A DNA stretch of 64,000 nt from Acidimicrobiaceae bacterium (GTDB lineage Bacteria; Actinomycetota; Acidimicrobiia; Acidimicrobiales; Aldehydirespiratoraceae): positions 2,640 to 66,639 of the forward strand of contig VXYK01000039.1 of assembly GCA_009845995.1 (NCBI GenBank), in the 5' to 3' direction. Positions within the stretch are counted from its first letter, which is position 1; every line of letters starts with the position of its first letter. Both the position numbers and the translations under genes were made by a program. Under the pieces are notes generated by a model. The model was not told the DNA's origin. It saw nothing but the letters and a program-made list of their open reading frames with translations, and did no database searches. Shown piece after piece: positions 1 to 64,000 of this stretch.

Positions 1-968
1 ATTGCTGGCACCGATGTTGACTTGATGTAGAAACCGCGTGGGAAGAGCCAGGCTGAAGCTTGCTCATCGGCCTCTATTTCTGCTGGATCGTCTACCCCGG
101 CTGGATCGTCCCGAAGTGCTCTAAGGTCGTCGTCAAGAATTGTGCCGTCCTGCGAGTCAATATGACCGAGTGTCAGATGAGCGCACTCATGGAGCAGCGT
201 GTACAAAAGGCTGTCAAAACGGTCTCCTCGAGTGGTGAGCCCAATTGCGGGGCGGTCATCGGTAAGGAAGGTCACAGCGCCATCGAGCTTGCCTCCCCGA
301 AGACCTTGAGCAAAGACCAGACAAACGCCACAGTCCCCAAAGAGACTAGGAAGTCCGGGGAGTCCCGCCGGCCCGTCTCTGAGCAGTTTCGGAAGGCGCT
401 GTGCAAGCTCCTCTAGGGCGTCTACGGCAAAGTCTGCTACAGCCTGACCCTCGGCAACTCGCCGAACATGTCCAAGCCAAGCTGACTGTTCAATGCTGAT
501 CGGGTCAGTGGAATTCGAACGCCTCGCCGCTAATGCAAACGCTGGATCATCGTCGAGAGCGTTGATCTCAAGTAGTTCGCATACGGCTGCTTCGGTGACA
601 TCAAGATCATCGGTTTGTGGGATCCAACCGCGGGACCGCACTTCGGCCAGGGGTATCACTTCGCGGAGTCGCGCGCGCCGAGCAACTGGACTCGGATGAT
701 CCTGCGTGGCCGCTGATCGCAAACGGTGAAGACGATAGGCGCTTTGAAGATTGAGCCACAGCTCTGGAGTAGTACCGAGCGCTTCGGAAAAGGAGCAGGC
801 TGTCTCGGCCGTGATCGCCTTCTTCCCATTCAGAATCTCCGACACTGCCTGCAGCGGTCGGTCGATGATTCCCGCAAACTCTGTGACAGTCCAGCCGCGC
901 TCGTCTAGCTCGTCGCGGAGGTACTCGCCTGGAGGGAAGACCTCGGCGGGAGTGTAGGTCTTGGTCAT
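1..968 (-). CDS. HigA-like XRE-family HTH antitoxin fused to an ImmA/IrrE-type (HExxH) metallopeptidase domain; 3' end runs off the window
   Basis: Absent from the ORF track because there is no stop inside the window. My own minus-strand translation from ATG 968 has no stops: MTKTYTPAEVFPPGEYLRDELDERGWTVTEFAGIIDRPLQAVSEILNGKKAITAETA (HigA-like HTH) ... LLYTLLHECAHLTLGH ... EIEADEQASAWLFP (HExxH peptidase). A GAAGGAGA RBS lies upstream, 17 nt after the higB-like stop. Confidence 0.75.
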   Translation of the reverse strand, partial: MTKTYTPAEVFPPGEYLRDELDERGWTVTEFAGIIDRPLQAVSEILNGKKAITAETACSFSEALGTTPELWLNLQSAYRLHRLRSAATQDHPSPVARRARLREVIPLAEVRSRGWIPQTDDLDVTEAAVCELLEINALDDDPAFALAARRSNSTDPISIEQSAWLGHVRRVAEGQAVADFAVDALEELAQRLPKLLRDGPAGLPGLPSLFGDCGVCLVFAQGLRGGKLDGAVTFLTDDRPAIGLTTRGDRFDSLLYTLLHECAHLTLGHIDSQDGTILDDDLRALRDDPAGVDDPAEIEADEQASAWLFPRGFYIKSTSVPA

Positions 969-985
969 AGCGCTGAATCTCCTTC

Positions 986-1285
986 CTAGTGGTAATCGAC
1001 GATCTCGACGATGATGAGCAGGTGGCCCTCCGCGTCCTTCCCTATCCGCAAGATGAGCCTCCATTGATCGTTGAGCCTGATTGAGTGCTGACCGACACGG
1101 CCACCTTTGAGTTTCTCGAAACGTAAAGCTCGATAGCTCCGTAAGTCGGACTCGGACTCAGCGTTGGCCAGAAAACCCATCTTCTTCCGGAAGGCCTTCG
1201 TGACGTCTGCCCCAATTCTGGGCAGCACAAAATCTCTCTCCTCGTACAATCGTCGTAAGTCGTCATCCTCGAACTCGAATCTCAT
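986..1285 (-). CDS. higB: HigB/RelE-family toxin (plasmid maintenance system killer type)
   Basis: 99 aa. C-terminus GQHSIRLNDQWRLILRIGKDAEGHLLIIVEIVDYH is the typical HigB signature. Toxin-first order with the HTH antitoxin immediately downstream. Confidence 0.8.
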   Translation of the reverse strand: MRFEFEDDDLRRLYEERDFVLPRIGADVTKAFRKKMGFLANAESESDLRSYRALRFEKLKGGRVGQHSIRLNDQWRLILRIGKDAEGHLLIIVEIVDYH

Positions 1286-1437
1286 TATTCAGACTTTCAC
1301 CCTATAGGTGAACCACTGAAAACCATACAACACTTGAAGAATTCTGTGTCGGATGAATCGCGTTTCAGGAAATTCGGCTCGGTCAGTGATCAATCTACGT
1401 TTCTCCCTGCCTTATATTTTCTATTATTTCATTATTT

Positions 1438-1469
1438 TCTACATGTTGTTGTCACACCTTGCATGTAGA
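1438..1469. promoter_or_regulatory. 8-bp inverted repeat (TCTACATG-16 nt-CATGTAGA) inside an AT/pyrimidine-rich block (about 1395-1478) just upstream of the HNH gene
   Basis: Read directly: ttctacatgttgttgtcacaccttgcatgtagag, preceded by cttatattttctattatttcattatttt. Strongly AT-rich compared with the flanks. Confidence 0.4.
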
Positions 1470-1478
1470 GTTACATCT

Positions 1479-2759
1479 ATGAAATTAGTGTCCGCATCCG
1501 ACTCCTTCAACACCCGACCCGGTACGGCGTGTGGGGAAGACGTGTTTGTTGCGGCGGTTGACGTCGTGGGGCTGGGTGATGAGGGATTGTTGTCTCGGTT
1601 GGGGGTGATCGGTCGTGCTGAGTCTCGTTTGGCGGCAATGAAGTCCCAGGTGCTCGCGGAGGTTGAGCGTCGTCACGACACCTTCGCTGCTCAGCGAGTC
1701 GCCCGTGATGAGCTGCAGTCCTCGGCACGTGAAGCCAAACGGGATGTCGAATCGGCGGTGCGGCTGTCTGAGTTGTCTGCGACCAGTGCCGCGTTGGGGT
1801 CAGGCGAGATCCCCCAAGGCCATGCTCGGCTTATCGCGCGTGCTTCTGGCGAGGGCGACATCGACGAAACAGTCTTGGTCGATTCAGCCAAGCAGCAGGA
1901 TTTCGACGCGTTCGTCAAGACGGTGCGGCGTCATCAGCAGGATCAGTCCAAAGACGACGGCCAGTCGCTCTTGGACCGGCAACGCAAGTCCCGCAAGGCT
2001 CGGATCTTCGAATCTGCTGAGACAGGCATGTTCGTGTTGTCCGCTGAGTTCGACCAGATCACCGGGGCACGAATCGCCACTGCGTTGACCGCCAAAGAAC
2101 GACAGCTGTGGCACAACGAAGACGCCAAGAAACGCCGCACCCCGCAGCAGCGGATGGCCGACGCGTTGGCTGAGTTGATCTGCGAGCCGGGCGCCGACAA
2201 GGGTCAGGGAACCGATCTATTGGTGATCGCCGATTACGACGTGCTTCAACAGCAGTTGGTCAATGCCAGGCTCGCTGACGGTTCACCGATACCGATAGCC
2301 GAGTTGCATCGAATGGCTCTCGAAGCCGACATTCTGCCTTCGATCTTCGACGCCAAGTCTCAGAACATGTGGCTCGGGCGCACCCGACGCACCGCTTCTG
2401 AGGCTCAACGCGTAGCACTCATGGCTCGAGATCAGCACTGCGTGGGCTGCGATGCCAACCCACTGTGGTGCCGAGCCCACCACATCATCTGGTGGCGTGA
2501 CGGCGGGCCAACCGACCTCGACAACCTGTTACTGGTGTGCGACAGCTGTCATCACAAGATCCACGAGCAGGGCTGGACGGTGTACCGACATCCCAAAACC
2601 CGCAAATACCACCTCAAGCCCCCCACCACTAGACCAGAGCCGACCCGAACCACCCAACCCGGCACTGTTCGGCGAACCCGACCAACTTCACCAACACCAT
2701 TTGCGGACCACGGTGCCATCACGATCACCTGCCGTCCACCACCAGCAGAGACCACGTAA
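1479..2759 (+). CDS. HNH endonuclease with DUF222-type N-terminal region (actinobacterial '13E12-repeat' family)
   Basis: HNH motif CRAHHIIWWRDGGPTDLDNLLLVCDSCHHKIH near the C-terminus and a Pro/Thr-rich tail. Start moved to ATG 1479 (MKLVSASD) because the upstream part of the track ORF is the AT-rich non-coding block. Confidence 0.8.
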   Translation: MKLVSASDSFNTRPGTACGEDVFVAAVDVVGLGDEGLLSRLGVIGRAESRLAAMKSQVLAEVERRHDTFAAQRVARDELQSSAREAKRDVESAVRLSELSATSAALGSGEIPQGHARLIARASGEGDIDETVLVDSAKQQDFDAFVKTVRRHQQDQSKDDGQSLLDRQRKSRKARIFESAETGMFVLSAEFDQITGARIATALTAKERQLWHNEDAKKRRTPQQRMADALAELICEPGADKGQGTDLLVIADYDVLQQQLVNARLADGSPIPIAELHRMALEADILPSIFDAKSQNMWLGRTRRTASEAQRVALMARDQHCVGCDANPLWCRAHHIIWWRDGGPTDLDNLLLVCDSCHHKIHEQGWTVYRHPKTRKYHLKPPTTRPEPTRTTQPGTVRRTRPTSPTPFADHGAITITCRPPPAETT

Positions 2760-2813
2760 AGACACACAATCGTTATGGAAACAAGGCAGGTCATGTGCTC
2801 TAGACTGCGAAGT

Positions 2814-3482
2814 ATGGATGACTACGAGTCTCCGGAATGGCACCCCGCATTCGAGGAATACTGCGAAACGATCTACGAGCTCGACGAAGACGATCTAGAT
2901 GTCATACAAGCGCGGATCGCGGACCGTCTTGAAGTATCGCGACCCTCAGTGTCTGAGATGGTCAAGCGCATGGAAGCCGAAGGCTTGATCAATGTCGGCG
3001 ACCAGATCACCCTCACCACAGAGGGAATGCACCTCGCAGAAACGGTTGTACGCCGACATCGTCTCGCCGAGCGTTTCCTCACTGATGTTTTAGGCCTGAC
3101 CTGGGCTCAGGCCCATCAGGAAGCAGGCAAATGGGAGCACATCATTTCGCCGACGGTCGAAAGAGCCATGATGTCGTTGCTCCACGAACCGACCACCTGC
3201 CCGCACGGCAATCCCATCCCTGGTTCGAACTACGAAACCCCCGATCTTGTAGCACTCGACACCATCAAAGTCGGCCAGGAGTTGACCATCCGGCGCATCA
3301 CCGAGGAACTCGAGTTCACCGAAGGAATGCTTGACTTCCTCGAAGAGTCGTCGATCGTCCCAGGGTCGACCGGTCAGCTCAGCGCAAAGTCTCCCGACGG
3401 CACATCCACCGTCGTCATCGACGGCACACCGGTGGTCGTAGGCGGATTCGCCTCCGCCCGAATCCTGGTCAGCGCTTCTTGA
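2814..3482 (+). CDS. DtxR/IdeR/MntR-family metal-dependent transcriptional repressor
   Basis: IYELDEDDLDVIQARIADRLEVSRPSVSEMVKRMEAEGLI (winged HTH), RRHRLAERFLTDVLGL, WEHIISP, TCPHGNPIPG. Start taken at ATG 2814. Confidence 0.85.
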   Translation: MDDYESPEWHPAFEEYCETIYELDEDDLDVIQARIADRLEVSRPSVSEMVKRMEAEGLINVGDQITLTTEGMHLAETVVRRHRLAERFLTDVLGLTWAQAHQEAGKWEHIISPTVERAMMSLLHEPTTCPHGNPIPGSNYETPDLVALDTIKVGQELTIRRITEELEFTEGMLDFLEESSIVPGSTGQLSAKSPDGTSTVVIDGTPVVVGGFASARILVSAS

Positions 3483-3528
3483 CTACCAGTTAGCTGCCAG
3501 TCAGCTGCCAGTTGACGCCAGATAACTG

Positions 3529-6500
3529 CTAGCCGCCGGTAGCGAGTGAGCGGAACTGGGCCAACAGTTCGTCGATACGATCCTGCGCGGCAGCCCAGGC
3601 GCTTCGCTGTGGAGGATCGGCGGCCAGAGCCTCCTGCGACAGGCGGAACTGGCGATCCAACTCGGTGAGCAGTTCCACAAGCGTTTCGGGGGACTCAACA
3701 TCGGGAGCCGGCGTGTCGTCTGGTGCCCGCGTGTCCGCGGGGGCCGGGGTCTCGTCGGGATCCGCTGTCGCCGGCCGGTCTGGATCGCCCGCATCGCCAT
3801 CGCCATCGTCTTCTGCAAGGTCCGCGCCGCTCACATCGCCCAATGCCTCGCCGACGATGTCGGAGAAGTCCTCTCCCGGGAACAGTTGCTGCAATGCTTC
3901 GTTGAGATTGCGGCCGAGGCCGATCTGCTGGGTCTCGCCGACGATCGCGGCGATCACAAACTCAAGGTTCGGCACACTCGTGCCTTCTGCAGACACGTAC
4001 AGCGAACGCACCCACAGAATCGAGTTGTCGATCGGCAGCATTACGAGATCGCTGAAATCAACCTGTGAACCAGCCTGATCCAACAAAGTGAGCCGGGCCG
4101 TGATCTCCTCAGTCTGAGCAATCCCTGAAGCCACAAGCACCGGACCCGGCGCGGTGGAACTCGTCAGCTCGTAGGTGACCAGGCGAGATGATCCGTCCGG
4201 ATGCGTCTCACCCACCATGAATGCTTCAAGTTCTTTGCGGTCGTCGTTCTCGTCGTAGGGAACGAAGGATCGCAGCGTGACGAAGGACGGATCGTCCTCT
4301 CCGGGTAGCTGCAACAGTGTGTAGTAGGGGCTGACCCGCTGCTCACGGACGGTGACGATCCCCTGTTCGTCGACCGAGGACTCGAGGGTGCCGCCTGCGG
4401 AGACCGAGCGGCCCGGATCCTGAGCCACCGCCCAGCGCTCAGTGCCCACGAGCAGACTCACCGGGTTCTCGATCTGGTATGTCGAGTACATGTTGGTCTG
4501 CACTCTGAACAGGTCTTGGGGATACCGCAGGTGATCTTTCAACTCATCGGGCATTTCAGAGAAATCGCTGAACAAGCTGGGGAAAGCCGACCGCCAAGCC
4601 TCGATGATCGGATCCTCGACCGGCATCACATAGAACGACACATCACCGTCGTATGCGTCGACGACAGCCTTTACCGAGTTGCGCACATAGTTGAAACGGG
4701 GCCCGGCCAAACCGCCCCTCTGGAGCCGGTCGTTCTCGGAGCGCTGCGAGTACGGGTACCTGTCGGTGGTCGTGTATGCGTCGATCACATAGTGGATGCG
4801 CTCGTCGAAAATCACTGGGTAGACATCGCTGTCGAATTGCAGGAAGGGTGCAAGCTTCTCCACCCGATCACGCACATCGCGCACGTAGATCACGCGGGTG
4901 TCGTTGTTGATGAAGTTGGATATCAGCGGCTCGATCTGACCGAACCGCAGTGCAAACGCCAGCTGACGAACAATCCCACCCAGTTTGACACCCGCCGATC
5001 CGCTGTAGTTGCCCAACACGTCGCCACCGTCGTTGGCGACATAGTCGACCTCGTCGACGGTTGTGCCGACCAGGGAGTATCCGCCCATGTCTTCGCCGTG
5101 GTAGATCTGCGGAACCCCGAAGTCCAGATCGAGCGAGTCGTCGACGTCGTTGGTGATCGTCGACACCAAGAAGTCCGGGCGACCCTCGTCGGTTGTGGCG
5201 TTGGCGCTCGCCATCGCCAGGCCGTAGCCGTGGGTGACGCGCACATGTCGGCGTTCCCAGTTGGCCGTGTCCTCCCCGGCGAGTTCACGGGCACCGAGCA
5301 CCACCTGCCGCAGTTCACCGTCGACCACATACCGGTCTGTGTCCAACGTGGGCTCCAGCGCTTCGGTTCCCGGCAGCGCATCTTCACCAAGGAACCGATA
5401 GAAGCCGCGTTCTGCCTGGAAACGTTCAAAGGTGGGATGGACCGTGACCGGATCGAGTATTCGGGCATTCTGGACCGTCACCGCATTGGCGCGGATCTGA
5501 TCGGGCGTGAGCACCTCGGAATAGTCGAACGGGTTGACGGTCATGTCCTCAAGACCGAATGCGTGGCGCGTGGCTTCGATGTTGCGATCCGCGAAATCTG
5601 CTTCGCGGGCGGTCTCGTTGGGATCAACCTGAAACCGTTGCACGAACGCTGGATAGATCCCGCCCACCACAATCGCCACGAACGCCCAGAGCCCGACTGC
5701 GAGCACGGGGAGCGTCCAACCTCGTCGCCACAAGTTGACGACCAGCAATACAACAGCGCAAAGCGAAATCGCGATCAGCAGGTACAACGCCGGCAGCTGC
5801 GCATTGACGTCGGTGTAGAACGCTCCGTCGAGAACCCCACGGGTCGATGTCGTCAACTCATATCGGGCCAGCCAGTAGTCCAGTGCCTTGATAACGGCGA
5901 GGACCGCCAGAATGGCTGAAAGGTGGACCTTGACGATCGGCTTGGCCCGTTCACCGCCGATCACGCTGATGCGCACCGATCCGTTGAGATAGTGCGAGAG
6001 GGCCGTGACGATCAGCATGATCACGAAGGCTGCGAAAGCCCAGCCGACCACGTAGCTCAAGAACGGGAGTTGGAAGACATAGAACCCGATGTCAGCCCCG
6101 AACTGAGGATCGGAGATTCCGAACTCCTTGCGGTTCACAAAGAGCAACCATTCTTCCCATTGGCTCGGCACGCCTGCCGACGCAACCATCGTGAACAGGA
6201 GCGAAACCACCGTGCGCACCAAGAAATAGCGACCGCCGATTGCGGTGTGGTACCGCGCGATCAACTCTTCTTCTGGTCCTGGGGGCCTGTGTGTCGGTGC
6301 GCTGCGATCGGAGATCAACAGGTTCACCCACATCAGCACAAAGAAGAAGGCTCCGAAGATCAGCGTTAGAACGATCTTCGCGCCCAGCACCTGCCGCCAT
6401 ACCGACGCGCGGTTGAGTGCGTCGAACCACAGATAATCGGTGTAGAAACTGGCTACTCCGCGCAGGGACAACAGGCCGAACAGCAAAGCGACGATTACTG

Positions 6501-6573
6501 CAAGGACAATGAACCGTCCGTTGCGACGAAATCGTCCACCCCGCGGGTTAATAATGTCCTCAACCTCAGCCAT
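3529..6573 (-). CDS. UPF0182-family large integral membrane protein
   Basis: 1014 aa. N-terminal TM bundle with FYTDYLWFDALNRASVWRQVL, a large extracytoplasmic domain, and an acidic Pro-rich tail. Size and N-terminal motif match the actinobacterial UPF0182 family. Confidence 0.8.
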   Translation of the reverse strand: MAEVEDIINPRGGRFRRNGRFIVLAVIVALLFGLLSLRGVASFYTDYLWFDALNRASVWRQVLGAKIVLTLIFGAFFFVLMWVNLLISDRSAPTHRPPGPEEELIARYHTAIGGRYFLVRTVVSLLFTMVASAGVPSQWEEWLLFVNRKEFGISDPQFGADIGFYVFQLPFLSYVVGWAFAAFVIMLIVTALSHYLNGSVRISVIGGERAKPIVKVHLSAILAVLAVIKALDYWLARYELTTSTRGVLDGAFYTDVNAQLPALYLLIAISLCAVVLLVVNLWRRGWTLPVLAVGLWAFVAIVVGGIYPAFVQRFQVDPNETAREADFADRNIEATRHAFGLEDMTVNPFDYSEVLTPDQIRANAVTVQNARILDPVTVHPTFERFQAERGFYRFLGEDALPGTEALEPTLDTDRYVVDGELRQVVLGARELAGEDTANWERRHVRVTHGYGLAMASANATTDEGRPDFLVSTITNDVDDSLDLDFGVPQIYHGEDMGGYSLVGTTVDEVDYVANDGGDVLGNYSGSAGVKLGGIVRQLAFALRFGQIEPLISNFINNDTRVIYVRDVRDRVEKLAPFLQFDSDVYPVIFDERIHYVIDAYTTTDRYPYSQRSENDRLQRGGLAGPRFNYVRNSVKAVVDAYDGDVSFYVMPVEDPIIEAWRSAFPSLFSDFSEMPDELKDHLRYPQDLFRVQTNMYSTYQIENPVSLLVGTERWAVAQDPGRSVSAGGTLESSVDEQGIVTVREQRVSPYYTLLQLPGEDDPSFVTLRSFVPYDENDDRKELEAFMVGETHPDGSSRLVTYELTSSTAPGPVLVASGIAQTEEITARLTLLDQAGSQVDFSDLVMLPIDNSILWVRSLYVSAEGTSVPNLEFVIAAIVGETQQIGLGRNLNEALQQLFPGEDFSDIVGEALGDVSGADLAEDDGDGDAGDPDRPATADPDETPAPADTRAPDDTPAPDVESPETLVELLTELDRQFRLSQEALAADPPQRSAWAAAQDRIDELLAQFRSLATGG

Positions 6574-6652
6574 CCAAGGAGAGGCTACCGGTCGCGGGAC
6601 CTGAGCCGAACCTGATCAGGCGAAACATCGGGTGAATCAGTCAGCGGTCTCG

Positions 6653-6737
6653 ATGCCAGCCCAATGCCAGCCCAATGCCAGCCCTATGCCGGCTCTGGGC
6701 CAGCCCAATGCCCGCCCTATGCCAATTCTTATGCCAC
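6653..6737. repeat. About 7.5 tandem copies of an 11-bp unit (consensus ATGCCAGCCCA)
   Basis: Read directly: atgccagccca atgccagccca atgccagccct atgccggctct gggccagccca atgcccgccct atgccaattct tatgccac. Lies in the 155-bp gap between the stop of the 627 aa gene and the start of the UPF0182 gene. Confidence 0.85.
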
Positions 6738-8612
6738 CTCCAAATGGCAGGTGCACATGGGATGCGCCGGGGGGAACTGGTCACCTGTGGGGAACTTCTC
6801 GCCGGCGACCACTTCGCCCGCCAACGCGTTGTCCGCACAATCTGCACCACAGGAACCTCCAGCGTTCACCACCCAGCGAACTGTCAACTTGGCCTTGTGT
6901 TTGCGGGTTTTACGGGCGCTGTGGGCTTTGTCAATCTTGACGAGACCATCGACCGCGACCGAAGCCGCCGACGCAGCATCGTTGAGGTGCCGGGAACGGG
7001 CCTCGCGGTACAGCGCTCGAACCGCGTCGGAGAGTTCCTGTTCGCCGTCGAATTGCTGGGCAATGTCCGCGAGCCGTCGCCTTACGGGCTCAAGTGCAAT
7101 CACGTGGATGTTGGCAAGTGCCGGCGTCAGATCGAGTTCCGGTGAACCTCCCAGGGAGACGCACTGTTCCCGCAGGGCTGGAATCGCGGCTTGGTCGTAT
7201 GCAGCATTGTGGCTTGCTTCGGTGTCGAACGTGGTCATTGCGGCTGCTCCGCTACGCCGGATTCCGTCAAGCAACGAACCCTGTTCTTCTACCAGAACCT
7301 TCTTCATGGCTCTTGCCGCCGCTGTGGCCGCGCGTTCGCGAGCGGAGTTCGAACCAGAAGATTCGACGGGTGTCGGTTGGGATTCGGCCTTGGTCTCCTC
7401 GGGATCCTCCGTCTCCTCGGTCTCCTCGGCCTCGGATTTTGGACTCTCGGCAGGTTCTGCGACCTGCTCAGGAGCAGGCTCCGAGTCGGGTTTTGCCCGC
7501 GCAGACCGCAGACGAGAAAAAATATCTCTGGCGTTGCCTACAAGGGATGGGCTTTCGGCCTCTGGCTCGGGCTCAAGCTCGGGTTCTGCTGCAGGTTCGG
7601 CCTCCGGGCCGGTCTCAGCCTCTGATTGGGGCTCAAGTTCCACCTCTGGGACGGGTGCCGGATCAGGTTGTACCGACTCGGCGGATTCTCCTGTATCGGT
7701 GGTATCGGTGGCATCGGCTTCCTCAGAATTGACGCTGAGCGCATCCAAATGGTCCAGAGCCTCCATTTCACCGGTTGTGAAGGTGTCGCTGATCGGCCCG
7801 GGGAGCGGAGAAACGGAGACCAATGGCTGTCCCACCAACCTCCCCGCATCGATCTCCGCTTCAAGATCCTCCGCGGTCGGAGTCGGCTCTGAAGAAATCC
7901 GCAGGCCGGCGCGGTTGGCAGCCGTGCGGGCCTCCGGCACAGAAGTCACCAAGTCTTCGACCGCCGTGTCGAGACTGGTCTGAACCGTTGTCAAGGCTTC
8001 GAGCAGTCGATCCCGCCCGGCTCGAAGTCGTTCGATCTGGGTACGGCCGGTCTGTCGCTTTCGGGCCAGATCGCGCAGCATTCGCTCTCTGACCGCCTGC
8101 GCCTCATTGACCATCTCACGGCCATGATTGCGGCTTTCCTCGACGATCTCGTCAGCTTCAAGCCGCGCTGTCGCAATCAGTTCAGTGGATTGGGCAGTGG
8201 CGTCTGCAAGCACCGACTCCGCGGCAGAGCGCGCCTCGTAACTTATTGCTTCAGCTTCGCTGTCAGCTCGCTCAATCCGACTTGCCGCCGCGTTGTGAGC
8301 TGCCTCGAGCACACTGCTCACCTCGGCCCCGAGCATCTCAGTGACCCGGCGCGCCTCCGCGTCACCTCGACCGGACTGTTGGGATTCGGTCAGCCTCCCA
8401 GTCAGTTCGTCGCAAAGCCGCTGCAATCGACGGATCTCCGATGCAGCTGCCCGAAGCTGGGAACGCACCTCGGCGGGGTCGAATCCGCGCCGCGTGATCG
8501 GGAAGGCCCTCGCCTCGAGAGCGCCGGGATCAAGCGCCTGATCGTTGAGCGAATCGACGACTAGGGGCGCGCTCTCGGGCTCGGCGTCCGGCGTCTCGGT
8601 CACGCCCAACAT
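6729..8612 (-). CDS. DivIVA-domain coiled-coil protein with an acidic/Pro-rich linker and a C-terminal phage Mu-F/SPP1 gp7-like motif
   Basis: N-terminus FPITRRGFDPAEVRSQLRAAASEIRRLQ (DivIVA-type). Long coiled coil, then low complexity (PEAEPAAEPELEPEPEAE). C-terminus WVVNAGGSCGADCADNALAGEVVAGEKFPTGDQFPPAHPMCTCHL resembles the ...C..C...G....F....PP.HPnCRC ending of Mu-F-like proteins. Confidence 0.6.
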   Translation of the reverse strand: MLGVTETPDAEPESAPLVVDSLNDQALDPGALEARAFPITRRGFDPAEVRSQLRAAASEIRRLQRLCDELTGRLTESQQSGRGDAEARRVTEMLGAEVSSVLEAAHNAAASRIERADSEAEAISYEARSAAESVLADATAQSTELIATARLEADEIVEESRNHGREMVNEAQAVRERMLRDLARKRQTGRTQIERLRAGRDRLLEALTTVQTSLDTAVEDLVTSVPEARTAANRAGLRISSEPTPTAEDLEAEIDAGRLVGQPLVSVSPLPGPISDTFTTGEMEALDHLDALSVNSEEADATDTTDTGESAESVQPDPAPVPEVELEPQSEAETGPEAEPAAEPELEPEPEAESPSLVGNARDIFSRLRSARAKPDSEPAPEQVAEPAESPKSEAEETEETEDPEETKAESQPTPVESSGSNSARERAATAAARAMKKVLVEEQGSLLDGIRRSGAAAMTTFDTEASHNAAYDQAAIPALREQCVSLGGSPELDLTPALANIHVIALEPVRRRLADIAQQFDGEQELSDAVRALYREARSRHLNDAASAASVAVDGLVKIDKAHSARKTRKHKAKLTVRWVVNAGGSCGADCADNALAGEVVAGEKFPTGDQFPPAHPMCTCHLEVA

Positions 8613-8690
8613 CGTAGGAGCCGGGCCAGCGCTAATGGGGAATACCCCAACGATCAGTTCCCGACCAACTCGGTTCTTAGTAAGCCATTC

Positions 8691-9887
8691 TCAGACGCCG
8701 AGGCGAAGGTCGTCGATGTCGCCACCGAGTTCGCCAAGGGCCTGAATTGCCTCATCAAGAGTTGACACACCGAAGACCCTCATATCTCCCGCTTTGGCCC
8801 GAGCAGCATCAACCAAGCCCGCCGGGACGATGAAGGCGACTGCCCCAGCGGACCGGGCCGCTACCGCTTTCTGGCCAACTCCACCGACATTGCCGACTAC
8901 CCCTCCCACAAAGATCTGGCCGGTGACTGCGATTCGCTGGTTCCCGGTGAGTTCACCCTCGGTCAACCAGTCGATGATGGTGAGCGTGAAAGCGAGTCCA
9001 GCCGAGGGTCCGCCGGTTGATCCAGTGTCAATTCTGACATCTATCCCCAGCGACAAGTCTTCGATCCGCGGGACGATCTCGCCAATGCCGATATAGGCGC
9101 CCTCAAGTCCCTGGGGGTGTTCACCCCAGACAATCGAAACATCTCGAGCTTCAAGTGTGTCTGCGTTCTCGACCGTCACAACACCGGTCTCCCCCGGTGT
9201 CTTGCGCGTCAGCTCATCGCGCAGCGACTGGAGCGAGCTGATCTCGACGCCGTCCACGGCGATGATGACATCGTCGACCGTCAACAGGCCGTCGACCGGG
9301 CCATCGGCGACGACAATATCGAACCCCACCCCGGTCTCGTTGACCGGCACCCCCAGATACTCCAAAGCAGCGGTAATCGCATCGTCTTTGGAGCGGTTCA
9401 TCATTTCAAGGTTGCGCGTCCGGTTCTCCTGAGGAGTTCGATCGCCCAGAATATGTTCCAAAGGCTGCAACTCGAAGTCCCCGTTGACCTCCGATTGAAT
9501 CCACTCGAACACCGAGACATCGAGGTCGACCGAAACGGTGGTGAATAGAAACTCGCCGTCGGGCCTGTACCTGAGGCGCCCGTTGATATCCACTCTGTCG
9601 CTGACCGATCGCGCCCACCCCGGCCTCGTAACGGCCGCTCCTTTGTCGACGAGCGCCTGGCCCGGAATGACCTGGCCCAACGTCTTGGCCGGAACCAGCA
9701 ACGAAGCTCCCACCAACACAATCACTGTCAGCAGCGCCCACAAGCCCCTCCGCAACCAGGGGCGCCTGCGCTTGCGGCGAGCGGGCACGGTTGGTCCGTC
9801 GGTCGGAGTCGAGCCCTCCATGTCCTGCGGTAGCATAGGAACGGACGTGCTCACCTCAGTCATCGTGCCAGTCATCGTGCCAGCCAT
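8691..9887 (-). CDS. Membrane-anchored PDZ domain plus Lon-like (S16) protease domain protein
   Basis: N-terminal TM (LWALLTVIVLVGASLLV), a PDZ-like segment, and C-terminal GGPSAGLAFTLTIIDWLTEGELTGNQRIAVTGQI (Lon protease catalytic-domain signature). Exact start uncertain. Confidence 0.75.
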   Translation of the reverse strand: MAGTMTGTMTEVSTSVPMLPQDMEGSTPTDGPTVPARRKRRRPWLRRGLWALLTVIVLVGASLLVPAKTLGQVIPGQALVDKGAAVTRPGWARSVSDRVDINGRLRYRPDGEFLFTTVSVDLDVSVFEWIQSEVNGDFELQPLEHILGDRTPQENRTRNLEMMNRSKDDAITAALEYLGVPVNETGVGFDIVVADGPVDGLLTVDDVIIAVDGVEISSLQSLRDELTRKTPGETGVVTVENADTLEARDVSIVWGEHPQGLEGAYIGIGEIVPRIEDLSLGIDVRIDTGSTGGPSAGLAFTLTIIDWLTEGELTGNQRIAVTGQIFVGGVVGNVGGVGQKAVAARSAGAVAFIVPAGLVDAARAKAGDMRVFGVSTLDEAIQALGELGGDIDDLRLGV

Positions 9888-10310
9888 CGTGTCAACGTTC
9901 GTCCTAGTGACGGGGGATCTTGTTGGTCGCGCCGTGCGACCGCAGTGGAGACTTCAGCCTGCCAAAGCCACAACCAAATATGACAGCGCGTACGGTCGGA
10001 CCCAACTGGACTCCATCCGTTTCTCCGTCTGGCTGGCCGCTTCAAACTATGGCAAAGAGCAGTCGAGTACCGGTCGCAACCAACCGTCGGAACTGGTCGC
10101 GAGCTCCCTGCGCGCCGTGGGGATCTTGCGGCGAACCGTGGAGCGACCAGTCGTAGGACCCAAGGCGTACGTTCGGCTCTGGCAGCGCTTGCGCTCGCTG
10201 ATTGTGCTCGGCGCAATCGTCGTCGGTTTGGGCATCGCTGTGGCTGTCGTGATCGGCGTGATCGTTGTCGGACTCGCGTTCTTGTTGGAGAACGCGATCT
10301 CCTGAGAGTC

Positions 10311-10934
10311 ATGACGGGGCTGAACGCGGTACAACGACGAAAAGACGCGGCGCTGGCCGGTTATCGCGGAGACATCGACACTGCCAGGGCTGCTCAGACC
10401 GACCCTGACCCGAAGGTGCGCATCGCCGCGCTTCGCTCGCTCGCGAGGATTGGTGCCACGAACAAAGAGCAGATCAAACAAGGGCAGATCACCCGAGCCC
10501 TGAACGACACCGAACCGGCAGTTCGGATCGCGGCGATCGAAATAGCGGCCAACCATCCACAACCGCCGCTTGAACACCTGCTTGATGACGGAGATTCGAT
10601 GGTGGTCGAAGCCACCGCTTGGGCACTCGGGGAACGGGAGACAGCCAGCGAGACGATCATCGACCGGCTGTCGCAAGTCGCGCGCGATCATCACGATCCG
10701 CTCGCTCGGGAGAGCGCCGTTGCCGCACTCGGGGCTATCGGAGACGACAGAGGCCTTCCTGCAATCCTCGACGCCACCCGCGACAAAGTGGCGGTGCGAC
10801 GCCGCGCGATCATCTCGCTGGCCGCGTTTGAAGGTGACGAAGTCTCCGCGGCCTACCAGCGAGCACGCCAGGATCGCGACCGCCAAGTCCGCGACGCGGT
10901 CGAAGAATTACTGGGACCCGACACAGAAGACTGA
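10311..10934 (+). CDS. HEAT-repeat protein
   Basis: Repeated D..VR.AA...L units: PKVRIAALRSLARIG, PAVRIAAIEIAANH, ARESAVAALGAIGDDRGLPAILDA, VAVRRRAIISLAAF. Confidence 0.6.
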   Translation: MTGLNAVQRRKDAALAGYRGDIDTARAAQTDPDPKVRIAALRSLARIGATNKEQIKQGQITRALNDTEPAVRIAAIEIAANHPQPPLEHLLDDGDSMVVEATAWALGERETASETIIDRLSQVARDHHDPLARESAVAALGAIGDDRGLPAILDATRDKVAVRRRAIISLAAFEGDEVSAAYQRARQDRDRQVRDAVEELLGPDTED

Positions 10935-10979
10935 TCGCTAAAGACCCGAAGAGCCCGGCCTGATCGGCACAGCCTGGTC

Positions 10980-12074
10980 TCAGCGATCTCGTCCGTCGGC
11001 GCTCCCGGCTTTCATGAACATCACCTGAACCGATTCGTAATGCTCGATCACCCGACCCGCCCCGAAGGCAACGGCTTCAAGCGGGGAATGCACCAACTGC
11101 ACTCGGACATTCGTCTCACGCGACAACCTCTGGTCCATGCCCCTCAACATTCCACCGCCACCCACCAAGTGAATACCCTGCACGATGAGGTCCTGCGCGA
11201 GTTCAGGCGGTGCTTGGGCAAGACATGAGAGCACCGAATCGACCATCGCGGCAACCGGCTCCTCGATCGCCCCGCGGATTTCCGTCGGCGTCAAAACGAT
11301 GGTCTTGGGCAACCCACTCATCATCTCGCGACCGCGTACCTCCGCGTTGACCTCGTTCGCCGTCGGCGCAGCAGAGCCCAAGACGATCTTGATGTCTTCC
11401 GCGGTACGTTCTCCGATCGCAATTCCGTACTGCCGCCGAACATAGGCCTGCACCGCGCTGTCGATGTCGAATGACCCGACCCGGACCGCCTCAAGCGCTA
11501 CAACTCCCCCAAGCGATAGCAACGCTGATTCCGTAGTGCCGCCACCGATATCAACGACCATGTTGCCAATCGGTTCATTGATCGGAAGGTCCGCGCCGAT
11601 TGCAGCCGCAACCGGTTGTTCAATGAGCTGCGCATCCGCGGCTCCCGCTCCTCTAGCTGCATCGGTTACGGCCCGCCGTTCCACCGCGGTAATCGCAGAA
11701 GGGACACAGATCACCACGCGAGGGCGATTGAGGCGGCTCACACCCACCTGATGCAGGAGAAGACGGATCATCCGCTGCGTCACGTCGAAATCGGTGATCG
11801 CGCCTTGGCGGAGCGGGCGCACTGCAATGATGTGGCTCGGTGTCCGCCCGATCATCTGCCATGCTTCGCGGCCGGTGGCGAGCACCTTCTTAGTGCGGCT
11901 GTTGACCGCGATGACGGACGGCTCGTTCAGGACGATGCCCTCCCCACGGGCGTAGACCAGCGTGTTCGCGGTGCCCAGGTCGATCGCTAGGTCACGTGCC
12001 AGAACTCGACTCCTCGCCAGAATCGGGATCAAACGGAACAATCCCGGTTGGTTGCTCAACCGTTGGTGAGCCAT
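10980..12074 (-). CDS. mreB: Rod-shape-determining actin homologue MreB
   Basis: DLAIDLGTANTLVYARGEGIVLNEPSVIAV, MVVDIGGGTTESALLSLGG, GIHLVGGGGMLRGMDQRL. About 25 aa N-terminal extension, so the start is uncertain. Confidence 0.85.
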   Translation of the reverse strand: MAHQRLSNQPGLFRLIPILARSRVLARDLAIDLGTANTLVYARGEGIVLNEPSVIAVNSRTKKVLATGREAWQMIGRTPSHIIAVRPLRQGAITDFDVTQRMIRLLLHQVGVSRLNRPRVVICVPSAITAVERRAVTDAARGAGAADAQLIEQPVAAAIGADLPINEPIGNMVVDIGGGTTESALLSLGGVVALEAVRVGSFDIDSAVQAYVRRQYGIAIGERTAEDIKIVLGSAAPTANEVNAEVRGREMMSGLPKTIVLTPTEIRGAIEEPVAAMVDSVLSCLAQAPPELAQDLIVQGIHLVGGGGMLRGMDQRLSRETNVRVQLVHSPLEAVAFGAGRVIEHYESVQVMFMKAGSADGRDR

Positions 12075-12209
12075 CGCGCGGCGCTAGCGCTCGCAAATGC
12101 TCACCGAACGTCGGGGGAGCCGTCGTGCGGGCGCGATGCCACAACCACAGGAGGAGGGAGCCTACGATCGCTACCGCACCAGCAACTACCAGAAACCCGA
12201 CGGCGCTGC

Positions 12210-12692
12210 TCATGAGTCCAGCTTTGTCAAATGTTGCGCCTCAAGCCCCCAGAACTCGCCGTCAGCCCAAACCTCTCGCTTCCAAATCGGAACGGTTGCT
12301 TTGAGAGTGTCGATTCCGAAGCGGGCCGCGGCGAAAGCCTCAGGACGGTGAGGCGACGAAGCAACCACCACGACCGACGACTCACCCAACCTCACCAGGC
12401 CCACTCGATGCAAGAGCACAATCCTCCCCAGAGCAGACCATCGCTGACGCATTTGCCCAGCAATCTCTTCCAGTTTCGGCACGACATAGCGATCATAAGC
12501 TTCGTATTCGAGCCGTTCAACGCAGTCTCGCCCTTCGGCATGATCTCTAGCCGTTCCACTGAACAAGACGACCGCACCGCAACTGGGGAGAACCGCCCAA
12601 TCAACGGCTTGTGCCACCGGAAGCGTCTCGTCGGTAAGTCCCAGCCACGTATCGGAGTCCGTTGGCGGTGCTAGCGTTACATGAGCAGGCAT
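12210..12692 (-). CDS. moaE: Molybdopterin synthase catalytic subunit MoaE
   Basis: GAVVLFSGTARDHAEGR..VERLEYEAYDRYVVPKLEEIA ... VVVASSPHRPEAFAAARFGIDTLKATVPIWKRE. Start set at ATG 12692 so that it does not overlap the upstream gene. Confidence 0.8.
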   Translation of the reverse strand: MPAHVTLAPPTDSDTWLGLTDETLPVAQAVDWAVLPSCGAVVLFSGTARDHAEGRDCVERLEYEAYDRYVVPKLEEIAGQMRQRWSALGRIVLLHRVGLVRLGESSVVVVASSPHRPEAFAAARFGIDTLKATVPIWKREVWADGEFWGLEAQHLTKLDS

Positions 12693-12724
12693 TCTGTAAT
12701 GGTACGACTCCAAGTCGGGGTCCG

Positions 12725-13795
12725 TCACGCTGCGGCGCGGCGGACTCGGCTCGACCTCTGGGCTACCCGACGCAACAACCACAACAAAACCCCGAGTCCT
12801 CCGATTACTCCCAGCGCCGCGATCGCCAAGGCCAGCTCTTGACGCCGACGCGCTGGAATCCAATCGCGTGGACCTGGATTGTGCGAAACAACCCATGCCT
12901 CCTCATTCGAGTAAGCCGGTTCCCAGCCCAGCGAGCGAAGGCGATCGCTGGCGATCACCCAAGAATGCGACGTGTAGGGCACCACACCGGGTGGTATGGG
13001 CGCCAGTCCCGCCCGCAAACGGACCGCGGCGAGACCTCGAGCCATCCACAACGGGACGCGCAACCTCGGCTTGGGTCCCTCAAGATCACGAAGCGCGTCC
13101 GGAGGAATCCAGCCATCGGGAGCAACATTCAGCGGACCGTCGGCACGACACTCGACCGCGGTTGTCACCGCGCTGACCAGGTCATCGATGTGGAGGTACT
13201 GAACGGGGGGGTCACCATCGGCGGCGACTCCAAGTCGCGCGTCGTGAAGCACACGGGCCAGTTGCCCTAGATCGTCGTCGGTCACGAGTGCCGTGGGACG
13301 CAGAACCGAAACTGCGGTCAACGGATGAACTGCTTTCCATTCAGCTGTCAGTTTTTCGATCTCCGCTCGTATCACAGCCCAGGAGAAGTCGGGATTGGGG
13401 CGCACTGGTGCGTCCTCGGTCAGCGGAATCGGGTTGGCGGTCCGAGCGCCATAGACCAGCGCCGTTGACAGGAGCACGATCTGATCGACCCGGCATTCCG
13501 CGGCCGCTTCAAGAACCCGCTCGGCTATCAGCAGGTCCAACTGATCAGCGACAGGATTCGTCTCGCCCGGAGTGCCGCGAGAACTTAGATGCACGACCGT
13601 ATCGGCACCACAGAATATGGATCTGAGGTCTGCGAACTCCAGATCAGCCTGCTTCTGTTCGACTCCCGGTGGTAGCGAGGGCAACGTCGTCTGGTCGACC
13701 GCGAGCACCGTGGGGCGCGGCTGCGCGCTCGAAAGCTGCGCCACGACCCGCGCTCCGACGTCGCTGGCCGCGCCTGTGACCACGATTTTGTTCAT
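12725..13795 (-). CDS. NAD-dependent epimerase/dehydratase (SDR-family) protein with a C-terminal TM helix
   Basis: MNKIVVTGAASDVGARVV Rossmann motif at the N-terminus and C-terminal LALAIAALGVIGGLGVLLWLL. Start taken at ATG 13795. Confidence 0.65.
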   Translation of the reverse strand: MNKIVVTGAASDVGARVVAQLSSAQPRPTVLAVDQTTLPSLPPGVEQKQADLEFADLRSIFCGADTVVHLSSRGTPGETNPVADQLDLLIAERVLEAAAECRVDQIVLLSTALVYGARTANPIPLTEDAPVRPNPDFSWAVIRAEIEKLTAEWKAVHPLTAVSVLRPTALVTDDDLGQLARVLHDARLGVAADGDPPVQYLHIDDLVSAVTTAVECRADGPLNVAPDGWIPPDALRDLEGPKPRLRVPLWMARGLAAVRLRAGLAPIPPGVVPYTSHSWVIASDRLRSLGWEPAYSNEEAWVVSHNPGPRDWIPARRRQELALAIAALGVIGGLGVLLWLLRRVAQRSSRVRRAAA

Positions 13796-13883
13796 AGCGC
13801 TCTGTTCATAAAGAACCACCCCTGATCACCGAGGCCACGCGAATAAGGGAGGATAGTCACCGTCACGCATCTACGATGCCCAA

Positions 13884-15068
13884 ATGAGCGACGATCTGCC
13901 ACCTGACGGCGAGTCGCTCGGCGCGTTTCTCGGTGAGATCATGAAGATGCTGTCCGGAGCGAGCGGCTCTTCACCCAACTCAGCCCGTGACCTCGCCCGC
14001 ACCATCGCCACCGGTGGCGAGTCGGAACCAAACATTGATCCCCGCGATCGGATCACGATCGAGGAGTTGGTTCGTGTCGCCGAGTTGCAGGTCCAGTCGG
14101 CGACGCAGCTAGCGGTAGCTCGCGGCTCAGCCCTGAGGGTGGATGTTGTCAACCGCACGCAGTGGGTCGACAGCACGATCGAGCACTATCGACCATTGCT
14201 CGGAGCCATCGCCTCATCGATATCGACCGGCTTGCCAACACCGGACGATCTTTCTGAAAACGACCCGATGAACCAGATGATGGCGGGGCTGTCTCAGATG
14301 CTCGAGTCGATGTTGCTGACCATGACCACCGGTTCGATGGTCGGTGAACTGGCGCGGATTGCTTTCGGGGGCTTTCACCTGCCGCTCCCGCGCCCAGAGA
14401 ACGCTCCGTTGCTGATTCTGCTTCCAAACGTTGACCGATTCTCCCAAGATTGGTCCCTCGACACCGACGACCTCCGGCTCTGGGTGTGCCTCCACGAGGC
14501 AACTCACCGGGCCGTGCTGGGAGTTCCTCATGTGAACGAACGCTTGAGTGACTTGTTGCAACGTCACGCCAGCGCCTTCGAACGCGATCCCGAGGCGCTG
14601 AGCGACCGCCTCGGGAACTTCGATCTGAGCGCAGGTCCAGAGGCGTTCGCAGAGTTGAACGAGACACTCAGCGATCCAGAAGTGATTTTTTGTGCGGTCC
14701 GTTCCCCCGCACAAGCAGCGCTCGAACCCGAGATCACCGCTCTGGTCGCGGCCATCACCGGCTACGTCGACTATGTGATGGATCAGACAGGAGGCAGCAT
14801 CATCGGGTCATACGACATGGTCACAGAAGCACTCCGTCGACGCAGGACCCAAGCCGACGCATTTGACCGGCTGGTTGAGCGGATCCTCGGCCTTGAACTT
14901 GACCAGAACCAATACGATCGCGGCACCGCATTCGTCGAAGGTGTCATTGAGAGAGCCGGGACTGCGGGACTCAACCGCCTCTTTGACGACCCCGCCCACC
15001 TTCCCACACCATCGGAAGTCGACGCGCCGGGACTGTGGCTGGCCAGGATCGACCTTCCGTCGGGTTAG
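13884..15068 (+). CDS. Zinc-dependent metalloprotease (DUF2342-like)
   Basis: HExxH in WVCLHEATHRAVLGVPHV. The size and overall pattern match the actinobacterial DUF2342 hydrolase family as I remember it. Confidence 0.65.
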   Translation: MSDDLPPDGESLGAFLGEIMKMLSGASGSSPNSARDLARTIATGGESEPNIDPRDRITIEELVRVAELQVQSATQLAVARGSALRVDVVNRTQWVDSTIEHYRPLLGAIASSISTGLPTPDDLSENDPMNQMMAGLSQMLESMLLTMTTGSMVGELARIAFGGFHLPLPRPENAPLLILLPNVDRFSQDWSLDTDDLRLWVCLHEATHRAVLGVPHVNERLSDLLQRHASAFERDPEALSDRLGNFDLSAGPEAFAELNETLSDPEVIFCAVRSPAQAALEPEITALVAAITGYVDYVMDQTGGSIIGSYDMVTEALRRRRTQADAFDRLVERILGLELDQNQYDRGTAFVEGVIERAGTAGLNRLFDDPAHLPTPSEVDAPGLWLARIDLPSG

Positions 15069-15100
15069 CCGGCTTGAGTCGGCTTGAGTCGGACGTCTAG

Positions 15101-16675
15101 CTAAAAGGGCGGAGGATCCTCTACTTCGTTTTGCTCGGTGGGCGACCCCGCGGGCGGGTTCGGGTCAACTTCTACACCGTCTATCGACGAGACATACGGC
15201 GTGCTCTGGTCCCATGACTTCGGTCTGGAATAGTCGCTTGTTCCTGCGGGAGGCGCCGGTTGAGAAGCACGGATCTCCTCTTCGAACTCCACCTCAGCGT
15301 CTGACCGTCCAGTTGTACGGTCGCGAACTGCGCGCTTGTCCGTCGAAACTCGTCGAAGCTTGAACAAACGTCCGGGATTGCCGAACACATAGACCAGCAA
15401 TGCAACCCCGCCAACCGCGCCGACCAAGCCAGCACCGACAGGAATACTCAACCGAATCACCACCGGCAACATCGCCCCCATGGCGAACGCAAGCTGAAAG
15501 CGCGCCTCGAACCGAGCGAAGGAACGCCCATGGTTGGCGACCGGCGCGTCCCGTTGAACCAGCGCGTCAAAAGCAAGCTTGCCGGTGCCGGCCGCCGCGG
15601 TAAGTGAGCACGCAAAGATGACCGTGCCGAACAGGCCCCCAGACAGAGCAGCAAAGATCGCTCCAGCCACGAGCACGGTGATCGCCCCAAGCAATATCTG
15701 CTCTTCGGTCAAGCGTCGACGCAACGTCGGCGCAAAACGCACACCACCGAGGGTCCCAACCACCGCAAACAGGCCCACGACCACAAAGTGCCATACCGGT
15801 GCTCGGGGATCGCCGGTTATGTCGATATCGCGCACCGTCGCCGTCGCCCCACCCAACGCGGCGCCTTCTGTGCTCACATCCAGACCATCCTTGCCACCCC
15901 TCAATTCGAACATCAACAGCATCGTCACAAACCCGACGATGCCTCTGACGATCATCATCGAGGTCGCAGCCAGAAGGATCTTTCGGTCCCTGAGCTCGGC
16001 GCGTTCGGACTGCTCGGGCGGAACCGCGGCAACAACAACCGACGGGATTCCCAGGGCCAGCAACGTGGCCAACACAAACCCCACGAGACCCACCGCCGCA
16101 GCCGCGGCAGGTCCGCCGAAAATGGTGAAGAATCCTGCCAGGCCCGCACCGATCGGACCCGAGATCGCGCTTATCAGCGCCAATCGGCTGTTGGCTCCCA
16201 CCAGATCCTCATCAGAGGTCACCAAAGGAGGAACCACCGCACTCTTGGCAACGGAGTAACTCTTCTGCAGCACCAGGACGCCGAATATCTCTGGGAACAG
16301 CAGCAGCGTGTCGACATGCTGAATTATCAACAGGGCGAGAACAGCCCGACCGATCGTCGTGACAATGATCATCATGCGACGTCCGCCGCGTATGCGGTCG
16401 ATGGCGGGACCGATAAGCGGTGTCACCACGGCAAAGGGAGCCATCGTCAACAGCAGGGCCAGCGCCACCCGTCCGCGCGACTCTTCGGGACTGATGGCGA
16501 AGAAGATCGAACCGGCCAAAGCAGCCGCGATAGCTCCATCCGAAGCGGCGCTCATCGCATGCAAACGCGCCAACCGCATGAACGGCGTGACAATCGCTTT
16601 TGGCGTGCCGTCCGACCCCGACTGGCGCGACCTCGAGCCGAAGGCAGCAAACGGTCGCGCTCTGTCGGTGTTCAC
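15101..16675 (-). CDS. MFS-type transporter (multi-pass membrane protein)
   Basis: About 12 hydrophobic segments and a hydrophilic Pro-rich C-terminal tail. Family assignment rests on topology only. Confidence 0.55.
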   Translation of the reverse strand: MNTDRARPFAAFGSRSRQSGSDGTPKAIVTPFMRLARLHAMSAASDGAIAAALAGSIFFAISPEESRGRVALALLLTMAPFAVVTPLIGPAIDRIRGGRRMMIIVTTIGRAVLALLIIQHVDTLLLFPEIFGVLVLQKSYSVAKSAVVPPLVTSDEDLVGANSRLALISAISGPIGAGLAGFFTIFGGPAAAAAVGLVGFVLATLLALGIPSVVVAAVPPEQSERAELRDRKILLAATSMMIVRGIVGFVTMLLMFELRGGKDGLDVSTEGAALGGATATVRDIDITGDPRAPVWHFVVVGLFAVVGTLGGVRFAPTLRRRLTEEQILLGAITVLVAGAIFAALSGGLFGTVIFACSLTAAAGTGKLAFDALVQRDAPVANHGRSFARFEARFQLAFAMGAMLPVVIRLSIPVGAGLVGAVGGVALLVYVFGNPGRLFKLRRVSTDKRAVRDRTTGRSDAEVEFEEEIRASQPAPPAGTSDYSRPKSWDQSTPYVSSIDGVEVDPNPPAGSPTEQNEVEDPPPF

Positions 16676-17169
16676 GCAAGCATTCTGAGCGAAGGAACGG
16701 CCCCTGTCACGGAATCAAGCAGCAAAACATCATGTTCGTAGGTCAACACCCGCCGTGCCGACAACAAATCGAACCAACCCAGGGCATCCACCTCAGAATT
16801 CGGCTCGAATTGCCCGTCGAGCACTTGCATCGTCCAATAAACAACAGCCTTGCGACGGCCGCGACCATCTCGATACCGAATCAGCGGCAAACGCTCAAGA
16901 CGTTTGCACCTGAATCCAGTCTCTTCGTGCACTTCCCGCCATGCGGCCTTTCCCAAAGTCTCACCCGCGTCGAGTTTGCCCTTGGGGAACGACCAGTCAC
17001 GATGAACGGGCCGATGGATCAACAGCACCTCTGTGACACCACGGTGCTCACGCAGCACCACGCCCCCGGCGGCCCACACCTCAATCTTGGGGTACTTGCG
17101 CGACAGTCGGTTGTGGAGATCACCCACGGGCCCTTCCCCTCGCGAACTCTTGGAGCGTTTCGTGGACAT
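16672..17169 (-). CDS. NUDIX hydrolase
   Basis: Nudix box GKLDAGETLGKAAWREVHEETG. An alternative GTG start at 17127 overlaps the ppk stop (GTGGGTGA). The 3' end overlaps the MFS start by 4 nt. Confidence 0.8.
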   Translation of the reverse strand: MSTKRSKSSRGEGPVGDLHNRLSRKYPKIEVWAAGGVVLREHRGVTEVLLIHRPVHRDWSFPKGKLDAGETLGKAAWREVHEETGFRCKRLERLPLIRYRDGRGRRKAVVYWTMQVLDGQFEPNSEVDALGWFDLLSARRVLTYEHDVLLLDSVTGAVPSLRMLA

Positions 17170-19228
17170 CGACACCGACAGTACCGTTTTCGCGCGTCCA
17201 GACCCCGGACCCATCAAGAGACCACGCCAAACAATCGTCGGCAAGGTTCGCTTCGAGCACCTCGAGGAGCCGATTCTCAAGATCTTGGTCGCCTATTTCG
17301 AGAAGAACTTCCACCCGCCGATCAAGATTCCTCCGCATCAGGTCGGCGCTGCCGATATAGGTGCGACTCTGACGGTTGCAACCACCGTTCACTCTCCCAC
17401 CGTCAGCGCGCCCGCCATCAGCTCTCCCGCCATTCGCGAAGTGGAAGATCCGCGAATGCTCCAGATATCGGCCCACAATCGAGCGAGCCCGGATGTTCTC
17501 GGACATTCCCTCGACTCCCGGTCGCAAGCAGCACACACCACGAATAATCAGATCGATTTCGACTCCCGCGCCGGATGCTTCGTAGAGCTTTCTGATCATT
17601 TCGGTGTCGACGAGACTGTTCATCTTGAGGATCATCCGGCCCTGACCGCTGGCAATCTCAGAATCGATCAACTCATACAGGCGTGAGCGCAGCATCTCGG
17701 GTGCCACAAGAATCCGCTCGTAGTCGCGAGCTCGGCTGTACCCGGTGAGATAGTTGAACAGATCGGCCAGGTCGTCTCCGACCACAGGATCGGCCGTCAG
17801 CAGACCGATGTCTTCGTAGAGCCGGGCGGTGCGGTGGTTGTAGTTGCCGGTGCCAACGTGGCAGTAGCGACGGATACCGTCAGTCTCTTCACGCACGACC
17901 ATGGCGATTTTCGAGTGAATCTTGAGACCGACGATGCCATAGGCCACATGCACTCCCGCCTGTTCAAGGCGCCGGGCCCAACCGATATTGGCCTCCTCGT
18001 CGAACCTCGCCTTGACTTCGATCAACACCGCCACCTGTTTGCCTCGCTCAGCAGCGTCAATCAGCGCATCGATGATGGGGCTGTCTCCAGATGTTCGATA
18101 GAGCGTGAGTTTGATGGCGAGGACCGATCTGTCCCGGCTGGCTTGCCGAACAAGCTGGACAACCGACCTGCTGAACGACGAATACGGGTGGTGGAGCAGC
18201 ACATCTCGATGGGCCAGCACATCAAACAGGTTGCTCGGCTCGTTCTCGGAGGTGAGTCCTGGCTCGGTGATCCCACGCCAATGCGGCCATTTCTGGCGTC
18301 CAAGGTCGAGATCGGCCACAGCGTTCAGTGAAGTCGCGTCCAACGGAAATGAACTCGAGTAGACGTCAGCCGGGTCGAGATCAAGTTCCCGGACCAACAG
18401 TTCCAGGGTTTGCTGCGACATCACCGACGCAACCTCAAGGCGGACCGCGCGTCCGAAACGCCTGCGCCGCAACTCAATCTCAACCGCCGCGAGCAGGTCT
18501 TCAGCTTCTTCTCCCAGGGTCAAGTCGGCGTTGCGGGTGACACGAAACGGCGCTGACTCGACAATGTCCATGCCCGGGAACAATTGGTCGAGGTGAGCCG
18601 CGAGGACCGATTCAAGGGAAACAAAGCGAAGGCCTCGATCCAGAGAAATCCAACGCTCGAGCGTGTTCGGGACTTTGACACGAGCAAAACGTCTCTCTCG
18701 ATCAGCGGGGTTGCGGACAACCACAGCAAGATTGAGCGATAGATCCGAGATATAGGGGAACGGGTGACCGGGGTCAACCGCCAACGGAGTGAGTATCGGG
18801 AAGATACGACGGCGAAACCTCTCGGTGATCGTGTCTTGCTCGTCGCTGGTCAGGTCATCGAACTCGAGCAGTTCGATGTTCATCTCGTTGAGGGCGGGCA
18901 GGACCTGAGTGGCGAAGATCTTTTCCTGCCGTGCTCCGAGCTCAAGAACCACCGAGCGGATGTCTTCGATCTGTTTGCGGGGAGTTCGGCCGTCCGGACC
19001 CACCGCGGAGATACCCGCGGCGATCTGATCATGAAGCCCCGAAACCCGCACTTGAAAAAACTCGTCAAGGTTGCTGGCGTAGATCGACAGGTAGCGAACC
19101 CGCTCGAGCAGCGGAACTTTCAAGTCGGCGGCAAGTTCTAGGACTCTGCCGTTGAACGCCAGCCAACTCAACTCGCGGTTCAACACCGTGGTGTCGTTAA
19201 CGTCCCAGCCACCGACCCGAACACTCAC
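17120..19228 (-). CDS. ppk: Polyphosphate kinase 1
   Basis: RELSWLAFNGRVLELAAD..PLLERVRYLSIYASNLDEFFQVRV, HSKIAMVVR, YIGSADLMRRNLDRRVEV. GTG start 19228 overlaps the stop of the upstream ROK gene (GTGA). Confidence 0.9.
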   Translation of the reverse strand: MSVRVGGWDVNDTTVLNRELSWLAFNGRVLELAADLKVPLLERVRYLSIYASNLDEFFQVRVSGLHDQIAAGISAVGPDGRTPRKQIEDIRSVVLELGARQEKIFATQVLPALNEMNIELLEFDDLTSDEQDTITERFRRRIFPILTPLAVDPGHPFPYISDLSLNLAVVVRNPADRERRFARVKVPNTLERWISLDRGLRFVSLESVLAAHLDQLFPGMDIVESAPFRVTRNADLTLGEEAEDLLAAVEIELRRRRFGRAVRLEVASVMSQQTLELLVRELDLDPADVYSSSFPLDATSLNAVADLDLGRQKWPHWRGITEPGLTSENEPSNLFDVLAHRDVLLHHPYSSFSRSVVQLVRQASRDRSVLAIKLTLYRTSGDSPIIDALIDAAERGKQVAVLIEVKARFDEEANIGWARRLEQAGVHVAYGIVGLKIHSKIAMVVREETDGIRRYCHVGTGNYNHRTARLYEDIGLLTADPVVGDDLADLFNYLTGYSRARDYERILVAPEMLRSRLYELIDSEIASGQGRMILKMNSLVDTEMIRKLYEASGAGVEIDLIIRGVCCLRPGVEGMSENIRARSIVGRYLEHSRIFHFANGGRADGGRADGGRVNGGCNRQSRTYIGSADLMRRNLDRRVEVLLEIGDQDLENRLLEVLEANLADDCLAWSLDGSGVWTRENGTVGVDVHETLQEFARGRARG
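17381..17434. repeat. Imperfect 15-bp tandem triplication inside ppk encoding NGG-RADGG-RADGG-RVNGG
   Basis: Minus strand reads GGC GGG AGA GCT GAT / GGC GGG CGC GCT GAC / GGT GGG AGA GTG AAC / GGT GGT. It sits in the FHFANGG...YIGSADLM loop of PPK1. Confidence 0.7.
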
Positions 19229-20172
19229 ATCCGACCCTCCTCAACGAGCAGGGCCGCGCCCAACGCTCCGCTGGAGTCACCGGTGGACGCAGAACGGATC
19301 GGCACCACGTTCCCGGCAAAAACACGGGTCGCAAGCCTTGCGGCAACATCGTCTCGGAACTCCGGTCCAAGTCTCTCGGCCATCCCGCCACCGAGCACGA
19401 CCATCTCGATATCGATCAAGTTGACCACTGAAGCCAGCGCCGACGACAGGGCTTCCGCGGCTTGGTCGATGAGACGAGAGGCCACGCGATCACCGTCGTC
19501 CAGCGCGCGTTTCCAAAGTTTGGATTTCATTTGGCCCTCACCGGCAAGCGCAATCAGCGCAGACGATTCACCATGTGTATGCAGAGTTCGCGCGCGGCGC
19601 TCAAGTGCTGAACGTCCGGCATAGTCTTCAAGCTCGCCTAGACCCACGTTGCCTGCTGTCGACCGGTTCTTTGCCGTGAAATCGACAATGGTGTGGCCGA
19701 ATTCGCCTGCGATTCCACGTGGTCCGCGACGCAACTTTCCGTCGAGAATCAGCCCCGCTCCAACACCGGTGCCCATGAACACGCCGACAAGGTTGTCCAC
19801 ACCTCGACCCGCACCCAAGCGGTGCTCGGCGAGCGTTGCCACGTTGCAATCGTTGTCGACGAAAACCGGTCGTTGATCGAATCGAGCGGACAGTTCGCCG
19901 GCCACGTCAACAGGGGAGGTCCAGCCCGAGAGGTTGCAGGCGAGCGGAAGCACCCCGCTGCCCGGTACCACCGGACCGGGTACCCCCACACCTATCCCCG
20001 AAGCGATCCCATCGGGATCAACTTCAACCGCAGCAGCGGTCATCGCATCCAGAATGCCCTCAGGCCCTTCGTTGTTCGGCGTGGACAGCTTGTGTTTGTC
20101 GAGCACCTCGCCGTTGTCGGCGAGCACCGCCAAGATCTTGGTGCCTCCGAGATCAATACCGATCGACGCCAT
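19225..20172 (-). CDS. ROK-family sugar kinase (glucokinase, possibly polyphosphate-dependent)
   Basis: MASIGIDLGGTKILAVL, GVGVPGPV, GAGLILDGKLRRGPRGIAGEFGH. Translationally coupled to ppk. Confidence 0.8.
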   Translation of the reverse strand: MASIGIDLGGTKILAVLADNGEVLDKHKLSTPNNEGPEGILDAMTAAAVEVDPDGIASGIGVGVPGPVVPGSGVLPLACNLSGWTSPVDVAGELSARFDQRPVFVDNDCNVATLAEHRLGAGRGVDNLVGVFMGTGVGAGLILDGKLRRGPRGIAGEFGHTIVDFTAKNRSTAGNVGLGELEDYAGRSALERRARTLHTHGESSALIALAGEGQMKSKLWKRALDDGDRVASRLIDQAAEALSSALASVVNLIDIEMVVLGGGMAERLGPEFRDDVAARLATRVFAGNVVPIRSASTGDSSGALGAALLVEEGRM

Positions 20173-20213
20173 TTGTTACTCCCTCTATGACTCTCCCGAA
20201 CCTCGCGGTCGGC

Positions 20214-20498
20214 TCACGCCCTCACCACTTCGTCTTCTGGGTAACCAAGGTCCCATTCGACGACGATGCGCTCGCGTTCCCCGTCACGGTTGACTCGTTC
20301 GCGATTTCGTCGGAATTGGGGATCGTGCGGCGGAAGGAGCAACAACCTGGCGTTCACCCGGTCGCGGAAACCGTCCATCAACTCGCGTTCTCCGAATACC
20401 GCGCGGATGTCCCAATGCGGAGCGGTGGGTCCGAGATAGACGATCATCGCCTGGCCTACTGGCGACTCGTCATATTCGGCTTCTGCGGTATCGGTCAT
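20214..20498 (-). CDS. Hypothetical protein (94 aa)
   Basis: ORF with ATG at 20498 (MTDTAEAEYDE...). No motif recognised. Confidence 0.4.
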   Translation of the reverse strand: MTDTAEAEYDESPVGQAMIVYLGPTAPHWDIRAVFGERELMDGFRDRVNARLLLLPPHDPQFRRNRERVNRDGERERIVVEWDLGYPEDEVVRA

Positions 20499-20562
20499 CA
20501 CAGCTCCTAGGACTTCGATTCGTGCTGGTTTCACGACAGGACGCGCAAAACCGGCGCGGTCT

Positions 20563-20654
20563 GAGTTTATCGGAGCACGCGAGTTTATCGAAGCAAAGGG
20601 ACCGCTCTACGCGCGATCACTTCGAGACGATCACTCCGGGGTGATCACTTCGAG
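20563..20654. repeat. Two pairs of 12-bp direct repeats: GAGTTTATCG[G/A]A x2 and GATCACTTCGAG x2, plus a GATCACTCC half copy
   Basis: Read directly at 20563-20574 and 20581-20592, and at 20615-20626, 20629-20637 and 20643-20654. The region lies between the tatA 3' end and the start of the 94 aa gene. Confidence 0.6.
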
Positions 20655-20827
20655 GGAGTGGACTCCTCGTCGTCCGCGCCCTCTGACAATCCGGACTTGA
20701 ACTCTTTTTGTGCCTGACCGAGCGAGCGGGCCAATTTCGGGAGTTTGGCTCCACCAAACACGATCAAGACAATGACGAGAACGATGATCAACTCGGAGGC
20801 GGACGGGGTGGAAATCAGACCGTACAT
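20645..20827 (-). CDS. tatA: Twin-arginine translocase subunit TatA/E
   Basis: 60 aa. ELIIVLVIVLIVFGGAKLPKLARSLGQAQKEFKSG is the canonical TatA TM plus amphipathic helix. Confidence 0.85.
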   Translation of the reverse strand: MYGLISTPSASELIIVLVIVLIVFGGAKLPKLARSLGQAQKEFKSGLSEGADDEESTPSK

Positions 20828-20932
20828 GAGATCAGCTTAGCTGATACTGCTTGCATACGCCCCAGCGTCGCCGCTTTTGTATTTTCCAAAGCCGGTCCCG
20901 GCTTGACCGGCGTGCCCGAATCAAGACGTGAA

Positions 20933-21208
20933 TCAGGCCTGGCCGGCGGCGGCAGCCCGAGCCAGCGCTCGCTGGCGACGTACCCTGCGACGCTCGCGTT
21001 CGCTCTTGCCGCCCCAGATACCGAACTTCTCGCCGTTGCTGAGTGCGAATTCAAGGCATTCGTCTTGCACCACGCAACCACGGCAAACCTCTTTGGCCTC
21101 GCGTGTTGAGGCACCTCGCTCAGGGAAAAACAGGTCGGGGTCGACTCCGAGACAGTTGGCGTAGTTCTGCCAGACCAACTCTTCATGTTCGATATCGATG
21201 ACGGCCAT
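20933..21208 (-). CDS. whiB: WhiB-family [4Fe-4S] transcription factor
   Basis: C..DPDLFFPE ... AKEVCRGCVVQDECLEFAL....FGIWGG followed by a basic tail. Confidence 0.9.
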   Translation of the reverse strand: MAVIDIEHEELVWQNYANCLGVDPDLFFPERGASTREAKEVCRGCVVQDECLEFALSNGEKFGIWGGKSERERRRVRRQRALARAAAAGQA

Positions 21209-21327
21209 GGGTCCCTCCGTGGCACGTGAACCTGTGTTAGATTCAGTCCGTAAGTCGCACTAATGGAATTACAACACTGTGATTTCATATTGTAAAGCCC
21301 GCGTGCCAGATTTCCAGTCGATTTCCT

Positions 21328-21346
21328 TGATTTGCGCGACAAATCA
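21328..21346. promoter_or_regulatory. Perfect 7-bp inverted repeat TGATTTG-cgcga-CAAATCA, about 120 bp upstream of whiB
   Basis: Read directly in the relatively AT-rich 175-bp gap between the vWA gene stop and the whiB start. Confidence 0.35.
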
Positions 21347-21383
21347 GCGATTTGAACCCTGCGCTGGCGCTCAGAGGTACCGT

Positions 21384-23423
21384 TCAGCGCCTTGAACGGA
21401 CGATGCTGCGCCGATTATCGACGAAATCGTGAAGCACGTAGTTGCCGAGATCTTGGTTGGTCGTGAAGAAGGCGCGGCCACCGTTCAACCGGGAAATCTC
21501 CGACACGAAGTCCCGCAAGTACGGAGTCACATCCAACACGAAGGTATTGATGCGGATGTCTTCGCGGGTGCACCTCACCACTTCGGCAAGCGTTAAATCG
21601 ACCGTGGTGCGTGACGGCGGATAATTGAAGTACGGCTGGCCGGACTTGGTGATGTGCGCGGTCGGCTCGCCATCGGTGATCATGATGATCTGCTTGGTCC
21701 CGGTCTGCCGCGCCAGCAACTTGCGCGCCAGTTGAAAGCTGTGCTGCATGTTGGTGCCGTACACGTAGTCCCAAGACAGCTGCGGCAACGTGTTGGCATT
21801 GAACTCTCGCGCTACTTCCGAAAACGACACCATGCCGAGAAAGTCACGAGGGTACTGAGCCGAGATCAACGAGTGCAGCGCCATGGTCACCTTCTTGGCC
21901 GGCAGGAAGTTGTCCCGCATCGCCATCGACATCGACACATCAAGCATCAACACCGTTGCCGAACGGACCTGCTGTTCGGTCCGTTCGATCTCAAAGTCAT
22001 CAGGGTGCAGGCGAACCGGGACACCGCCACCGGTGCGAGATATAGCGTTGCGCAGCGTCTGCGGTATGTCGAGATTGAAAGCGTCGCCGTATTCATAGGG
22101 CTTCGTTTCATACTCTCGTTCGTGACCCAAGCCCGCCTCTGAGAGCGAGTGTCGACCCATCATGTCGTCGGACATGCGCTTGAAAATCTCTACTAGGGCA
22201 CCGTTGCCGATCTTGCGAATGGCTCGTGGAGTGAGTTCGTAGCGACCCTCAGAATTCTCGATGAGACCGGCCTCTTCCAACATGCGGGCCAACTCCGCCA
22301 TCCGTTCGAGACTCTCAGCTGACTCATCACCGAGCAGGTCGCGGGCACGGTCGATATCGACTTCGGCCAAAGCTCCAGGGTTGTTCGCTCCACGCAGGAG
22401 ATTGTCGAGCTGATCGATGTCGCCGAGCTCACCCATCATGTCCATCGCTGAAGACATATCGAGTGGGTCGGAGCCCTCGAAGTCGTAGGATTGGCTCCAA
22501 CCCATCTGCGGGAACTGCTCGCGGAGGTTGCCCGCAAGCTGGTCCATCTGCCAGCGCAGATCCATGTCCTCCATGAGCTGATCGCTCAAAGCCTGAAGCT
22601 GCGCGCGTTGCTCGGGTGACATGGAATTCATCATTTGTTGAGCTTGAGCCATCCGCTGTGCCATCACTTCGAGCAACTCGTCGAGCGTTCTCGGGTTTTC
22701 TGGAAAGAAATCGCCGTAGCGCTCCATGAAACCGTCGAAGTCGGGAACCTCACCATTGGCGCGCTGTTCGAGCATATGGTTGAGTTCAGCCAACATGTCC
22801 TTCAAGCGGGCCATGTCCTCAGAGGTCATGTCGTTGACGCCCTGGGCCATCTGATCGAGTTGTTGTTGCATGAGCTGCTCACGCAGTCGATCCATGAGTT
22901 CCTCAAATTGCTGCTGTGCCCGTTGGCTTTCGAACTCATAGCTCTGGAGGCCTTTGACCTTGCCGGCGAGGTCCGGCGGAAGCATGTCAAGCTCCATGTT
23001 CTTCATCGTCGCCGAGTCGTTGGCAAGCTCTGAACGCCTTTCGTCACCTGACTCGCTCGCCGAGTCAACCATGTCTTGCAAGGCTCTGCGCTCGGTGTCG
23101 ACAACTTCGTTGAGCGCGTCGGAAATCTCGTCGAAAACACCTCCGAGGTCGTGCTGGTCAAGGATTTCTCGGCGCCGGTCACGGAGTCGATCGAGCATCT
23201 CGCGGATGCCTTTCATGTGGCGTCCGTCTCGGTCCGTCATTCCGCCCTGCATGATCCGCCGCAGTGCACTGTTGACATCGCCGTGATACAGCAAGTCGTC
23301 AGCCAGCTCGTCAAAGAGACGATCAGCGTTGATATCGAACCCGCTCTGTGTGCCATCCCATGCCGAGTAGCGGAAGTGCGGCGGCCTGCGACGATTGCGG
23401 CGACGACGCCGACGGAGAACCAT
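21384..23423 (-). CDS. von Willebrand factor A (vWA) domain protein, the usual partner of a ChlI/MoxR-like AAA+ ATPase
   Basis: C-terminal MIDAS-type VLMLDVSMSMAMRDN ... KQIIMITDGEPTAH. Long helical, acidic N-terminal two-thirds. Confidence 0.7.
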   Translation of the reverse strand: MVLRRRRRRNRRRPPHFRYSAWDGTQSGFDINADRLFDELADDLLYHGDVNSALRRIMQGGMTDRDGRHMKGIREMLDRLRDRRREILDQHDLGGVFDEISDALNEVVDTERRALQDMVDSASESGDERRSELANDSATMKNMELDMLPPDLAGKVKGLQSYEFESQRAQQQFEELMDRLREQLMQQQLDQMAQGVNDMTSEDMARLKDMLAELNHMLEQRANGEVPDFDGFMERYGDFFPENPRTLDELLEVMAQRMAQAQQMMNSMSPEQRAQLQALSDQLMEDMDLRWQMDQLAGNLREQFPQMGWSQSYDFEGSDPLDMSSAMDMMGELGDIDQLDNLLRGANNPGALAEVDIDRARDLLGDESAESLERMAELARMLEEAGLIENSEGRYELTPRAIRKIGNGALVEIFKRMSDDMMGRHSLSEAGLGHEREYETKPYEYGDAFNLDIPQTLRNAISRTGGGVPVRLHPDDFEIERTEQQVRSATVLMLDVSMSMAMRDNFLPAKKVTMALHSLISAQYPRDFLGMVSFSEVAREFNANTLPQLSWDYVYGTNMQHSFQLARKLLARQTGTKQIIMITDGEPTAHITKSGQPYFNYPPSRTTVDLTLAEVVRCTREDIRINTFVLDVTPYLRDFVSEISRLNGGRAFFTTNQDLGNYVLHDFVDNRRSIVRSRR

Positions 23424-23553
23424 GGCGAAACCCTAACCCGTCGTCGCTTGCGCCGATGACTTCCGCATCGGATCCCCACAGCCCGTGCGGAGACCGGTTT
23501 GCACGGCTCCGACTACGCCCGGTGACGACAACTCTTGTTAACGTTGGCTAACA

Positions 23554-24183
23554 ATGAGTGAGGGAACTGTCGCTGAAACAGCTGAACCACCGACCCATGC
23601 CGACGAACCGAGCCGTCGACCTCCCAATCGAAGGGCGTTGATACTCGAAGCGGCGATTCAGCTGTTTCATGAACGGGGCTATCCCGCAACCAGCGTTGAC
23701 GACATCGGCAGTGCGGTTGACGTGAGCGGGCCCGCCATATACCGCCATTTCTCATCCAAAGAAGAAATCCTGATCGAGGCCATGATCCTCGCCGCCGACG
23801 AAGTCCACCAAGCAATCCAGGCCACGCAAGCAACCGAAGGCAACGGCGAACCGCTGCTTGAGCGCTATGTCAGCGCCTACGTGCGAACGGCGATGCGTCG
23901 CTCGGCACTCATCGCGGTGTGGACCAGTGAAGCCCGTCACCTCTCGGCGCAGCGCCGCTCCCCCATGTCGAGACGGCTGCGAGCCTGGATAAACGACTGG
24001 GCCGCCGTGCTGGCCTCAGTTCGGCCAGAGCTGACCAAAGATCAAGCCCACCTGCTGGTAACAGCCACTATCGGCATGATCACATCGGTCGCTACCACCG
24101 CCCGAGTCGATTGGCAAACTCAAGACCGACTAACAACCATTGCGATGGCGACGCTCCACGCGCCCATCGAACAAACCCAGTAA
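23554..24183 (+). CDS. TetR-family transcriptional regulator
   Basis: RRALILEAAIQLFHERGYPATSVDDIGSAVDVSGPAIYRHFSSKEEIL. Confidence 0.85.
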   Translation: MSEGTVAETAEPPTHADEPSRRPPNRRALILEAAIQLFHERGYPATSVDDIGSAVDVSGPAIYRHFSSKEEILIEAMILAADEVHQAIQATQATEGNGEPLLERYVSAYVRTAMRRSALIAVWTSEARHLSAQRRSPMSRRLRAWINDWAAVLASVRPELTKDQAHLLVTATIGMITSVATTARVDWQTQDRLTTIAMATLHAPIEQTQ

Positions 24184-24197
24184 CAGGAGAAACAGCA

Positions 24198-25037
24198 ATG
24201 CCCATCGACCCCGAAGCCGTCGGCAATACCAGCGAACCAGCGGACATAACCTGGTCATCAAGCGACAGCCTGCTCTACGCGCTCGGCGTCGGCGCGGGGA
24301 TGACCGACCCGACCGGCTTCGAGTTGGAATTCACCACCGAAAACACCAAGGACGTGCAACAACTTGCGCTACCCACCCAAGCCGTGGTGATGGGCGCCGG
24401 CAAAATGCCTAAATTCGGTGACTACAACCTCGCTGCCCTGCTGCACGGAGAACAGGAAATCGAGCTGCACCAAACCCTTCCCGCGGAAGGCTCGGGTATC
24501 GGCACCGGCAAAGTCGCAGCCATCTACGACAAGGGCAAAGCCGCTCTGGTGCGTCTCGAAACCACCGTCACCGATTCCTCGGGGGCACCGCTTTGGACCA
24601 GCCGTTCGGGGTTGTTCATCTCCGGCGAAGGAGGCTGGGGCGGTGACCGAGGTACGGCCAGCGACTGGGCTCTGCCCGAGCGCGATGCCGACACGGTGAT
24701 CGGTTACGACACCCGCACCGACCAGGCCCTGTTGTATCGCCTCAACGGCGACCGGAACCCACTGCACAGCGACCCGTCTTTCGCCGGGATGGCCGGCTTC
24801 GACAAACCGATCCTGCATGGACTCTGCACCTTTGGTTTCACCGGGAGGGCGCTGCTGCACGGACGCTGTGACGGCGACACGAGCCGCTTCGGGTCGATGG
24901 GCGGGCGCTTCAAGTCTCCGGTCATTCCCGGCGAGCGTCTCGACGTCCACATGTGGGATGTGAACGGTCAGACCCTGTTCCAAACCCGGGTCGGTGACCG
25001 AGTGGTCTTCGACGCCGGCGTCTTCACCCTCCGCTGA
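24198..25037 (+). CDS. MaoC-like (R)-specific enoyl-CoA hydratase/dehydratase (double hot-dog)
   Basis: Hydratase-2 motif YRLNGDRNPLHSDPSFAGMAGFDKPILHG. AGGAGA RBS before ATG 24198. Confidence 0.8.
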   Translation: MPIDPEAVGNTSEPADITWSSSDSLLYALGVGAGMTDPTGFELEFTTENTKDVQQLALPTQAVVMGAGKMPKFGDYNLAALLHGEQEIELHQTLPAEGSGIGTGKVAAIYDKGKAALVRLETTVTDSSGAPLWTSRSGLFISGEGGWGGDRGTASDWALPERDADTVIGYDTRTDQALLYRLNGDRNPLHSDPSFAGMAGFDKPILHGLCTFGFTGRALLHGRCDGDTSRFGSMGGRFKSPVIPGERLDVHMWDVNGQTLFQTRVGDRVVFDAGVFTLR

Positions 25038-25073
25038 GGTACTCAGCCAACGTACTCAGGTAACGTCAGGCCG

Positions 25074-26441
25074 ATGTATGTTCCCGCGCCTGAACACACC
25101 GGGCAGATCATCGCGTGGCTCGAGCGCGAACTGGGCGGAAAGGTCGTAGGGATCAAACAACAGCCGCGCTGGCGTCCAGTGTGGTTCGCTGACCTTGAGC
25201 GTGATGGTGAGACGCTGGAACTGTGTGTGCGAGCCGAGCGTGCCGACATGCCCTTGATCTTTCCGCTCGAGCACGAGATGCGTTTCCAATCGTTGCTGCA
25301 GGAGCGGGGCATTCCAGTCGCTGCGGTCCATGGAATGATCGATACACCGTATGCCTATGTGATGGACCGAGTCAGCGGGCAGGAACACTTTCCCGACACG
25401 CCCGACGACGAGCGTGCAGCGGCGGTCGACGACTACATCGGTCACCTCGCCAGGCTTCACGCCCTCGACCCCGAGCCGTTCGCGGCCGCCGGAATCACCC
25501 GAGCCAAGAACCCTGCCGCGTCGGGCACCGTGGGCCTGGCGCGCTACGAGGAGGTCTACCGATCCCAGAAGATGCACCCGGATCCCTTCCTGGAGTTCTG
25601 CCTCGGTTGGCTGCGCCGCAACCCGCCCGACTCCAAGGGGCGTGAGGCCCCCATCGTGTGGGACTCGGGTCAGTTTCATCACGCGGAGGGCAAGATCGTG
25701 GCCTTGCTCGATCTGGAGATCGCCCACATCGGCGACCCGATGATGGATCTCGCCGCTTGGCGGATGCGCGACACCATCGTCGGCTACGGCGACATGGGAA
25801 AGCTGTATGCCCGCTACGAGGAGTTGCGAGGCGAACCGATCGATCTCGACGCGATCCAGCACCACCACTTCGTCTTCACGCTCACCAACCAACTGGCGTT
25901 CAGCGCTGCTATCAAGGACCCGCCGCCCACCTCGGATCTCATGACGAACCTGCAATGGTGTTACGAGACCAACCTCTTCGCCACCGAAGCACTCGCCGAG
26001 ATGCTCAAGATCGAGCTGCCCGAAGTTGAGACGCCTGAGCCGGCGCGTTCGCAGGGCACAGCGGGACACCGCCACCTGGTGGGCATGCTGCGCTCGCAGC
26101 AGATCGACGACGCGGTGCAGCGTCACCAGATCCGCACCGCGTTCCGGCTGGCCCGTCACCTTGCCCGCATTGACGAGGTCGGTGACGCCACCGAGCAGGC
26201 CAACCTCGACGACCTGCATCTCCTGCTTGGGCACAGACCCGCCGACTGGCAGGAGGGAGAAGCCGAACTCGAACGTTTCGTGCTCGCCAACGCCGACACC
26301 AGTGTTCACGACGAGGAGCTTGTGAGGCTGTTTCACCGCCGCAATCTGCGCGCCCACATGCTTTTGGGACCGCCCGGCTCGGCGATGACCCAGCATCACC
26401 AGATCCAAAAGTTCGCCACCGATCCCGAGGGTGCAGAATAA
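25074..26441 (+). CDS. Phosphotransferase (APH/choline-kinase-like) family protein
   Basis: IVWDSGQFHHAEGKIVALLDLEIAHIGDPMMDLAAW (Brenner/APH-type catalytic region). The 477 aa ORF on the opposite strand is judged a shadow ORF. Confidence 0.7.
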   Translation: MYVPAPEHTGQIIAWLERELGGKVVGIKQQPRWRPVWFADLERDGETLELCVRAERADMPLIFPLEHEMRFQSLLQERGIPVAAVHGMIDTPYAYVMDRVSGQEHFPDTPDDERAAAVDDYIGHLARLHALDPEPFAAAGITRAKNPAASGTVGLARYEEVYRSQKMHPDPFLEFCLGWLRRNPPDSKGREAPIVWDSGQFHHAEGKIVALLDLEIAHIGDPMMDLAAWRMRDTIVGYGDMGKLYARYEELRGEPIDLDAIQHHHFVFTLTNQLAFSAAIKDPPPTSDLMTNLQWCYETNLFATEALAEMLKIELPEVETPEPARSQGTAGHRHLVGMLRSQQIDDAVQRHQIRTAFRLARHLARIDEVGDATEQANLDDLHLLLGHRPADWQEGEAELERFVLANADTSVHDEELVRLFHRRNLRAHMLLGPPGSAMTQHHQIQKFATDPEGAE

Positions 26442-26470
26442 CCAGAGGTGCGAATAAGCAGAGGTGCACA

Positions 26471-27580
26471 ATGAACAGCCAGAATCCATCGGTCGCCGCT
26501 TGGCGCGAATTCTGTGAGGCGATGGCCGACGCCGGAGAATTGGTGCTCGGTCCCGAAGTGCCCGACAACCCGAATGTCCAGGCTGAGGGGATTCGAGCGC
26601 TGAGCCGCTACCTCACGTTCGCATTGGAACGGTGCCTCGAGCGGGGAGACCCGACCCGACCCGCCTTCGTCGACGTTCAAACCCCGATCCGAAAATATAT
26701 GGGCGACAACCCTGATCAGACCTATTTTTCTGCCGTGGTGAGCGGCGATCGGACCTATCGCATCAGAGCTTCCGCCGCCCGAACAGTGGCGGTCGAGATC
26801 GGCGTGTACGCCGGGGACTTCGGAGCCAACAGCGGAGGTAGGCGACTGGTCAGCGCTGTTGAGGACACCTCTTTGCGCCTCGACGCTGACGGCAACTACG
26901 AACTCCTGTTGACCCCAGACCCAGACCCCGCCGATCCCAACCAACTGCTGCTGGATCCCGATTCCTCCTCAGTGCTGATCCGCACATACTTCACTGATCT
27001 GCATGTCCGTCTGGCTCACCGGGCACCGACGATTGAAGCGATTCCAGCGCCTGAACCCACACCCATGCTCACACCCGAGCACCTGAAACAGAAACTTGAA
27101 ATCGCCGCGTTGCATGCCGTCGGTTCGTTCCGGTGGTGGGGGCAGTTCAGCTCTCAAGGGCATAAATTCGCGCCAGTCAACACCTTCGCCCCGCTACCCG
27201 ACGAAGGCGACATACACACCCCCGAGAATGTGCGATATTTCTCCGGTGACTGGCAACTGGCACCAGACGAGGCACTGGTGATCGACTTCGATCCTTCAGC
27301 CGGCGCCGACTACTGGGGAGTGGTCCTGATAACTCACTGGGGTGAGACCGTCGACTGGTTGACCCGCCCGACCGTCATCAACAAAGAGACTGCGGCGCGT
27401 CGCCAGGACGGATCAGTGCGTATCGTCGTGGCACACGAGGACCCCGGGGTCCCCAACTGGCTCGACACCGCCGGCCACCCCTCCGGATCTCTGAGCCTGC
27501 GCTGGTTCCGCTCCGATGCTCCACTGCCGACCGCGCAGTCGCGAGTTGTGCCGGTGGGCCAAGCGGCTGCACTCGATTAG
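26471..27580 (+). CDS. Hypothetical protein (possibly DUF1214-type)
   Basis: 369 aa with coding-like composition. KYMGDNPDQTYF resembles DUF1214 proteins as I remember them. Function not supported further. Confidence 0.45.
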   Translation: MNSQNPSVAAWREFCEAMADAGELVLGPEVPDNPNVQAEGIRALSRYLTFALERCLERGDPTRPAFVDVQTPIRKYMGDNPDQTYFSAVVSGDRTYRIRASAARTVAVEIGVYAGDFGANSGGRRLVSAVEDTSLRLDADGNYELLLTPDPDPADPNQLLLDPDSSSVLIRTYFTDLHVRLAHRAPTIEAIPAPEPTPMLTPEHLKQKLEIAALHAVGSFRWWGQFSSQGHKFAPVNTFAPLPDEGDIHTPENVRYFSGDWQLAPDEALVIDFDPSAGADYWGVVLITHWGETVDWLTRPTVINKETAARRQDGSVRIVVAHEDPGVPNWLDTAGHPSGSLSLRWFRSDAPLPTAQSRVVPVGQAAALD

Positions 27581-27621
27581 CCGGGCTTGAATTGAGTCGC
27601 CTCCCAACCGGGGCGAACCCC

Positions 27622-28038
27622 TTAGGGACGGACTGCAAAAGCTTGGCGCCGGTGGGGGCCGTAGCGGTATATGCGAAAGTCGATATCCAAGGCGAGGGCG
27701 TCAGTGATGGCCAGACGTTCCATCAGGGCCCAACTGATGCGGTCGGTAAGGCTGAACTCCTGGTCGCCAAAGTCAATCAGGACTGCAGCAGCGGCCTCAA
27801 GATCGGCACTGGTAGCACATTCGACCCGAGCAACGCTGGCGACTGCGGCAACGACGCTATTGGCGGTGTAGTGGTCTGTGCGCGCATTTACGAGGTTCCA
27901 CAGTTCTGCGAGCACCAAGTCGCTGGTGATCAGCGCGCCAGATTGTTCTGTGAGGAGCAGCCGCGCCAACTCGCTGTGGGCATCGCCGTCGGCGGCTGCT
28001 GCATACCAAATGCTGGTGTCCACAAACGCTGGCGGCAC
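27622..28038 (-). CDS. vapC: PIN-domain toxin (VapC-like)
   Basis: Acidic PIN residues in FVDTS, LAEL, SLTDRIS and ALDIDF. 3 nt downstream of an RHH antitoxin gene. Confidence 0.75.
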   Translation of the reverse strand: MPPAFVDTSIWYAAAADGDAHSELARLLLTEQSGALITSDLVLAELWNLVNARTDHYTANSVVAAVASVARVECATSADLEAAAAVLIDFGDQEFSLTDRISWALMERLAITDALALDIDFRIYRYGPHRRQAFAVRP

Positions 28039-28041
28039 GGT

Positions 28042-28290
28042 CTAGAGTCCCTTGGCCGCGAATTGCTTGTCGATCGCCTCACTGATCATCGCCTGCTTCC
28101 CGTCGGCTATTCTCGAACCTTCACTGTCGAAGAGTCCGAAGACCACCGACGGGTCTTTTGGGGCTTCGCCTTGTTGTAGGTCACGAGCCACCAGTCCACG
28201 GATGTACTCCGACAAAGAGATGCCCTGGGAAGTCGCTTTGCGCTTGGCTTCGGCATGGTGGTGGTCGGGAAGCAGGATCATCGTTCTCAT
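28042..28290 (-). CDS. vapB: Ribbon-helix-helix antitoxin (VapB-like)
   Basis: MRTMILLPDHHHAEAKRKATSQGISLSEYIRGLVARDL. Confidence 0.7.
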   Translation of the reverse strand: MRTMILLPDHHHAEAKRKATSQGISLSEYIRGLVARDLQQGEAPKDPSVVFGLFDSEGSRIADGKQAMISEAIDKQFAAKGL

Positions 28291-28423
28291 GGTTCGTGTA
28301 GCATAACAGGCATAGCATTACTTATGCCATCAATGACTTCGGCGTCACAGTCCAAGGCCGCACGGACAACTGTTTGCGCCTCTCTATGCAGACGACCGCC
28401 GCATCGGGGAGATCGTGGTCGCA

Positions 28424-28846
28424 CTACAACGGGTTCTCCCAGCGGACTTCGCCGAACCGTCCGAAGTCGGTGTCGGCGCTCATGATCGTCAAGCCGTGCT
28501 CAACGGCGAGCGCGGCCAGCATCGCATCGGGGACCAGGTTGGCAGTCACCCCGTGTCGGACGATCAGGCCTCCGAAGATCGTCACTGTCCTCTGAGTCGC
28601 CGGAGGAATCCAACACACCTCCGCGTCGACCCACGCCTGAACGCAGGCCCACGCTTGGTCGGGATTCAACGGGTGCGCGTTGATGCGGGGATTCGTGACA
28701 ATGCGGACGAACGCGCCGAGCGTCTGCCACGGCAAACCGACCCGGCTGTTCCCTCTCAGCACTCCGACCAGCCACTCCTCGGCCCGTGTGTTGTGGACCG
28801 AAGACCTGTCCACGGCATACAACAGGAGATTCGCGTCAACCAGCAC
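28424..28846 (-). CDS. vapC: PIN-domain toxin (VapC, mycobacterial-type)
   Basis: MLVDANLLLYAVD ... LVPDAMLAALAVEHGLTIMSADTDFGRF. Confidence 0.8.
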   Translation of the reverse strand: MLVDANLLLYAVDRSSVHNTRAEEWLVGVLRGNSRVGLPWQTLGAFVRIVTNPRINAHPLNPDQAWACVQAWVDAEVCWIPPATQRTVTIFGGLIVRHGVTANLVPDAMLAALAVEHGLTIMSADTDFGRFGEVRWENPL

Positions 28847-28849
28847 GGG

Positions 28850-29074
28850 TCAGTCAAGCTCGTCAAGCAGCGCGAGGACCTCACCGATGTTGCTGACATC
28901 AATCTTCATCCCCACATCGAAGCTCAGGTGTTCGTATTGAGGAGTAGTCGCACGCTCGGCGAGACCCTTTCGCACGAGCCGGTTGACAGCTTCGCTGACA
29001 CCGACGTTCGCAGTTCTGCGGACCTCATCGACAGCGGCTGCCACATCATCAGCCAAGGTCACGGTGGTACGCAT
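28850..29074 (-). CDS. vapB: Ribbon-helix-helix (CopG-like) antitoxin (VapB-like)
   Basis: MRTTVTLADDVAAAVDEVRRTANVGVSEAVNRLVRKGL. 3-nt gap to the PIN gene. Confidence 0.7.
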   Translation of the reverse strand: MRTTVTLADDVAAAVDEVRRTANVGVSEAVNRLVRKGLAERATTPQYEHLSFDVGMKIDVSNIGEVLALLDELD

Positions 29075-29111
29075 GGCCCAAGACTAGCATCACTATGCAG
29101 TGATAACAACA

Positions 29112-30491
29112 TCATGACGCTCTAGCTGCGAGGGCCGGCACCAGCGCGGACAGCGCCGCTGCGTAGCCCAACGGCGCAGCGACTGCATCTCCTATCCATT
29201 TCGCAAGCTGGGCCCTCGTAGGTGTAGTGTCGGGACTGGGTCGAAAGAAGTAGCTGTCCGGAAAGCCCTGCAGTCGAGCTGCTTCGGCCGCGGTGAGCGT
29301 TCGGCGCTCCGTGGGATGCACGAAGCGACCTCGCCCCGGGGTCATGAAGCCGGTCGTGATCGTGGGCGCGGGTCGATCGCCGTGCATGCGTCCGTAAACC
29401 GCCCCATAGCTGGTTCCTTCTTGGTGGCATTCCGGCCGCTCAGCGAGCGCCAAGTCATGCTCGTCGTTGTCAAACAGCCAGGCGATCCGCTCGCGTGTCA
29501 CTTCGGTGAACTCGGGGAAGTCGTGCATGGCCGGGTCGTCGGACAATGACTGACCACCACAGATTGCCCACTCCACCGAACGAGCTCGCTCTTGGGCCAG
29601 CATGTCGCGCACCTCGGCCAGAGGTATCGGTCCCGAACGGCCGGGGGCGTCGAAACGGCGAGCGATCAAAAAATGACGTCGCCGGGTCTGAGGCCAGCCC
29701 ATCTCATCCGCAGCCAGGACGCCTTCTGTCACCTCGTAGCCGTTGGCAATCAACAGCGCCGTGGCGGTAGCAACCACGTCCGCCCCGTCGTGAACCACGG
29801 AGGTGACGTTTTCGATGGCGACACTTCGAGCTCGACAAGCAACGGCGAACGCCGGTACATCCAGGTACAGGAGGTTGCGGCGGTCGGTTCGTCGGGAGCG
29901 GTTGTTCAGATTCGAATGGCCCTGACAAGGCGGGCCCGCGGTCAGCAAGTCGATGTCTTCACACCCTGAAGACAGCCCGTCGTCAAGGATCTCGGGCGGA
30001 TACACGAACTCCGCGTCCGTACCCGATCCACGAATCCGGTAGTCAACCAGCGAGGTCACGGAAGCCGCAACGGTCCGGCGAGTTCCATGGTTGCGCCGAT
30101 GCACTTCCAGTGCGTCGGCGTCGATGTCAACGGCCAACTCGCAGCGTTGCTCCGCGCCTGCTTCAACAGCCAGTTGCCCCGTGCCGACCAAGAATCCACC
30201 GATTCCGCTGAACAGGTCCGCGACCCGAAGCACCAACTTCTCATCGGGCCGCCTAAAGAGTCCGGCAGACGGCATGGTTCCTTGCATGAGCGCTAGCCAC
30301 CAAGCACCCATGGGGTCCGCCCGAACCGAACCACCGTTCATCGAAGCTGACTCTTCAAGGGTTACATGCGAACGAATCTCCCCCGAACCAATCGCCACAG
30401 AACGCACCAACTGGTCGCCGTCAAAGAGAGTGACCGAACGCGCCGAGCCGTTACCCAACGTTGCCGAGTCGGCCACGTTTCCGAGACTCAC
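29112..30491 (-). CDS. DNA (cytosine-5)-methyltransferase
   Basis: Motif I VADLFSGIGGF, motif IV LTAGPPCQGHS, motif VI AIENV, motif VIII QTRRRHFLIA, motif IX/X AARLQGFPDSY ... GDAVAAPL. The GTG 30491 start gives about a 95 aa N-terminal extension, and internal ATGs are possible starts. Confidence 0.9.
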   Translation of the reverse strand: MSLGNVADSATLGNGSARSVTLFDGDQLVRSVAIGSGEIRSHVTLEESASMNGGSVRADPMGAWWLALMQGTMPSAGLFRRPDEKLVLRVADLFSGIGGFLVGTGQLAVEAGAEQRCELAVDIDADALEVHRRNHGTRRTVAASVTSLVDYRIRGSGTDAEFVYPPEILDDGLSSGCEDIDLLTAGPPCQGHSNLNNRSRRTDRRNLLYLDVPAFAVACRARSVAIENVTSVVHDGADVVATATALLIANGYEVTEGVLAADEMGWPQTRRRHFLIARRFDAPGRSGPIPLAEVRDMLAQERARSVEWAICGGQSLSDDPAMHDFPEFTEVTRERIAWLFDNDEHDLALAERPECHQEGTSYGAVYGRMHGDRPAPTITTGFMTPGRGRFVHPTERRTLTAAEAARLQGFPDSYFFRPSPDTTPTRAQLAKWIGDAVAAPLGYAAALSALVPALAARAS

Positions 30492-30576
30492 GCCGCTTTC
30501 CTCTCAAATCGCATCTCCACGATCATCAGTTGAGCACGCCGCGGTGACATCGGGCCAACCGATCCATCGTCGTTGC

Positions 30577-31083
30577 TCACCGGAGTTGCCGCTCCCATAG
30601 TTCTTCGACCAGCGCGTCAGCGGCTTCGTCGTCAAGCATGGCGGGTAAAAGATTTTGCAGCGTGCGGTTCAGTTGCTTGGCGAACTCTCGCAGCGGAGTA
30701 GTCGCCAACCGAGTGGACTCCTCCGCTTGGCGGCGAGCCATCGCCCGCACGATCCCAGGATGCTCCCCGGCCTTCACTCGCAGGATGTGACTGCGCCAGA
30801 AATCGGTGCTGCCCTCGGCCCTGAAGGCCAAGTCGAGTTCTTGACCTCCGAGCACGTTGACCCTCAGCCACATTCGCGACGGTACGCACTCATGAAACCT
30901 GCGTCCGTCGATATAGACCGCGAACTTCCGACCCGGGGAACTGACGGGCTCTCCTGAGGCCTCAGGTCTCGGAAACAGTGTGCCGTGTTCGCGCCAAACC
31001 GCGAAGTTCCACAGGTGCGCGATAGCCAGATGGCACCAGAAGTCGGGATCGTCAAGCATCGCAACGTCGGCCCCCCCCGTCAC
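30577..31083 (-). CDS. Hypothetical protein (160-168 aa), member of the candidate operon
   Basis: Start at GTG 31083 or ATG 31059 (MLDDPDFWCHLAIAHLWNFAVWREHG...). GC3-rich coding look. Overlaps the upstream ORF stop by 8-32 nt. No motif recognised. Confidence 0.55.
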   Translation of the reverse strand: MTGGADVAMLDDPDFWCHLAIAHLWNFAVWREHGTLFPRPEASGEPVSSPGRKFAVYIDGRRFHECVPSRMWLRVNVLGGQELDLAFRAEGSTDFWRSHILRVKAGEHPGIVRAMARRQAEESTRLATTPLREFAKQLNRTLQNLLPAMLDDEAADALVEELWERQLR

Positions 31084-31387
31084 TCATCGCTCGGTGCAGC
31101 ACCAACGAAGCCTTGCCTTCAATGTTGTCCTTGCGCGCACCACTGAGGTCGGCCGGATGCGAGTAGATCAGTTCCTCAATCTCGCGTCGCGCCTCTGCCA
31201 GTACTTCGTCGGGGAACTCATCGCCTTCACCGCTCCAGTGTTCCTTGCCATTCAAGTCGTCCTGCAATGCGTCGACGACGGCCGAAGCAACAGGTTGTCC
31301 GGTCTGATCGAGTCCGGCGCGCAACCGAGCGATCCGGCGCTCCGAGATCTCAAGGGCCTCAGCACGCGTAAGTGTCAGATACCTCAC
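31052..31387 (-). CDS. Hypothetical protein (111 aa), member of the candidate operon
   Basis: GTG 31387 overlaps the stop of the upstream 74 aa ORF (GTGA). Helical, acidic sequence (RAEALEISERRIARLRAGLDQ...EVLAEARREIEELIYSHP). No motif recognised. Confidence 0.5.
   Translation of the reverse strand: MRYLTLTRAEALEISERRIARLRAGLDQTGQPVASAVVDALQDDLNGKEHWSGEGDEFPDEVLAEARREIEELIYSHPADLSGARKDNIEGKASLVLHRAMSDGGGRRCDA
31071..31078. repeat. C8/G8 homopolymer tract at the junction of two overlapping ORFs
   Basis: Read directly: gtcgg cccccccc gtcac. On the coding (minus) strand it reads GAC GGG GGG GGC, five codons before the stop of the 111 aa ORF. Confidence 0.9.
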
Positions 31388-31608
31388 GTTGTCGCCCTGA
31401 GCATTTTGTTGACCCTCTCACGCAGGCCGATAACGTCCTCAGCCCGCGCTACGACGTAGGTCGGCCGATCCCGGCAGTCGCGAAGCATGCGATCTCGCGT
31501 TTCGACACCTGGCGCGACCAGCTGCACGACCTTGCCGATGATCGAGTCCTTGACGTCGTCGTAGGAAGCAGAGATACTGTTGCCCGAGACCCTCGCGTAC
31601 TCGAACAC
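31384..31608 (-). CDS. Hypothetical small protein (74 aa), member of the candidate operon
   Basis: GTG start 33 nt after the upstream stop. Codons are strongly GC3-biased (TTC GAG TAC GCG ... GTC AAG GAC TCG ATC ATC GGC AAG GTC GTG CAG CTG). Confidence 0.45.
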   Translation of the reverse strand: MFEYARVSGNSISASYDDVKDSIIGKVVQLVAPGVETRDRMLRDCRDRPTYVVARAEDVIGLRERVNKMLRATT

Positions 31609-31641
31609 TACGGCGCTAACGAAGTCCAGGAGGAGTTGCTG

Positions 31642-32385
31642 CTAGAACCACACAGCTGCCTTGGACGCGCTGTTCGCGTTGAGCGCCGCCAACGTTTCCT
31701 CATCGACCAACACGTCGACATCGGGCGTGCCTTCGATCACCTCCGCCAAGTCTTGACCTCCGAGGTCGATGAAGCGGAGGGTTCCCTGGGGGAGTCCGAA
31801 TTCTTCTCTCTTGGCCTCGGTCAACGGTCGCGGCCGGAACAGCACAGCGCTAGAGGCGCGTGCGTCAAGTCGGAACGTCGCCCGGGCGAGCCAGGAGCTC
31901 GACCGCTTCGGCAGTCTCCGCTCGGCCAACGTGCCGGATGTCCAGTCCGGCGACAACGCCACGTACGCGTCGATCACGGCACCGTGGCTTCCAGCGCAGA
32001 ACACCGGCGTACGATCTCCGTTCGGACGCCGATCGAGGCGAGTGCACCGTTCGAGATCTTCGAGCCTCTCAAGCCCATGATCAACGAGCTTCTCAGCGAG
32101 CTTGAGGCTGCCAGATCTGGCCACGACCACCAGGCGAAGCCACCGGGGATGGACCCCGATCTCCAGAGCCGCGTTGGTCAACTTCGTCCGGAATCGGTCG
32201 AAGTCGCCCTCGGCCGCCCAAACAAGCCGCACTTCACGTCGGACAAATGTGCCGTCATCAACAGTAAGGCTTGACCCGGCCCGGCAGGGAAGGTCGTCGT
32301 CAAGCAGTACCTCGGTCTCACTCAGCGAAGAACTCAGAGCCGAACCTACGGTGTAGGGACGAACCGTTCGCTTCTCGCGACTCAT
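31642..32385 (-). CDS. Hypothetical protein (247 aa), member of the candidate operon
   Basis: ATG 32385 overlaps the GHKL ORF stop (ATGA). No motif recognised. The plus-strand 300 aa ORF opposite is judged a shadow. Confidence 0.6.
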   Translation of the reverse strand: MSREKRTVRPYTVGSALSSSLSETEVLLDDDLPCRAGSSLTVDDGTFVRREVRLVWAAEGDFDRFRTKLTNAALEIGVHPRWLRLVVVARSGSLKLAEKLVDHGLERLEDLERCTRLDRRPNGDRTPVFCAGSHGAVIDAYVALSPDWTSGTLAERRLPKRSSSWLARATFRLDARASSAVLFRPRPLTEAKREEFGLPQGTLRFIDLGGQDLAEVIEGTPDVDVLVDEETLAALNANSASKAAVWF

Positions 32386-34391
32386 GGGTCGCGCCTAGTG
32401 AAACCGGATCTTTGTTCGGCTCCTGCCGACACGAAGTCCGCGTCGACGGTGAGTTCGACTGTCCAATCAGGTTCATACGGCTCGCAGCTGTACTCGAACA
32501 CAACTTCTTGACCTGCTTCGAGACGTCCCATGAAAATGTCGGGTCTCTCGGGGTCCCGGCCAAATCCTCGAGGGGCGTCGATCTCGATCTCCAGCAAATC
32601 CGAGCGGCGGTCCTCAGCGACAAAGCCGCATCGGATCGCCACCTCAACCTCATCACGGGGGTCAACCACATGATCGTGGTGCGCGCTGAAACCGATTTTC
32701 GCCGTTCCGCTGAGTTCAAGCCGACCATCGGGAGCTTCGGTGAGCCGTTGGCCCGGTTCAATTGTGAAGGGCCGCGGACCAGCCTGCGGTGGCGACTGCC
32801 TACCGCGGGCCAATCCGCGCAGCAGCAGACGCATGAGACGATCCCATTCGGGCAGGCGTAGCTGGTCGGCATCGGGAGTCCGTGGCCTGATGCTGCGGCT
32901 GAACTGGGCGACGTGATCCTTGATCCGATCCAGGACAAATCTCGCGACCGCGGTGTCCTCGGGCCGGACATCGGAACCGTCACTGGTTGACTCCCAAGCG
33001 TCGTGCAGTTTCGGCTCGGTCTGCCGCAGCGCTTCGTTGACCGCTTCGTCCGCAACGAAGACTCCGCGAATGTGCGGAGCTTTCTTCCGGGCCTCGAAGT
33101 GCTCCACGACCATGCGCGGCGATCGCACGAGTGCTACGAGGCTGCGATGCTCAACCTCGTCGTCATCTAGATCATCCGGGTCGTCCGGTGCCGGCTGCGA
33201 CCAGCCCGGCAGTTCGGTGACCAGACCTAGATCCCCGACCTTTTTGTTACCGGCGTGAGGACCCAGCTCATGCTTGCGGGCATTGTCCCGTTTGGCGTCC
33301 TGAGAGGTCGTCGCCACCTGATAGGCATCGATGAACGGGCGCAGATTCGGGTTTGACTTCGGACGCGGGACAAGTCCCCCCGCAGTTTCCGGCGCGGTCT
33401 CGTTGACGATGCTCACGTCGAACTGCAGTTCACCGCCGTCCTCCAAGGCCGGCCACCAATAGCGTTCAACGGCACGTTTGAGGTCAGCCGGATCCACCGT
33501 CGGACAAACCAACAGCATCGTCGTGCCGATCTGTTCCGGGTACTCCGCGGAGCGCAGTTCCAACCCTAGACCGGCCGCTAGTTCGTCAGCCTCCCCGTCT
33601 TCCGCGGGGACGATCTCGTCCCGGCTACCGCGTTCGGAACCGTAGTGCGCCCAGCCCTCATGGTGCTTACCATCAACTTCGTGCGGTCCCCAGTAGGTCA
33701 TGCCGAGAAGACGGCGCGTCACGAAATTGTCTTCAGCCAAACCGCCGAAGCACGAGTAGGCGATCACGGTTCGGATGGCGGACGCACGGATCAGGCCGGC
33801 CTTGCCGTAGCCGAAGGAGCCGCCCCGCCCATCGGAGGCCGGGGTGAATCCGGTGCTGCACATCGCCAGCCAGAGTTTCGACTGCTGGGTACCCCAACCA
33901 CCGCCCATACCTCCCCCGCCGGACTCTTTGACCTCCAAGAGACGCAGGTCTCCACCTCGGCTGAGTTCGGCAAAGCAGTCGCTCTCGGCTAGGCCGATAT
34001 GTCGCCTGTCTTCAACCCGCGCAGCCCGATCTTCAAGTTCATCCAAACCGAAGCGGTTGATCAGCGCGTCGGCTTCATCACCGTCGACATCGAAGAAGCG
34101 GAAGCGGATCTCAAAAGGCAGCCGCTCTTCAGGTGCTTGCGACCTTCGACGTTCCATCGCCGCGTCCCAGGCATTCTGTATCGCTTCGCGGGCCAGCAGT
34201 GCAGCGTCGGGAGGGATCGCATCCGCGGAAAAGAACCCGGGTGCCTTCACCTCTTCGTTTCGGAAGACCTTCGCCAAGTCGCCACTGGCACCGAACGTGG
34301 TGGCATTGACCACAGGCCACGACCATCTAGGTGAACGCATCGCCGGGAGTGTAGGCGATTTGGACCACTCGGTTGCCAGCCGCGGATCCAC
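32382..34391 (-). CDS. GHKL (Bergerat-fold, MORC/Hsp90-like) ATPase-domain protein with a long uncharacterised C-terminal region
   Basis: N-box LLAREAIQNAWDA, a Gly-rich block LLEVKESGGGGMGGGWG (G1-like, with E in place of D), and a G2-like RGGSFGYGKAG. About 420 further residues carry no motif I recognise. The start is either GTG 34391 (abutting the tag stop) or ATG 34340. Confidence 0.7.
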   Translation of the reverse strand: MDPRLATEWSKSPTLPAMRSPRWSWPVVNATTFGASGDLAKVFRNEEVKAPGFFSADAIPPDAALLAREAIQNAWDAAMERRRSQAPEERLPFEIRFRFFDVDGDEADALINRFGLDELEDRAARVEDRRHIGLAESDCFAELSRGGDLRLLEVKESGGGGMGGGWGTQQSKLWLAMCSTGFTPASDGRGGSFGYGKAGLIRASAIRTVIAYSCFGGLAEDNFVTRRLLGMTYWGPHEVDGKHHEGWAHYGSERGSRDEIVPAEDGEADELAAGLGLELRSAEYPEQIGTTMLLVCPTVDPADLKRAVERYWWPALEDGGELQFDVSIVNETAPETAGGLVPRPKSNPNLRPFIDAYQVATTSQDAKRDNARKHELGPHAGNKKVGDLGLVTELPGWSQPAPDDPDDLDDDEVEHRSLVALVRSPRMVVEHFEARKKAPHIRGVFVADEAVNEALRQTEPKLHDAWESTSDGSDVRPEDTAVARFVLDRIKDHVAQFSRSIRPRTPDADQLRLPEWDRLMRLLLRGLARGRQSPPQAGPRPFTIEPGQRLTEAPDGRLELSGTAKIGFSAHHDHVVDPRDEVEVAIRCGFVAEDRRSDLLEIEIDAPRGFGRDPERPDIFMGRLEAGQEVVFEYSCEPYEPDWTVELTVDADFVSAGAEQRSGFTRRDP

Positions 34392-35057
34392 TCATTTCCG
34401 CGCTTCTTGGCGCAGGGACTCGATGGCGGGGCGGCGGTGACAACCCTCAAGATGATCGTTCACAATGCCGGCCGCTTGCATCAGGGCGTAGCAGGTGGTG
34501 GGTCCCACAAAGCGCCAGCCCTGCTTCTTGAGCGCTTTGCTCATCGCGGTTGACTCAGCGGTTGTCGCCATGGCTGACACGGTGGCGTGATCGATCCGCG
34601 CCGGGCGGACCACAGAATCCGGCTCGAAACTCCAAAAAAACGCGGCCAGGCTGCCGTGCGTCTGCACAGTGTCCAAGGCCGCGCGGGCGTTGTTGATCGT
34701 CGCTTCGATCTTTCCCCGATGGCGGACGATGCCTGCATCGCCGAGCAGTCGATCCACATCGGACGCACCAAAGCGGGCCACCTGCTCGAAGTCGAAGCCA
34801 CAGAAAGCGGCTCGGAAGTTCTCTCGTTTGCGGAGGATCGTCAACCAGGAAAGACCCGACTGGAAGCCTTCGAGGCACATCTTCTCGTACAGCCGCACAT
34901 CGTCTGTGACCGGTACACCCCACTCCTGGTCGTGGTATGCCGAGTAGTCGTCGTGCCCCTCCCCCCACCAGCAAGCCAAGGTCGCATCGACCCGCCGCAG
35001 TAGACCGGCAGGAGCTCCGCCATCGGAGTCATCGGTGCCATTGGCGTCATCGGCCAC
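34392..35057 (-). CDS. tag: DNA-3-methyladenine glycosylase I
   Basis: CWWGEGHDDYSAYHDQEWGVPVTDDVRLYEKMCLEGFQSGLSWLTILRKRENFRAAFCGFD ... is the Tag signature. GTG start 22 nt after the AAA+ gene stop. Confidence 0.85.
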   Translation of the reverse strand: MADDANGTDDSDGGAPAGLLRRVDATLACWWGEGHDDYSAYHDQEWGVPVTDDVRLYEKMCLEGFQSGLSWLTILRKRENFRAAFCGFDFEQVARFGASDVDRLLGDAGIVRHRGKIEATINNARAALDTVQTHGSLAAFFWSFEPDSVVRPARIDHATVSAMATTAESTAMSKALKKQGWRFVGPTTCYALMQAAGIVNDHLEGCHRRPAIESLRQEARK

Positions 35058-35079
35058 AACCGAACTCCCGCCGAATCGC

Positions 35080-36504
35080 TCAACCGCGGCTGCGGAATTG
35101 GGATTTGGCGCCCTGACCGTCTTTGTTGAGCCGCTTCAGCAGGTGAAGACCCTCGAGGATCAACTCAGTAGCACTGGCCACCAGCGCTGGAGATTCAGCT
35201 TGATCCTCATCAGACAACAGCGCCTGCACCGGGGGAACAAGAGCCGGAATCTGCTCCAGCATCGCCGTATATGCCTCGTCGGTGACATCTTCCCCCGTGT
35301 CGACTACGAGGTCCCCCTCAAACGCCTCGACCACACCAAGATGCGTGTCAGGCGGCACTCGCTCTTTGAACACCGCGAGCACCGCGGCGCGCACCAGATT
35401 GTGAAGAATCTCGCCATCGCGCCCCTCATCGAGAGTTTCCATCTCGACTTTCCCCGAAGTCGACGCGGGGAGCGCTTCAAGATCGACTATGCGCGGCACT
35501 ACGTGACTGCCACCGGCACGCAAGGTGCGCCGCACCGCGTTGGCCACCATGATCTCCTCGTTGGCGATCGAGAGCCGCACTGACACACCTGAACGTTGCG
35601 AGATGTGCTGGCTGGCCCGGGCCGCGTGAGTCAGGGTCGCCACGATCTCACTCATGAACGACGGGACCGATACCTCGATATCGGTGGCGAAGGCAACATC
35701 GGCCTCTTGTTCAACGATCGCCATCTCAGTGTCGACATCGAGGGGGTAGTGGGTGCGAATCTGAGAACCGAAGCGATCCTTCAGCGGGGTGATGATCCGG
35801 CCTCGATTCGTGTAATCCTCCGGATTCGCTGAGGCAACGAGCACCACGTCAAGGGGAAGCCTGACCTTGTGACCGCGGATCTGTACGTCCCTCTCTTCCA
35901 GCACGTTGAGCAGGCCAACTTGAATGCGCTCGGCTAGGTCGGGCAGCTCGTTCATCGCGAAGATCCCACGGTTGGTGCGCGGTACAAGGCCGTAGTGGAT
36001 TGTGAGTTCGTCGGAGAGATAGCGGCCCTCCGCCACCCGGATCGGATCCACCTCGCCGATGAGATCAGCGATGGAGGTGTCTGGAGTGGCCAGCTTCTCT
36101 CCTAGGCGATCATCACGGTGGACCCACGAAATAGGCGTGTCGTCGCCGTGCTCTTCGATCAGATCACGGGCATGGCGCGAGATGGGATTGTAAGGATCGT
36201 CGTTGATCTCCGATCCCGCAACGATCGGCATCCATTCGTCGAGAAGGTTGCTGAGGCCGCGAATCATGCGAGTCTTGGCCTGCCCCCGTTCCCCCAAGAA
36301 GATGATGTCGTGACCGGCAATCAGGGCATTGGAAAGCTGAGGGTTGACCGTGTTGTCATAGCCGATCACCTCGCTGAACAGCGGGTCGCCGCTGCGTATG
36401 CGCTTGACGGTGTTGTTTCGCAGTTCTTGACGGACAGGGATCGACTCCCATCCGCTCTTACGAAGCGCCCCCAGGGTCTCGGGTCTCGTCTCTGGTCTCG
36501 ACAT
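35080..36504 (-). CDS. AAA+ ATPase of the ChlI/MoxR-like ('magnesium chelatase-like') type
   Basis: Walker A FLGERGQAKT, Walker B and sensor region GIFAMNELPDLAERIQVGLLNVLEERDVQIRGHKV, and VLVASANPEDYTNRGRIITPLKDRF. Confidence 0.8.
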   Translation of the reverse strand: MSRPETRPETLGALRKSGWESIPVRQELRNNTVKRIRSGDPLFSEVIGYDNTVNPQLSNALIAGHDIIFLGERGQAKTRMIRGLSNLLDEWMPIVAGSEINDDPYNPISRHARDLIEEHGDDTPISWVHRDDRLGEKLATPDTSIADLIGEVDPIRVAEGRYLSDELTIHYGLVPRTNRGIFAMNELPDLAERIQVGLLNVLEERDVQIRGHKVRLPLDVVLVASANPEDYTNRGRIITPLKDRFGSQIRTHYPLDVDTEMAIVEQEADVAFATDIEVSVPSFMSEIVATLTHAARASQHISQRSGVSVRLSIANEEIMVANAVRRTLRAGGSHVVPRIVDLEALPASTSGKVEMETLDEGRDGEILHNLVRAAVLAVFKERVPPDTHLGVVEAFEGDLVVDTGEDVTDEAYTAMLEQIPALVPPVQALLSDEDQAESPALVASATELILEGLHLLKRLNKDGQGAKSQFRSRG

Positions 36505-36587
36505 GTCGGGGACACTACACGGGCGACAACCCAGACAAACAGTCGTGCAGGCTGAGCCTTCAGAGACTCAACGGTACGCTCGACAAG

Positions 36588-38720
36588 ATGGAACTGACCG
36601 GCCAGTGGCGTGCAACCACCGCCAACGACGAGATGCGCCGGACGTTTCACCAACCCGAACTAGATGATCGTGCCTGGTCAGAGATCACAGTTCCCGGGCA
36701 CTGGTCAAGCCACCCAGAGTTTGCCGAGGCCCACGCGGTGCTGCATCGAACCCGCTTTGTACTCAAAGTGCCCGACGTTGATCGTCGCTGTTGGTTATGG
36801 CTCGACGGAGTCTGTCAACAAGGCGATGTCTGGCTCAACGGCCGTTACGTCGGCACCACAGACGGTTACTTCATTTCTCACGGTTTCGACATCACCGAGC
36901 ACCTCGAGGACCGCAGTGACCACCTGCTGGCCGTAGACGTGACTTGTGCTCCGGACAAGGGCGCCGCTGCGCGCACATCTCTGCTGGGCGCCCTTATCGA
37001 CCCAGAACTCTCCGGGACTGCCGGGGAGAACCCCGGTGGCATCTGGCACCCCGTGCGCATCCGTGAAACCGGGAGCACCGCAATCCTGTTCTCGCGCACC
37101 GTGTGTCTGGACGCCGACCCGACCAGCGCTACTCTCGCTCTGCGTTGCGTGTTCGACACGCCAGACGCTGGGCCCGTGGTGTTGCGAACCAGAGTCTGCG
37201 GCCACGAGCACGAACTCGAGCATCCCGCGGCCGCGGGCGAGAACCGGGTCGAGTGGACGGTCGACGTGCCCGAACCAGAATTGTGGTGGCCTCACTCGTT
37301 GGGCGATCAGCCGCTGCATGACCTGCGTTGCGAGGTGGTTGTCGACGGCGAGGTCTCTGACTCATTCGAGACCCGCGTCGGGTTTCGTTCGGTACGCATG
37401 CGCAACTGGATTCTGCATGTCAACGGCGAACGCCTATTCGTCAAGGGCATCGGCATGCTTCCGACATCGGCCCGACCCGGCGACGCCAGCGCTGCGGAGG
37501 TAGCCGAGGACGTGCTCGCAGCCAAACGTGCGGGTCTCAACATGATCCGCGTGATCAGCCACATTGCCCGACCCGAGGTTTATGAAACCGCAGATGAGAT
37601 CGGCATGCTTCTTTGGCAGGACTTTCCGCTCAGGGGCCAGATGGCACGGGGTGTTCGTCCACAGGCGACACGTCAGGCCCGAGAGGCGGTGGATCTTTTG
37701 GGGCATCACCCGTCGGTGACCGTTTGGTGCGCCCACGATGAGCCCTTCAAGAAGTCAGAGACACCCGCACCAACACCACCGCTGATCGGCCAGCAGACCC
37801 CCTCATGGAACCGCACCGTCCTGGACCGCTCGGTACGCAGGGTGTTGAACCGCACCGATGGTTCCCGTCCGGTGGTGGCGCACACCGCCGTACCGCCGAC
37901 GTTTCCCGACTTCGACGGCACAACCAGTCATCTCTGGTTCGGCTGGCATCATGGCAGAGCCGCGGATCTCGCCGCTGCGGCGGCCCGGATCCCGCGAATG
38001 GCCAGGTTCGTGACGGCCTTCGGCGCCGCCACCGTTGAACGACAGAACCCGCATCTCGACCTCGACAATCCCGATGGTCCTCAGTGGCCAACGCTTGACT
38101 GGGCCGAGATAGCCGCGTCGATCGGCGCTCCCAGCGAATCACTGTTGCACCTGGTCGCGCCTGAACGTGCACGTGATGCCGAGGACTGGGCGAGGATGAC
38201 GGGCGTCGCGCAAGCCGAAGTTATCAAGACCTCGATCGAGTTGTTGCGCCGACTCAAATACCGCCCGACCGGTGGTTTCTCGCTGTTCTATCTGGCTGAT
38301 GCGTCAGAAGCGGGCGGTTTCGGAGTGCTCGACCGCCAGCGACGAGCCAAGCCTGGCTGGCAGGCACTGCTCGATGCTTGTCGCCCCGTAATCGTCGTTG
38401 CGGATCCCCTGCGCCCTCTGCTGTCGCCCGGTGAGGAGATCGACCTCGCGGTGCATGTCGTGTCTGATGAGCGCACCTCCATCGACGAGGCACAGGTGCA
38501 GGCGACAGTTCGGGCCAACATCACCGGTGGCGGCTCTGCGATCGTTTCAGAGCAGCGCTGGGGCGGGACGATTCCTGCAGACGACTGTTCGCTCATCGGC
38601 AGGGTGAACGCAATCGTTCCTGGTGTCGCCAACGAACTTGTGGTCAGTCTCAAGCTGACTGCCGAACAGTTGACCGTCACCAATGACTACCGGACCCCGG
38701 TCCACAGCCTGGCCGTGTAA
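36588..38720 (+). CDS. Glycoside hydrolase family 2-like (beta-mannosidase/galactosidase type)
   Basis: N-terminal sugar-binding pattern W.EITVPGHW, LWLDGV...DVWLNGRYVG, and a catalytic-region-like GHHPSVTVWCAHDEP. Confidence 0.65.
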   Translation: MELTGQWRATTANDEMRRTFHQPELDDRAWSEITVPGHWSSHPEFAEAHAVLHRTRFVLKVPDVDRRCWLWLDGVCQQGDVWLNGRYVGTTDGYFISHGFDITEHLEDRSDHLLAVDVTCAPDKGAAARTSLLGALIDPELSGTAGENPGGIWHPVRIRETGSTAILFSRTVCLDADPTSATLALRCVFDTPDAGPVVLRTRVCGHEHELEHPAAAGENRVEWTVDVPEPELWWPHSLGDQPLHDLRCEVVVDGEVSDSFETRVGFRSVRMRNWILHVNGERLFVKGIGMLPTSARPGDASAAEVAEDVLAAKRAGLNMIRVISHIARPEVYETADEIGMLLWQDFPLRGQMARGVRPQATRQAREAVDLLGHHPSVTVWCAHDEPFKKSETPAPTPPLIGQQTPSWNRTVLDRSVRRVLNRTDGSRPVVAHTAVPPTFPDFDGTTSHLWFGWHHGRAADLAAAAARIPRMARFVTAFGAATVERQNPHLDLDNPDGPQWPTLDWAEIAASIGAPSESLLHLVAPERARDAEDWARMTGVAQAEVIKTSIELLRRLKYRPTGGFSLFYLADASEAGGFGVLDRQRRAKPGWQALLDACRPVIVVADPLRPLLSPGEEIDLAVHVVSDERTSIDEAQVQATVRANITGGGSAIVSEQRWGGTIPADDCSLIGRVNAIVPGVANELVVSLKLTAEQLTVTNDYRTPVHSLAV

Positions 38721-38725
38721 AGATC

Positions 38726-39739
38726 ATGGACATCGTCCTTGAAGCGGAGATCAGCCCGCAGATGAGCACCGCGTCCACAGTGCGGCTGGCTCAAATGGTC
38801 GAAGACACGGGCTTCGCCCGGCTCGGCATTTCCGATGTGGTGTATTGGCCCGACTCATTCATGGTCCAAGCTCTCTGCGCTCAGGCCACGAACCGCATCG
38901 CCGTGGGGGCCATGGTGACGAACCCCTACACCCGTCACCCGGTTGTGTTGGCGGGAGCATTGGCAACGCTCGACGATCTTGCTGGTGGTCGGGCATTCTG
39001 CGGGCTGGGTGTGGGGGCCGGTTTGGAGCCGCTGGGTATCGACTACCCGAAACCGGTGGCCGCGCTGCGCCGAACCGTGACCGAGATCCGTACCCTGTTG
39101 AACGGCGAGGAGGCTGGTGGTGAACGCCTGATCCGTCCGCCCACGCATCCGATCCCGATCTCCATCGGCACACGCAGCCCTCAAGTGATGCGCTTGGCCG
39201 GGGAGGTAGCCGACATCGCCCTAGTCGGCGGGCGTTATCTTTCGGCGGAGTTGGCCGCACAATACCGATCCTGGCTGGCAGACGGCGCGGGCCGTGTGGG
39301 GCGCGCGCTTGAGGACTTGGAGGTAGCGCCTCGCTTGACTCTGTGCTGCTCGCCCGACGGCGATCTGGCGCGGCGCAGCGTCAAACGCTACGTGGCTCAC
39401 TACCTCACCCTGATTCGCCCTGCCGAACTGGCGGTTGAACCTGAACGCATGACCGCCATTGAGAGTGCTCTGGCGCGGAGTCAGGGTTGGTACTTCGACC
39501 ACAACCGGACCGACGACGAAGCCCTCGACCATCTCATCGACAACCGTCTGGTGGAGGCTTTCACCATCGTCGGCACCCCCGACGAGTGCGCGCAGCAGCT
39601 TGAATCCGTTCTCGACATGGGCTTCACCAGCGTCAGCCTCAACCTCGCCGCTACGGCCCGCTCCACCGCCACCGAGGGTCTGGCCGAAACCATCACGTCC
39701 TTCTCCCCCGTGGTCGCATCGCTCACGGCCTCTTCATAA
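38726..39739 (+). CDS. LLM-class (luciferase-like) flavin/F420-dependent oxidoreductase
   Basis: GFARLGISDVVYWPDSFMVQALCAQATNRIAVGAMVTNPYTRHPVVLAGALATLDDLAGGRAFCGLGVG. Confidence 0.75.
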   Translation: MDIVLEAEISPQMSTASTVRLAQMVEDTGFARLGISDVVYWPDSFMVQALCAQATNRIAVGAMVTNPYTRHPVVLAGALATLDDLAGGRAFCGLGVGAGLEPLGIDYPKPVAALRRTVTEIRTLLNGEEAGGERLIRPPTHPIPISIGTRSPQVMRLAGEVADIALVGGRYLSAELAAQYRSWLADGAGRVGRALEDLEVAPRLTLCCSPDGDLARRSVKRYVAHYLTLIRPAELAVEPERMTAIESALARSQGWYFDHNRTDDEALDHLIDNRLVEAFTIVGTPDECAQQLESVLDMGFTSVSLNLAATARSTATEGLAETITSFSPVVASLTASS

Positions 39740-39745
39740 GCCAGC

Positions 39746-39755
39746 CACCCAAGCC
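39746..39755. repeat. Left copy of the 10-bp direct repeat CACCCAAGCC bracketing the dnd island
   Basis: Read directly 7 nt after the LLM gene stop. An identical 10-mer occurs at 54567-54576, just upstream of sdhC. Confidence 0.3.
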
Positions 39756-39894
39756 CCTTTTAGCCAGGGAGCAGACCGATTCAGCCACCGGATTTACGGT
39801 GTTCAGCGTTCTTGCTACCGTATGTCGTGGACTATCAAGGCGTCGAGCGTGGTTATCGCCACGACCAGTCCATTTGCCGGAGGAAATCGCTTCG

Positions 39895-41958
39895 ATGACA
39901 GTGGAAACTCCTGGGACGGTTGAGATAGAAAACACGAGCGACGGAGTTTCTGAAGCGCGAAATCCCTCGGACTCAATGCGGGCCGATGTCGAGGATGCTC
40001 GCCAAGTCCTTCGGCAAGGCAGCGGAAACGGGGCCAGAAGTAAATCTGCTCGTACCCCCACTGAAAGTGCTCACAAGCAGACGGACTCTGATAATTCCAC
40101 CGCGACATTGGGGCCTCTACCTAAAGCGGGTCCTAGATCCATCACGCCCGTCTGGGGACTCAAGCTCGTAGATCACTACAGTTGGATTGCTGATGTCGCC
40201 GACGAGCCAATAGATCTAGCAGTGTTTGACGCGAGGTCGAGAACAGCGTTTAGACGCGGACATATTCGAACTTGGGGAGAATTGGGGGGACAGACGAATG
40301 ATTCGCTCCACACGATTCCGGGCATAGGCGATCTCACAGTTCGTCGCATCAACCAAGTGCTCACAGCGCATGGCCCCGTCGTGCAAGAGCGATTGGCTAT
40401 CGACGCGATGCAACGTCAGACCGTTTCCAAGCGCGAGCACGGCTCCGCTCCACCCAACTTCAACCTGCGGATTGCCATCGAATGGGCAAGTGCTCACACA
40501 GATGACCAGACACTAGCTGGACTTCTGAGGGTCTACGACCGAGGAGTTGAGATCCCAGCGAACGTAGCCGACGAGATGGAGACACTACTCGCCACCCCAC
40601 TATCACGACTAACAGATCACGAAGTACCCCAGCTCGGCGAGTTAATCGAAGAGTTGCTATCGCAGGCAAAGGATCCAGAGTTGCTTGCGTCGCGTGAGTT
40701 CTCGCAGGTACGACCCACTTTGGCGGAGCTGGGTCGTGATCAAGGCGTTTCCCGGGAACGGGTACGACAGAAGGTAGCTAAGGATGCAAAACACTTACGC
40801 AAACTTCTTGTATGCGAACGATTCCAGACTGTTCGATGGGCTGTCGGGAGATTGCAAGCGGAGTTTGGGGTCGCGATCCCGACCGATAGCGAACCCGTGA
40901 AACGATGGGAAACAAGACTTGGTGACCGCCAATCCAAAGCCCTGCGGTGGCTTGCAGGCTATGTCTACGACGGCAATTGGATTTACCGAGGCAAAGGCGG
41001 ACGATCGCATCTTGCCAGGATGCTTGGCAATCTTGTTGGAGATGAGTGGTTAATCAGTACCGAGGATTTGCTCGGCGGCCTAGACCCATCGGTGAACCCG
41101 AGTGCCGCAATTGGCTTCTTCTCGGAGTCCGGCCGGTGGCGAGACATCGGGGATGGGTGGTTCGTCCGGTGGGATGGTCCAATTCAAGCGAAAGCTGAGC
41201 GGGTTCTCCGGTTGACATGTCGGCCTATGGCGCCTGACGACCTAATTGAAGCGATCGGTCATGGCTCGGCCACAAGCCTGAAGAATCAATACAAACCTAG
41301 TTTGGTTCGCGTTGACAAGCAGTTTCGTCTGGCGCTCCGAGAATGGGGATACGAGGAGTACGAAGGGATCACAACCGAGATTGAGCAGAGGATTGACCGA
41401 GGCGGGGGCATCGCATCTGTGTCAGCGATGATCGAAGAGTTCGTCTCTGACTTCGGCGTCAAAGAGGGATCGGTTCGAGCATATCTGGAGGTCGGTCCCT
41501 ACCTCATCTCGGGCGACGAGGTACGCCGTCTTGCCAACCGCGGTTACACACCAAGCAGTGTTTCGGGGCGGCAGCATGCCATACCGATCAGAGAGAAGTG
41601 GGGCCAGCGCTTCACCGTGTCCGATACCAACCTGAAAGGGTATTCTTTTGGCCTGGACCGAGACATCGCCGCCCACAACGGGCTTCAGCCGGACGACTCC
41701 CTAGTTGTTCCTGCCACGCATTCGGGTTCTATCGTTGGAGAGGCTTCGCTCATCTGGAGGCTAACCAATATCAGCGGGACAGTAGATGTGGGCCGGCTCA
41801 GCAGCGTTCTCAAAGAACTGGGGATAGACGCAGGCGAGGAAATCGTCATTGTTGCCACACCTGAGTCGTGCGCCGTGTTGCGCGACAGCGAGACGCCCCA
41901 GCAGGGGCGCTCAGCTATAAGCGCAGACATACGGCGGTCCCTTCTCGGGCGTGATTGA
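39895..41958 (+). CDS. Large DNA-binding protein with an RNAP alpha-CTD-like HhH and a sigma-70 region-4-like HTH
   Basis: ARSRTAFRRGHIRTWGELGGQTNDSLHTIPGIGDLTVRRINQVL (alpha-CTD-like) and TLAELGRDQGVSRERVRQKVAKDAKHLRKLL (close to the sigma region 4.2 consensus). The C-terminal roughly 330 aa are unassigned. Start taken at ATG 39895. Confidence 0.6.
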   Translation: MTVETPGTVEIENTSDGVSEARNPSDSMRADVEDARQVLRQGSGNGARSKSARTPTESAHKQTDSDNSTATLGPLPKAGPRSITPVWGLKLVDHYSWIADVADEPIDLAVFDARSRTAFRRGHIRTWGELGGQTNDSLHTIPGIGDLTVRRINQVLTAHGPVVQERLAIDAMQRQTVSKREHGSAPPNFNLRIAIEWASAHTDDQTLAGLLRVYDRGVEIPANVADEMETLLATPLSRLTDHEVPQLGELIEELLSQAKDPELLASREFSQVRPTLAELGRDQGVSRERVRQKVAKDAKHLRKLLVCERFQTVRWAVGRLQAEFGVAIPTDSEPVKRWETRLGDRQSKALRWLAGYVYDGNWIYRGKGGRSHLARMLGNLVGDEWLISTEDLLGGLDPSVNPSAAIGFFSESGRWRDIGDGWFVRWDGPIQAKAERVLRLTCRPMAPDDLIEAIGHGSATSLKNQYKPSLVRVDKQFRLALREWGYEEYEGITTEIEQRIDRGGGIASVSAMIEEFVSDFGVKEGSVRAYLEVGPYLISGDEVRRLANRGYTPSSVSGRQHAIPIREKWGQRFTVSDTNLKGYSFGLDRDIAAHNGLQPDDSLVVPATHSGSIVGEASLIWRLTNISGTVDVGRLSSVLKELGIDAGEEIVIVATPESCAVLRDSETPQQGRSAISADIRRSLLGRD

Positions 41959-44194
41959 GGGACTTGTGCCAGGGTTGCGCGAAATCGAGTGGCAAACTAC
42001 CTACTCGACAGACAAGGACGACCTCGTCGCCGCGTTCTACCAGCCTTGCCTAGAACGCTCAACGGCCTATTGGCGAGCCGTCGGCTACTTCTCCAGCAAA
42101 GTCCTGGCTCTGATTTCACCCGCAATCGAACGGTTCTACGCCCAGAACGGCGCGATGCGGATTGTGGCCTCGCCTGCTTTATCTGAGGCAGACAGGGCGG
42201 CGATTCGGAATGCCTACAAGAAGCGGGCTGAAGGCGAGCAGTTACAGGAAGATGAAACAGTAATAGCCTGCCTTCGCCGGTATCTCGATCCCAGCCGATT
42301 GGAGTCCGGTGAGGAGCGGCTTCGCCTCCAATTGCTTTCCGGCATGATTCGGGACGGGCTTCTCGATCTCCGAATCGCAGTCCGATCGCACGACAACGGC
42401 GATGTGGGCCTTTACCACGAGAAAATCGGTGTCTTCGTTGATGCGCACGGGGACTATGTGACGTTCAACGGCTCACCTAATGAAACGTGGAACGGCTGGG
42501 TCCTCAATGCCGAGAGTTTCGCGCTTCATAGGTCTTGGGGCCCCGAAGCCGGACATGCCCACAACGAGCGGTTGCTCTTTCAGCAAACATGGGAGGAGCA
42601 GCGCCCCGGAGTCTCGCTATTCCAGCTCAACGACGCGGTCACCTCGGCGCTGTTTGAACGGTTCCCCCCTCTCGACCCCGATGACGTAAGGCGTAAAGGT
42701 GTGTCCTCGTTTCGGCTCCCTAAGCGCTCCTCGGAGGAAGAACCAGATCTCGGCTTGTCCTACCCCGAGTTCCTTGCGGACGGTTTACGCGACTACCAGC
42801 AGAAGTGCGTCGAAGACTGGTTCAAGGCCGGCTGCCGGGGGACATTCGCCCTTGCCACGGGTACCGGCAAGACAGTGATCGCACTGACTGCCGCCCGCCA
42901 GTTCGCTGAAGAACATGCCCGGAACGGGGAATCGACACTCGTACTGATAGTCGTCCCAACCAAGGACTTAGCCGGACAATGGCAGCGCAACGCCAGACAG
43001 TTCAATTTCCCTACCACCACTTGCAACAGCGATAGCCCCGGCTGGCCCGACAAATTGAAGATCGCCATCTCAGGGTTGCAAGGCTCGGAACCGGGAGTCT
43101 GGTGCGCCATCGTCACGGCGGACACAATGACCGGAGAGAGGTGGAAAACCCTGTCCGCGGGTATCGACAACCTAGATGGAAACCTGCTTGTCGTTGGGGA
43201 CGAGATGCATTCCCTAGGGACACAGCGGAGACTTCGCTGCTTGCCTGGTCGCGATCGTCCTACTGTCGGCAAGGTCGGACTGTCCGCCACCCCGCGGCGA
43301 CACAACGACGAGCACGGCACAGAGGAGCTGCTTGACTATTTCGGCGAAGTCCTCGCCAGCATCGACATCGCTGAGGCCATTCGGCTCGGTGCCCTCACTC
43401 CGTATACATATAACCCCGTCATTGCGCACCTGAGTGGCGACGAACAGGAGATGTTCGAGAGCCTCAGCCGAGAGATCGGAAAGGCCTGGCAGTCAAGCGC
43501 AGGAGATGACGAAAAGTTCTACCGCATTGCCGGACGATATCTGAGTGAACGCACCAAGTTGCTGAGCCACGCCGAGGAGAAAACGCAGAAAGGTCTAGAG
43601 CTCGTTAAGGCGGGACGGGCGAACAACTATCAGATCCTCTACACAGGCGAGGGAGCCCACCCGTTGACCGGAGTGGTTCAGATCAACCACTTTGTGGCGG
43701 AGTTTCGCAAGGCAGGGATGTCGGCCAACAAGTACGACTACCAGACCAGCCCCGACCAGCGCCAGATGAACCTCGACATGTTCCGGGGCGGCGAACTCGA
43801 CGTGCTAGTTGCAATGAAATGCCTCGACGAAGGAATCGACATCCCCGAAGCGCGGCGCGGTGTCATCTTGGCGAGCACACAGAACCCACGGCAGTTCGTC
43901 CAGCGCCGTGGCCGGCTCCTTCGAACGGCACTAGGCAAGAAAAGCGCCGAGCTGGTAGACGTGCTTTGCCTCCCCACCAGGCCACTTGACCGGGCAAGCG
44001 AGGCGTACATCTCCGAACGTAACCTCGTGTCTCGCGAGCTGACTAGGGCGCTGGAACTAGCGGAGGCCGCGACCAACGGCAAGTATGCTCCGCCCGTTGC
44101 GCTGACAGAGATCATCGCCGCCTACGATCTCTTTGAGTTGACAGAGAACTACGGAAACCGAACTGATTGGATGCCAACAGCGGAATTGGAATGA
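41951..44194 (+). CDS. PLD-family (HKD) nuclease domain fused to an SF2 (type III Res-like) helicase; probable PT-linked restriction component
   Basis: HKD motif GLYHEKIGVFVDAHGDYVTFNGSPNET. Helicase motifs ATGTGKT (I), VVGDEMHS (II), SATPRR (III) and QFVQRRGRLLR (VI). GTG start overlaps the upstream stop by 8 nt. Confidence 0.85.
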   Translation: MIEGLVPGLREIEWQTTYSTDKDDLVAAFYQPCLERSTAYWRAVGYFSSKVLALISPAIERFYAQNGAMRIVASPALSEADRAAIRNAYKKRAEGEQLQEDETVIACLRRYLDPSRLESGEERLRLQLLSGMIRDGLLDLRIAVRSHDNGDVGLYHEKIGVFVDAHGDYVTFNGSPNETWNGWVLNAESFALHRSWGPEAGHAHNERLLFQQTWEEQRPGVSLFQLNDAVTSALFERFPPLDPDDVRRKGVSSFRLPKRSSEEEPDLGLSYPEFLADGLRDYQQKCVEDWFKAGCRGTFALATGTGKTVIALTAARQFAEEHARNGESTLVLIVVPTKDLAGQWQRNARQFNFPTTTCNSDSPGWPDKLKIAISGLQGSEPGVWCAIVTADTMTGERWKTLSAGIDNLDGNLLVVGDEMHSLGTQRRLRCLPGRDRPTVGKVGLSATPRRHNDEHGTEELLDYFGEVLASIDIAEAIRLGALTPYTYNPVIAHLSGDEQEMFESLSREIGKAWQSSAGDDEKFYRIAGRYLSERTKLLSHAEEKTQKGLELVKAGRANNYQILYTGEGAHPLTGVVQINHFVAEFRKAGMSANKYDYQTSPDQRQMNLDMFRGGELDVLVAMKCLDEGIDIPEARRGVILASTQNPRQFVQRRGRLLRTALGKKSAELVDVLCLPTRPLDRASEAYISERNLVSRELTRALELAEAATNGKYAPPVALTEIIAAYDLFELTENYGNRTDWMPTAELE

Positions 44195-44195
44195 A

Positions 44196-44399
44196 ATGGA
44201 CACCAGAGAGATCAACTCAGACCGGCCGACAACCGAAGCGGTCGACGACATTGTCGGACGATTGGCGCCAGACGAGGTTGCAACACTCCAATGGCTCATC
44301 AATGAGATCCGCGGGCGTTTCGGCGCGTCAGACAACTTCGACCCCGACGATCCCAAATTCAACGAGCTGGTAAAGCAGCTGGCGTCGAGAGTGATTTGA
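44196..44399 (+). CDS. Hypothetical small protein (67 aa)
   Basis: ATG 1 nt after the helicase stop, and its own stop lies 1 nt before the next ATG. The only support is this tight operon packing. Confidence 0.5.
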   Translation: MDTREINSDRPTTEAVDDIVGRLAPDEVATLQWLINEIRGRFGASDNFDPDDPKFNELVKQLASRVI

Positions 44400-44400
44400 G

Positions 44401-46512
44401 ATGCGGCTAGAGAGCATAAGACTCGTCAACTGGCGGAGCATTCGCTCTTGCGACATGGACCTGAGTGCGAACGTAACGGTCGTAATCGGGCAAAACACCG
44501 CTGGCAAGACAGCCCTCCTCAACGCTTTCGTATGGTGCTTGTACGAACAGACAACCCCCGGCTTCTCCAAACCTGACGACCTGTGCAACCATCAGGCGAA
44601 GCTTGAATTGAGCGTGGGGAAGGAAACCAAAACAGAGGTAGAGGTGATCTTTTGCCACGGCGTTGGTGAGGCCGAGCGCAGATACGTGTCACGGAGGTCG
44701 CTGACAGTCAGCCGGACAGGCCCTGGCAATGAAGACTTCGACGAAGGAAAGCCCCAGTTGGTGTTGAGCATCTATCCCTTGGGACCCTCAGGCAACACTA
44801 GGCAAGCACGGGGCGAAGACGCCCAGCAGGAAATTCAAGCAATCATCCCGGCCAGCCTGAACCCCTACTTCTTCTTCCCGGCCGAGAACATCGGCTCGTC
44901 AATAGGTTCCCCTGACGCAAGGGCGGCATCAGTCAAAGACGCTGTAAGCGTCTTGCTCGGGTTGAGGCGGTACGAGGTTGCCGACGCCGCCATCAAATCG
45001 GCGCTGCGTTTGCCGAAACTCAAAGAGAAGGCATCCAACGACTTCGATATCCGAAAGGCTCAGGAGCGCAAGGACAATGCCAGGGAGGAATACGACCAGG
45101 CCCGATCCGATCTGTCGGATTTGGACGACCAAATTGTGCGCGTGCGGCAGCTGCAGGAGGCAGCAGAACAGGCGGCCAAGCGAGCCGACGAAGAGAGAGA
45201 GCTAATCGAGGAACGCAATCGGATCAAGGGGGAATATGAACAGGCGAAGCAGGAAGCGGATGACGCCACCGCCAGCCGGCGAGAGGCGCTGAACAAAGAG
45301 TGCTTCAACCTGTTCGGCACCGGAGCGCTGGAGCAAGCAAGGCAAGTCCTCGACAGGGCCACATCCGACGCCCGAATTCCGCCGAAAGTGTCCGCAGGTC
45401 TGCTTGACGACCTGATCGCCAACGCCCAGAAGTGTATCTGCGGTCAACCGATCACCGACGCGGAACGCGGCACCCTCAGCAGGCTTCGCCGCGAAGTCGT
45501 GGAAGATATTGTGGCCGAGTCGGCTAGCAACATCCGGGCACGCGTGGCTGAAATAAGCGCCCAGCTGTCGGCGAGACAAAACGAAACATCTCCGCACACC
45601 GTGCTGAGAGCCGCTAACGAAGCTATAGCCGACGCACACCGGAGCATGGCGACATGGGGCACCAAACTCGACGAGTTCTATGCGGAAAACCCAGCGGTCG
45701 AAGGAGATTCAGGCTCTAATCCCCTCAACGCGTTCATTCAACACTCTCGCACCCTCGAGAACCTCAACAGAGAGCAAAGCGACCTCCGAGAACATGTAGA
45801 CGCGTTGGCAAGGGCGAGACGCGAAGCGGACAACCAATATGACAAGCTGAAAAAGAAACGAGGCCAAGCGGATGAAGTCAGTAACGCCAGGGGCCAACTG
45901 ACCCGTATCGAAGCAGCAGTAGAGGACATCCAGGTGGAGTTGAGCGATGGTTCGCGACGCGATCTCCAGCGGGCCATCAACAAAATTGCCAGCGAAGTGC
46001 TGCTGCGGGACTACACAATTCACCTGACAGAGAACTTCGACATCGAAGCTCGGCAGAACGGCATCAACATCGGAGGCTCATCGTCAGACCACTCCTGGGT
46101 TACGTTCGCGTTCGTAGGAGCAATCTCTGGCCTGATCGACATGTACGACAGGGAACTCGACAACATGGACGAGGCAGGCAACATCGAACTGAAACCAGGG
46201 GCCGGGTACCCGCTGGTGCTTGATGCACCGTTCTCGCCGTTCGGCGAAAGGTATGCCGCTGAATTCGCTGATCGGTTGCCCGATCTTGCCCCCCAGTCAG
46301 TCTTGATAGTCCGCGAGGATCAGCTTGCACATCTCGAGCCAATCTTGAATGCCGGACCGGACAAGACCCGCGTGTATCTGATGTGCCTCCATGGGCCCCC
46401 CACAGCCGAAAAACAGGAGATCCCGTGGCGCGACAATTCCAGGCGTGCTTACGTAATTCCGTCTGACGACCCGAACAACATCCGCACAGTGCTAGAAGAG
46501 CTTCCTCTATGA
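44401..46512 (+). CDS. SMC/Rad50-like ABC ATPase, DndD-like paralogue
   Basis: MRLESIRLVNWRSIRSCDMDLSANVTVVIGQNTAGKTALLNAFVWCLY (Walker A), a long coiled coil, and C-terminal YPLVLDAPFSPFGERY (Walker B/D-loop). YFFFPAENIGS parallels the DndD FDGEKIE segment. Confidence 0.8.
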   Translation: MRLESIRLVNWRSIRSCDMDLSANVTVVIGQNTAGKTALLNAFVWCLYEQTTPGFSKPDDLCNHQAKLELSVGKETKTEVEVIFCHGVGEAERRYVSRRSLTVSRTGPGNEDFDEGKPQLVLSIYPLGPSGNTRQARGEDAQQEIQAIIPASLNPYFFFPAENIGSSIGSPDARAASVKDAVSVLLGLRRYEVADAAIKSALRLPKLKEKASNDFDIRKAQERKDNAREEYDQARSDLSDLDDQIVRVRQLQEAAEQAAKRADEERELIEERNRIKGEYEQAKQEADDATASRREALNKECFNLFGTGALEQARQVLDRATSDARIPPKVSAGLLDDLIANAQKCICGQPITDAERGTLSRLRREVVEDIVAESASNIRARVAEISAQLSARQNETSPHTVLRAANEAIADAHRSMATWGTKLDEFYAENPAVEGDSGSNPLNAFIQHSRTLENLNREQSDLREHVDALARARREADNQYDKLKKKRGQADEVSNARGQLTRIEAAVEDIQVELSDGSRRDLQRAINKIASEVLLRDYTIHLTENFDIEARQNGINIGGSSSDHSWVTFAFVGAISGLIDMYDRELDNMDEAGNIELKPGAGYPLVLDAPFSPFGERYAAEFADRLPDLAPQSVLIVREDQLAHLEPILNAGPDKTRVYLMCLHGPPTAEKQEIPWRDNSRRAYVIPSDDPNNIRTVLEELPL

Positions 46513-46985
46513 ATCGACAAAGATCCAGGGACCGCGTCAGGATTTCTGACGAAAACGCCCCGGTACTGGAGGCATTGGGCGACAACACCACGCTGGTCCC
46601 TGTGTTCAACAGTCAGGCCGAAGCGGTCGCGTTCGCTGCAACTGTCGGGTACCACTTCGACAAGTTCGAACCAGTGGAAGGTCAGAAGCTAAAGGCGATT
46701 CTCTTCCAGCAGATTGACAACACCACCAACCTCGGCAGCTATCTCGACGCCGTCTTCGCTCTCGCCCGTACTAAAGACATCGACGTCCTAGGGCCCCTAG
46801 AAGACGAGGTCAGCCCGACAATGGACCGCGTCCTCATTTTCGAGGGCTACGTCAACGGTGGTCTCTCCTATCTCCGCAAACAGGGCTTCGATGCTGCCCA
46901 GCCAATCGATGCAGTGCTCAGCCTGGCCCGTACACTCGATCCGAAGAATTCGGACCTCCTTAGAGGCCCCGCAAATAGGCGCTGA
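46509..46985 (+). CDS. Hypothetical protein (158 aa), last gene of the five-gene operon
   Basis: ATGA overlap with the ATPase stop. No motif recognised with confidence. It might correspond to a 'dnd-associated' small protein family. Confidence 0.55.
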   Translation: MNRQRSRDRVRISDENAPVLEALGDNTTLVPVFNSQAEAVAFAATVGYHFDKFEPVEGQKLKAILFQQIDNTTNLGSYLDAVFALARTKDIDVLGPLEDEVSPTMDRVLIFEGYVNGGLSYLRKQGFDAAQPIDAVLSLARTLDPKNSDLLRGPANRR

Positions 46986-47105
46986 TCTGCAGAAATGCCT
47001 GAATCTCCGACTGAAGCTTCGGCATCTTGACCTGCGGCTTTGCTTGGAGCGGCCACAGTTGCAGCAAAATCCGTTGAGATTCTTGTCACCTATTTGCGCG
47101 CGCTC

Positions 47106-48569
47106 TTAGCCGCTCTTGACGCGCACGACGCGGTGGCCCCGGAGTGCGACACCGCATTCGCTTAGGCGTTCTTGCCAGCCGCGGAGGTTCCCGATCGTTC
47201 TGGTGTCCGTGTCAAAAAGACCAAACCGTTCCTCTTGAGCAGTAAGGCGGGCGAACTTCTGGCGCGAGGGATAGTCGCTTGCGACGAAGGTCTCCTTTCG
47301 GTGGAGGATGGGAGGATTGGCCGTACTGGTGTAGTCGCGTTCATCGACATCCAGTGCACCAATCCGGACGAATGTCGTCCGATGCAGGACTGGATGAGGA
47401 TCCTTGTCGAATGCGGGGTATTCCAGGTAGGACACCTTTGGCCTGTTAGTAGCCAGCTTGATGATATTGGCCCCATCGACTTCCCCGACTAGCCATCTTG
47501 CGCAACCCTCATAGACACGGAGCACATGGGGGAGGTCGGGAAGTGCTGATTCGTGCACGTACAGGGAAGTGGGGAGACGCTTCCCTACTGGAGACTCGTC
47601 AGCAGCGCCGGCGACGACCTGGGAGTCACCGGTGCTGAAGAGGAGTTGATCGGCCTCCGCGGTTGCCTGTTTGTATGACCCGATGAGCCCTCGAACGTCA
47701 TACCGGGTCGTCTCTGGTAGCGCGGTGAAAGTCGGTCGTCGATTGAGCTTGAGGAGGGCCAGGTCGACAAGAAGGTCGAGTCGCCGCTCAGCCGAAATGG
47801 TGTCCCAATCTGTCTCCGGCGTCACCATCACTGCAACGCGCCAGGCTCGGCGCAGCGACCCGGCAGCTTCCTTCAGCTTTGCTTGCAAGTCGGGTCGTTC
47901 AGTCCGGGAGGGCAGGCGTCCTCGCTCGCTGTAGAACTCCATTAGTGCGTCAATCGACTCCCGGTGTTCGTCGTAGATGCGATCGCTCCTCGAAACCTTG
48001 GCGGCGTGGCGCCTGCGAGGTCGCGTCCGCATCAGGAATTCATTGGCGACCGCTTCAGCCTTGAACGCCACGAAGATCCCGGGGGCGATGGCGACGGTCT
48101 CCGATTCGAGAACCGTGTCGAGCCACGACCGCAGCTCTCCTTGGCTGTAGAACTTTTGAAATGTCCCGTGCCCGGTGATGAATCCATCACCGTGTGGCCG
48201 GCCTTTCGAGACAGTACGTAGTTCACCGTTCAGCCTCGCCGAGACGACCAGCGCCTTTTCTGTGAGCTCCCAGGCATCTAGGGCTGCGTCTCTCCTCTCC
48301 GAAGGATCAGGAATGACATTGATCACATACCCAAGGTTGACGACTTCTGCGCTTGCCTTCTCGACATCTGGGCGGAAGTGTGGATCCCAGCCATTAGCTG
48401 TGACCCCGGCGCGGGCGAGTCCTTCTACATCATCACCGTGTCCACAGCCGTAGTCGAAGAACGTGCCGCCCGTCGTCACCAGTCCAAGATCAGCCGCGAG
48501 CTGCACCGGGCGTGACAAGACTCCTCGGACCATCGCCGTGCGATGCCGATTCTCGGCTTGTGCGCTCAC
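47106..48569 (-). CDS. DNA phosphorothioation-associated putative SAM-dependent methyltransferase
   Basis: SAM motif I FFDYGCGHGDDVEGLARAG near the N-terminus, followed by a long C-terminal region. The size and context match the 'dnd-associated methyltransferase' family as I remember it. The GTG 48569 start overlaps the dndA stop (GTGA). Confidence 0.65.
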   Translation of the reverse strand: MSAQAENRHRTAMVRGVLSRPVQLAADLGLVTTGGTFFDYGCGHGDDVEGLARAGVTANGWDPHFRPDVEKASAEVVNLGYVINVIPDPSERRDAALDAWELTEKALVVSARLNGELRTVSKGRPHGDGFITGHGTFQKFYSQGELRSWLDTVLESETVAIAPGIFVAFKAEAVANEFLMRTRPRRRHAAKVSRSDRIYDEHRESIDALMEFYSERGRLPSRTERPDLQAKLKEAAGSLRRAWRVAVMVTPETDWDTISAERRLDLLVDLALLKLNRRPTFTALPETTRYDVRGLIGSYKQATAEADQLLFSTGDSQVVAGAADESPVGKRLPTSLYVHESALPDLPHVLRVYEGCARWLVGEVDGANIIKLATNRPKVSYLEYPAFDKDPHPVLHRTTFVRIGALDVDERDYTSTANPPILHRKETFVASDYPSRQKFARLTAQEERFGLFDTDTRTIGNLRGWQERLSECGVALRGHRVVRVKSG

Positions 48570-49699
48570 CGCAACGCGTTTGCGAGGCGCTCTGCCACAT
48601 CCATCCAATCGACCAGCACTGGGTCGTGGGACCACGAGACACGGAGCGCGCCTGAGGCACGCTCCGAAGCAAGGCCCATTGCCGAGAGGGCGTGCGAAGG
48701 CTCGTAGGAGCTCGAAGTGCATGCCGATCCGTTGGAGATAGCCACAAGGTCTCTGAGGATCATCATCGCTGCTTCCGCATCAAGCCCTGGGATGGACAGA
48801 TTCATGACGTGTGGGAGTACTTGGTTTTGGTCCCCGTTGTAGACCGGATCCAGGGTCTCAAACGCCGCAGTCGCCTTAGAACGTTCGGCAACGCAAGCTG
48901 ATGACCTCTTGCCCTGTTCCACCAGCGCTAGGCGGCAGGCTTCGCCGAGTCCGGCTACGAGAGGGACTGGGACGGTTCCCGGCCGCAGGCCCCGCTCCTG
49001 TCCACCTCCAAACATCAGCGGCGAGAGCGGAGGACGTTCGTATCCGCGCCGTCGGGCAATAAGCGCTCCAACACCCATAGGACCATAGAGCTTGTGGCCG
49101 GATACCGAGATCAGATCAATGCGTTTATCGGCCAATCCTCCGATCTTGCAGAAGCTCTGTGCGGCATCAACATGCCAGTAGGCGGGATGGCCCTTGAGCA
49201 CCTCGGCAATGTCGTTGAGGGGCTGGATAACCCCTGTTTCGTTGTTGGCATGCATCGTGCTGACCACGAACGTGTCGGGGCGCAGCCGATCGGCTAAGTC
49301 CTCCGGGTCGACCCAACCGCTTTCGGCTACAGGGACGAGCTCGAGCTCGACTCCTTTCGTCATCGCGAGCGCTTCGAGTGGCTCAAGGACGGCCTTGTGC
49401 TCGATCGCCAGCGCGAGCGCATGGCGACTACCAGTCCCCCACGCATGTTGCGCCAGACCCAGCAGAGCCAGATTGTTGGCCTCCGTAGCTCCCGACGTGA
49501 ACAAGACCTCATCGGGCATGGCACCGCACCCGTCAGCTACGTACGACCGAGCCTCCTCAACAGCTTGGCTAGCAATCATCCCATACTCATGGGTTCTAGA
49601 GCCTGCGTTGCCGAACTCGGTTTCCATATAGTGCCGTACCACGGCCGACACGCGGGTATCGACCGGTGTTGTTGAGCAGAAATCCAGGTAGGCGGGCAT
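48566..49699 (-). CDS. dndA: Cysteine desulfurase (NifS/IscS-like), DndA
   Basis: YLDFCSTTPVD, PLP-lysine motif SVSGHKLYGP, and catalytic Cys SNGSACTSSS. Divergent from dndC. Start taken at ATG 49699. Confidence 0.85.
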   Translation of the reverse strand: MPAYLDFCSTTPVDTRVSAVVRHYMETEFGNAGSRTHEYGMIASQAVEEARSYVADGCGAMPDEVLFTSGATEANNLALLGLAQHAWGTGSRHALALAIEHKAVLEPLEALAMTKGVELELVPVAESGWVDPEDLADRLRPDTFVVSTMHANNETGVIQPLNDIAEVLKGHPAYWHVDAAQSFCKIGGLADKRIDLISVSGHKLYGPMGVGALIARRRGYERPPLSPLMFGGGQERGLRPGTVPVPLVAGLGEACRLALVEQGKRSSACVAERSKATAAFETLDPVYNGDQNQVLPHVMNLSIPGLDAEAAMMILRDLVAISNGSACTSSSYEPSHALSAMGLASERASGALRVSWSHDPVLVDWMDVAERLANALR

Positions 49700-49818
49700 T
49701 TCACCCCTTGGGTCAGTCTCTTTCGTTGGCAGCGAGTCTACAATCCGTTGCACGGGAGACTCGTCGATTGACTGATCCCCGCGTCAAGCTAGGGATTCAA
49801 GCAAGGCGAAGGGGGTGT
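49700..49818. promoter_or_regulatory. Divergent dndA / dndCDE intergenic region with a 7-bp inverted repeat (CGAGTCT-17 nt-AGACTCG)
   Basis: 119-bp gap between the divergent starts. Inverted repeat at 49733-49739 and 49757-49763, read directly. AAGGCGAAGGGGG RBS region before dndC. Confidence 0.45.
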
Positions 49819-51366
49819 ATGGCCGACTCAACAGTCAAACTGAAGATTGGATCGGGGCTATCCAATGGCTCGGCTTTCAGAGAGCATGGACTCTTCACCG
49901 AGATCGAAAGGATCACAGCCCAAGTCAAAGATCTGTACCACGCTGATGAGATCCCATGGGTCGTTGGCTACTCAGGCGGAAAGGACTCCACGGCCACGCT
50001 CCAACTGGTTTGGGCGGCACTCAGCTCGCTGCGCCCTGAACAACGCCACAAGCACGTATATGTCATCACCAACGACACGCTCGTAGAGAACCCTGCGGTG
50101 GCTGCGTGGGTGCATCGCTCTCACCAGGCGATGGAACAAACAGCAGCCGACCAAGTTCTGCCTATCTCGACCCATATGCTCTCGCCGGAAGTGAACGAGA
50201 CCTTCTGGGTAAACCTCATCGGCCGTGGCTACCCCGCTCCGAGTAGGCGGTTCCGCTGGTGCACCGAGCGAATGAAGATCAACCCCACAACCCGATTCAT
50301 CCGTTCCGTGGTGAAAGACAACGGTGAGGCAATCATCATCCTCGGAGCGAGGCGCGCCGAGTCGGCCGCTCGGGCAGCGCGTATCGACCGGCTCGACCGG
50401 AGGTCCGTAAGAGACCATCTCACCCCTCACAGCGACCTCGCCTCCGCTCTCGTGTACAAACCCATCGTCGATTGGACCAACGACGATGTCTGGCTATACC
50501 TGATGCAGACCCCCAACCCGTGGACATTCGACAACAAGCAACTGCTCACGATGTACCGAGAGGCATCACCAGATGCCGAGTGCCCTGTTGTCATGGACAC
50601 CTCTACCCCGTCGTGTGGCAATTCCCGGTTCGGTTGCTGGACTTGCACTGTCGTGGACAAGGACAAATCAATGGCGGCAATGATCCACAATGACACGGAG
50701 AAAGAGTGGATGCAGCCGTTGCTGGATGTCCGTGACCAGATCGCCGACGCGACCGAGGGCCGAAACCTCCGTGACTTCCGACGACTCAACGGGAGAGTAT
50801 CGCTCTACAACGACCAGCATGTCCCAGGGCCCTACACACAAGAGGGTCGCGCTCACTGGCTCCGCTTGGTTCTCGAAGCTCAGACCTGGGTTCGCATCTA
50901 CGGACCAAGAGACGTAAGCGATATCGAGCTGATCACCATGGAAGAACTACACGAAATCCGGAGGATATGGGTTGCCGACAAGCACGAGTACGAAGATCTT
51001 CTGCCCTCAATCTACAACGAGGCTACGGGCCAGCCGTTCCCGGGCCAGACCCGGTTTGACGACCAGTTTCCCTTCCAGGCCGAAGACCTGGACGAACTTC
51101 AGGAACTCTGCCGTTCCGAACTCCAGTACGAACTCATCCGCGAACTGATCTCCGTCGAGCACAACCACCGAACGGCCGCTCGCCGGAGCGGACTTTGGCG
51201 AGACATCAAGAGCGCGTTCGACCGATCCGGGTACGAGTCGCCCGACGAAGCCATCAACCTCGTGCGTGCGCAGACACGAGGACGTGAGTCGGTCGCGACC
51301 GGGACTCCGGTCGAATTCCGCGTGTCCTCGCATCACATGTCTCCAGGCCACAACGGCGAAGAGTGA
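49819..51366 (+). CDS. dndC: DNA phosphorothioation PP-loop ATPase/sulfurtransferase DndC
   Basis: PP-loop VVGYSGGKDSTATLQLVW and Cys cluster CGNSRFGCWTCTVV. Confidence 0.9.
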   Translation: MADSTVKLKIGSGLSNGSAFREHGLFTEIERITAQVKDLYHADEIPWVVGYSGGKDSTATLQLVWAALSSLRPEQRHKHVYVITNDTLVENPAVAAWVHRSHQAMEQTAADQVLPISTHMLSPEVNETFWVNLIGRGYPAPSRRFRWCTERMKINPTTRFIRSVVKDNGEAIIILGARRAESAARAARIDRLDRRSVRDHLTPHSDLASALVYKPIVDWTNDDVWLYLMQTPNPWTFDNKQLLTMYREASPDAECPVVMDTSTPSCGNSRFGCWTCTVVDKDKSMAAMIHNDTEKEWMQPLLDVRDQIADATEGRNLRDFRRLNGRVSLYNDQHVPGPYTQEGRAHWLRLVLEAQTWVRIYGPRDVSDIELITMEELHEIRRIWVADKHEYEDLLPSIYNEATGQPFPGQTRFDDQFPFQAEDLDELQELCRSELQYELIRELISVEHNHRTAARRSGLWRDIKSAFDRSGYESPDEAINLVRAQTRGRESVATGTPVEFRVSSHHMSPGHNGEE

Positions 51367-53345
51367 ACCTGATGCTTCTTCGCTCGCTCACTCTCAACAA
51401 TTTCGGGGTGTACCAAGGCCTGCAAACAGTCCGCTTCTCAACGGAACAAGAGCGCCCGATCACGCTGATCGGGGGACGAAACGGCACAGGCAAAACATCA
51501 ATACTGGATTCGATCCCTCTATGCCTTTACGGCAAGAGAGCCCGCCGAATCCTTAACGGATCTTCTTACCCCGAGTATCTGAACAGCATGCTGCATCACG
51601 GGGAGCGCGCGGCATCGATCGCCTTGGAGTTCGACCGGATCGAACAGGGGCAGGTGGTTCGTTATGTCGTCGAACGAACCTGGAATCGGACGACTCGGGG
51701 AAGGTCTACCGATCATCTCAGCGTGTCGACGAATGAACAGGCGAGGCCAGACCTCGTCGCTGTGTGGCCTGAATTCGTCGAGGGGGTGATGCCATTAGCG
51801 GTGTCATACCTCACGATCTTCGACGGCGAGAAGATCGAGTCACTCGCTGACCCGACCTCATCGGCCGAGACTCTCCGCACAAGTCTCTATGGGTTGCTGG
51901 GCCTGGACCTCGTCGACCGCCTCCGGTCCGACTTACTTGACTATCGCCGACGAACGGCAAAGGCCCAAGGTCCGCGATTGGCACCGCAACTGGCAGACGA
52001 ACTAGCCAGAGCCGAAGAACAGCTTGCCCAAGCAAACCAAGAGTCGCGATCCGCGAGCCAAGCACTGGCCGACGCGGAGAGCGCTAGAACAGATCTCGAA
52101 ACTCAACTCCAGAACGCAACCGACAAACTCGCAATCGCAGGAGGCGACCTACTCGCCCGACGCGACCCTCTACGTCGCGGCCTAGCCGAGGCCAACGCAA
52201 TCGCTACCACCGTAGAACGGGAACTGATCCAACTTGCGGCCGGTGATCTACCCCTTACCCTTGTGCCGACTCTGCTCAAACAGGTCGCTTCTGCTGGAGA
52301 ACAGAACGAAGCGTCTCACCTCGCTCTACAGATTCGCACAGCGATGGCTGTGCGAGACGACCGGGTCTTAGAGTCGCTTGAAACTGCCCTCGGATTCGGC
52401 GAACAAGAATCGCAACGAGCGCGCGAGGTGCTTCGAACCGACTTGGAGTCGTTAGAGCGACCGGTAAAGCCGACATTTTCGCCCACCCTTGAGTGCGCGG
52501 ACGCCGCACGCAACCTGTTGAATCTTCGCTCTGTCGAGCTGCGATCCAGCGCGGCGCGCTTAACGAAGCAGCTTGAGGATCTCGATGCCGAGATCGAAGA
52601 TTTGGGGGGACTCCTCGCGGCAGTACCCGAACCAAACAGCGTGGTGCCAAGCGTCCGGCAGGTGGCCACCGCCGAGGCTGAACTTCGTGCTGCCAAAAAG
52701 GCAGTGGAAAGAGCGCAAGCCGAACTCGTCAAAACTGAGAGGCGCGTCGATCAAGCTCAAAAAGAGTGCGACGTGATTACGCACGAGATGCTTGACGCAG
52801 GTATCAGCGAGAAGAACGCAGCGCGAGTCTCCCGCGAGGTCGTAGCGGCCAACGAAGTACTTGCCGGGTTCGCCAAGTACATCCTCCATAAACACCTGGG
52901 AAAAATCACCGATGAAATTGATGCTGCTCTGGCAACGCTGCTCCGCAAGCAACTACTCGTGTCTGGAGTGGAGATCGACCACGATGACCTGACCGTCACC
53001 CTTCGTAACACGCAACGGGAACTAGTCCATACCCAAGGCCTGAGCGCGGGAGAAAACCAAATGATTGCGACCGCCGTTCTGTGGGGATTATCACGAAGCA
53101 CAGGTATGGACCTGCCGACCATCATCGATACGCCAGTGGGCAGACTTGATCGGTCACATAGAACGAACCTGATCCGACACTACTTCCCCAAGGCTTCGCG
53201 GCAAGTTGTTCTGCTTTCCACCGACCAGGAGATCATCGGGGACCACCTTGATCTCCTACGACCGCACATCGGTATCGAACAATGCTTGGTCTTCAATGAG
53301 ACAGACGCGAGCACCACAGTGACGATGGGTTATTTCGATGAGTAG
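51363..53345 (+). CDS. dndD: DNA sulfur modification ATPase DndD (SMC-like)
   Basis: LRSLTLNNFGVYQGLQTVRF...ITLIGGRNGTGKTSILDSIPLCLYG, FDGEKIESLADP, LSAGENQMIATAVLWGL, and IIDTPVGRLDRSHR. GTGA overlap with dndC. Confidence 0.85.
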   Translation: MNLMLLRSLTLNNFGVYQGLQTVRFSTEQERPITLIGGRNGTGKTSILDSIPLCLYGKRARRILNGSSYPEYLNSMLHHGERAASIALEFDRIEQGQVVRYVVERTWNRTTRGRSTDHLSVSTNEQARPDLVAVWPEFVEGVMPLAVSYLTIFDGEKIESLADPTSSAETLRTSLYGLLGLDLVDRLRSDLLDYRRRTAKAQGPRLAPQLADELARAEEQLAQANQESRSASQALADAESARTDLETQLQNATDKLAIAGGDLLARRDPLRRGLAEANAIATTVERELIQLAAGDLPLTLVPTLLKQVASAGEQNEASHLALQIRTAMAVRDDRVLESLETALGFGEQESQRAREVLRTDLESLERPVKPTFSPTLECADAARNLLNLRSVELRSSAARLTKQLEDLDAEIEDLGGLLAAVPEPNSVVPSVRQVATAEAELRAAKKAVERAQAELVKTERRVDQAQKECDVITHEMLDAGISEKNAARVSREVVAANEVLAGFAKYILHKHLGKITDEIDAALATLLRKQLLVSGVEIDHDDLTVTLRNTQRELVHTQGLSAGENQMIATAVLWGLSRSTGMDLPTIIDTPVGRLDRSHRTNLIRHYFPKASRQVVLLSTDQEIIGDHLDLLRPHIGIEQCLVFNETDASTTVTMGYFDE

Positions 53346-53730
53346 GCATGCAATCGTCGACACGGTCCGGGTTGATGAACGCGCCAAGACCCAACTCACG
53401 ACCCTGAAACGACGAACGGGGATCAAAAACTGGAACGTGCTGTGCCGCTGGGCACTATGCGTTTCCTTAGCCGAAGCCTCCATGCCTGCCGACCAAGAGG
53501 TCGGTACGCTGTCCAACGTAGAAATGTCTTGGTCAACATTCGGAGGGCAGGCCGCGGACATCTATGCCGCCATCGTTCGTGCCCGCTGTGAAGCTGACGG
53601 TATACCCCAAACCGCCGACGCTTTAGCAAAGCAGTTTCGGCTCCATCTGCACCGTGGGATCTCCTACCTGGTCGGAACCGAAGACACCAAGACGCTGAGC
53701 GGCCTGATCTCCCTCGCCATCCAGCCCTAA
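53338..53730 (+). CDS. dndE: DNA sulfur modification protein DndE
   Basis: RVDERAKTQLTTLKRRTGIKNWNVLCRWALCVSLAE matches the DndE N-terminal pattern. 8-nt overlap with dndD. Confidence 0.75.
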   Translation: MSRHAIVDTVRVDERAKTQLTTLKRRTGIKNWNVLCRWALCVSLAEASMPADQEVGTLSNVEMSWSTFGGQAADIYAAIVRARCEADGIPQTADALAKQFRLHLHRGISYLVGTEDTKTLSGLISLAIQP

Positions 53731-53807
53731 CTCTTCGCCATCAGCGGGAGAACGCTCTCGACGCATTCGTCCATGGTTGCACTGGCGGCTATTGAGGCTT
53801 ACACGTA

Positions 53808-53844
53808 GGTTAATATATTTCATGTATTTATAATAAATATTATG
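53808..53844. other. About 37-bp, roughly 90% A+T block containing the palindrome ATAATA-AA-TATTAT
   Basis: Read directly: ggttaatatatttcatgtatttataataaatattatg. It lies between dndE and the PIN toxin-antitoxin pair, in an otherwise GC-rich sequence. Confidence 0.8.
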
Positions 53845-53905
53845 TCGCTCTTCCAAACTTCCTGCTAGAGTTCGGTTCACAGCCGGACGCTCCAGGAGGA
53901 TCGCC

Positions 53906-54118
53906 GTGACATCCAAAGCCATCACCGCATCGTCTCTACCACGCAACGAACCCGCTAAGGCCCCAACGAAGACTGGCCCCAACAAAGACGATGACACGCC
54001 TCAAGCTGCGGCACTGCGACGCAAGTTTCTAAGGAAGGCGGTTGAGGAGTACGAGGCCGAGTTCGGGGCTTTCACCGAGGAAGAACTCGCTCAAGCACGC
54101 TCTGAGACGGCCAGGTGA
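53906..54118 (+). CDS. Putative antitoxin of the downstream PIN toxin
   Basis: 70 aa. AGGAGG RBS 6 nt before GTG 53906. 4-nt overlap with the PIN gene. No strong motif. Confidence 0.5.
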   Translation: MTSKAITASSLPRNEPAKAPTKTGPNKDDDTPQAAALRRKFLRKAVEEYEAEFGAFTEEELAQARSETAR

Positions 54119-54510
54119 CAACGCTTGTGCTCGACACTGGTGCGTTGATCGCCCTAGACCGCGGTGATCGACGCGTTTGGTCCAAATTTCGATTGGCAGT
54201 GGGGGAATCTCACACCGTTCAAGTTCCCACACCAGCCTTGGCTCAAGCGTGGCGCGGAGGAAACCGTCAGGCGCGACTCGCCAACGCACTCAAGGGAGCA
54301 CGCGAGGTGCCGCTCGACAGCCAAGCGGCACGAAGGGCCGGAGTATTGTGCGGCGAAACCGACACAGCCGACATTGTGGACGCTTCAGTCGTCGTTGCTG
54401 CAATTGAGGCAGAACATGAAGGGGCCGTCGAGGTGCTCACCTCAGACGGTGGCGACCTGAGGCATCTATTGATCGCGGTCAACTCGAGCGCGCGCGTTGT
54501 AAACGTGTAG
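54115..54510 (+). CDS. vapC: PIN-domain toxin (VapC-like)
   Basis: MTTLVLDTGALIALDRGD..., ADIVDASVVVAA, VLTSDGGDLRHL. Confidence 0.7.
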   Translation: MTTLVLDTGALIALDRGDRRVWSKFRLAVGESHTVQVPTPALAQAWRGGNRQARLANALKGAREVPLDSQAARRAGVLCGETDTADIVDASVVVAAIEAEHEGAVEVLTSDGGDLRHLLIAVNSSARVVNV

Positions 54511-54566
54511 GCGTCAGTCCAACCGCTTGCTCGGGTTAGCTAGGGGGCGGTTGGGGCGGTACCGTT

Positions 54567-54576
54567 CACCCAAGCC
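54567..54576. repeat. Right copy of the 10-bp direct repeat CACCCAAGCC
   Basis: Read directly 23 nt upstream of the sdhC ATG. Identical to 39746-39755. Confidence 0.3.
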
Positions 54577-54598
54577 AAGCGACCAGAAAGCGACATTG

Positions 54599-55471
54599 AT
54601 GGCGCAGACCGCTCCGCCACGAATCGACACCGGGCAACAGCATGAGGTCGCGCCCGTTCGTCGGAGGCCAAGGCAGCTTCCGTGGCCGCTGAACATCTAT
54701 CAATCGGCGATCGGCAAGAAGTACGCCATGGCGATCTCAGGCATTGGTCTGCTCGGCTTCGTGGTGGTCCACATGATCGGCAACCTCCACCTCTACGAAG
54801 GCCCAGTACAGGTCCACGAATACGGAGAAGCTCTGCGCGATCTCGGCGGCCATCTGGCGCCGCGCACATTCCTGTTGTGGCTGATGCGCCTCGGCCTCAT
54901 GGGCATGTTCGTGATTCACATTCACAGCGCCTACTCACTCAGCCGCATGAGCCTCAAAGCCGACGATTCATATGCCGGCAAGCGCAACTACATAGCCGCC
55001 GACTTCGCGAGCCGCACAATGCGCTGGACCGGCCCGATCGTGCTGCTCTACCTGCTGTTTCATCTGGCCGATCTGACTTGGGGATGGTGGCTCGGCGATG
55101 AGTACGTGCGTGGCGACATCTACCACAACGTGGTCGAGTCGATGAGTTCGCTACCCGTGGCGATCATCTATATCGTCGCCAACGTGGCGTTGGCGGTGCA
55201 TATTTTCCATGGCACCTGGTCGATGTTCCAAAGCCTGGGACTCAACAACCCGAAGTTCAACGATCTGCGCCGCGGTATAGCCGGAGGTCTCGCGGCGTTG
55301 ATCCTGATCGGGAACCTGAGCTTTCCAATTGCCGTTCAAGCGGGTTTGATCAACGAAGACAACCGCTCCGTCCCCGTCGGCGAGTTCAACACTGATTCCG
55401 GCCACACGGCTCCGGCTACGCCCGGCAACAACACCGCGGCTCCGGCTGCGCCCGGCGAAAGCAACGCATGA
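54599..55471 (+). CDS. sdhC: Succinate dehydrogenase/fumarate reductase cytochrome b subunit (b558-type, 5 TM)
   Basis: Multi-TM protein with His-containing helices ([40 protein letters not shown]). Overlaps the sdhA start by 4 nt. Start taken at ATG 54599. Confidence 0.75.
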
Positions 55472-57390
55472 TGGTTGTACTCGATGCCAAAATCCCCGAC
55501 GGGCCAATTGCCGAGAAATGGGACAACCACAAGTTCTCGGTGAAGCTGGTCAACCCGGCCAACAAGCGCAAATTCGACATCATCGTCGTGGGCACAGGAC
55601 TGGCCGGAGCGTCCGCCGCGGCCTCGCTCGCCGAACTCGGCTACAACGTGAAGGCTTTCACGTTCCACGACTCGCCTCGGCGGGCCCACTCGATCGCTGC
55701 CCAAGGCGGCATCAACGCAGCCAAGAACTACCGCAACGACGGCGACTCGGTCTACCGCCTCTTCTACGACACGGTGAAGGGCGGCGACTACCGCTCACGG
55801 GAAGCCAATGTGTACCGCTTGGCGCAAGTGTCGCTCAACATCATCGACCAGTGCGCCGCTCAGGGAGTGCCCTTCGCCCGGGAGTACGGCGGCCTGCTAG
55901 CCAACCGCTCATTCGGCGGTGCTCAAGTCAGCCGCACCTTCTATGCCCGCGGACAGACCGGTCAGCAACTGCTGCTCGGCGCCTACCAAGCCCTGGCGGC
56001 CCAGATCAAGGCTGGCAAGGTAACGCTCTACAACCGTTCCGACATGCTCGACGTCGTGGTCAAAGACGGAGAGGCGTGCGGCATCATCACCCGCGACATG
56101 CTCACAGGCGAGGTACACGCCCACAGTGCCCATGCAGTGGTGCTGGCCACCGGCGGTTACGGCAACGTCTACTACCTGTCGACCAACGCAATGGCCTGCA
56201 ACGTGACCGCGGCATGGCGAGCCCACCGAAAAGGAGCGCTGTTCGCCAACCCCTGCTACACCCAGATCCACCCGACATGTATCCCCGTCAGCGACGAGTT
56301 CCAGTCGAAGCTCACCTTGATGTCGGAGTCGTTGCGCAACGACGGACGCATCTGGGTTCCACGCCAAATCGACGACGCCCGCTCCGCTGCTGATATCCCC
56401 GAAGCCGAGCGCTACTACTACCTCGAAGAGAAGTACCCCTCATTCGGCAACCTCGTGCCACGCGATGTGGCCAGCCGCAACGCCAAGACTGTGGTCGACG
56501 GAGGCCGCGGCGTCGGCCCGCTCAAGAACGGGGTCTACCTCGACTTCGCTGCCGCAATCGACCGTGACGGAGTCGAAGCGGTGCGCGAACGCTACGGCAA
56601 CCTCTTCGACATGTACGAGCGCATCACCGGCGAAGATCCCTACAAGTTGCCGATGCGCATCTATCCGGCCACCCACTACACGATGGGCGGGCTCTGGGTG
56701 GACTACAACTTGATGACCACAGTGCCGGGACTCTATTGCCTCGGTGAGGCCAACTTCTCTGACCACGGAGCTAACCGACTGGGCGCGTCAGCGCTGATGC
56801 AGGGACTCGCCGACGGTTATTTCGTGCTGCCCTACACCATCGGTGATCATCTGGCCCCCAAGCTGGGCGACGCCACCGTGCCCACGACCGATCCAGTCTT
56901 CAAAGAAGCCCTGGCCGAGGTCGACCAGCGCACCAGAGGCTGGACTCAGGTGAAGGGCACCCGCTCCGTCGAGCACTACCATCGCGAACTCGGCAAGATC
57001 GTCTGGGAGTACTGCGGCATGGCCCGCAACAGAACCGGTCTTACCAAGGCGCTGTCGGAGATTCCCGCCTTGCGCGAGGAGTTCCGCAAGAATGTCAAGG
57101 TGCTGGGCAGGCCAGACGGGGTGAACCAGCAGCTTGAGAAGGTCAACAGAGTGGACGACTTCATGGAGTTCGCCGAGCTCAAGGTGCGCGATGCTCTGCA
57201 CCGCTCCGAGAGTTGCGGCGGACACTTCCGTGAGGAGTCCCAAACCCCCGAGGGTGAGGCGCTGCGCGATGACGAGAACTTCGCCTACGTCGCCGCCTGG
57301 GAATGGCAGGGACCCGACACCGATCCCGTGTTGCACAAAGAGGATCTCGCCTTCGAAAACGTCCAACTCACTCAGCGCAGTTACAAGTAG
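55468..57390 (+). CDS. sdhA: Succinate dehydrogenase/fumarate reductase flavoprotein subunit
   Basis: FAD motif [45 protein letters not shown]. Confidence 0.9.
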
Positions 57391-57399
57391 GGGCCCCAG

Positions 57400-58185
57400 A
57401 TGAGCAGCACCGCACCCAGCAAGACGCTGAACCTCAAACTGAGAATCTGGCGCCAGGACGGACCCCACGCCGAAGGGTCCTTTCTCGATATTGATGCCGA
57501 CCAAATCCCCGTCGACGCCTCATTTTTGGAGATGCTCGACCTCATCAACGAGAGGCTCATAGAAGACGACGTTGAACCGATTACGTTCCCACACGACTGC
57601 CGCGAAGGAATCTGCGGTACCTGTGGCGTCATGATCAACGGGCAAGCTCACGGACCTGAGAAAGCCACTGCCACCTGCCAACTCCACATGCGCAAGTTTC
57701 GCGACGGCGACCAGATCGTTATCGAGCCGTGGCGCGCCGCCGCCTTCCCGGTGTTGAAGGACCTCATGGTCGACCGCCGCGCCTTCGACCGCATCATCGA
57801 AGCGGGGGGCTACATTTCCGCCCCTACCGGCACGCCGCAGGATGCCAACGAGATTCCTGTGCCGAAGGAGGTGGCCGACACCGCGATGGACGCGGCGGCC
57901 TGTATCGGCTGCGGCGCTTGCGTGGCTGCTTGCCCCAACTCGGCAGCTCAGCTCTTCACCTCGGCCAAACTCGCCCACCTCAACGTGCTGCCACAAGGTC
58001 AACCGGAGAGATGGAAGCGCACCGAGGCCATGGTGGAGACGATGGAGGACTTCTTCGGTTCGTGCACGAACCACGGTGAATGCCACGAGGCATGCCCCAA
58101 AGAGATCTCACTTGACTTCATCGCCTTCATGAACCGCGACTACATCAAGTCGAAAAGCAAGAACCGCAGCCTCGCCAGCCAATAG
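57400..58185 (+). CDS. sdhB: Succinate dehydrogenase/fumarate reductase iron-sulfur subunit
   Basis: CREGICGTCGVMINGQ ([2Fe-2S]), CIGCGACVAACPN, and CTNHGECHEACPK (4Fe/3Fe clusters). Confidence 0.9.
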   Translation: MSSTAPSKTLNLKLRIWRQDGPHAEGSFLDIDADQIPVDASFLEMLDLINERLIEDDVEPITFPHDCREGICGTCGVMINGQAHGPEKATATCQLHMRKFRDGDQIVIEPWRAAAFPVLKDLMVDRRAFDRIIEAGGYISAPTGTPQDANEIPVPKEVADTAMDAAACIGCGACVAACPNSAAQLFTSAKLAHLNVLPQGQPERWKRTEAMVETMEDFFGSCTNHGECHEACPKEISLDFIAFMNRDYIKSKSKNRSLASQ

Positions 58186-58248
58186 TTCTGACGGGCCGAT
58201 CCGCGAGGTTCTCCGGCTCGCTGGGGTTGCTTGACGAGTCGATGTATC

Positions 58249-58272
58249 TGTGACACAGTGACCGGTGTCACA
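58249..58272. promoter_or_regulatory. Perfect 8-bp inverted repeat TGTGACAC-8 nt-GTGTCACA (operator-like), 13 nt downstream of a TTGACG hexamer
   Basis: Read directly: ttgacgagtcgatgtatc tgtgacac agtgaccg gtgtcaca. Confidence 0.4.
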
Positions 58273-58547
58273 CCTCGGTAGATCGGTTGACGCCGCTCGG
58301 TCGAAGCACCCGCCTAGACCTGTCATCCGTTGTACCCGTGACAGAAGGGAGGAGGCGAACGATAGAAAGCGGGCACCGAGCATAAGCCAAAGGGGCCTGC
58401 AGTTTTCTCGCCATACGAACCCACGTTGCACCGTGGACGGGACCGCTCCCACAAGCTTCTCGCGCCCGATGTGCCCAAGAGGCAACCGGAGAAGCGCTTA
58501 GAGAGAAGATCCCAAAGGCCGCAGCGACGTGACGAGGACCTCTCTCG

Positions 58548-58590
58548 ACAGGCGAGGTGTCCCTCCTGGGGCACCTCGCCTGTAGTTTTG
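58548..58590 (+). terminator. Terminator/attenuator-like hairpin: 12-bp perfect stem, 12-nt loop, then AGTTTTG
   Basis: ACAGGCGAGGTG tccctcctgggg CACCTCGCCTGT agttttgc, read directly. It ends 6 nt before the probable GTG start (58596) of the DUF368 gene. Confidence 0.45.
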
Positions 58591-58595
58591 CACTC

Positions 58596-59519
58596 GTGCC
58601 ACTGCGAAGACTCGGGAGATTTGTCGGCTGCGGCTTGTTGATGGGAGCAGCAGACGTCGTTCCCGGGGTGTCCGGGGGAACCGTCGCCCTGGTTCTGGGG
58701 ATCTACCAGCGCCTAGTCAACGCCATTCGCACGACTGCAAAGACCCTGGTACCACTCGCAAAAGGTGACCTCAGGGGATTTTGGGCCGCTCTGAAGTCGC
58801 TCGATTTCATCTTTCTGGTCCCTCTGGGAATCGGCATTGTGCTGGCCGTCGGAGCACTGGCCGGGCCCATCGAAACGCAACTCCACGACCATCCCGAAGA
58901 GATGGCTGGACTCTTCTTCGGCCTTGTCGCCGCCTCAATCGTCGTTGCGTTACGACTCATCAACCAGCCGACACTGGTCCACTACCAGTTGATGGCCGCG
59001 GTCGGCGCGGTCGTGTTCATACTGCTCGGCTTCCAGTCCGGCCCGGTGCAAGACCCTTCACTGGCGGTCCTGGTCGGCGCCGGTGCTCTGGCCGTTTGCG
59101 CCATGATCCTCCCCGGCATCTCCGGCTCGTTCATCCTGTTGATGATCGGCATGTACAGCGCCGTGATCGGAGCGGTAAGCGACCGGGACTTCGTCGATAT
59201 TCTCTTCGTCGCTTTGGGGGCGGCCATCGGTCTCGCTGTGTTCTCCTCAGCACTCGGTTGGATCATGGACCGGTACGGAGACCTGGTGACGGCGGCCATG
59301 ATCGGACTGATGCTCGGATCGCTCAGGGTGCTGTGGCCCTGGCCCAACGGCGTGGGTGTGATCTCCGAGCACCGAACCGAGGTCATCGACGGAACCGGGC
59401 TGTCCTGGCCGGCGTCGGGCGACCTGCCCGCACCGGCGATCCTCGCGGTTGTGGGAGCTCTCGTCGTGATCGGTTTGGCGAAGGCAGCCGAGAGCCTCGC
59501 CGCGAAAGAACGCAGTTGA
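58596..59519 (+). CDS. DUF368-family membrane protein (undecaprenyl-phosphate translocase-type family)
   Basis: GLLMGAADVVPGVSGGTVALVLGIYQRL signature and multiple TM segments. Start moved to GTG 58596 because the track start (58557) lies inside the hairpin stem. Confidence 0.75.
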   Translation: MPLRRLGRFVGCGLLMGAADVVPGVSGGTVALVLGIYQRLVNAIRTTAKTLVPLAKGDLRGFWAALKSLDFIFLVPLGIGIVLAVGALAGPIETQLHDHPEEMAGLFFGLVAASIVVALRLINQPTLVHYQLMAAVGAVVFILLGFQSGPVQDPSLAVLVGAGALAVCAMILPGISGSFILLMIGMYSAVIGAVSDRDFVDILFVALGAAIGLAVFSSALGWIMDRYGDLVTAAMIGLMLGSLRVLWPWPNGVGVISEHRTEVIDGTGLSWPASGDLPAPAILAVVGALVVIGLAKAAESLAAKERS

Positions 59520-59962
59520 ACCCGGTTCCGCTGCTGCATCGACTGCTGCTGATCGCTGCGACGGTCATGTCGCTGGTGACAATCGTGGCCTGTGCGACAG
59601 ACGACCCTCTGCCGATTGATCTCGCGGAGCCTGAACAGGGACCTGAAATCGAGCGACCCGAGGACATCGTTGATCTCACCGGCAACGGCGAGATCACCGT
59701 CGAGGTCGGCGACAACTACTTCAGTCCCCGCAACTTCATTGTCGATCCGGGCACGCGGATCGTGTTCGTGAACGTGGGGTTCACGCCACACAATGTGATC
59801 TCCACTCGTGAGGGCGCGTTCGAGAGGATCCCGGACGCCGCGTTGGACCAAGGGCCGGTGACCCTGATACTCGAGGACCCGGGCGACTATCCCCTTTTCT
59901 GCTCAATCCACGGCACAGCCACCTTCGGCCAGACCGGATACATCGTGGTCACCGCCACCTGA
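59516..59962 (+). CDS. Cupredoxin-like lipoprotein
   Basis: The TTG 59516 start (TTGA overlap with the upstream stop) gives the signal/lipobox MNPVPLLHRLLLIAATVMSLVTIVAC. C-terminal VFVNVGFTPHNV ... YPLFCSIHG is a type-1 copper-like ligand pattern. It is the C-terminal part of the 393 aa track ORF. Confidence 0.6.
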   Translation: MNPVPLLHRLLLIAATVMSLVTIVACATDDPLPIDLAEPEQGPEIERPEDIVDLTGNGEITVEVGDNYFSPRNFIVDPGTRIVFVNVGFTPHNVISTREGAFERIPDAALDQGPVTLILEDPGDYPLFCSIHGTATFGQTGYIVVTAT

Positions 59963-60026
59963 GCCGGGGTGTGACCAGACAGCGGCTTTGGTCGATGTCA
60001 CACCCCGGGCCGTAGGATGACGAACC

Positions 60027-61484
60027 ATGAACCCGCGTCTCGCGCTATTGGCTCTATTCGTGTCATTGGCACTGATTACGATCGCCTGTGGTTCGGGCGA
60101 TGACGACAGCACCACAGCAGTCGACGGTACAGACACGATCGCCGAACCCGGCGCCGACGGCGGCGGCACCGACAGCACCAGCACCGATGGGGCCGACGAC
60201 GACACGGCTCCCGACGACGGAGACGCCGGTCCCGGGTCCGACGCAGGATCCGACGCTGCTGACGGCAGCGACCCCGGCTACACGGTGCGCAACGTGCCCG
60301 CCGACTATCCGACAATTCAGGCAGCGGTGGACGCCGCTGAACCCGGTGACCTGGTACTCATCCATGAAGGCGTGTACAACGAGGCGGTCGTCGTGCAGAC
60401 CGACAACATCGTGATTCGCGGGATCGACCGCAACGCCGTGATCCTCGACGGCCAGTACGCCGAGATCGGCAGCGAGAACGGAATCATCATCTCGGCCAAC
60501 GGCGTGGCCGTGGAGAACCTCACGATCCGCGGCTACACCCGCAACGGGCTGTTCTGGACCGGCGACTACGGCAACGACTTCTTCGTCGACGGTTACCGCG
60601 CCTCATATGTGACAGTGCACAACGTGGGTGTCTACGGGATCTACGCCTTCAACGCCCTCAACGGGCAGTTCGACCACACGTACGCCAGCGGATCGGACGA
60701 CTCGTCGTACTACGTCGGCCAGTGCCGCGACTGCAACGCCCTGCTCTATGAGGTCGAAGCCACCAACAGCCAGCTCGGCTACTCGGGGACCAACTCAAGC
60801 GGCACGATCATCACCAAATCGCACTTTCACAACAACATGATCGGCGTCGTCACGAGCAGCCTGTCGAGCGAACAACTGGCCCCGAACACCGGCACGATCA
60901 TCGTCGGCAACTACATACACGACAACAACAACGAGGACGTGCCCTCACGGAACCACAGCTACCAACTCGGGCTCGGTACAGGAGTCGTGCTGGCGGGCAC
61001 CGTTGAGAACGTCGTGGAACGGAACCGGATCGTGAACAACACCCGCGCCGGCGTCACCACGCTCGATTGGATCGCCGCGATCCTCGGCGGTAAGGTGGAC
61101 TACCCCGCCATCGGCAACATCGTGCGCGACAACATCATCTTCGGGTCCACACTCGACGCCGACCTGATGCTGGCGCTCGAATCGGTGGAGGAGGGCGGCC
61201 AGCAGAACTGCTACTACGGCAACACATTCGACAACTCCACCCCAGCCGACATCGAGGTGTCACTGAGCTGCGACAACCCGACCAACGAAGGGCTGGTGCC
61301 GCTCGATCAGTTGATCGCCAAGTTCAACATCGGGTTTGATCCCATCGACTACCGAGACGCTCCGGTTCCCGAGTACAACTTCGACAACATGCCCGGCGAC
61401 CCGGCAACCGACCCACCTCGGCCGGCGGTCGACGTGCCCATGGAGATCGATCTCGACAGCATCGGGATTCCACCCGCTGGCTGA
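60027..61484 (+). CDS. Lipoprotein with right-handed parallel beta-helix repeats (NosD/pectate-lyase-like)
   Basis: Lipobox LALITIAC, an acidic Asp/Gly/Thr-rich linker, then repeated ...G.....N..I.GN.I..N... units (IRGYTRNG, VVERNRIVNNTRAG, IVRDNIIFG). Confidence 0.6.
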   Translation: MNPRLALLALFVSLALITIACGSGDDDSTTAVDGTDTIAEPGADGGGTDSTSTDGADDDTAPDDGDAGPGSDAGSDAADGSDPGYTVRNVPADYPTIQAAVDAAEPGDLVLIHEGVYNEAVVVQTDNIVIRGIDRNAVILDGQYAEIGSENGIIISANGVAVENLTIRGYTRNGLFWTGDYGNDFFVDGYRASYVTVHNVGVYGIYAFNALNGQFDHTYASGSDDSSYYVGQCRDCNALLYEVEATNSQLGYSGTNSSGTIITKSHFHNNMIGVVTSSLSSEQLAPNTGTIIVGNYIHDNNNEDVPSRNHSYQLGLGTGVVLAGTVENVVERNRIVNNTRAGVTTLDWIAAILGGKVDYPAIGNIVRDNIIFGSTLDADLMLALESVEEGGQQNCYYGNTFDNSTPADIEVSLSCDNPTNEGLVPLDQLIAKFNIGFDPIDYRDAPVPEYNFDNMPGDPATDPPRPAVDVPMEIDLDSIGIPPAG

Positions 61485-61520
61485 GCCTCGGGCCGCGGCA
61501 GAGCAACGGCCGGACAGAGA

Positions 61521-62966
61521 CTAGAGCGCTTCGAGGAAGCGGATCAGCGCGGAGCGATCCGCGGCGCTCAGTTCCTTGAAGGCGGCTGTGCTGCGTTCCG
61601 CCTCACCCCCATGCCAGAGGATGGCCTCTGTGAGGTTCCGAGCCCGACCGTCATGGAGCAGATCGGTGTGACCGTTGACCGTGTCGAACAGTCCGATGCC
61701 CCACAACGGAGGTGTCCGCCACTCAACGGCGACCACCTCACCGCCGACGGTCTGATCACTGAGGCCCTCACCGAGATCATGGAGCAACAGATCTGTGTAC
61801 GGGTTGATCTGCTGAAGACTGAGACCCTGGACCTGTCCGACACCGGTCGTGAACCCTGAACTGTGGCATGCATTGCAACCGATCGTGTTGAACAACTCCC
61901 AACCCCGCTGTACCTCCGGATCCTCGACGTCTCGGGCCGCGGGGACCGCCAAGGTCCGCGCATACAGGGAGAGCTTGTACAGCACCTCGTCAGAGACCTC
62001 TCCGTAGAACTCGTAACCGTCGGCTCCTGCCAGTTCGCCGCCAAAACCGGCCGGCTCGTAGTACTCCGACACCGGCCCTCCCCGGCGTTCGCACAAGCCA
62101 CCGGTGTCGCAGGTCTCGTTGGGAAAGTGACGGCTGGTGAGCCCCAGGTCGCCGAACAACGCCGTCGCCGTCTGCTGCTCGACGCTGGGCTGGTTCGCGT
62201 TCCAACCGAACCGTCCCAGAACCGACTCGCCGCTCAGCAGTTCGACAGCCGCTCCCGCACGACCGCTGACCCCGTCGGAGTCGAGATCATCGGGATCGGC
62301 GTTGGCGAGGATCTGGCTCTCGGGGATCAACTCAAGGAGGCCCAATCCCGACAGGTGGGGCGCGATCCGGGGGCGCAGCACCACGCCATCAGAAAGTGCG
62401 CTGCCGTTCACAACAGGGGTATAGGTCGGTCGGCGCAACGAATACGTCTCTCCGTCCACGAACGTGCCCACGAGCTCGGAGTAGCTGACTTCCAGGTGAC
62501 CTTCGGCTTCGATGCCATGAGCCTGCGCGGTGAGCTGTTCGCCGTAGAGTCGCCGCGTTCGCTCGTCGAGGTCGCCGAGCAGCACGATCAACCCGCTCGG
62601 CAGTTCACCGTCGCTGGCCGGACCCGCCGCACGTCCATCGCGCACATGACAACTCGAACAGGAATTGGTGACGAAGTGAGGGCCGAGTCCTCCGAACTCG
62701 ATGCCGGAACCCGTCACCCATTCAGCGCCGAAGAGATCGGCGCCGTCCGCGAAGATCTGCCGTTCGTAGTCGTTGATGTTGCGAGCGGTGAGTCCAAATG
62801 CCCGCTCTGTGCGGTCGAAGGCCGTTGTCATCCCCCCAGAACGGGCCACCAACTCTGGCACTTGGATGTCGTGCGGTTCAGGGTCAGCCTGGCCGCGGTC
62901 GCCACATGCGACCAAGATGAGCATCAGCACCGCTACCAGCCCAACCAACCATGTTCTCACCCCCAA
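61521..62966 (-). CDS. Di-haem cytochrome c peroxidase-like protein (DUF1111 family)
   Basis: Two CxxCH motifs (CSSCHVRDG and CNACHSSG). N-terminal lipoprotein-like signal (LILVAC). Confidence 0.75.
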   Translation of the reverse strand: MGVRTWLVGLVAVLMLILVACGDRGQADPEPHDIQVPELVARSGGMTTAFDRTERAFGLTARNINDYERQIFADGADLFGAEWVTGSGIEFGGLGPHFVTNSCSSCHVRDGRAAGPASDGELPSGLIVLLGDLDERTRRLYGEQLTAQAHGIEAEGHLEVSYSELVGTFVDGETYSLRRPTYTPVVNGSALSDGVVLRPRIAPHLSGLGLLELIPESQILANADPDDLDSDGVSGRAGAAVELLSGESVLGRFGWNANQPSVEQQTATALFGDLGLTSRHFPNETCDTGGLCERRGGPVSEYYEPAGFGGELAGADGYEFYGEVSDEVLYKLSLYARTLAVPAARDVEDPEVQRGWELFNTIGCNACHSSGFTTGVGQVQGLSLQQINPYTDLLLHDLGEGLSDQTVGGEVVAVEWRTPPLWGIGLFDTVNGHTDLLHDGRARNLTEAILWHGGEAERSTAAFKELSAADRSALIRFLEAL

Positions 62967-63011
62967 GTTCTATCCTGGCTCATGTGAATCCCGGGTTTAG
63001 CGACAACTGAC

Positions 63012-63365
63012 ATGAGCAATATCGCGTCTGCGCAATGGATCGAGGAACGCCAACGACGAGTCGCCGAACTTGAGTTCACGCCTGAATTGACACTGACAAT
63101 TGAGCATCGGATCACCGGCGACGACGACATCTGGCATGTGGAGATCGACGCGGGACAGGTCACGTTCCGTGCCGGTCCGCACCCGAATCCAACCCTGATC
63201 CTCACCGGCTCACGATCCACCACCGACGCCATTCGCAGCGGCAAGCAGTCGGCGCAGCGGGCGTTCCTGGACGGCGAACTGAAGGTCGGCGGGAATATCG
63301 CCAAACTGCTGGACAGCCACATCCAACTCGAAAGGGTGGCCGAGACGCTGGCCGCAACTATTTGA
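63012..63365 (+). CDS. SCP2 sterol-carrier-like domain protein
   Basis: DAIRSGKQSAQRAFLDGELKVGGNIAKLLD is a typical SCP2 C-terminal pattern. Confidence 0.6.
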   Translation: MSNIASAQWIEERQRRVAELEFTPELTLTIEHRITGDDDIWHVEIDAGQVTFRAGPHPNPTLILTGSRSTTDAIRSGKQSAQRAFLDGELKVGGNIAKLLDSHIQLERVAETLAATI

Positions 63366-64000
63366 GGAACTTGCTGGTGGTGTTGTCCGCCAGAATCTTG
63401 CCGCCTGTCTGACACGTCGGGCAGTAGGCAACCGTGTAGCGCCGATATTCGACCGAGCGCACCAGATCATCGCAGGAAGTGCACTCAGACCCGATTCGAT
63501 GATGGACCTCATTGGGCCGGTTCCGCGACTTGCCGATCTCGTCGAGTGTTCTCTCGAACTCCAGATGTTGATCAACTACCAAGATCGTCGCCTCGTGGAG
63601 CCGAGCGATCTCATCCGCGCTCAACTTCGTGGTCATCGCGAAAGGCGACAGCTTCGCCGCATGGAGAATCTCGTTCGAAAGCAGACGGCCGACTCCCGCA
63701 ATCCGGCGCTGATCCCGCAGAAACCCGTGCACCCGGGTGTTGTCGGATCCGAGCGCGGCCACGAAGTCCGACCGACTGATACCTCGTGCTTCGGGGCCGA
63801 GATGATCAACCGGATCCTGGGTTGTCGGATCGCCTGTGACCAGCCAAACGCCCGCTTTGTGCTCAGTTCCGGCCTCGGTGAGCAGCAACGCGCCGCCGTC
63901 GGCGAAGACCCAGCGGGCCATGCCCGAACGCGGTTTTCGTGCTTGTTTCGGGTCGGGTCTAAGGCGACCGCCTTGCATCAGGTGGAGCACGAATGTGAAG
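63358..64000 (-). CDS. Fpg/Nei-family DNA glycosylase; 5' end lies beyond the window
   Basis: H2TH region RIAGVGRLLSNEILHAAKLSP and C-terminal zinc finger CTSCDDLV...YCPTCQ. The reading frame stays open up to position 64000 (..FTFVLHLMQGGRL). Confidence 0.75.
   Translation of the reverse strand, partial: FTFVLHLMQGGRLRPDPKQARKPRSGMARWVFADGGALLLTEAGTEHKAGVWLVTGDPTTQDPVDHLGPEARGISRSDFVAALGSDNTRVHGFLRDQRRIAGVGRLLSNEILHAAKLSPFAMTTKLSADEIARLHEATILVVDQHLEFERTLDEIGKSRNRPNEVHHRIGSECTSCDDLVRSVEYRRYTVAYCPTCQTGGKILADNTTSKFLK

Follow-up and report, generated by a model that had tools for sequence, protein, structure and literature searches.

Bacterial defence islands include integrase-free hotspots in which defence and toxin–antitoxin (TA) genes lie between conserved core genes, and in Neisseria, Haemophilus and Helicobacter, restriction-modification (R-M) genes with homopolymeric tracts are phase-variable. 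A gene pair for an AAA+ ATPase and a vWA protein is presumably represented in Mycobacterium tuberculosis by Rv0958/Rv0959; we found no paper on the adjacency of these two mycobacterial genes. Here, such a pair flanks a predicted GHKL ATPase gene and a cytosine methylase gene. GHKL ATPases have been described in similar company, as the MORC and paraMORC members are encoded in predicted R-M operons (Iyer, Abhiman & Aravind 2008, PMC2292703).

The window analysed here is a 64,000-nucleotide stretch from an Acidimicrobiales sponge symbiont ('Ca. Poriferisodalis'/Aldehydirespiratoraceae-like MAGs). Its AAA+ and vWA genes are both on the minus strand with 11,656 bp between them (Table 1), and the gap holds tag, a minus-strand run from the GHKL gene to the methylase gene, two PIN/RHH pairs and the plus-strand genes TetR-MaoC-kinase-DUF1214, all as the original prediction had described. 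The 15 open reading frames (ORFs) that it listed are present, but they amount to 13 genes, because genes 2 and 3 of the cassette described below are each split in two.

Table 1. Features of the AAA+/vWA gap and its flanks (window coordinates)
Feature	Position	Strand	Basis
vWA protein, Rv0959-like, downstream partner	21384-23423	-	VWA_2 27.9 bits, cut-off 27
Resident block: TetR (23554-24183), MaoC dehydratase, APH-family kinase, DUF1214 (26471-27580)	23554-27580	+	Pfam
Insert of ~6.8 kb that varies between species, where the 3' ends of tag and DUF1214 converge	~27582-34420		blastn, empty sites
VapBC pair 2: small antitoxin-like ORF (28042-28290), PIN toxin (27622-28038)	27622-28290	-	PIN 3.8e-10
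VapBC pair 1: RHH antitoxin (28850-29074), PIN toxin (28424-28846)	28424-29074	-	RHH_1 20.9 bits (cut-off 20.5), PIN 6.6e-10
Cassette gene 4, C5 cytosine DNA methyltransferase (dcm), intact	29112-30491	-	DNA_methylase 4.9e-33
Cassette gene 3, DUF6339-like, ~269 aa when intact, frameshifted	30577-31387	-	tblastn
G8 run (C8 on the plus strand) at the gene 3 +1 frameshift	31071-31078	-	
Cassette gene 2, ~333 codons, TAG-interrupted	31384-32385	-	tblastn
In-frame amber TAG of gene 2	31642-31644	-	CAG (Gln) in L001/L002
Cassette gene 1, GHKL (Bergerat-fold) ATPase, 669 aa, intact here	32382-34391	-	motifs and fold
G6 run in gene 1 (coding strand), in frame	33376-33381	-	
tag, 3-methyladenine DNA glycosylase I	34392-35057	-	Adenine_glyco 2e-71
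AAA+ ATPase, distantly similar to ChlI/MoxR, upstream partner of vWA	35080-36504	-	Pfam Mg_chelatase 5.7e-6, AAA_5 8e-6

Did a single horizontally acquired island, the whole 11.7 kb, break up an ancestral AAA+/vWA operon, as had been proposed? In a tblastn survey over 80 related loci, the vWA gene lay on the same strand, downstream of the AAA+ gene and at most 10 kb away in 55, which supports an apparently old, co-oriented syntenic pair. The supposed operon order therefore holds as synteny, but the two genes are adjacent in just 2 of the 55 loci (L052 and L057, where the ORFs overlap), and the median gap is ~2 kb. These two loci favour a single island and make adjacency plausible as the ancestral state; so does the variation of the gap, whose length within the order spans -29 nt to at least 9 kb and whose content also differs by lineage. 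On the other hand, in 53 of the 55 loci the gap is occupied, and its main contents are GH1-like, MaoC and cyclase-like genes, not mobile or defence cargo. As these usual occupants are housekeeping-type genes on the opposite strand, the pair in Acidimicrobiales would not be co-transcribed.

The AAA+ protein has 568 relatives in genome contigs and, among the matches listed, all were from Acidimicrobiales/Actinomycetota MAGs; it was rejected as a true ChlI, scoring 44 bits against NCBIfam BchI-ChlI (cut-off 467). For the vWA protein, precomputed Pfam families also give Rv0959_3rd and Mb0984_helical, which indicates probable homology to Rv0959. Thus the pair resembles Rv0958/Rv0959 in these vWA domains and in its distantly ChlI/MoxR-like AAA+ partner; it differs from a presumably adjacent mycobacterial pair in being usually split by opposite-strand genes.

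The genes within the gap differ in age. In L004–L008, five related species with 92–95% AAA+ identity, tag and TetR-MaoC-APH-DUF1214 are orthologous and occupy the same order and place. Furthermore, tag follows the AAA+ gene in all of L001–L008, as a resident of the 92–97% clade, and MaoC-TetR adjoins the vWA gene also in L010–L021, relatives at 72–82% identity. This synteny shows that about 4.8 kb of the 11.7-kb gap is old resident DNA common to related sponge-symbiont Acidimicrobiales. Between the residents, blastn homology to L004–L008 ended at window position 34420/34430 and restarted at 27581, and the empty site measured 12 bp (L007) or 22 bp (L004). The intervening segment, which carries the four-gene cassette and two VapBC pairs, occurs in L001–L003 as well as in the window; L004–L008 have a clean empty site. 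The four carrier species are monophyletic (200/200 neighbour-joining bootstraps, GH2 plus AAA+ DNA). At the junction, tag ends in ...AIESLRQEARK* here and in ...EIEEMRALVERGDLA* in the empty-site genomes, which shows that its last ~10 codons were replaced.

We consider it probable that this part of a conserved AAA+...vWA block is a long-lived gap of variable content and layered structure, made up of residents and a 6.8-kb methylase-cassette insert that is decaying or switched. The first layer, tag and TetR-MaoC-kinase-DUF1214, is native and vertically inherited within the family-level clade. The second, the 6.8-kb segment, was most probably gained once, in the ancestor of the four-species clade, by an insertion exactly at the tag/DUF1214 convergence point that replaced the end of tag; less probably, the insert was lost in two sister clades. 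The interval is thus variable, as claimed, in the presence or absence of this segment and in gap content and length, but not in tag and TetR-MaoC-APH-DUF1214. A single accessory block of 11.7 kb is accordingly very improbable, and the borders and the L004–L008 synteny appear to refute it largely. Both findings that the original prediction had named as speaking against its island were made in part: the pair is seldom adjacent in this lineage, and 5 of the 15 ORFs are shared with close relatives, with all 15 present in 99.9%-identical assemblies.

The features of a classical island were also looked for. As had been predicted, integrase, tRNA and flanking repeats are lacking: all ORFs of 23.4–35.1 kb were assigned and none has an integrase, recombinase or transposase domain, the 64-kb window has 0 tRNA genes, and no repeat pair was found across the borders at 27.58 and 34.42 kb. 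The att-like repeats for which a search had been suggested came to at most a 6-bp ATCGAG near both borders, and a compositional skew over 21–37 kb, which was likewise to be checked, did not appear either, as tetranucleotide z ranged from -1.5 to +0.9, a native composition that further argues against a single island. The insert itself has a GC of 0.60–0.64 and a GC3 of 0.64–0.82, similar to its flanks. Among the criteria for a genomic island, only presence or absence among close relatives applies, and solely to the insert, and we rejected a classical integrase/tRNA/att island. Since there is no integrase, att site or tRNA and the composition is native, homologous or illegitimate recombination with the DNA of a related symbiont would be the most likely route of entry. 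As an island the interval is ordinary; the cassette is moderately interesting. A second variable defence module, Pbe-like, lies nearby at 39.8–47 kb.

The four-gene cassette is uncharacterised. Its first gene starts with a GTG that abuts the tag stop codon. The product is, by its motifs and predicted fold, a GHKL ATPase, with the invariant residues E69, N73 and D76; G161, M162 and G164; and G190, G191, G194, G196 and K197, and the motifs ExxxNxxD, GxxGMxG and GGxxGxGK are all invariant across 53 sequences. In the AF2 model (pLDDT 84.9), the ATPase domain is followed by a middle domain and, at the C-terminus, a beta-sandwich. The best Foldseek matches were TopoVI-B (1e-7) and TRAP1/Hsp90 (~1e-6); the latter extended over ~490 columns (N-terminal and middle domains) with a TM of only ~0.3 and no explicit S5 match. 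A Pfam search, including the Pfam GHKL models, gave no match. With 607 representative clusters at E<=1e-30, its family is large yet unstudied.

Gene 2 is recognised by one tblastn HSP that runs across the stop codon and by an intact orthologue of 334 aa in L002. For an intact homologue (P0121, AF2 pLDDT 88.2), the fold search detected no relatives, the best PDB match having an E of 0.012 and the best BFVD match 0.027. In tblastn, gene 3 is covered here by two HSPs that differ in frame, and by a single frame in L001, L002, L088 and L089. Precomputed tables assign DUF6339 (PF19866) to its homologues; in our hmmscan, it reached 11.6–17 bits against a gathering threshold of 23.2, and our searches gave neither gene 2 nor gene 3 an above-threshold Pfam, PADLOC, NCBIfam or PDB-sequence match. 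In Pfam, PADLOC, NCBIfam, PDB and fold searches, genes 1–3 showed no effector domain such as a nuclease or helicase. The Dcm translation shows the motifs FSGIGG, PPCQ, ENV and QTRRR and matches PADLOC DruM (6.9e-74); Druantia type II was rejected, as no DruE, DruF or DruG is present. Downstream, the two VapBC addiction modules have the type II layout, with PIN scores of 40.1 and 40.9 bits and 3-nt spacers; VapB2 has weak HicB/RHH-like matches only, and pair 2 is absent in L002 and present in L003.

In relatives, the cassette also occurs at other chromosomal sites. The order g1-g2-g3-dcm recurs off-site in eight more cassettes (L081, L082, L083, L088, L089, L092, L093 and L095), so that dcm follows gene 3 here and in all eight, with the dcm of L088 cut by ISL3. 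The cassettes of L088, L089 and L090 lie downstream of a Dyp peroxidase gene (L090 shows only gene 1 and the start of gene 2), and a VapC1 remnant directly follows dcm in L089. Those of L092 and L093 have defence-type surroundings with Vsr, GmrSD and REase genes. L083 additionally has a cluster of Z1, DUF4420, GHKL-like and DUF6339 genes.

From gene context and analogy only, with no nuclease found, we infer an R-M-like defence. In such a methylation-based self/non-self system, Dcm would mark the host DNA, and the GHKL ATPase with the products of genes 2 and 3 would form an ATP-driven DNA clamp or effector that acts on unmarked DNA. Could the cassette instead be a housekeeping module for epigenetic marking or DNA repair, combining Dcm with a MutL/MORC-like GHKL machine, so that its placement beside tag is functional? 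The repair protein MutL does belong to the GHKL family (PMC2292703). The missing nuclease and a cassette starting right at the tag stop would fit such a module, but the cassette is found at unrelated sites without tag, and tag without the cassette in L004–L008. Its patchy presence, its repeated inactivation and its neighbours elsewhere (Vsr, GmrSD, REase and TA genes) also speak for defence, and we regard the repair reading as unlikely.

In this genome, the effector side of the putative defence system would be off, with the amber codon in gene 2 and the +1 shift in gene 3, and with dcm and the GHKL gene intact; the lesions are plain, and we infer their consequence. Each of the other three on-site species has its own lesion: gene 1 frameshifts at G10 or G13, a dcm C5->C6 change, and a 4.1-kb deletion (L003). 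Different lesions in all four species, several of them in poly-G/C, therefore point to decay or phase variation. At the site of the in-frame G6 run of gene 1, there is G10 in L001, G13 in L002 and G9 in L090, all out of frame, and G5 or an interrupted run, in frame, in L088 and L089.

Long G runs are prone to sequencing error. Could the stop codon and frameshifts be assembly or sequencing artefacts, with the cassette intact in vivo? All of the frameshifts are in G/C homopolymers, this known error class, and L001 is a chromosome-level MAG whose read type is not known. The amber codon, on the other hand, is a substitution (CAG->TAG) that recurs in L085, L086 and L087, assemblies from different samples with 99.93–99.95% identity and 0 gaps over 11–22 kb. 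Likewise, the G8 of gene 3 was seen again in L085 and L086, the assemblies L090 and L091 agree on G9, and no other window gene is broken at a homopolymer. The homopolymer calls have limited support at the population level, because the three same-strain assemblies derive from related samples and L094 does not differ from L002. Overall, artefacts are quite improbable as the explanation.

It is also possible, though somewhat unlikely, that the poly-G/C runs are contingency tracts and that the cassette, rather than decaying, is turned OFF and ON reversibly through slipped-strand mispairing, with this genome caught OFF. As in a phase-variable locus, the length of an intragenic homopolymer differs between strains and sets the frame, the one gene 1 site being G5, interrupted or G6 (ON) or G9, G10 or G13 (OFF). 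The G8 of gene 3 is the sole homopolymer of at least 8 in the 64-kb window, and G10 and G13 are the sole runs of at least 7 in their own loci. Nine G/C runs of at least 8 occur in 1.52 Mb, four of them inside cassettes that make up ~3% of that DNA, a statistic weakened because three gene 1 tracts share one site, possibly through common ancestry. Contig L087 stops at window position 31079, at the gene 3 tract, and genes for putative secreted proteins in L082 carry C15 and C14 runs at their 5' ends, so such tracts occur in these genomes. However, irreversible lesions (the gene 2 amber, the L003 deletion and ISL3 within the L088 dcm) are consistent with decay, every long tract was found OFF, and homopolymer error is possible. 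A bolder proposal, which we put forward as doubtful, is that GHKL–g2–DUF6339-like–Dcm represents immunity or DNA silencing of a new, methylation-linked type that does without a canonical nuclease or helicase, widespread in uncultured Actinomycetota, whose effector genes in sponge symbionts would be toggled by poly-G with the methylase staying on.

Compared with integrase-free defence/TA hotspots, the locus is alike in its variable cargo (a methylase-linked system and VapBC) between conserved flanks and in content that differs among relatives; it is unlike them in that metabolic or regulatory genes make up most of the gap content across the order and the insert has no compositional signal. With phase-variable R-M genes it shares coding poly-G in a methylase-linked system, a length that varies at the same site and a frame that is ON or OFF; unlike those genes, its tracts are in non-methylase genes, coexist with irreversible lesions and are known from assemblies alone. 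Gene 1 and its homologues match component A of PADLOC PDC-M33 over the N-terminal ~140 residues, the ATP-binding region (profile positions 33–169 of 627, 2e-8). Membership was rejected, as 140 of the 627 model positions align, no other component was matched and genes 2 and 3 match no PADLOC model; no literature on PDC-M33 was found. In contrast to the MORC/paraMORC operons, the cassette lacks an SFII helicase and any recognisable nuclease of the RE-fold, HNH or HKD kind. Its GHKL protein is accompanied by a protein without a structural relative and a DUF6339-like protein, matches no Pfam GHKL model and ends in a beta-sandwich. Like those operons, however, the cassette combines a GHKL protein with intact ATP-binding motifs (N box, G1, G2) and a cytosine methylase in a tight operon, has a patchy distribution that suggests lateral mobility, and often has Vsr or other R-M genes near it.

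Are the AAA+ and vWA genes normally adjacent in this lineage, so that the 11.7 kb between them can be read as an insertion into an operon? When the AAA+ protein was scanned against one genome per species, 568 relatives were found, and the best 80 of these loci were analyzed. All 80 come from Acidimicrobiales/Actinomycetota MAGs, the closest being sponge-associated bins, and a mycobacterial origin of the window was rejected on the basis of these relatives. A co-oriented vWA gene was present within 10 kb downstream of AAA+ in 55 of these 80 loci, and the two ORFs overlapped in just two (L052 and L057). The gap between them was ~0.3–0.9 kb in ten loci and mostly 1–5 kb elsewhere; it reached 9 kb in L080 and was 10 kb or more, with vWA out of view, in six others. 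Its commonest genes encode a GH1-like glycosidase (~30 loci), MaoC alone or accompanied by TetR (15), and a cyclase-like protein (11), and they lie mostly on the opposite strand. These gap sizes and residents across the 80 loci indicate an old synteny block whose two members are rarely adjacent and whose gap is chronically plastic; the adjacent operon assumed in the original prediction is not the norm in Acidimicrobiales. Homology of vWA to mycobacterial Rv0959 is reasonable, because the precomputed Pfam families of the protein are named for Rv0959/Mb0984. Literature searches on Rv0958 with Rv0959 and on Poriferisodalis, the 'Candidatus Poriferisodalis' whose name homologues of the cassette protein g1 carry, found no papers. 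Downstream of vWA, the genes for PPK1 (polyphosphate kinase) and a ROK-family kinase (window 17120–20172) are kept in many of the 80 loci and form a stable right-hand flank of the block.

The interval was mapped from an ORF listing combined with Pfam, NCBIfam, and PADLOC scans, and the gene content and coordinates originally predicted for it proved accurate. The window has a GC content of 60.5% and contains no Ns.

Genes of the AAA+/vWA interval (window coordinates)
Feature	Position	Strand
AAA+ ATPase	35080-36504	-
tag	34392-35057	-
g1, 669-aa ORF	32382-34391	-
247-aa ORF	31642-32385	-
74-aa ORF	31384-31608	-
111-aa ORF	31052-31387	-
168-aa ORF	30577-31083	-
C5 DNA methyltransferase (dcm)	29112-30491	-
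RHH/PIN pair 1 (VapBC1)	28850-29074 / 28424-28846	-
RHH-like/PIN pair 2	28042-28290 / 27622-28038	-
DUF1214	26471-27580	+
APH-family kinase	25074-26441	+
MaoC dehydratase	~24198-25037	+
TetR	23554-24183	+
vWA	21384-23423	-

Comparison with close relatives separated this interval into layers. In L004, L005, L007, and L008, whose AAA+ is 92–95% identical, tblastn and blastn recovered the order AAA+–tag–(DUF1214)–APH–MaoC–TetR–vWA, with a gap of 3.9–4.8 kb, and L006 carries a shorter version. Furthermore, MaoC–TetR adjoining vWA is retained in L010–L021 (76–82% identity). By sequence comparison, tag and the DUF1214–APH–MaoC–TetR block are thus residents and not accessory DNA. Homology to L004–L008 ends at window 34420/34430, within the last ~10 codons of tag, and restarts at 27581, the DUF1214 stop. 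When these empty-site genomes are aligned, 12–22 bp separate the convergent tag and DUF1214 genes, whose 3′ ends overlap. Because homology breaks and restarts at these points, the species-variable unit is window ~27582–34420 (6.8 kb), comprising the run from the GHKL gene to the methylase and both VapBC pairs. The original prediction, in which the whole 11.7 kb was an island splitting the pair, was therefore right that the gap is variable; the recent accessory DNA is only 6.8 kb, and it lies in a pair seldom adjacent to begin with.

In a neighbor-joining tree of GH2 and AAA+ DNA, the window and L001, L002, and L003 formed one clade in 200 of 200 bootstraps. The insert or its remnants are present in all four, and it is missing from the sister clades (L004, L005, L008) and (L006, L007) and from the outgroups, a single gain being the parsimonious reading. 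L001 additionally contains 1.2 kb without Pfam hits between tag and g1 (12163–13282) and a Fic/DOC-family gene with an HTH (19582–20748), which follows a DUF1214 remnant in the place taken by APH–MaoC–TetR in the window; both represent further turnover at the same gap.

In GC, GC3, and tetranucleotide composition, the insert is indistinguishable from the remaining window, with no anomaly across the interval. Searches for att-like repeats flanking the insert and for tRNA genes found none, and the earlier observation that the interval lacks an integrase, tRNA, or flanking repeat holds. A promoter/terminator scan gave the same counts as shuffled sequence and was uninformative. Within the whole window, tetranucleotide composition deviates most strongly at 59001–63000 (z 3.9 and 2.3; genes with GC3 of 0.81–0.84). 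A neighboring Pbe-like defence module on the plus strand (39799–46985) encodes a 719-aa unknown protein, the PbeA helicase (PADLOC 1.6e-186), a 67-aa ORF, a PbeC/DndD-like SMC ATPase (2e-68), and a 158-aa ORF. Its GC is low (0.556–0.585), with tetranucleotide z up to 2.6; it is missing from L004, L005, and L008, and L003 has only a divergent allele (22–45% identity) at the equivalent place.

The insert carries a four-gene cassette, found in eight further copies outside this site (L081, L082, L083, L088, L089, L092, L093, and L095), all in the order g1–g2–g3–dcm with overlapping gene boundaries. The proteins measure ~630–655 aa (g1), ~326–342 aa (g2), and ~236–274 aa (g3). For the 669-aa g1, a word-indexed search found at least 536 homologues, and the yield of an exhaustive profile search was 607 representative clusters at E ≤ 1e-30, 1947 at 1e-10, and 3464 at 1e-3, none with a Pfam domain or name. 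The GHKL motifs of g1 are invariant, and its AlphaFold model (pLDDT 84.9), which ends in a C-terminal beta-sandwich, gave matches to topoisomerase VI-B and to Hsp90/TRAP1 (E 1e-7 to 5e-6), bearing out the GHKL label first given to it. The g2 model is also confident (pLDDT 88.2), and Foldseek found no match for it in PDB or BFVD below E 0.01. Sequence-profile searches of g1 and g2 against PDB gave nothing significant, and g1–g3 had no match in NCBIfam. The g3 proteins of the further cassettes are listed as DUF6339, a family that our own scan reached only below threshold. The fourth product carries intact Dcm motifs. PADLOC matched only the ATP-binding region of g1 (PDC-M33A, 2e-8) and the methylase (DruM, 7e-74), with no match to g2 or g3, intact orthologues included; Druantia was considered for the DruM match and rejected, as DruE is absent. 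No nuclease or helicase was found in the cassette by the Pfam, NCBIfam, PADLOC, and PDB/BFVD searches, and literature searches on DUF6339 and PDC-M33 found no papers.

In L088, L089, and L090, the cassette occupies another chromosomal site, downstream of a gene for a Dyp peroxidase. At this locus in L089, a remnant resembling VapC1, the PIN toxin of pair 1 (15463–15603; 53% identity over 47 aa), directly follows dcm, which hints at joint travel. These copies and the remnant indicate that the cassette moves between sites, possibly accompanied by VapBC1.

Comparison with intact homologues revealed that the cassette in the window is damaged, with g1 and dcm intact. The 247-aa and 74-aa ORFs together make up a single gene (g2), cut by a TAG at 31642–31644 where L001 and L002 have CAG, and the 111-aa and 168-aa ORFs likewise belong to one gene (g3), whose frame shifts by +1 at a G8 run (window C8, 31071–31078). 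Both lesions are present in L085 and L086, and the TAG in L087; these assemblies from other samples are 99.93–99.95% identical to the window without gaps. Moreover, L087, an independently assembled 11.5-kb contig, ends exactly at the g3 poly-G tract (window 31079), as expected if tract length were heterogeneous in that sample. The damage differs from relative to relative: g1 is split at a G10 run in L001 and, at the same site, at a G13 run in L002, which also has a C5-to-C6 shift in dcm; L094 is identical in sequence to L002 and thus provides no independent assembly of its tract. L090/L091 have a frameshifted G9 run at that same position in g1, an ISL3 element interrupts dcm in L088, and in L003 a 4.1-kb deletion extends from g1 to dcm, its junction showing CCGGAA microhomology. 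Across 1.52 Mb (the non-redundant loci plus the window), we counted nine G/C runs of at least 8, four of them inside cassettes, which make up ~3% of the DNA.

These lesions are compatible either with decay via a mutational weak spot or with phase-variable tracts. Decay is favored by the lesions that are irreversible; on the other hand, hypermutable switching is favored by the same-site series, in which G5/G6 are in frame and G9/G10/G13 are out of frame. In L082, C15 and C14 runs (5019–5033 and 19726–19739) mark the starts of two unknown genes, falling either immediately upstream or within the first codons; one of the genes has a signal-peptide-like N-terminus. These runs at gene 5′ ends suggest poly-G/C contingency tracts elsewhere in these Acidimicrobiia genomes.

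Sliding identity between the window and L001/L002 was 60–89% from g1 through g2 to the N-terminal part of g3, 93–96% over the C-terminal part of g3 and dcm, and 85–93% in the housekeeping flanks, with a sharp break at window ~31000–31250. The dcm side exceeds the flanks in identity, and the pattern points to allele exchange or diversifying selection acting on the 5′ half of the cassette.

It is plausible that the insert entered by recombination without a dedicated recombinase and that the VapBC modules help stabilize it. In an R-M-like division of labor, Dcm would mark self DNA, leaving unmarked DNA to the action of the GHKL ATPase together with g2 and g3; the present state would then be 'methylase on, effector off'.

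Viewed as a genomic island, the locus is unremarkable. It illustrates that old residents can account for most of the gap within a conserved gene pair, only a small insert being recent, and that gap size alone overstates accessory DNA. The by-product is a well-delimited, methylase-linked cassette of four genes with a confidently modelled GHKL ATPase, outside current defence-system catalogues except for a partial match. Intact cassettes exist, such as that of L089 (10001–15309), and the cassette merits modest follow-up; the association of lesions with G/C runs is a concrete and cheap lead on phase variation in uncultured sponge symbionts.

Beside its cassette, L083 carries a second, different cluster (1086–8831, minus strand) of Z1, DUF4420, a 604-aa GHKL-like protein (PDC-M33A, 5.5e-10; 24% identity to g1), a 101-aa ORF, and a 432-aa DUF6339 protein. 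Because both recur there, GHKL and DUF6339 may form a reusable two-gene core. The closest described analogues of the cassette are the MORC/paraMORC GHKL ATPases, which Iyer et al. assigned to predicted R-M operons that also encode Dcm, Vsr, Z1, and AIPR (PMC2292703). The cassette is an uncharacterised variant of such GHKL-associated, methylase-linked systems.

Follow-up and report, generated by a model that had tools for sequence, protein, structure and literature searches.

A multi-domain DNA-binding protein as a probable DNA-recognition partner of the phosphorothioate-linked PbeABCD system

The 687-aa protein encoded at 39895–41958 of the window (the whole 64,000-nucleotide stretch of Acidimicrobiaceae DNA analysed here) is probably an unrecognised DNA-recognition partner of PbeABCD, a phosphorothioate (PT)-linked anti-virus system, because it consists only of DNA-binding modules and its relatives lie beside PbeABCD in many bacteria. 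Three restriction branches have been proposed for PT-based defence, and PbeABCD is one of them. One study detected no DNA cleavage by Pbe (PMC6459918), and another argues that its HKD nuclease has to cut DNA (PMC10853773). A large, enzyme-free, conserved DNA-binding partner that travels and recombines with the Pbe cassette across Dnd- and Ssp-linked systems would be the obvious choice for the recognition or loading factor still missing from bacterial Pbe.

The Pbe locus in the window

The gene heads a co-directional cluster, and its stop overlaps the GTG start of pbeA by 8 nt (GTGATTGA, 41951–41958). The genes of the locus, with the evidence for each assignment, are as follows.

39880–39885, forward strand: Shine-Dalgarno-like GGAGGA, 9 nt 5' of the ATG at 39895 (read from the sequence)
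39895–41958, forward strand: gene for the 687-aa multi-domain DNA-binding protein, candidate fifth Pbe component (open reading frame and AF2 model)
41951–44194, forward strand: pbeA, HKD (PLD-type) nuclease fused to an SF2 helicase (PADLOC PbeA, 1.6e-186; TIGR04095, 1.8e-115)
44196–44399, forward strand: pbeB candidate, a small protein of 67 aa whose gene occupies precisely the space from pbeA to pbeC (position; conserved in relatives)
44401–46512, forward strand: pbeC, CxC-type ABC ATPase (PADLOC PbeC, 2.1e-68; translation)
46509–46985, forward strand: pbeD, DndE-like protein (dnd_assoc_4; TIGR04062, 3.6e-15)
47106–48722, reverse strand: PT-associated putative methyltransferase (TIGR04096, 3.1e-166)
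48566–49753, reverse strand: dndA-like cysteine desulfurase (Aminotran_5, 7.2e-62)
49666–53730, forward strand: PT modification genes dndC, dndD and dndE (profile matches)
49666–51366, forward strand: dndC (TIGR03183, 3.4e-189)
51363–53345, forward strand: dndD (TIGR03185, 5.5e-143)
53338–53730, forward strand: dndE (PF08870, 5.4e-38)

The open reading frame runs from the ATG at 39895 to a TGA that ends at 41958. Its exact start is uncertain because the database copy of the protein (P0001) begins at a later Met and has 660 aa; the frame stays open upstream to a GTG at 39799. The pbeA translation contains the HKD motif YHEKIGVF...GSPNET. PMC6459918 gives PbeB a length of 66 aa, and PMC10853773 calls it a "small disordered protein". 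The TIGR04096 match in the methyltransferase frame begins at residue 57, which places the true start of that gene probably near 48554.

The original prediction, made from the sequence alone, had linked the gene to a PT-system defence operon, and this link is borne out by PbeABCD immediately downstream, followed by dndA, dndC, dndD and dndE. The same prediction described a nuclease/helicase/SMC operon, of which the nuclease and helicase are found as the HKD–SF2 fusion; the ATPase is of the CxC ABC type and not a true SMC protein, and the whole is PbeABCD. PADLOC returned no Pbe model match for the 687-aa protein, and the four Pbe genes were identified separately downstream; the protein is thus not PbeB or PbeD in disguise, and indeed none of the four defined components. 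The PADLOC defence-finder models for Pbe lack the gene altogether. An alpha-CTD/sigma-like protein is likewise absent from the associated genes listed by Xiong 2019 (PMC6459918) and Rakesh et al. 2024 (PMC10853773), and the searchable literature, including PbeA/C/D papers since 2020, yielded no description of such a protein as a Pbe component and no named fifth Pbe gene ("PbeE"). A protein of this type is not universally required, since the archaeal PbeABCD prototype defends with four genes only (PMC6459918).

Domain architecture and relation to known proteins

The AF2 model of the protein (pLDDT 82.8) has about 600 structured residues that form seven nucleic-acid-binding modules, namely an alpha-CTD helix-hairpin-helix, a sigma region-4 helix-turn-helix (HTH), four winged helices and a B3-like pseudobarrel, followed by a short tail helix. 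No catalytic domain was found by Pfam, profile searches or AF2/Foldseek, and all recognisable domains are DNA-binding folds. The parts are arranged along the gene in the following order.

39895–40155, forward strand: residues 1–87, non-conserved N-terminus, predicted disordered (alignment; pLDDT <50 for residues 1–83)
40156–40374, forward strand: residues 88–160, RNAP alpha-CTD-like helix-hairpin-helix domain (Pfam in relatives, family profile, Foldseek, residues)
40375–40632, forward strand: residues 161–246, long linker helix, then a helical domain without family assignment (AF2 secondary structure)
40633–40812, forward strand: residues 247–306, sigma-70 region 4 (4.1 + 4.2)-like HTH with recognition helix SRERVRQ (Pfam, profile, Foldseek)
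40813–41535, forward strand: residues 307–547, four tandem winged-helix domains (AF2 topology, Foldseek, per-domain conservation)
41536–41898, forward strand: residues 548–668, B3-like DNA-binding pseudobarrel (domain model pLDDT 91.5; Foldseek)
41899–41955, forward strand: residues 669–687, linker, then the conserved tail helix at the C-terminus (SADIRRSLLGRD), a proposed docking motif (co-variation with PbeA type)

Both RNAP-like modules had been proposed in the original prediction, and both are upheld at the level of the family, where they are solid. The alpha-CTD-like string is present at residues 115–156. The protein alone matches RNA_pol_A_CTD (PF03118) below threshold (E = 0.27, 11.4 bits; Pfam gathering cutoff 23.8); the same model matches 34 of 37 close relatives (best 1.2e-14) and 37 of 60 distant representatives (best 8.9e-29), and the family profile matches solved RNAP alpha-CTDs (E = 6e-6). 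Comparison of the AF2 model with the E. coli alpha-CTD (3n4m_B, 8y5t) by Foldseek gave a TMt of 0.72–0.79 and an rmsd of 1.6–1.8 Å. The equivalent of the minor-groove arginine R265 of alpha is R114, kept in 36 of 37 relatives, and the equivalent of the hairpin glycine G296 is G145, kept in all 37; conservation at the K298 equivalent is lost in the family. Some relatives carry a second alpha-CTD copy at the N-terminus, seen as extra upstream HSPs.

The sigma 4.2-like string lies at residues 276–304. The protein alone is again sub-threshold against Sigma70_r4 (PF04545; E = 0.0022, 17.9 bits; cutoff 24.1), with matches in 24 of 37 close relatives and 54 of 60 distant representatives (best 3.4e-13). 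The family profile matches region 4 of RpoS, SigA and RpoD (E ~1.4e-4), and the AF2 model gave a TMt of 0.60–0.65 against sigmaA region 4. The equivalents of sigma70 T583, R584, E585, R586, R588 and Q589 are conserved, and a TRERIRQ-type recognition helix is kept. The two modules thus share folds and key DNA-contact residues with RNAP alpha and sigma-70, from which the protein differs in the lost K298 equivalent and in what is missing around them. Neither RNA_pol_A_bac nor RNA_pol_L matched the protein, whose N-terminus is disordered, and Sigma70_r2 matched neither the protein nor any of 60 relatives in Pfam searches, with one weak match to region 3. Lacking both the alpha N-terminal dimerisation/assembly domain and sigma region 2, the protein is not an RNAP subunit and not a true sigma factor.

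This combination of RNAP modules had been called unusual, but it has a precedent in PglW (type-2 BREX/Pgl, Streptomyces): its C-terminal half resembles the protein in having an alpha-CTD-like helical domain followed by HTH/winged-helix modules, the latter being three wHTH domains (PMC12839542). Positions 804–964 (of 1403) of the PADLOC PglW model align to residues 103–317 of the protein (E = 5e-5), the model matches 14 of 60 relatives (best 1e-8), and the PADLOC MzaA model also matches the family. However, PglW also contains a NERD nuclease, two kinase domains, of which one is a pseudo-kinase and the other active, and an inactive STAND domain at its C-terminus; it lacks the B3 barrel and belongs to BREX rather than Pbe, whereas the protein stands alone and is enzyme-free, with no kinase, NERD or NTPase domain found by Pfam. 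Taken with PglW and MzaA, it shows that RNAP promoter-contact modules have been reused repeatedly in actinobacterial defence proteins.

About 330 aa had been left unassigned in the original prediction; they prove to hold the four winged helices, the B3-like pseudobarrel and the docking-type tail. The winged helices (WH1 307–367, WH2 368–427, WH3 428–490, WH4 491–547) have the topology H-S-H-H-S-S in the AF2 model, and Foldseek matched the region to the tandem winged-helix proteins UFL1, SelB WH2–4 and DndG (7exx), the last weakly (E = 0.04, probability 0.6). In 2012 Aravind and Iyer reportedly described bacterial proteins in which HARE-HTH occurs together with features of the alpha subunit and of sigma. 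A HARE-HTH identity (PF05066) for these winged helices is too weakly supported by Pfam to be retained as a classification, with matches in 7 of 37 relatives at E ≤ 1 (best 0.009) and in 1 of 60 at E ≤ 0.01. The architecture resembles that of DndG (in DndFGH), SspB/DUF4007 and BrxA, which also have tandem wHTH domains, lack catalytic domains and lie beside an ATPase/nuclease restriction module, and which have a role in DNA scanning or recognition (PMC10853773, PMC12839542) like that proposed here. The resemblance is architectural, no PADLOC model of DndG, SspB or BrxA having matched the protein, which differs from them in having four wHTH domains instead of three, the additional alpha-CTD, sigma-4 and B3 modules, and PbeABCD as its probable partner.

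The barrel has the seven-stranded pseudobarrel fold with two short helices, and its top 21 Foldseek PDB matches were all plant B3 domains, BfiI or EcoRII-N. Against plant B3 domains the TMt was 0.54–0.61 and the probability 0.9–1.0; the B3 fold is supported, but homology is unproven because the E-values are modest (0.011–0.4). Matches to BfiI (2c1l, 3zi5) and EcoRII-N (3hqf) were weaker (probability 0.16–0.6). BfiI unites an HKD/PLD-type nuclease and a B3-like DNA-recognition pseudobarrel in one polypeptide. The locus in the window likewise encodes an HKD nuclease (PbeA) beside a protein with a B3-like barrel; BfiI differs in joining the two domains and in lacking a helicase or ABC ATPase. No PT-binding (SBD-type) pocket was identified in the protein.

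Linkage to and co-variation with the Pbe genes

The family comprises 795 representatives at E ≤ 1e-30. The gene lies directly upstream of pbeA-B-C-D in the window, in locus L001 and in 13 of 23 genome loci, and a Pbe cassette adjoins it in seven of eight distant representatives sampled (23–30% identity). The homologues sit mostly in defence loci and not in housekeeping regulons. Two gene orders were observed: the gene either precedes pbeA and overlaps it, or lies beside SspBCD and converges on pbeD. It had been predicted to lead its operon, which is true of the co-directional cluster in the window but not of the Ssp-linked majority of sampled distant relatives, where it is convergent with pbeD. 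Spacing to the Pbe genes is often 0–15 nt, or the stops overlap. The pairing occurs beside two different types of PT modification genes: the window has Dnd, and L028 has SspBCD according to PADLOC models; L025, L026, L030 and L034 have SspBCD-like gene content by Pfam. NCBIfam returned no names for the Ssp-like neighbours, which were named by PADLOC.

The gene is encoded within or abutting the cassette and is exchanged along with it. In locus L014 the dnd genes are 85–95% identical to those of the window, and the protein, PbeA and PbeC are 45%, 34% and 22% identical, respectively; the gene and pbeABCD therefore move as one unit. Identity over WH4, the B3 barrel and the tail is bimodal, at 65–89% in one group and 33–54% in the other, and the groups follow PbeA type. 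The N-terminal half shows no such correspondence and evolves faster than both the remainder of the protein and PbeA. Judged by their sequences, three relatives (P0033, P0036, P0039) look recombinant at the WH3/WH4 boundary. The acidic-hydrophobic C-terminal tail helix is kept in all co-directional Pbe-linked copies and is missing from seven of the eight copies that lie away from Pbe; its type co-varies with PbeA type. Because adjacent genes are co-inherited, a common history and not contact could account for part of the co-variation with PbeA.

Paralogues also exist outside Pbe loci, beside Lhr or ABC-transporter genes, on mycobacterial and Microbacterium plasmids and in L035, which indicates that this set of folds is also used for other jobs.

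Proposed role and alternatives

From the domain content, genomic linkage and co-variation we infer that the protein binds DNA, interacts physically with the Pbe machinery and serves in defence. The chances are about even that it does so as a non-enzymatic DNA-recognition or loading subunit working with PbeABCD. Judged by its anatomy, recruitment to DNA is the best supported of the functions first suggested for it, the others being the reading of PT-modified DNA and an effect on phage transcription through interference. The WH4–B3–tail part would dock on the Pbe machinery, with PbeA as the likeliest, though conjectural, partner. Recognition of sequence and/or modification state would fall to the B3 barrel and winged helices, and the faster-evolving alpha-CTD and sigma-4 pair would contact promoter-like DNA, both in the minor groove and in a major groove of −35-like sequence. 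In this way the nuclease-helicase would come to sit on incoming DNA without the PT mark of the host. Such a role would parallel that of DndG in DndFGH, of BrxA or the PglW C-terminal half in BREX, and of the B3-like domain of BfiI.

A regulator of pbe (and perhaps dnd) transcription is possible but rather unlikely. As an oversized analogue of C proteins or BrxR, the protein would bind its own promoter through the sigma-4 and alpha-CTD modules and repress the toxic nuclease-helicase until needed. Promoter contact and transcription-factor function are classic uses of sigma region 4, alpha-CTD and winged-helix modules, the sigma70 residues that read the −35 element are conserved in the family, and the gene is first in its operon or separately (convergently) transcribed, as is often the case for regulators. 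C-protein genes also overlap their restriction-enzyme genes. In addition, the stand-alone paralogues in non-defence surroundings resemble ordinary DNA-binding regulators, and one plasmid relative carries the NCBI name "sigma factor-like helix-turn-helix DNA-binding protein". However, seven DNA-binding domains over about 600 residues far exceed known defence regulators; at 687 aa the protein is unlike an HTH controller of about 80–100 aa, and it has no sensor or ligand domain such as WYL and no HTH_3-type C-protein match by Pfam. Co-variation of WH4–B3–tail with PbeA type and loss of the tail in copies unlinked to Pbe argue for a protein partner and not for an operator site alone. A scan of 39600–47200 also found no promoter-like site against 2.1 expected from shuffles, with terminator-like sites at chance level; the promoter scan is weak for this phylum and the result uninformative, yet it is compatible with one transcription unit.

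It is improbable that the protein is a general chromosomal or mobile-element DNA-binding protein (partition-like, nucleoid-associated or for element maintenance) that hitch-hikes in defence islands. Homologues of the sigma-4/winged-helix/B3 core do occur on actinobacterial plasmids and, as two paralogues, in a small-ORF region with a T2SSE ATPase, and several copies adjoin HNH/DUF222 elements. Hitch-hiking is nevertheless hard to uphold, because tight adjacency to Pbe recurs in two orientations, in relatives of only 23–30% identity and beside two modification systems.

Least probable, and very much so, is an RNAP-mimic decoy or sensor, in which alpha-CTD and sigma-4 would bait phage hijackers (anti-sigma/appropriator proteins, WhiB-like factors, alpha-CTD-modifying enzymes) and PbeA would be activated once the bait was captured or modified. 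In favour of this, phage takeover factors most often target precisely the modules copied here, the equivalent of R265 hardly varies in the family and the N-terminal half evolves fast. This support is purely circumstantial, DNA binding explains the conserved contact residues equally well, and some Pbe-linked members lack the alpha-CTD (L016) or have another kind of N-terminus (P0227). Searches for phage-encoded relatives or partners, and for a phage origin, gave no match by tblastn against 50,697 phage records and none by BFVD Foldseek at E ≤ 0.001. T4 AsiA and MotA act on sigma region 4, and T4 Alt and ModA on alpha R265. The fuller version, with capture relayed through the winged-helix/B3 body and tail to license PbeA, so that Pbe would combine PT self-marking with hijack sensing, is slightly more doubtful still. 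Restriction would be linked to transcription if either promoter docking or a decoy were true. The tail helix, the B3 barrel and the sigma-4 recognition helix are mutable experimental handles on the proposed DNA-recognition subunit. The best structural matches of its sigma-4 module in Foldseek, which would also suit a decoy, are actinobacterial sigmaA region 4 in complexes with WhiB proteins.

The 687-aa gene and its neighbours

The restriction operon that the original prediction placed downstream of the 687-aa gene was identified by PADLOC, NCBIfam and translation as a PbeABCD cassette. The stop of the gene overlaps the GTG start of pbeA (GTGATTGA).

Features of the window at the 687-aa gene and the PbeABCD cassette
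39895-41958, +, 687-aa gene (the target), ATG at 39895, TGA ending at 41958
9 nt upstream of ATG 39895, +, GGAGGA, read from the sequence
41951-44194, +, pbeA, SF2 helicase (PADLOC 1.6e-186, TIGR04095)
44196-44399, +, pbeB candidate, 67 aa, exact fit between pbeA and pbeC
44401-46512, +, pbeC (PADLOC 2.1e-68), CxC motif KCICGQP
46509-46985, +, pbeD (TIGR04062)
47106-48722, -, putative methyltransferase associated with phosphorothioate (PT) modification (TIGR04096)
48566-49753, -, dndA, PT gene
beyond pbeABCD, +, dndC, dndD and dndE, PT genes

The target reading frame stays open back to GTG 39799; in the database an identical protein (P0001) starts, as annotated, at a later Met and has 660 aa. 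The exact start is immaterial to the interpretation, because residues ~1-83 are non-conserved across 37 aligned relatives (alignment A1) and disordered by prediction in the AF2 model.

In translation PbeA has a single, apparently intact HKD motif (YHEKIGVF...GSPNET) at residues ~165-190 (YHEKIGVFVDAHGDYVTFNGSPNET). The motif agrees with DNA cleavage by Pbe, the view taken in PMC10853773, and is at odds with the original statement that PbeA is without a nuclease site (PMC6459918). The 67-aa ORF shares 50-80% identity across related loci and is likely PbeB, the small disordered component, described as a 66-aa protein (PMC6459918). This component is easily overlooked by gene callers. The called ORFs of the methyltransferase and dndA share ~157 nt. 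This overlap is probably an artefact of ORF calling, since the methyltransferase profile match starts only at residue 57, which puts the likely true start of that gene near 48554. Upstream of the target, 32382-36504 (-) may be another defence or MoxR-associated module: besides a MoxR/AAA_5-type ATPase (35080-36504) it contains a 221-aa ORF and the gene of a 669-aa protein whose PADLOC match to PDC-M33A is weak (E=2e-8).

Domain composition of the target

The RNA polymerase (RNAP) alpha-CTD-like and sigma-70 region-4-like modules proposed in the original prediction were confirmed by family profiles, AF2/Foldseek and retained DNA-contact residues; the two peptides quoted for them lie at residues 115-156 and 276-304. 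On the single sequence both are mere hints (Pfam Sigma70_r4 E=0.0022, 17.9 bits, under the 24.1-bit cutoff; RNA_pol_A_CTD E=0.27; weak NCBIfam matches to the RpoH C-terminus), whereas the family-level signal is clear. A search for relatives over 5.8 billion proteins returned 77, many already annotated with PF03118. Among the A1 relatives, PF03118 was found in 34/37 (best 1.2e-14) and PF04545 in 24/37, and the A1 profile matched solved RNAP alpha-CTDs (E=6e-6) and region 4 of RpoS/SigA/RpoD (E about 1.4e-4). Profile searching of 1.84 billion cluster representatives gave 5659 matches at E<=1e-3, 1912 at E<=1e-10 and 795 at E<=1e-30, the best mostly 650-750 aa long and aligned over nearly their full length. 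Of 60 diverse representatives that share 20-40% identity with the target, 54 carried Sigma70_r4 (best 3.4e-13) and 37 RNA_pol_A_CTD (best 8.9e-29) by Pfam. Sigma region 2 matched none of the 60, and identity as an RNAP subunit or sigma factor was rejected.

The AF2 model (mean pLDDT 82.8, core >90) superimposed on E. coli alpha-CTD with TMt 0.72-0.79, rmsd 1.6-1.8 Å and 24-25% identity, and on actinobacterial sigmaA region 4 with TMt 0.60-0.65. The equivalent of alpha R265 (R114) is kept in 36/37 relatives and that of G296 in 37/37; that of K298 is lost. The sigma70 recognition helix T583-R584-E585-R586-x-R588-Q589 reads SRERVRQ in the target, with E288 and R291 invariant. A second, upstream alpha-CTD-like HhH copy occurs in eight A1 members (P0002-P0004, P0014, P0033, P0038, P0039, P0049), possibly with a third in P0038 and P0049; in place of that second copy the target shows no more than a disordered remnant.

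The remainder of the protein, previously unassigned, resolved by AF2 and Foldseek into four tandem winged helices, a B3-like domain and a short helix. Four successive H-S-H-H-S-S units in the modelled secondary structure (~307-367, 368-427, 428-490, 491-547) constitute the predicted winged helices (WH1-WH4), followed by a beta-rich domain (~560-665) and a C-terminal helix (677-683, the tail). Whole-model Foldseek matched the tandem to UFL1, SelB WH2-4 and DndG (7exx), and the C-terminal domain to plant B3 domains and BfiI, in which an HKD nuclease is joined to a B3-like recognition domain. Modelled alone from an alignment of 27 diverse fragments (pLDDT 91.5), residues 548-687 gave 21 top PDB matches that were all B3/pseudobarrel (FUS3, LEC2, VAL1, ARF, VRN1, RAV1, NGA1, TEM1, BfiI, EcoRII-N), at modest E-values of 0.011-0.4, the plant B3 matches having TMt 0.54-0.61 and probability 0.9-1.0. 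A HARE-HTH identity, expected for the conserved WH3, was not supported by Pfam (7/37 relatives at E<=1, 1/60 at E<=0.01). Pfam, NCBIfam and PADLOC detected no catalytic domain in the target. Aravind and Iyer reportedly described, in 2012, bacterial proteins in which alpha-subunit and sigma features are combined.

Linkage to Pbe across loci

Members of the family are named 'hypothetical protein', 'Sigma-70, region 4' or 'sigma factor-like helix-turn-helix DNA-binding protein' at source. A defence context was found in the homologue survey that the original prediction called for, the gene adjoining Pbe in 13/23 genome loci and 7/8 distant representatives. The 23 loci came from a one-genome-per-species scan; by annotation, 21 belong to Acidimicrobiia-type actinobacterial MAGs (several under the name Candidatus Poriferisocius or Aldehydirespirator), and the other two are a Gemmatimonadetes MAG (L002) and a Propioniciclava (L024). 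The homologue lies directly upstream of pbeA in 13 (L002, L004-L010, L012-L014, L016), most of which also carry dnd genes (none within 10 kb in L009). The gene order around P0002 (60% identity) is as in the window, with different flanks. Of the eight distant representatives sampled (23-30% identity), six (P0089, P0113, P0105, P0127, P0083 and P0141) run convergently to pbeD-C-B-A across a 0-15 nt gap or with overlapping stops, P0227, with a different 430-aa N-terminus, lies upstream of and overlaps pbeA, and only P0100 is away from Pbe. The PbeA homologues were confirmed by tblastn. Tandem paralogues (6905-8710 and 10001-11701) precede one pbeA in L013, and L035 has two (708 and 706 aa) without Pbe genes.

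On six metagenome contigs (L025, L026, L028, L030, L031, L034) PbeABCD-like cassettes lie directly beside SspB-SspC-SspD-type PT genes, a Pbe-Ssp pairing as against the published Pbe-Dnd pairing. The Ssp-type call rests on PADLOC in the convergent locus L028 (SspB E=4e-40, SspC 8e-293, SspD 1e-108) and on Pfam gene content in the others, with PAPS-reductase, a ~1150-aa protein and DUF4007 as in L028 found in L025, L026, L030 and L034. L030 additionally has a TIGR04096 methyltransferase. Adjacency to Pbe beside differing modification genes indicates that the target gene tracks the Pbe cassette and not one particular modification system.

In L014, the methyltransferase, dndA, dndC and dndD are 85-95% identical to those of the window, as against 45% for the target homologue, 34% for PbeA and 22% for PbeC, a contrast indicating that target and pbeABCD were exchanged as a single unit. 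Compared with 39895-53345 of the window, the restriction side is swapped as a cassette beside a nearly unchanged modification side. Per-domain identity is uniform in the N-terminal half (35-55%), high throughout in WH3 (57-84%) and bimodal in WH4, B3 and tail (65-89% versus 33-54%), the two classes matching the two types of PbeA, which share 65-87% and about 34% identity, respectively, with PbeA of the window. In A1, the N-terminal half of P0033, P0036 and P0039 is type-1-like but their WH4-B3-tail is of type 2, which implies recombination at the WH3/WH4 boundary. The tail reads S[DE]D[IVL]xRSLLGR with type-1 PbeA and APDIAAMMEDL with type-2; other branches have variants such as DPLLDLLG, and Ssp-linked members a longer helical C-terminal extension. 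It is missing in the non-Pbe copies L017-L020, L022, L003 and L015 and degenerate in L021. Because adjacent genes share history, the cassette swap, domain co-variation and tail types are suggestive, not conclusive, of a functional and probably physical link to Pbe.

Proposed role and other contexts

The seven structured modules are all nucleic-acid-binding folds; an enzyme is not among them. On the simplest model, to which we give about an even chance, the target is a subunit of Pbe for DNA recognition or loading. Docking on the Pbe machinery, with PbeA the favoured partner, would be through the WH4-B3-tail end; recognition of sequence and/or modification state would fall to the B3 barrel and winged helices, and contact with promoter-like DNA to the alpha-CTD/sigma-4 pair. 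One precedent is BfiI, in which HKD nuclease and B3-like domain are fused; here the HKD nuclease of PbeA and the B3 barrel of the target would act in trans. Others are DndG of DndFGH, with three wHTH domains, and the triple-HTH readers SspB/DUF4007 and BrxA (PMC10853773, PMC12839542). A further precedent is PglW, for whose C-terminal half three wHTH domains are described after an alpha-CTD-like one (PMC12839542); the PADLOC PglW model aligns with target residues 103-317 and matches 14/60 relatives, and the MzaA C-terminus matches 28/60. A multi-HTH reader in a restriction-modification-like defence system is a known kind of component; the combination of alpha-CTD, sigma-4, four winged helices, B3 and tail, and its attachment to Pbe, appear new. 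In the newer account by Rakesh et al., Pbe is a CxC-ABC-ATPase/DndE system that also comprises an HKD-SF2 nuclease-helicase and a small disordered protein (PMC10853773); an alpha-CTD/sigma-like component is absent from their description and from that of Xiong et al. (PMC6459918), and no description of the family as part of Pbe was found in the searched literature.

Three points speak against the subunit model: four genes are enough for defence in the archaeal prototype (PMC6459918), no PT-binding pocket was identified in the target, and paralogues are also found elsewhere, among other places on plasmids of mycobacteria and Microbacterium. An oversized operon regulator seems rather unlikely, a general DNA-binding protein hitch-hiking in islands is improbable, and an RNAP-mimic decoy for phage takeover proteins more improbable still; some other function takes up the remainder.

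The paralogues of L017-L020 and L022 (~460-490 aa, without alpha-CTD) lie beside Lhr or ABC-transporter genes and not next to Pbe. In several genomes of Acidimicrobiia they occupy a syntenic chromosomal site near an Lhr helicase gene, and their function may lie outside defence. In L024 (Propioniciclava sinopodophylli, 7844-17089) a NERD-UvrD helicase and a McrB-like AAA_5 protein flank a distant homologue of 745 aa that has alpha-CTD and sigma-4, a different defence-island context with the same architecture. A 17.5-kb plasmid (L032, Microbacterium chocolatum plasmid 2) encodes a 660-aa 'sigma factor-like HTH DNA-binding protein', a sigma-4/WH-core relative. Its neighbours are genes for a UvrD-like helicase, a 3'-5' exonuclease, a DUF4011 protein and a DEAD-box helicase, which may form a further nuclease-helicase system with the same reader.
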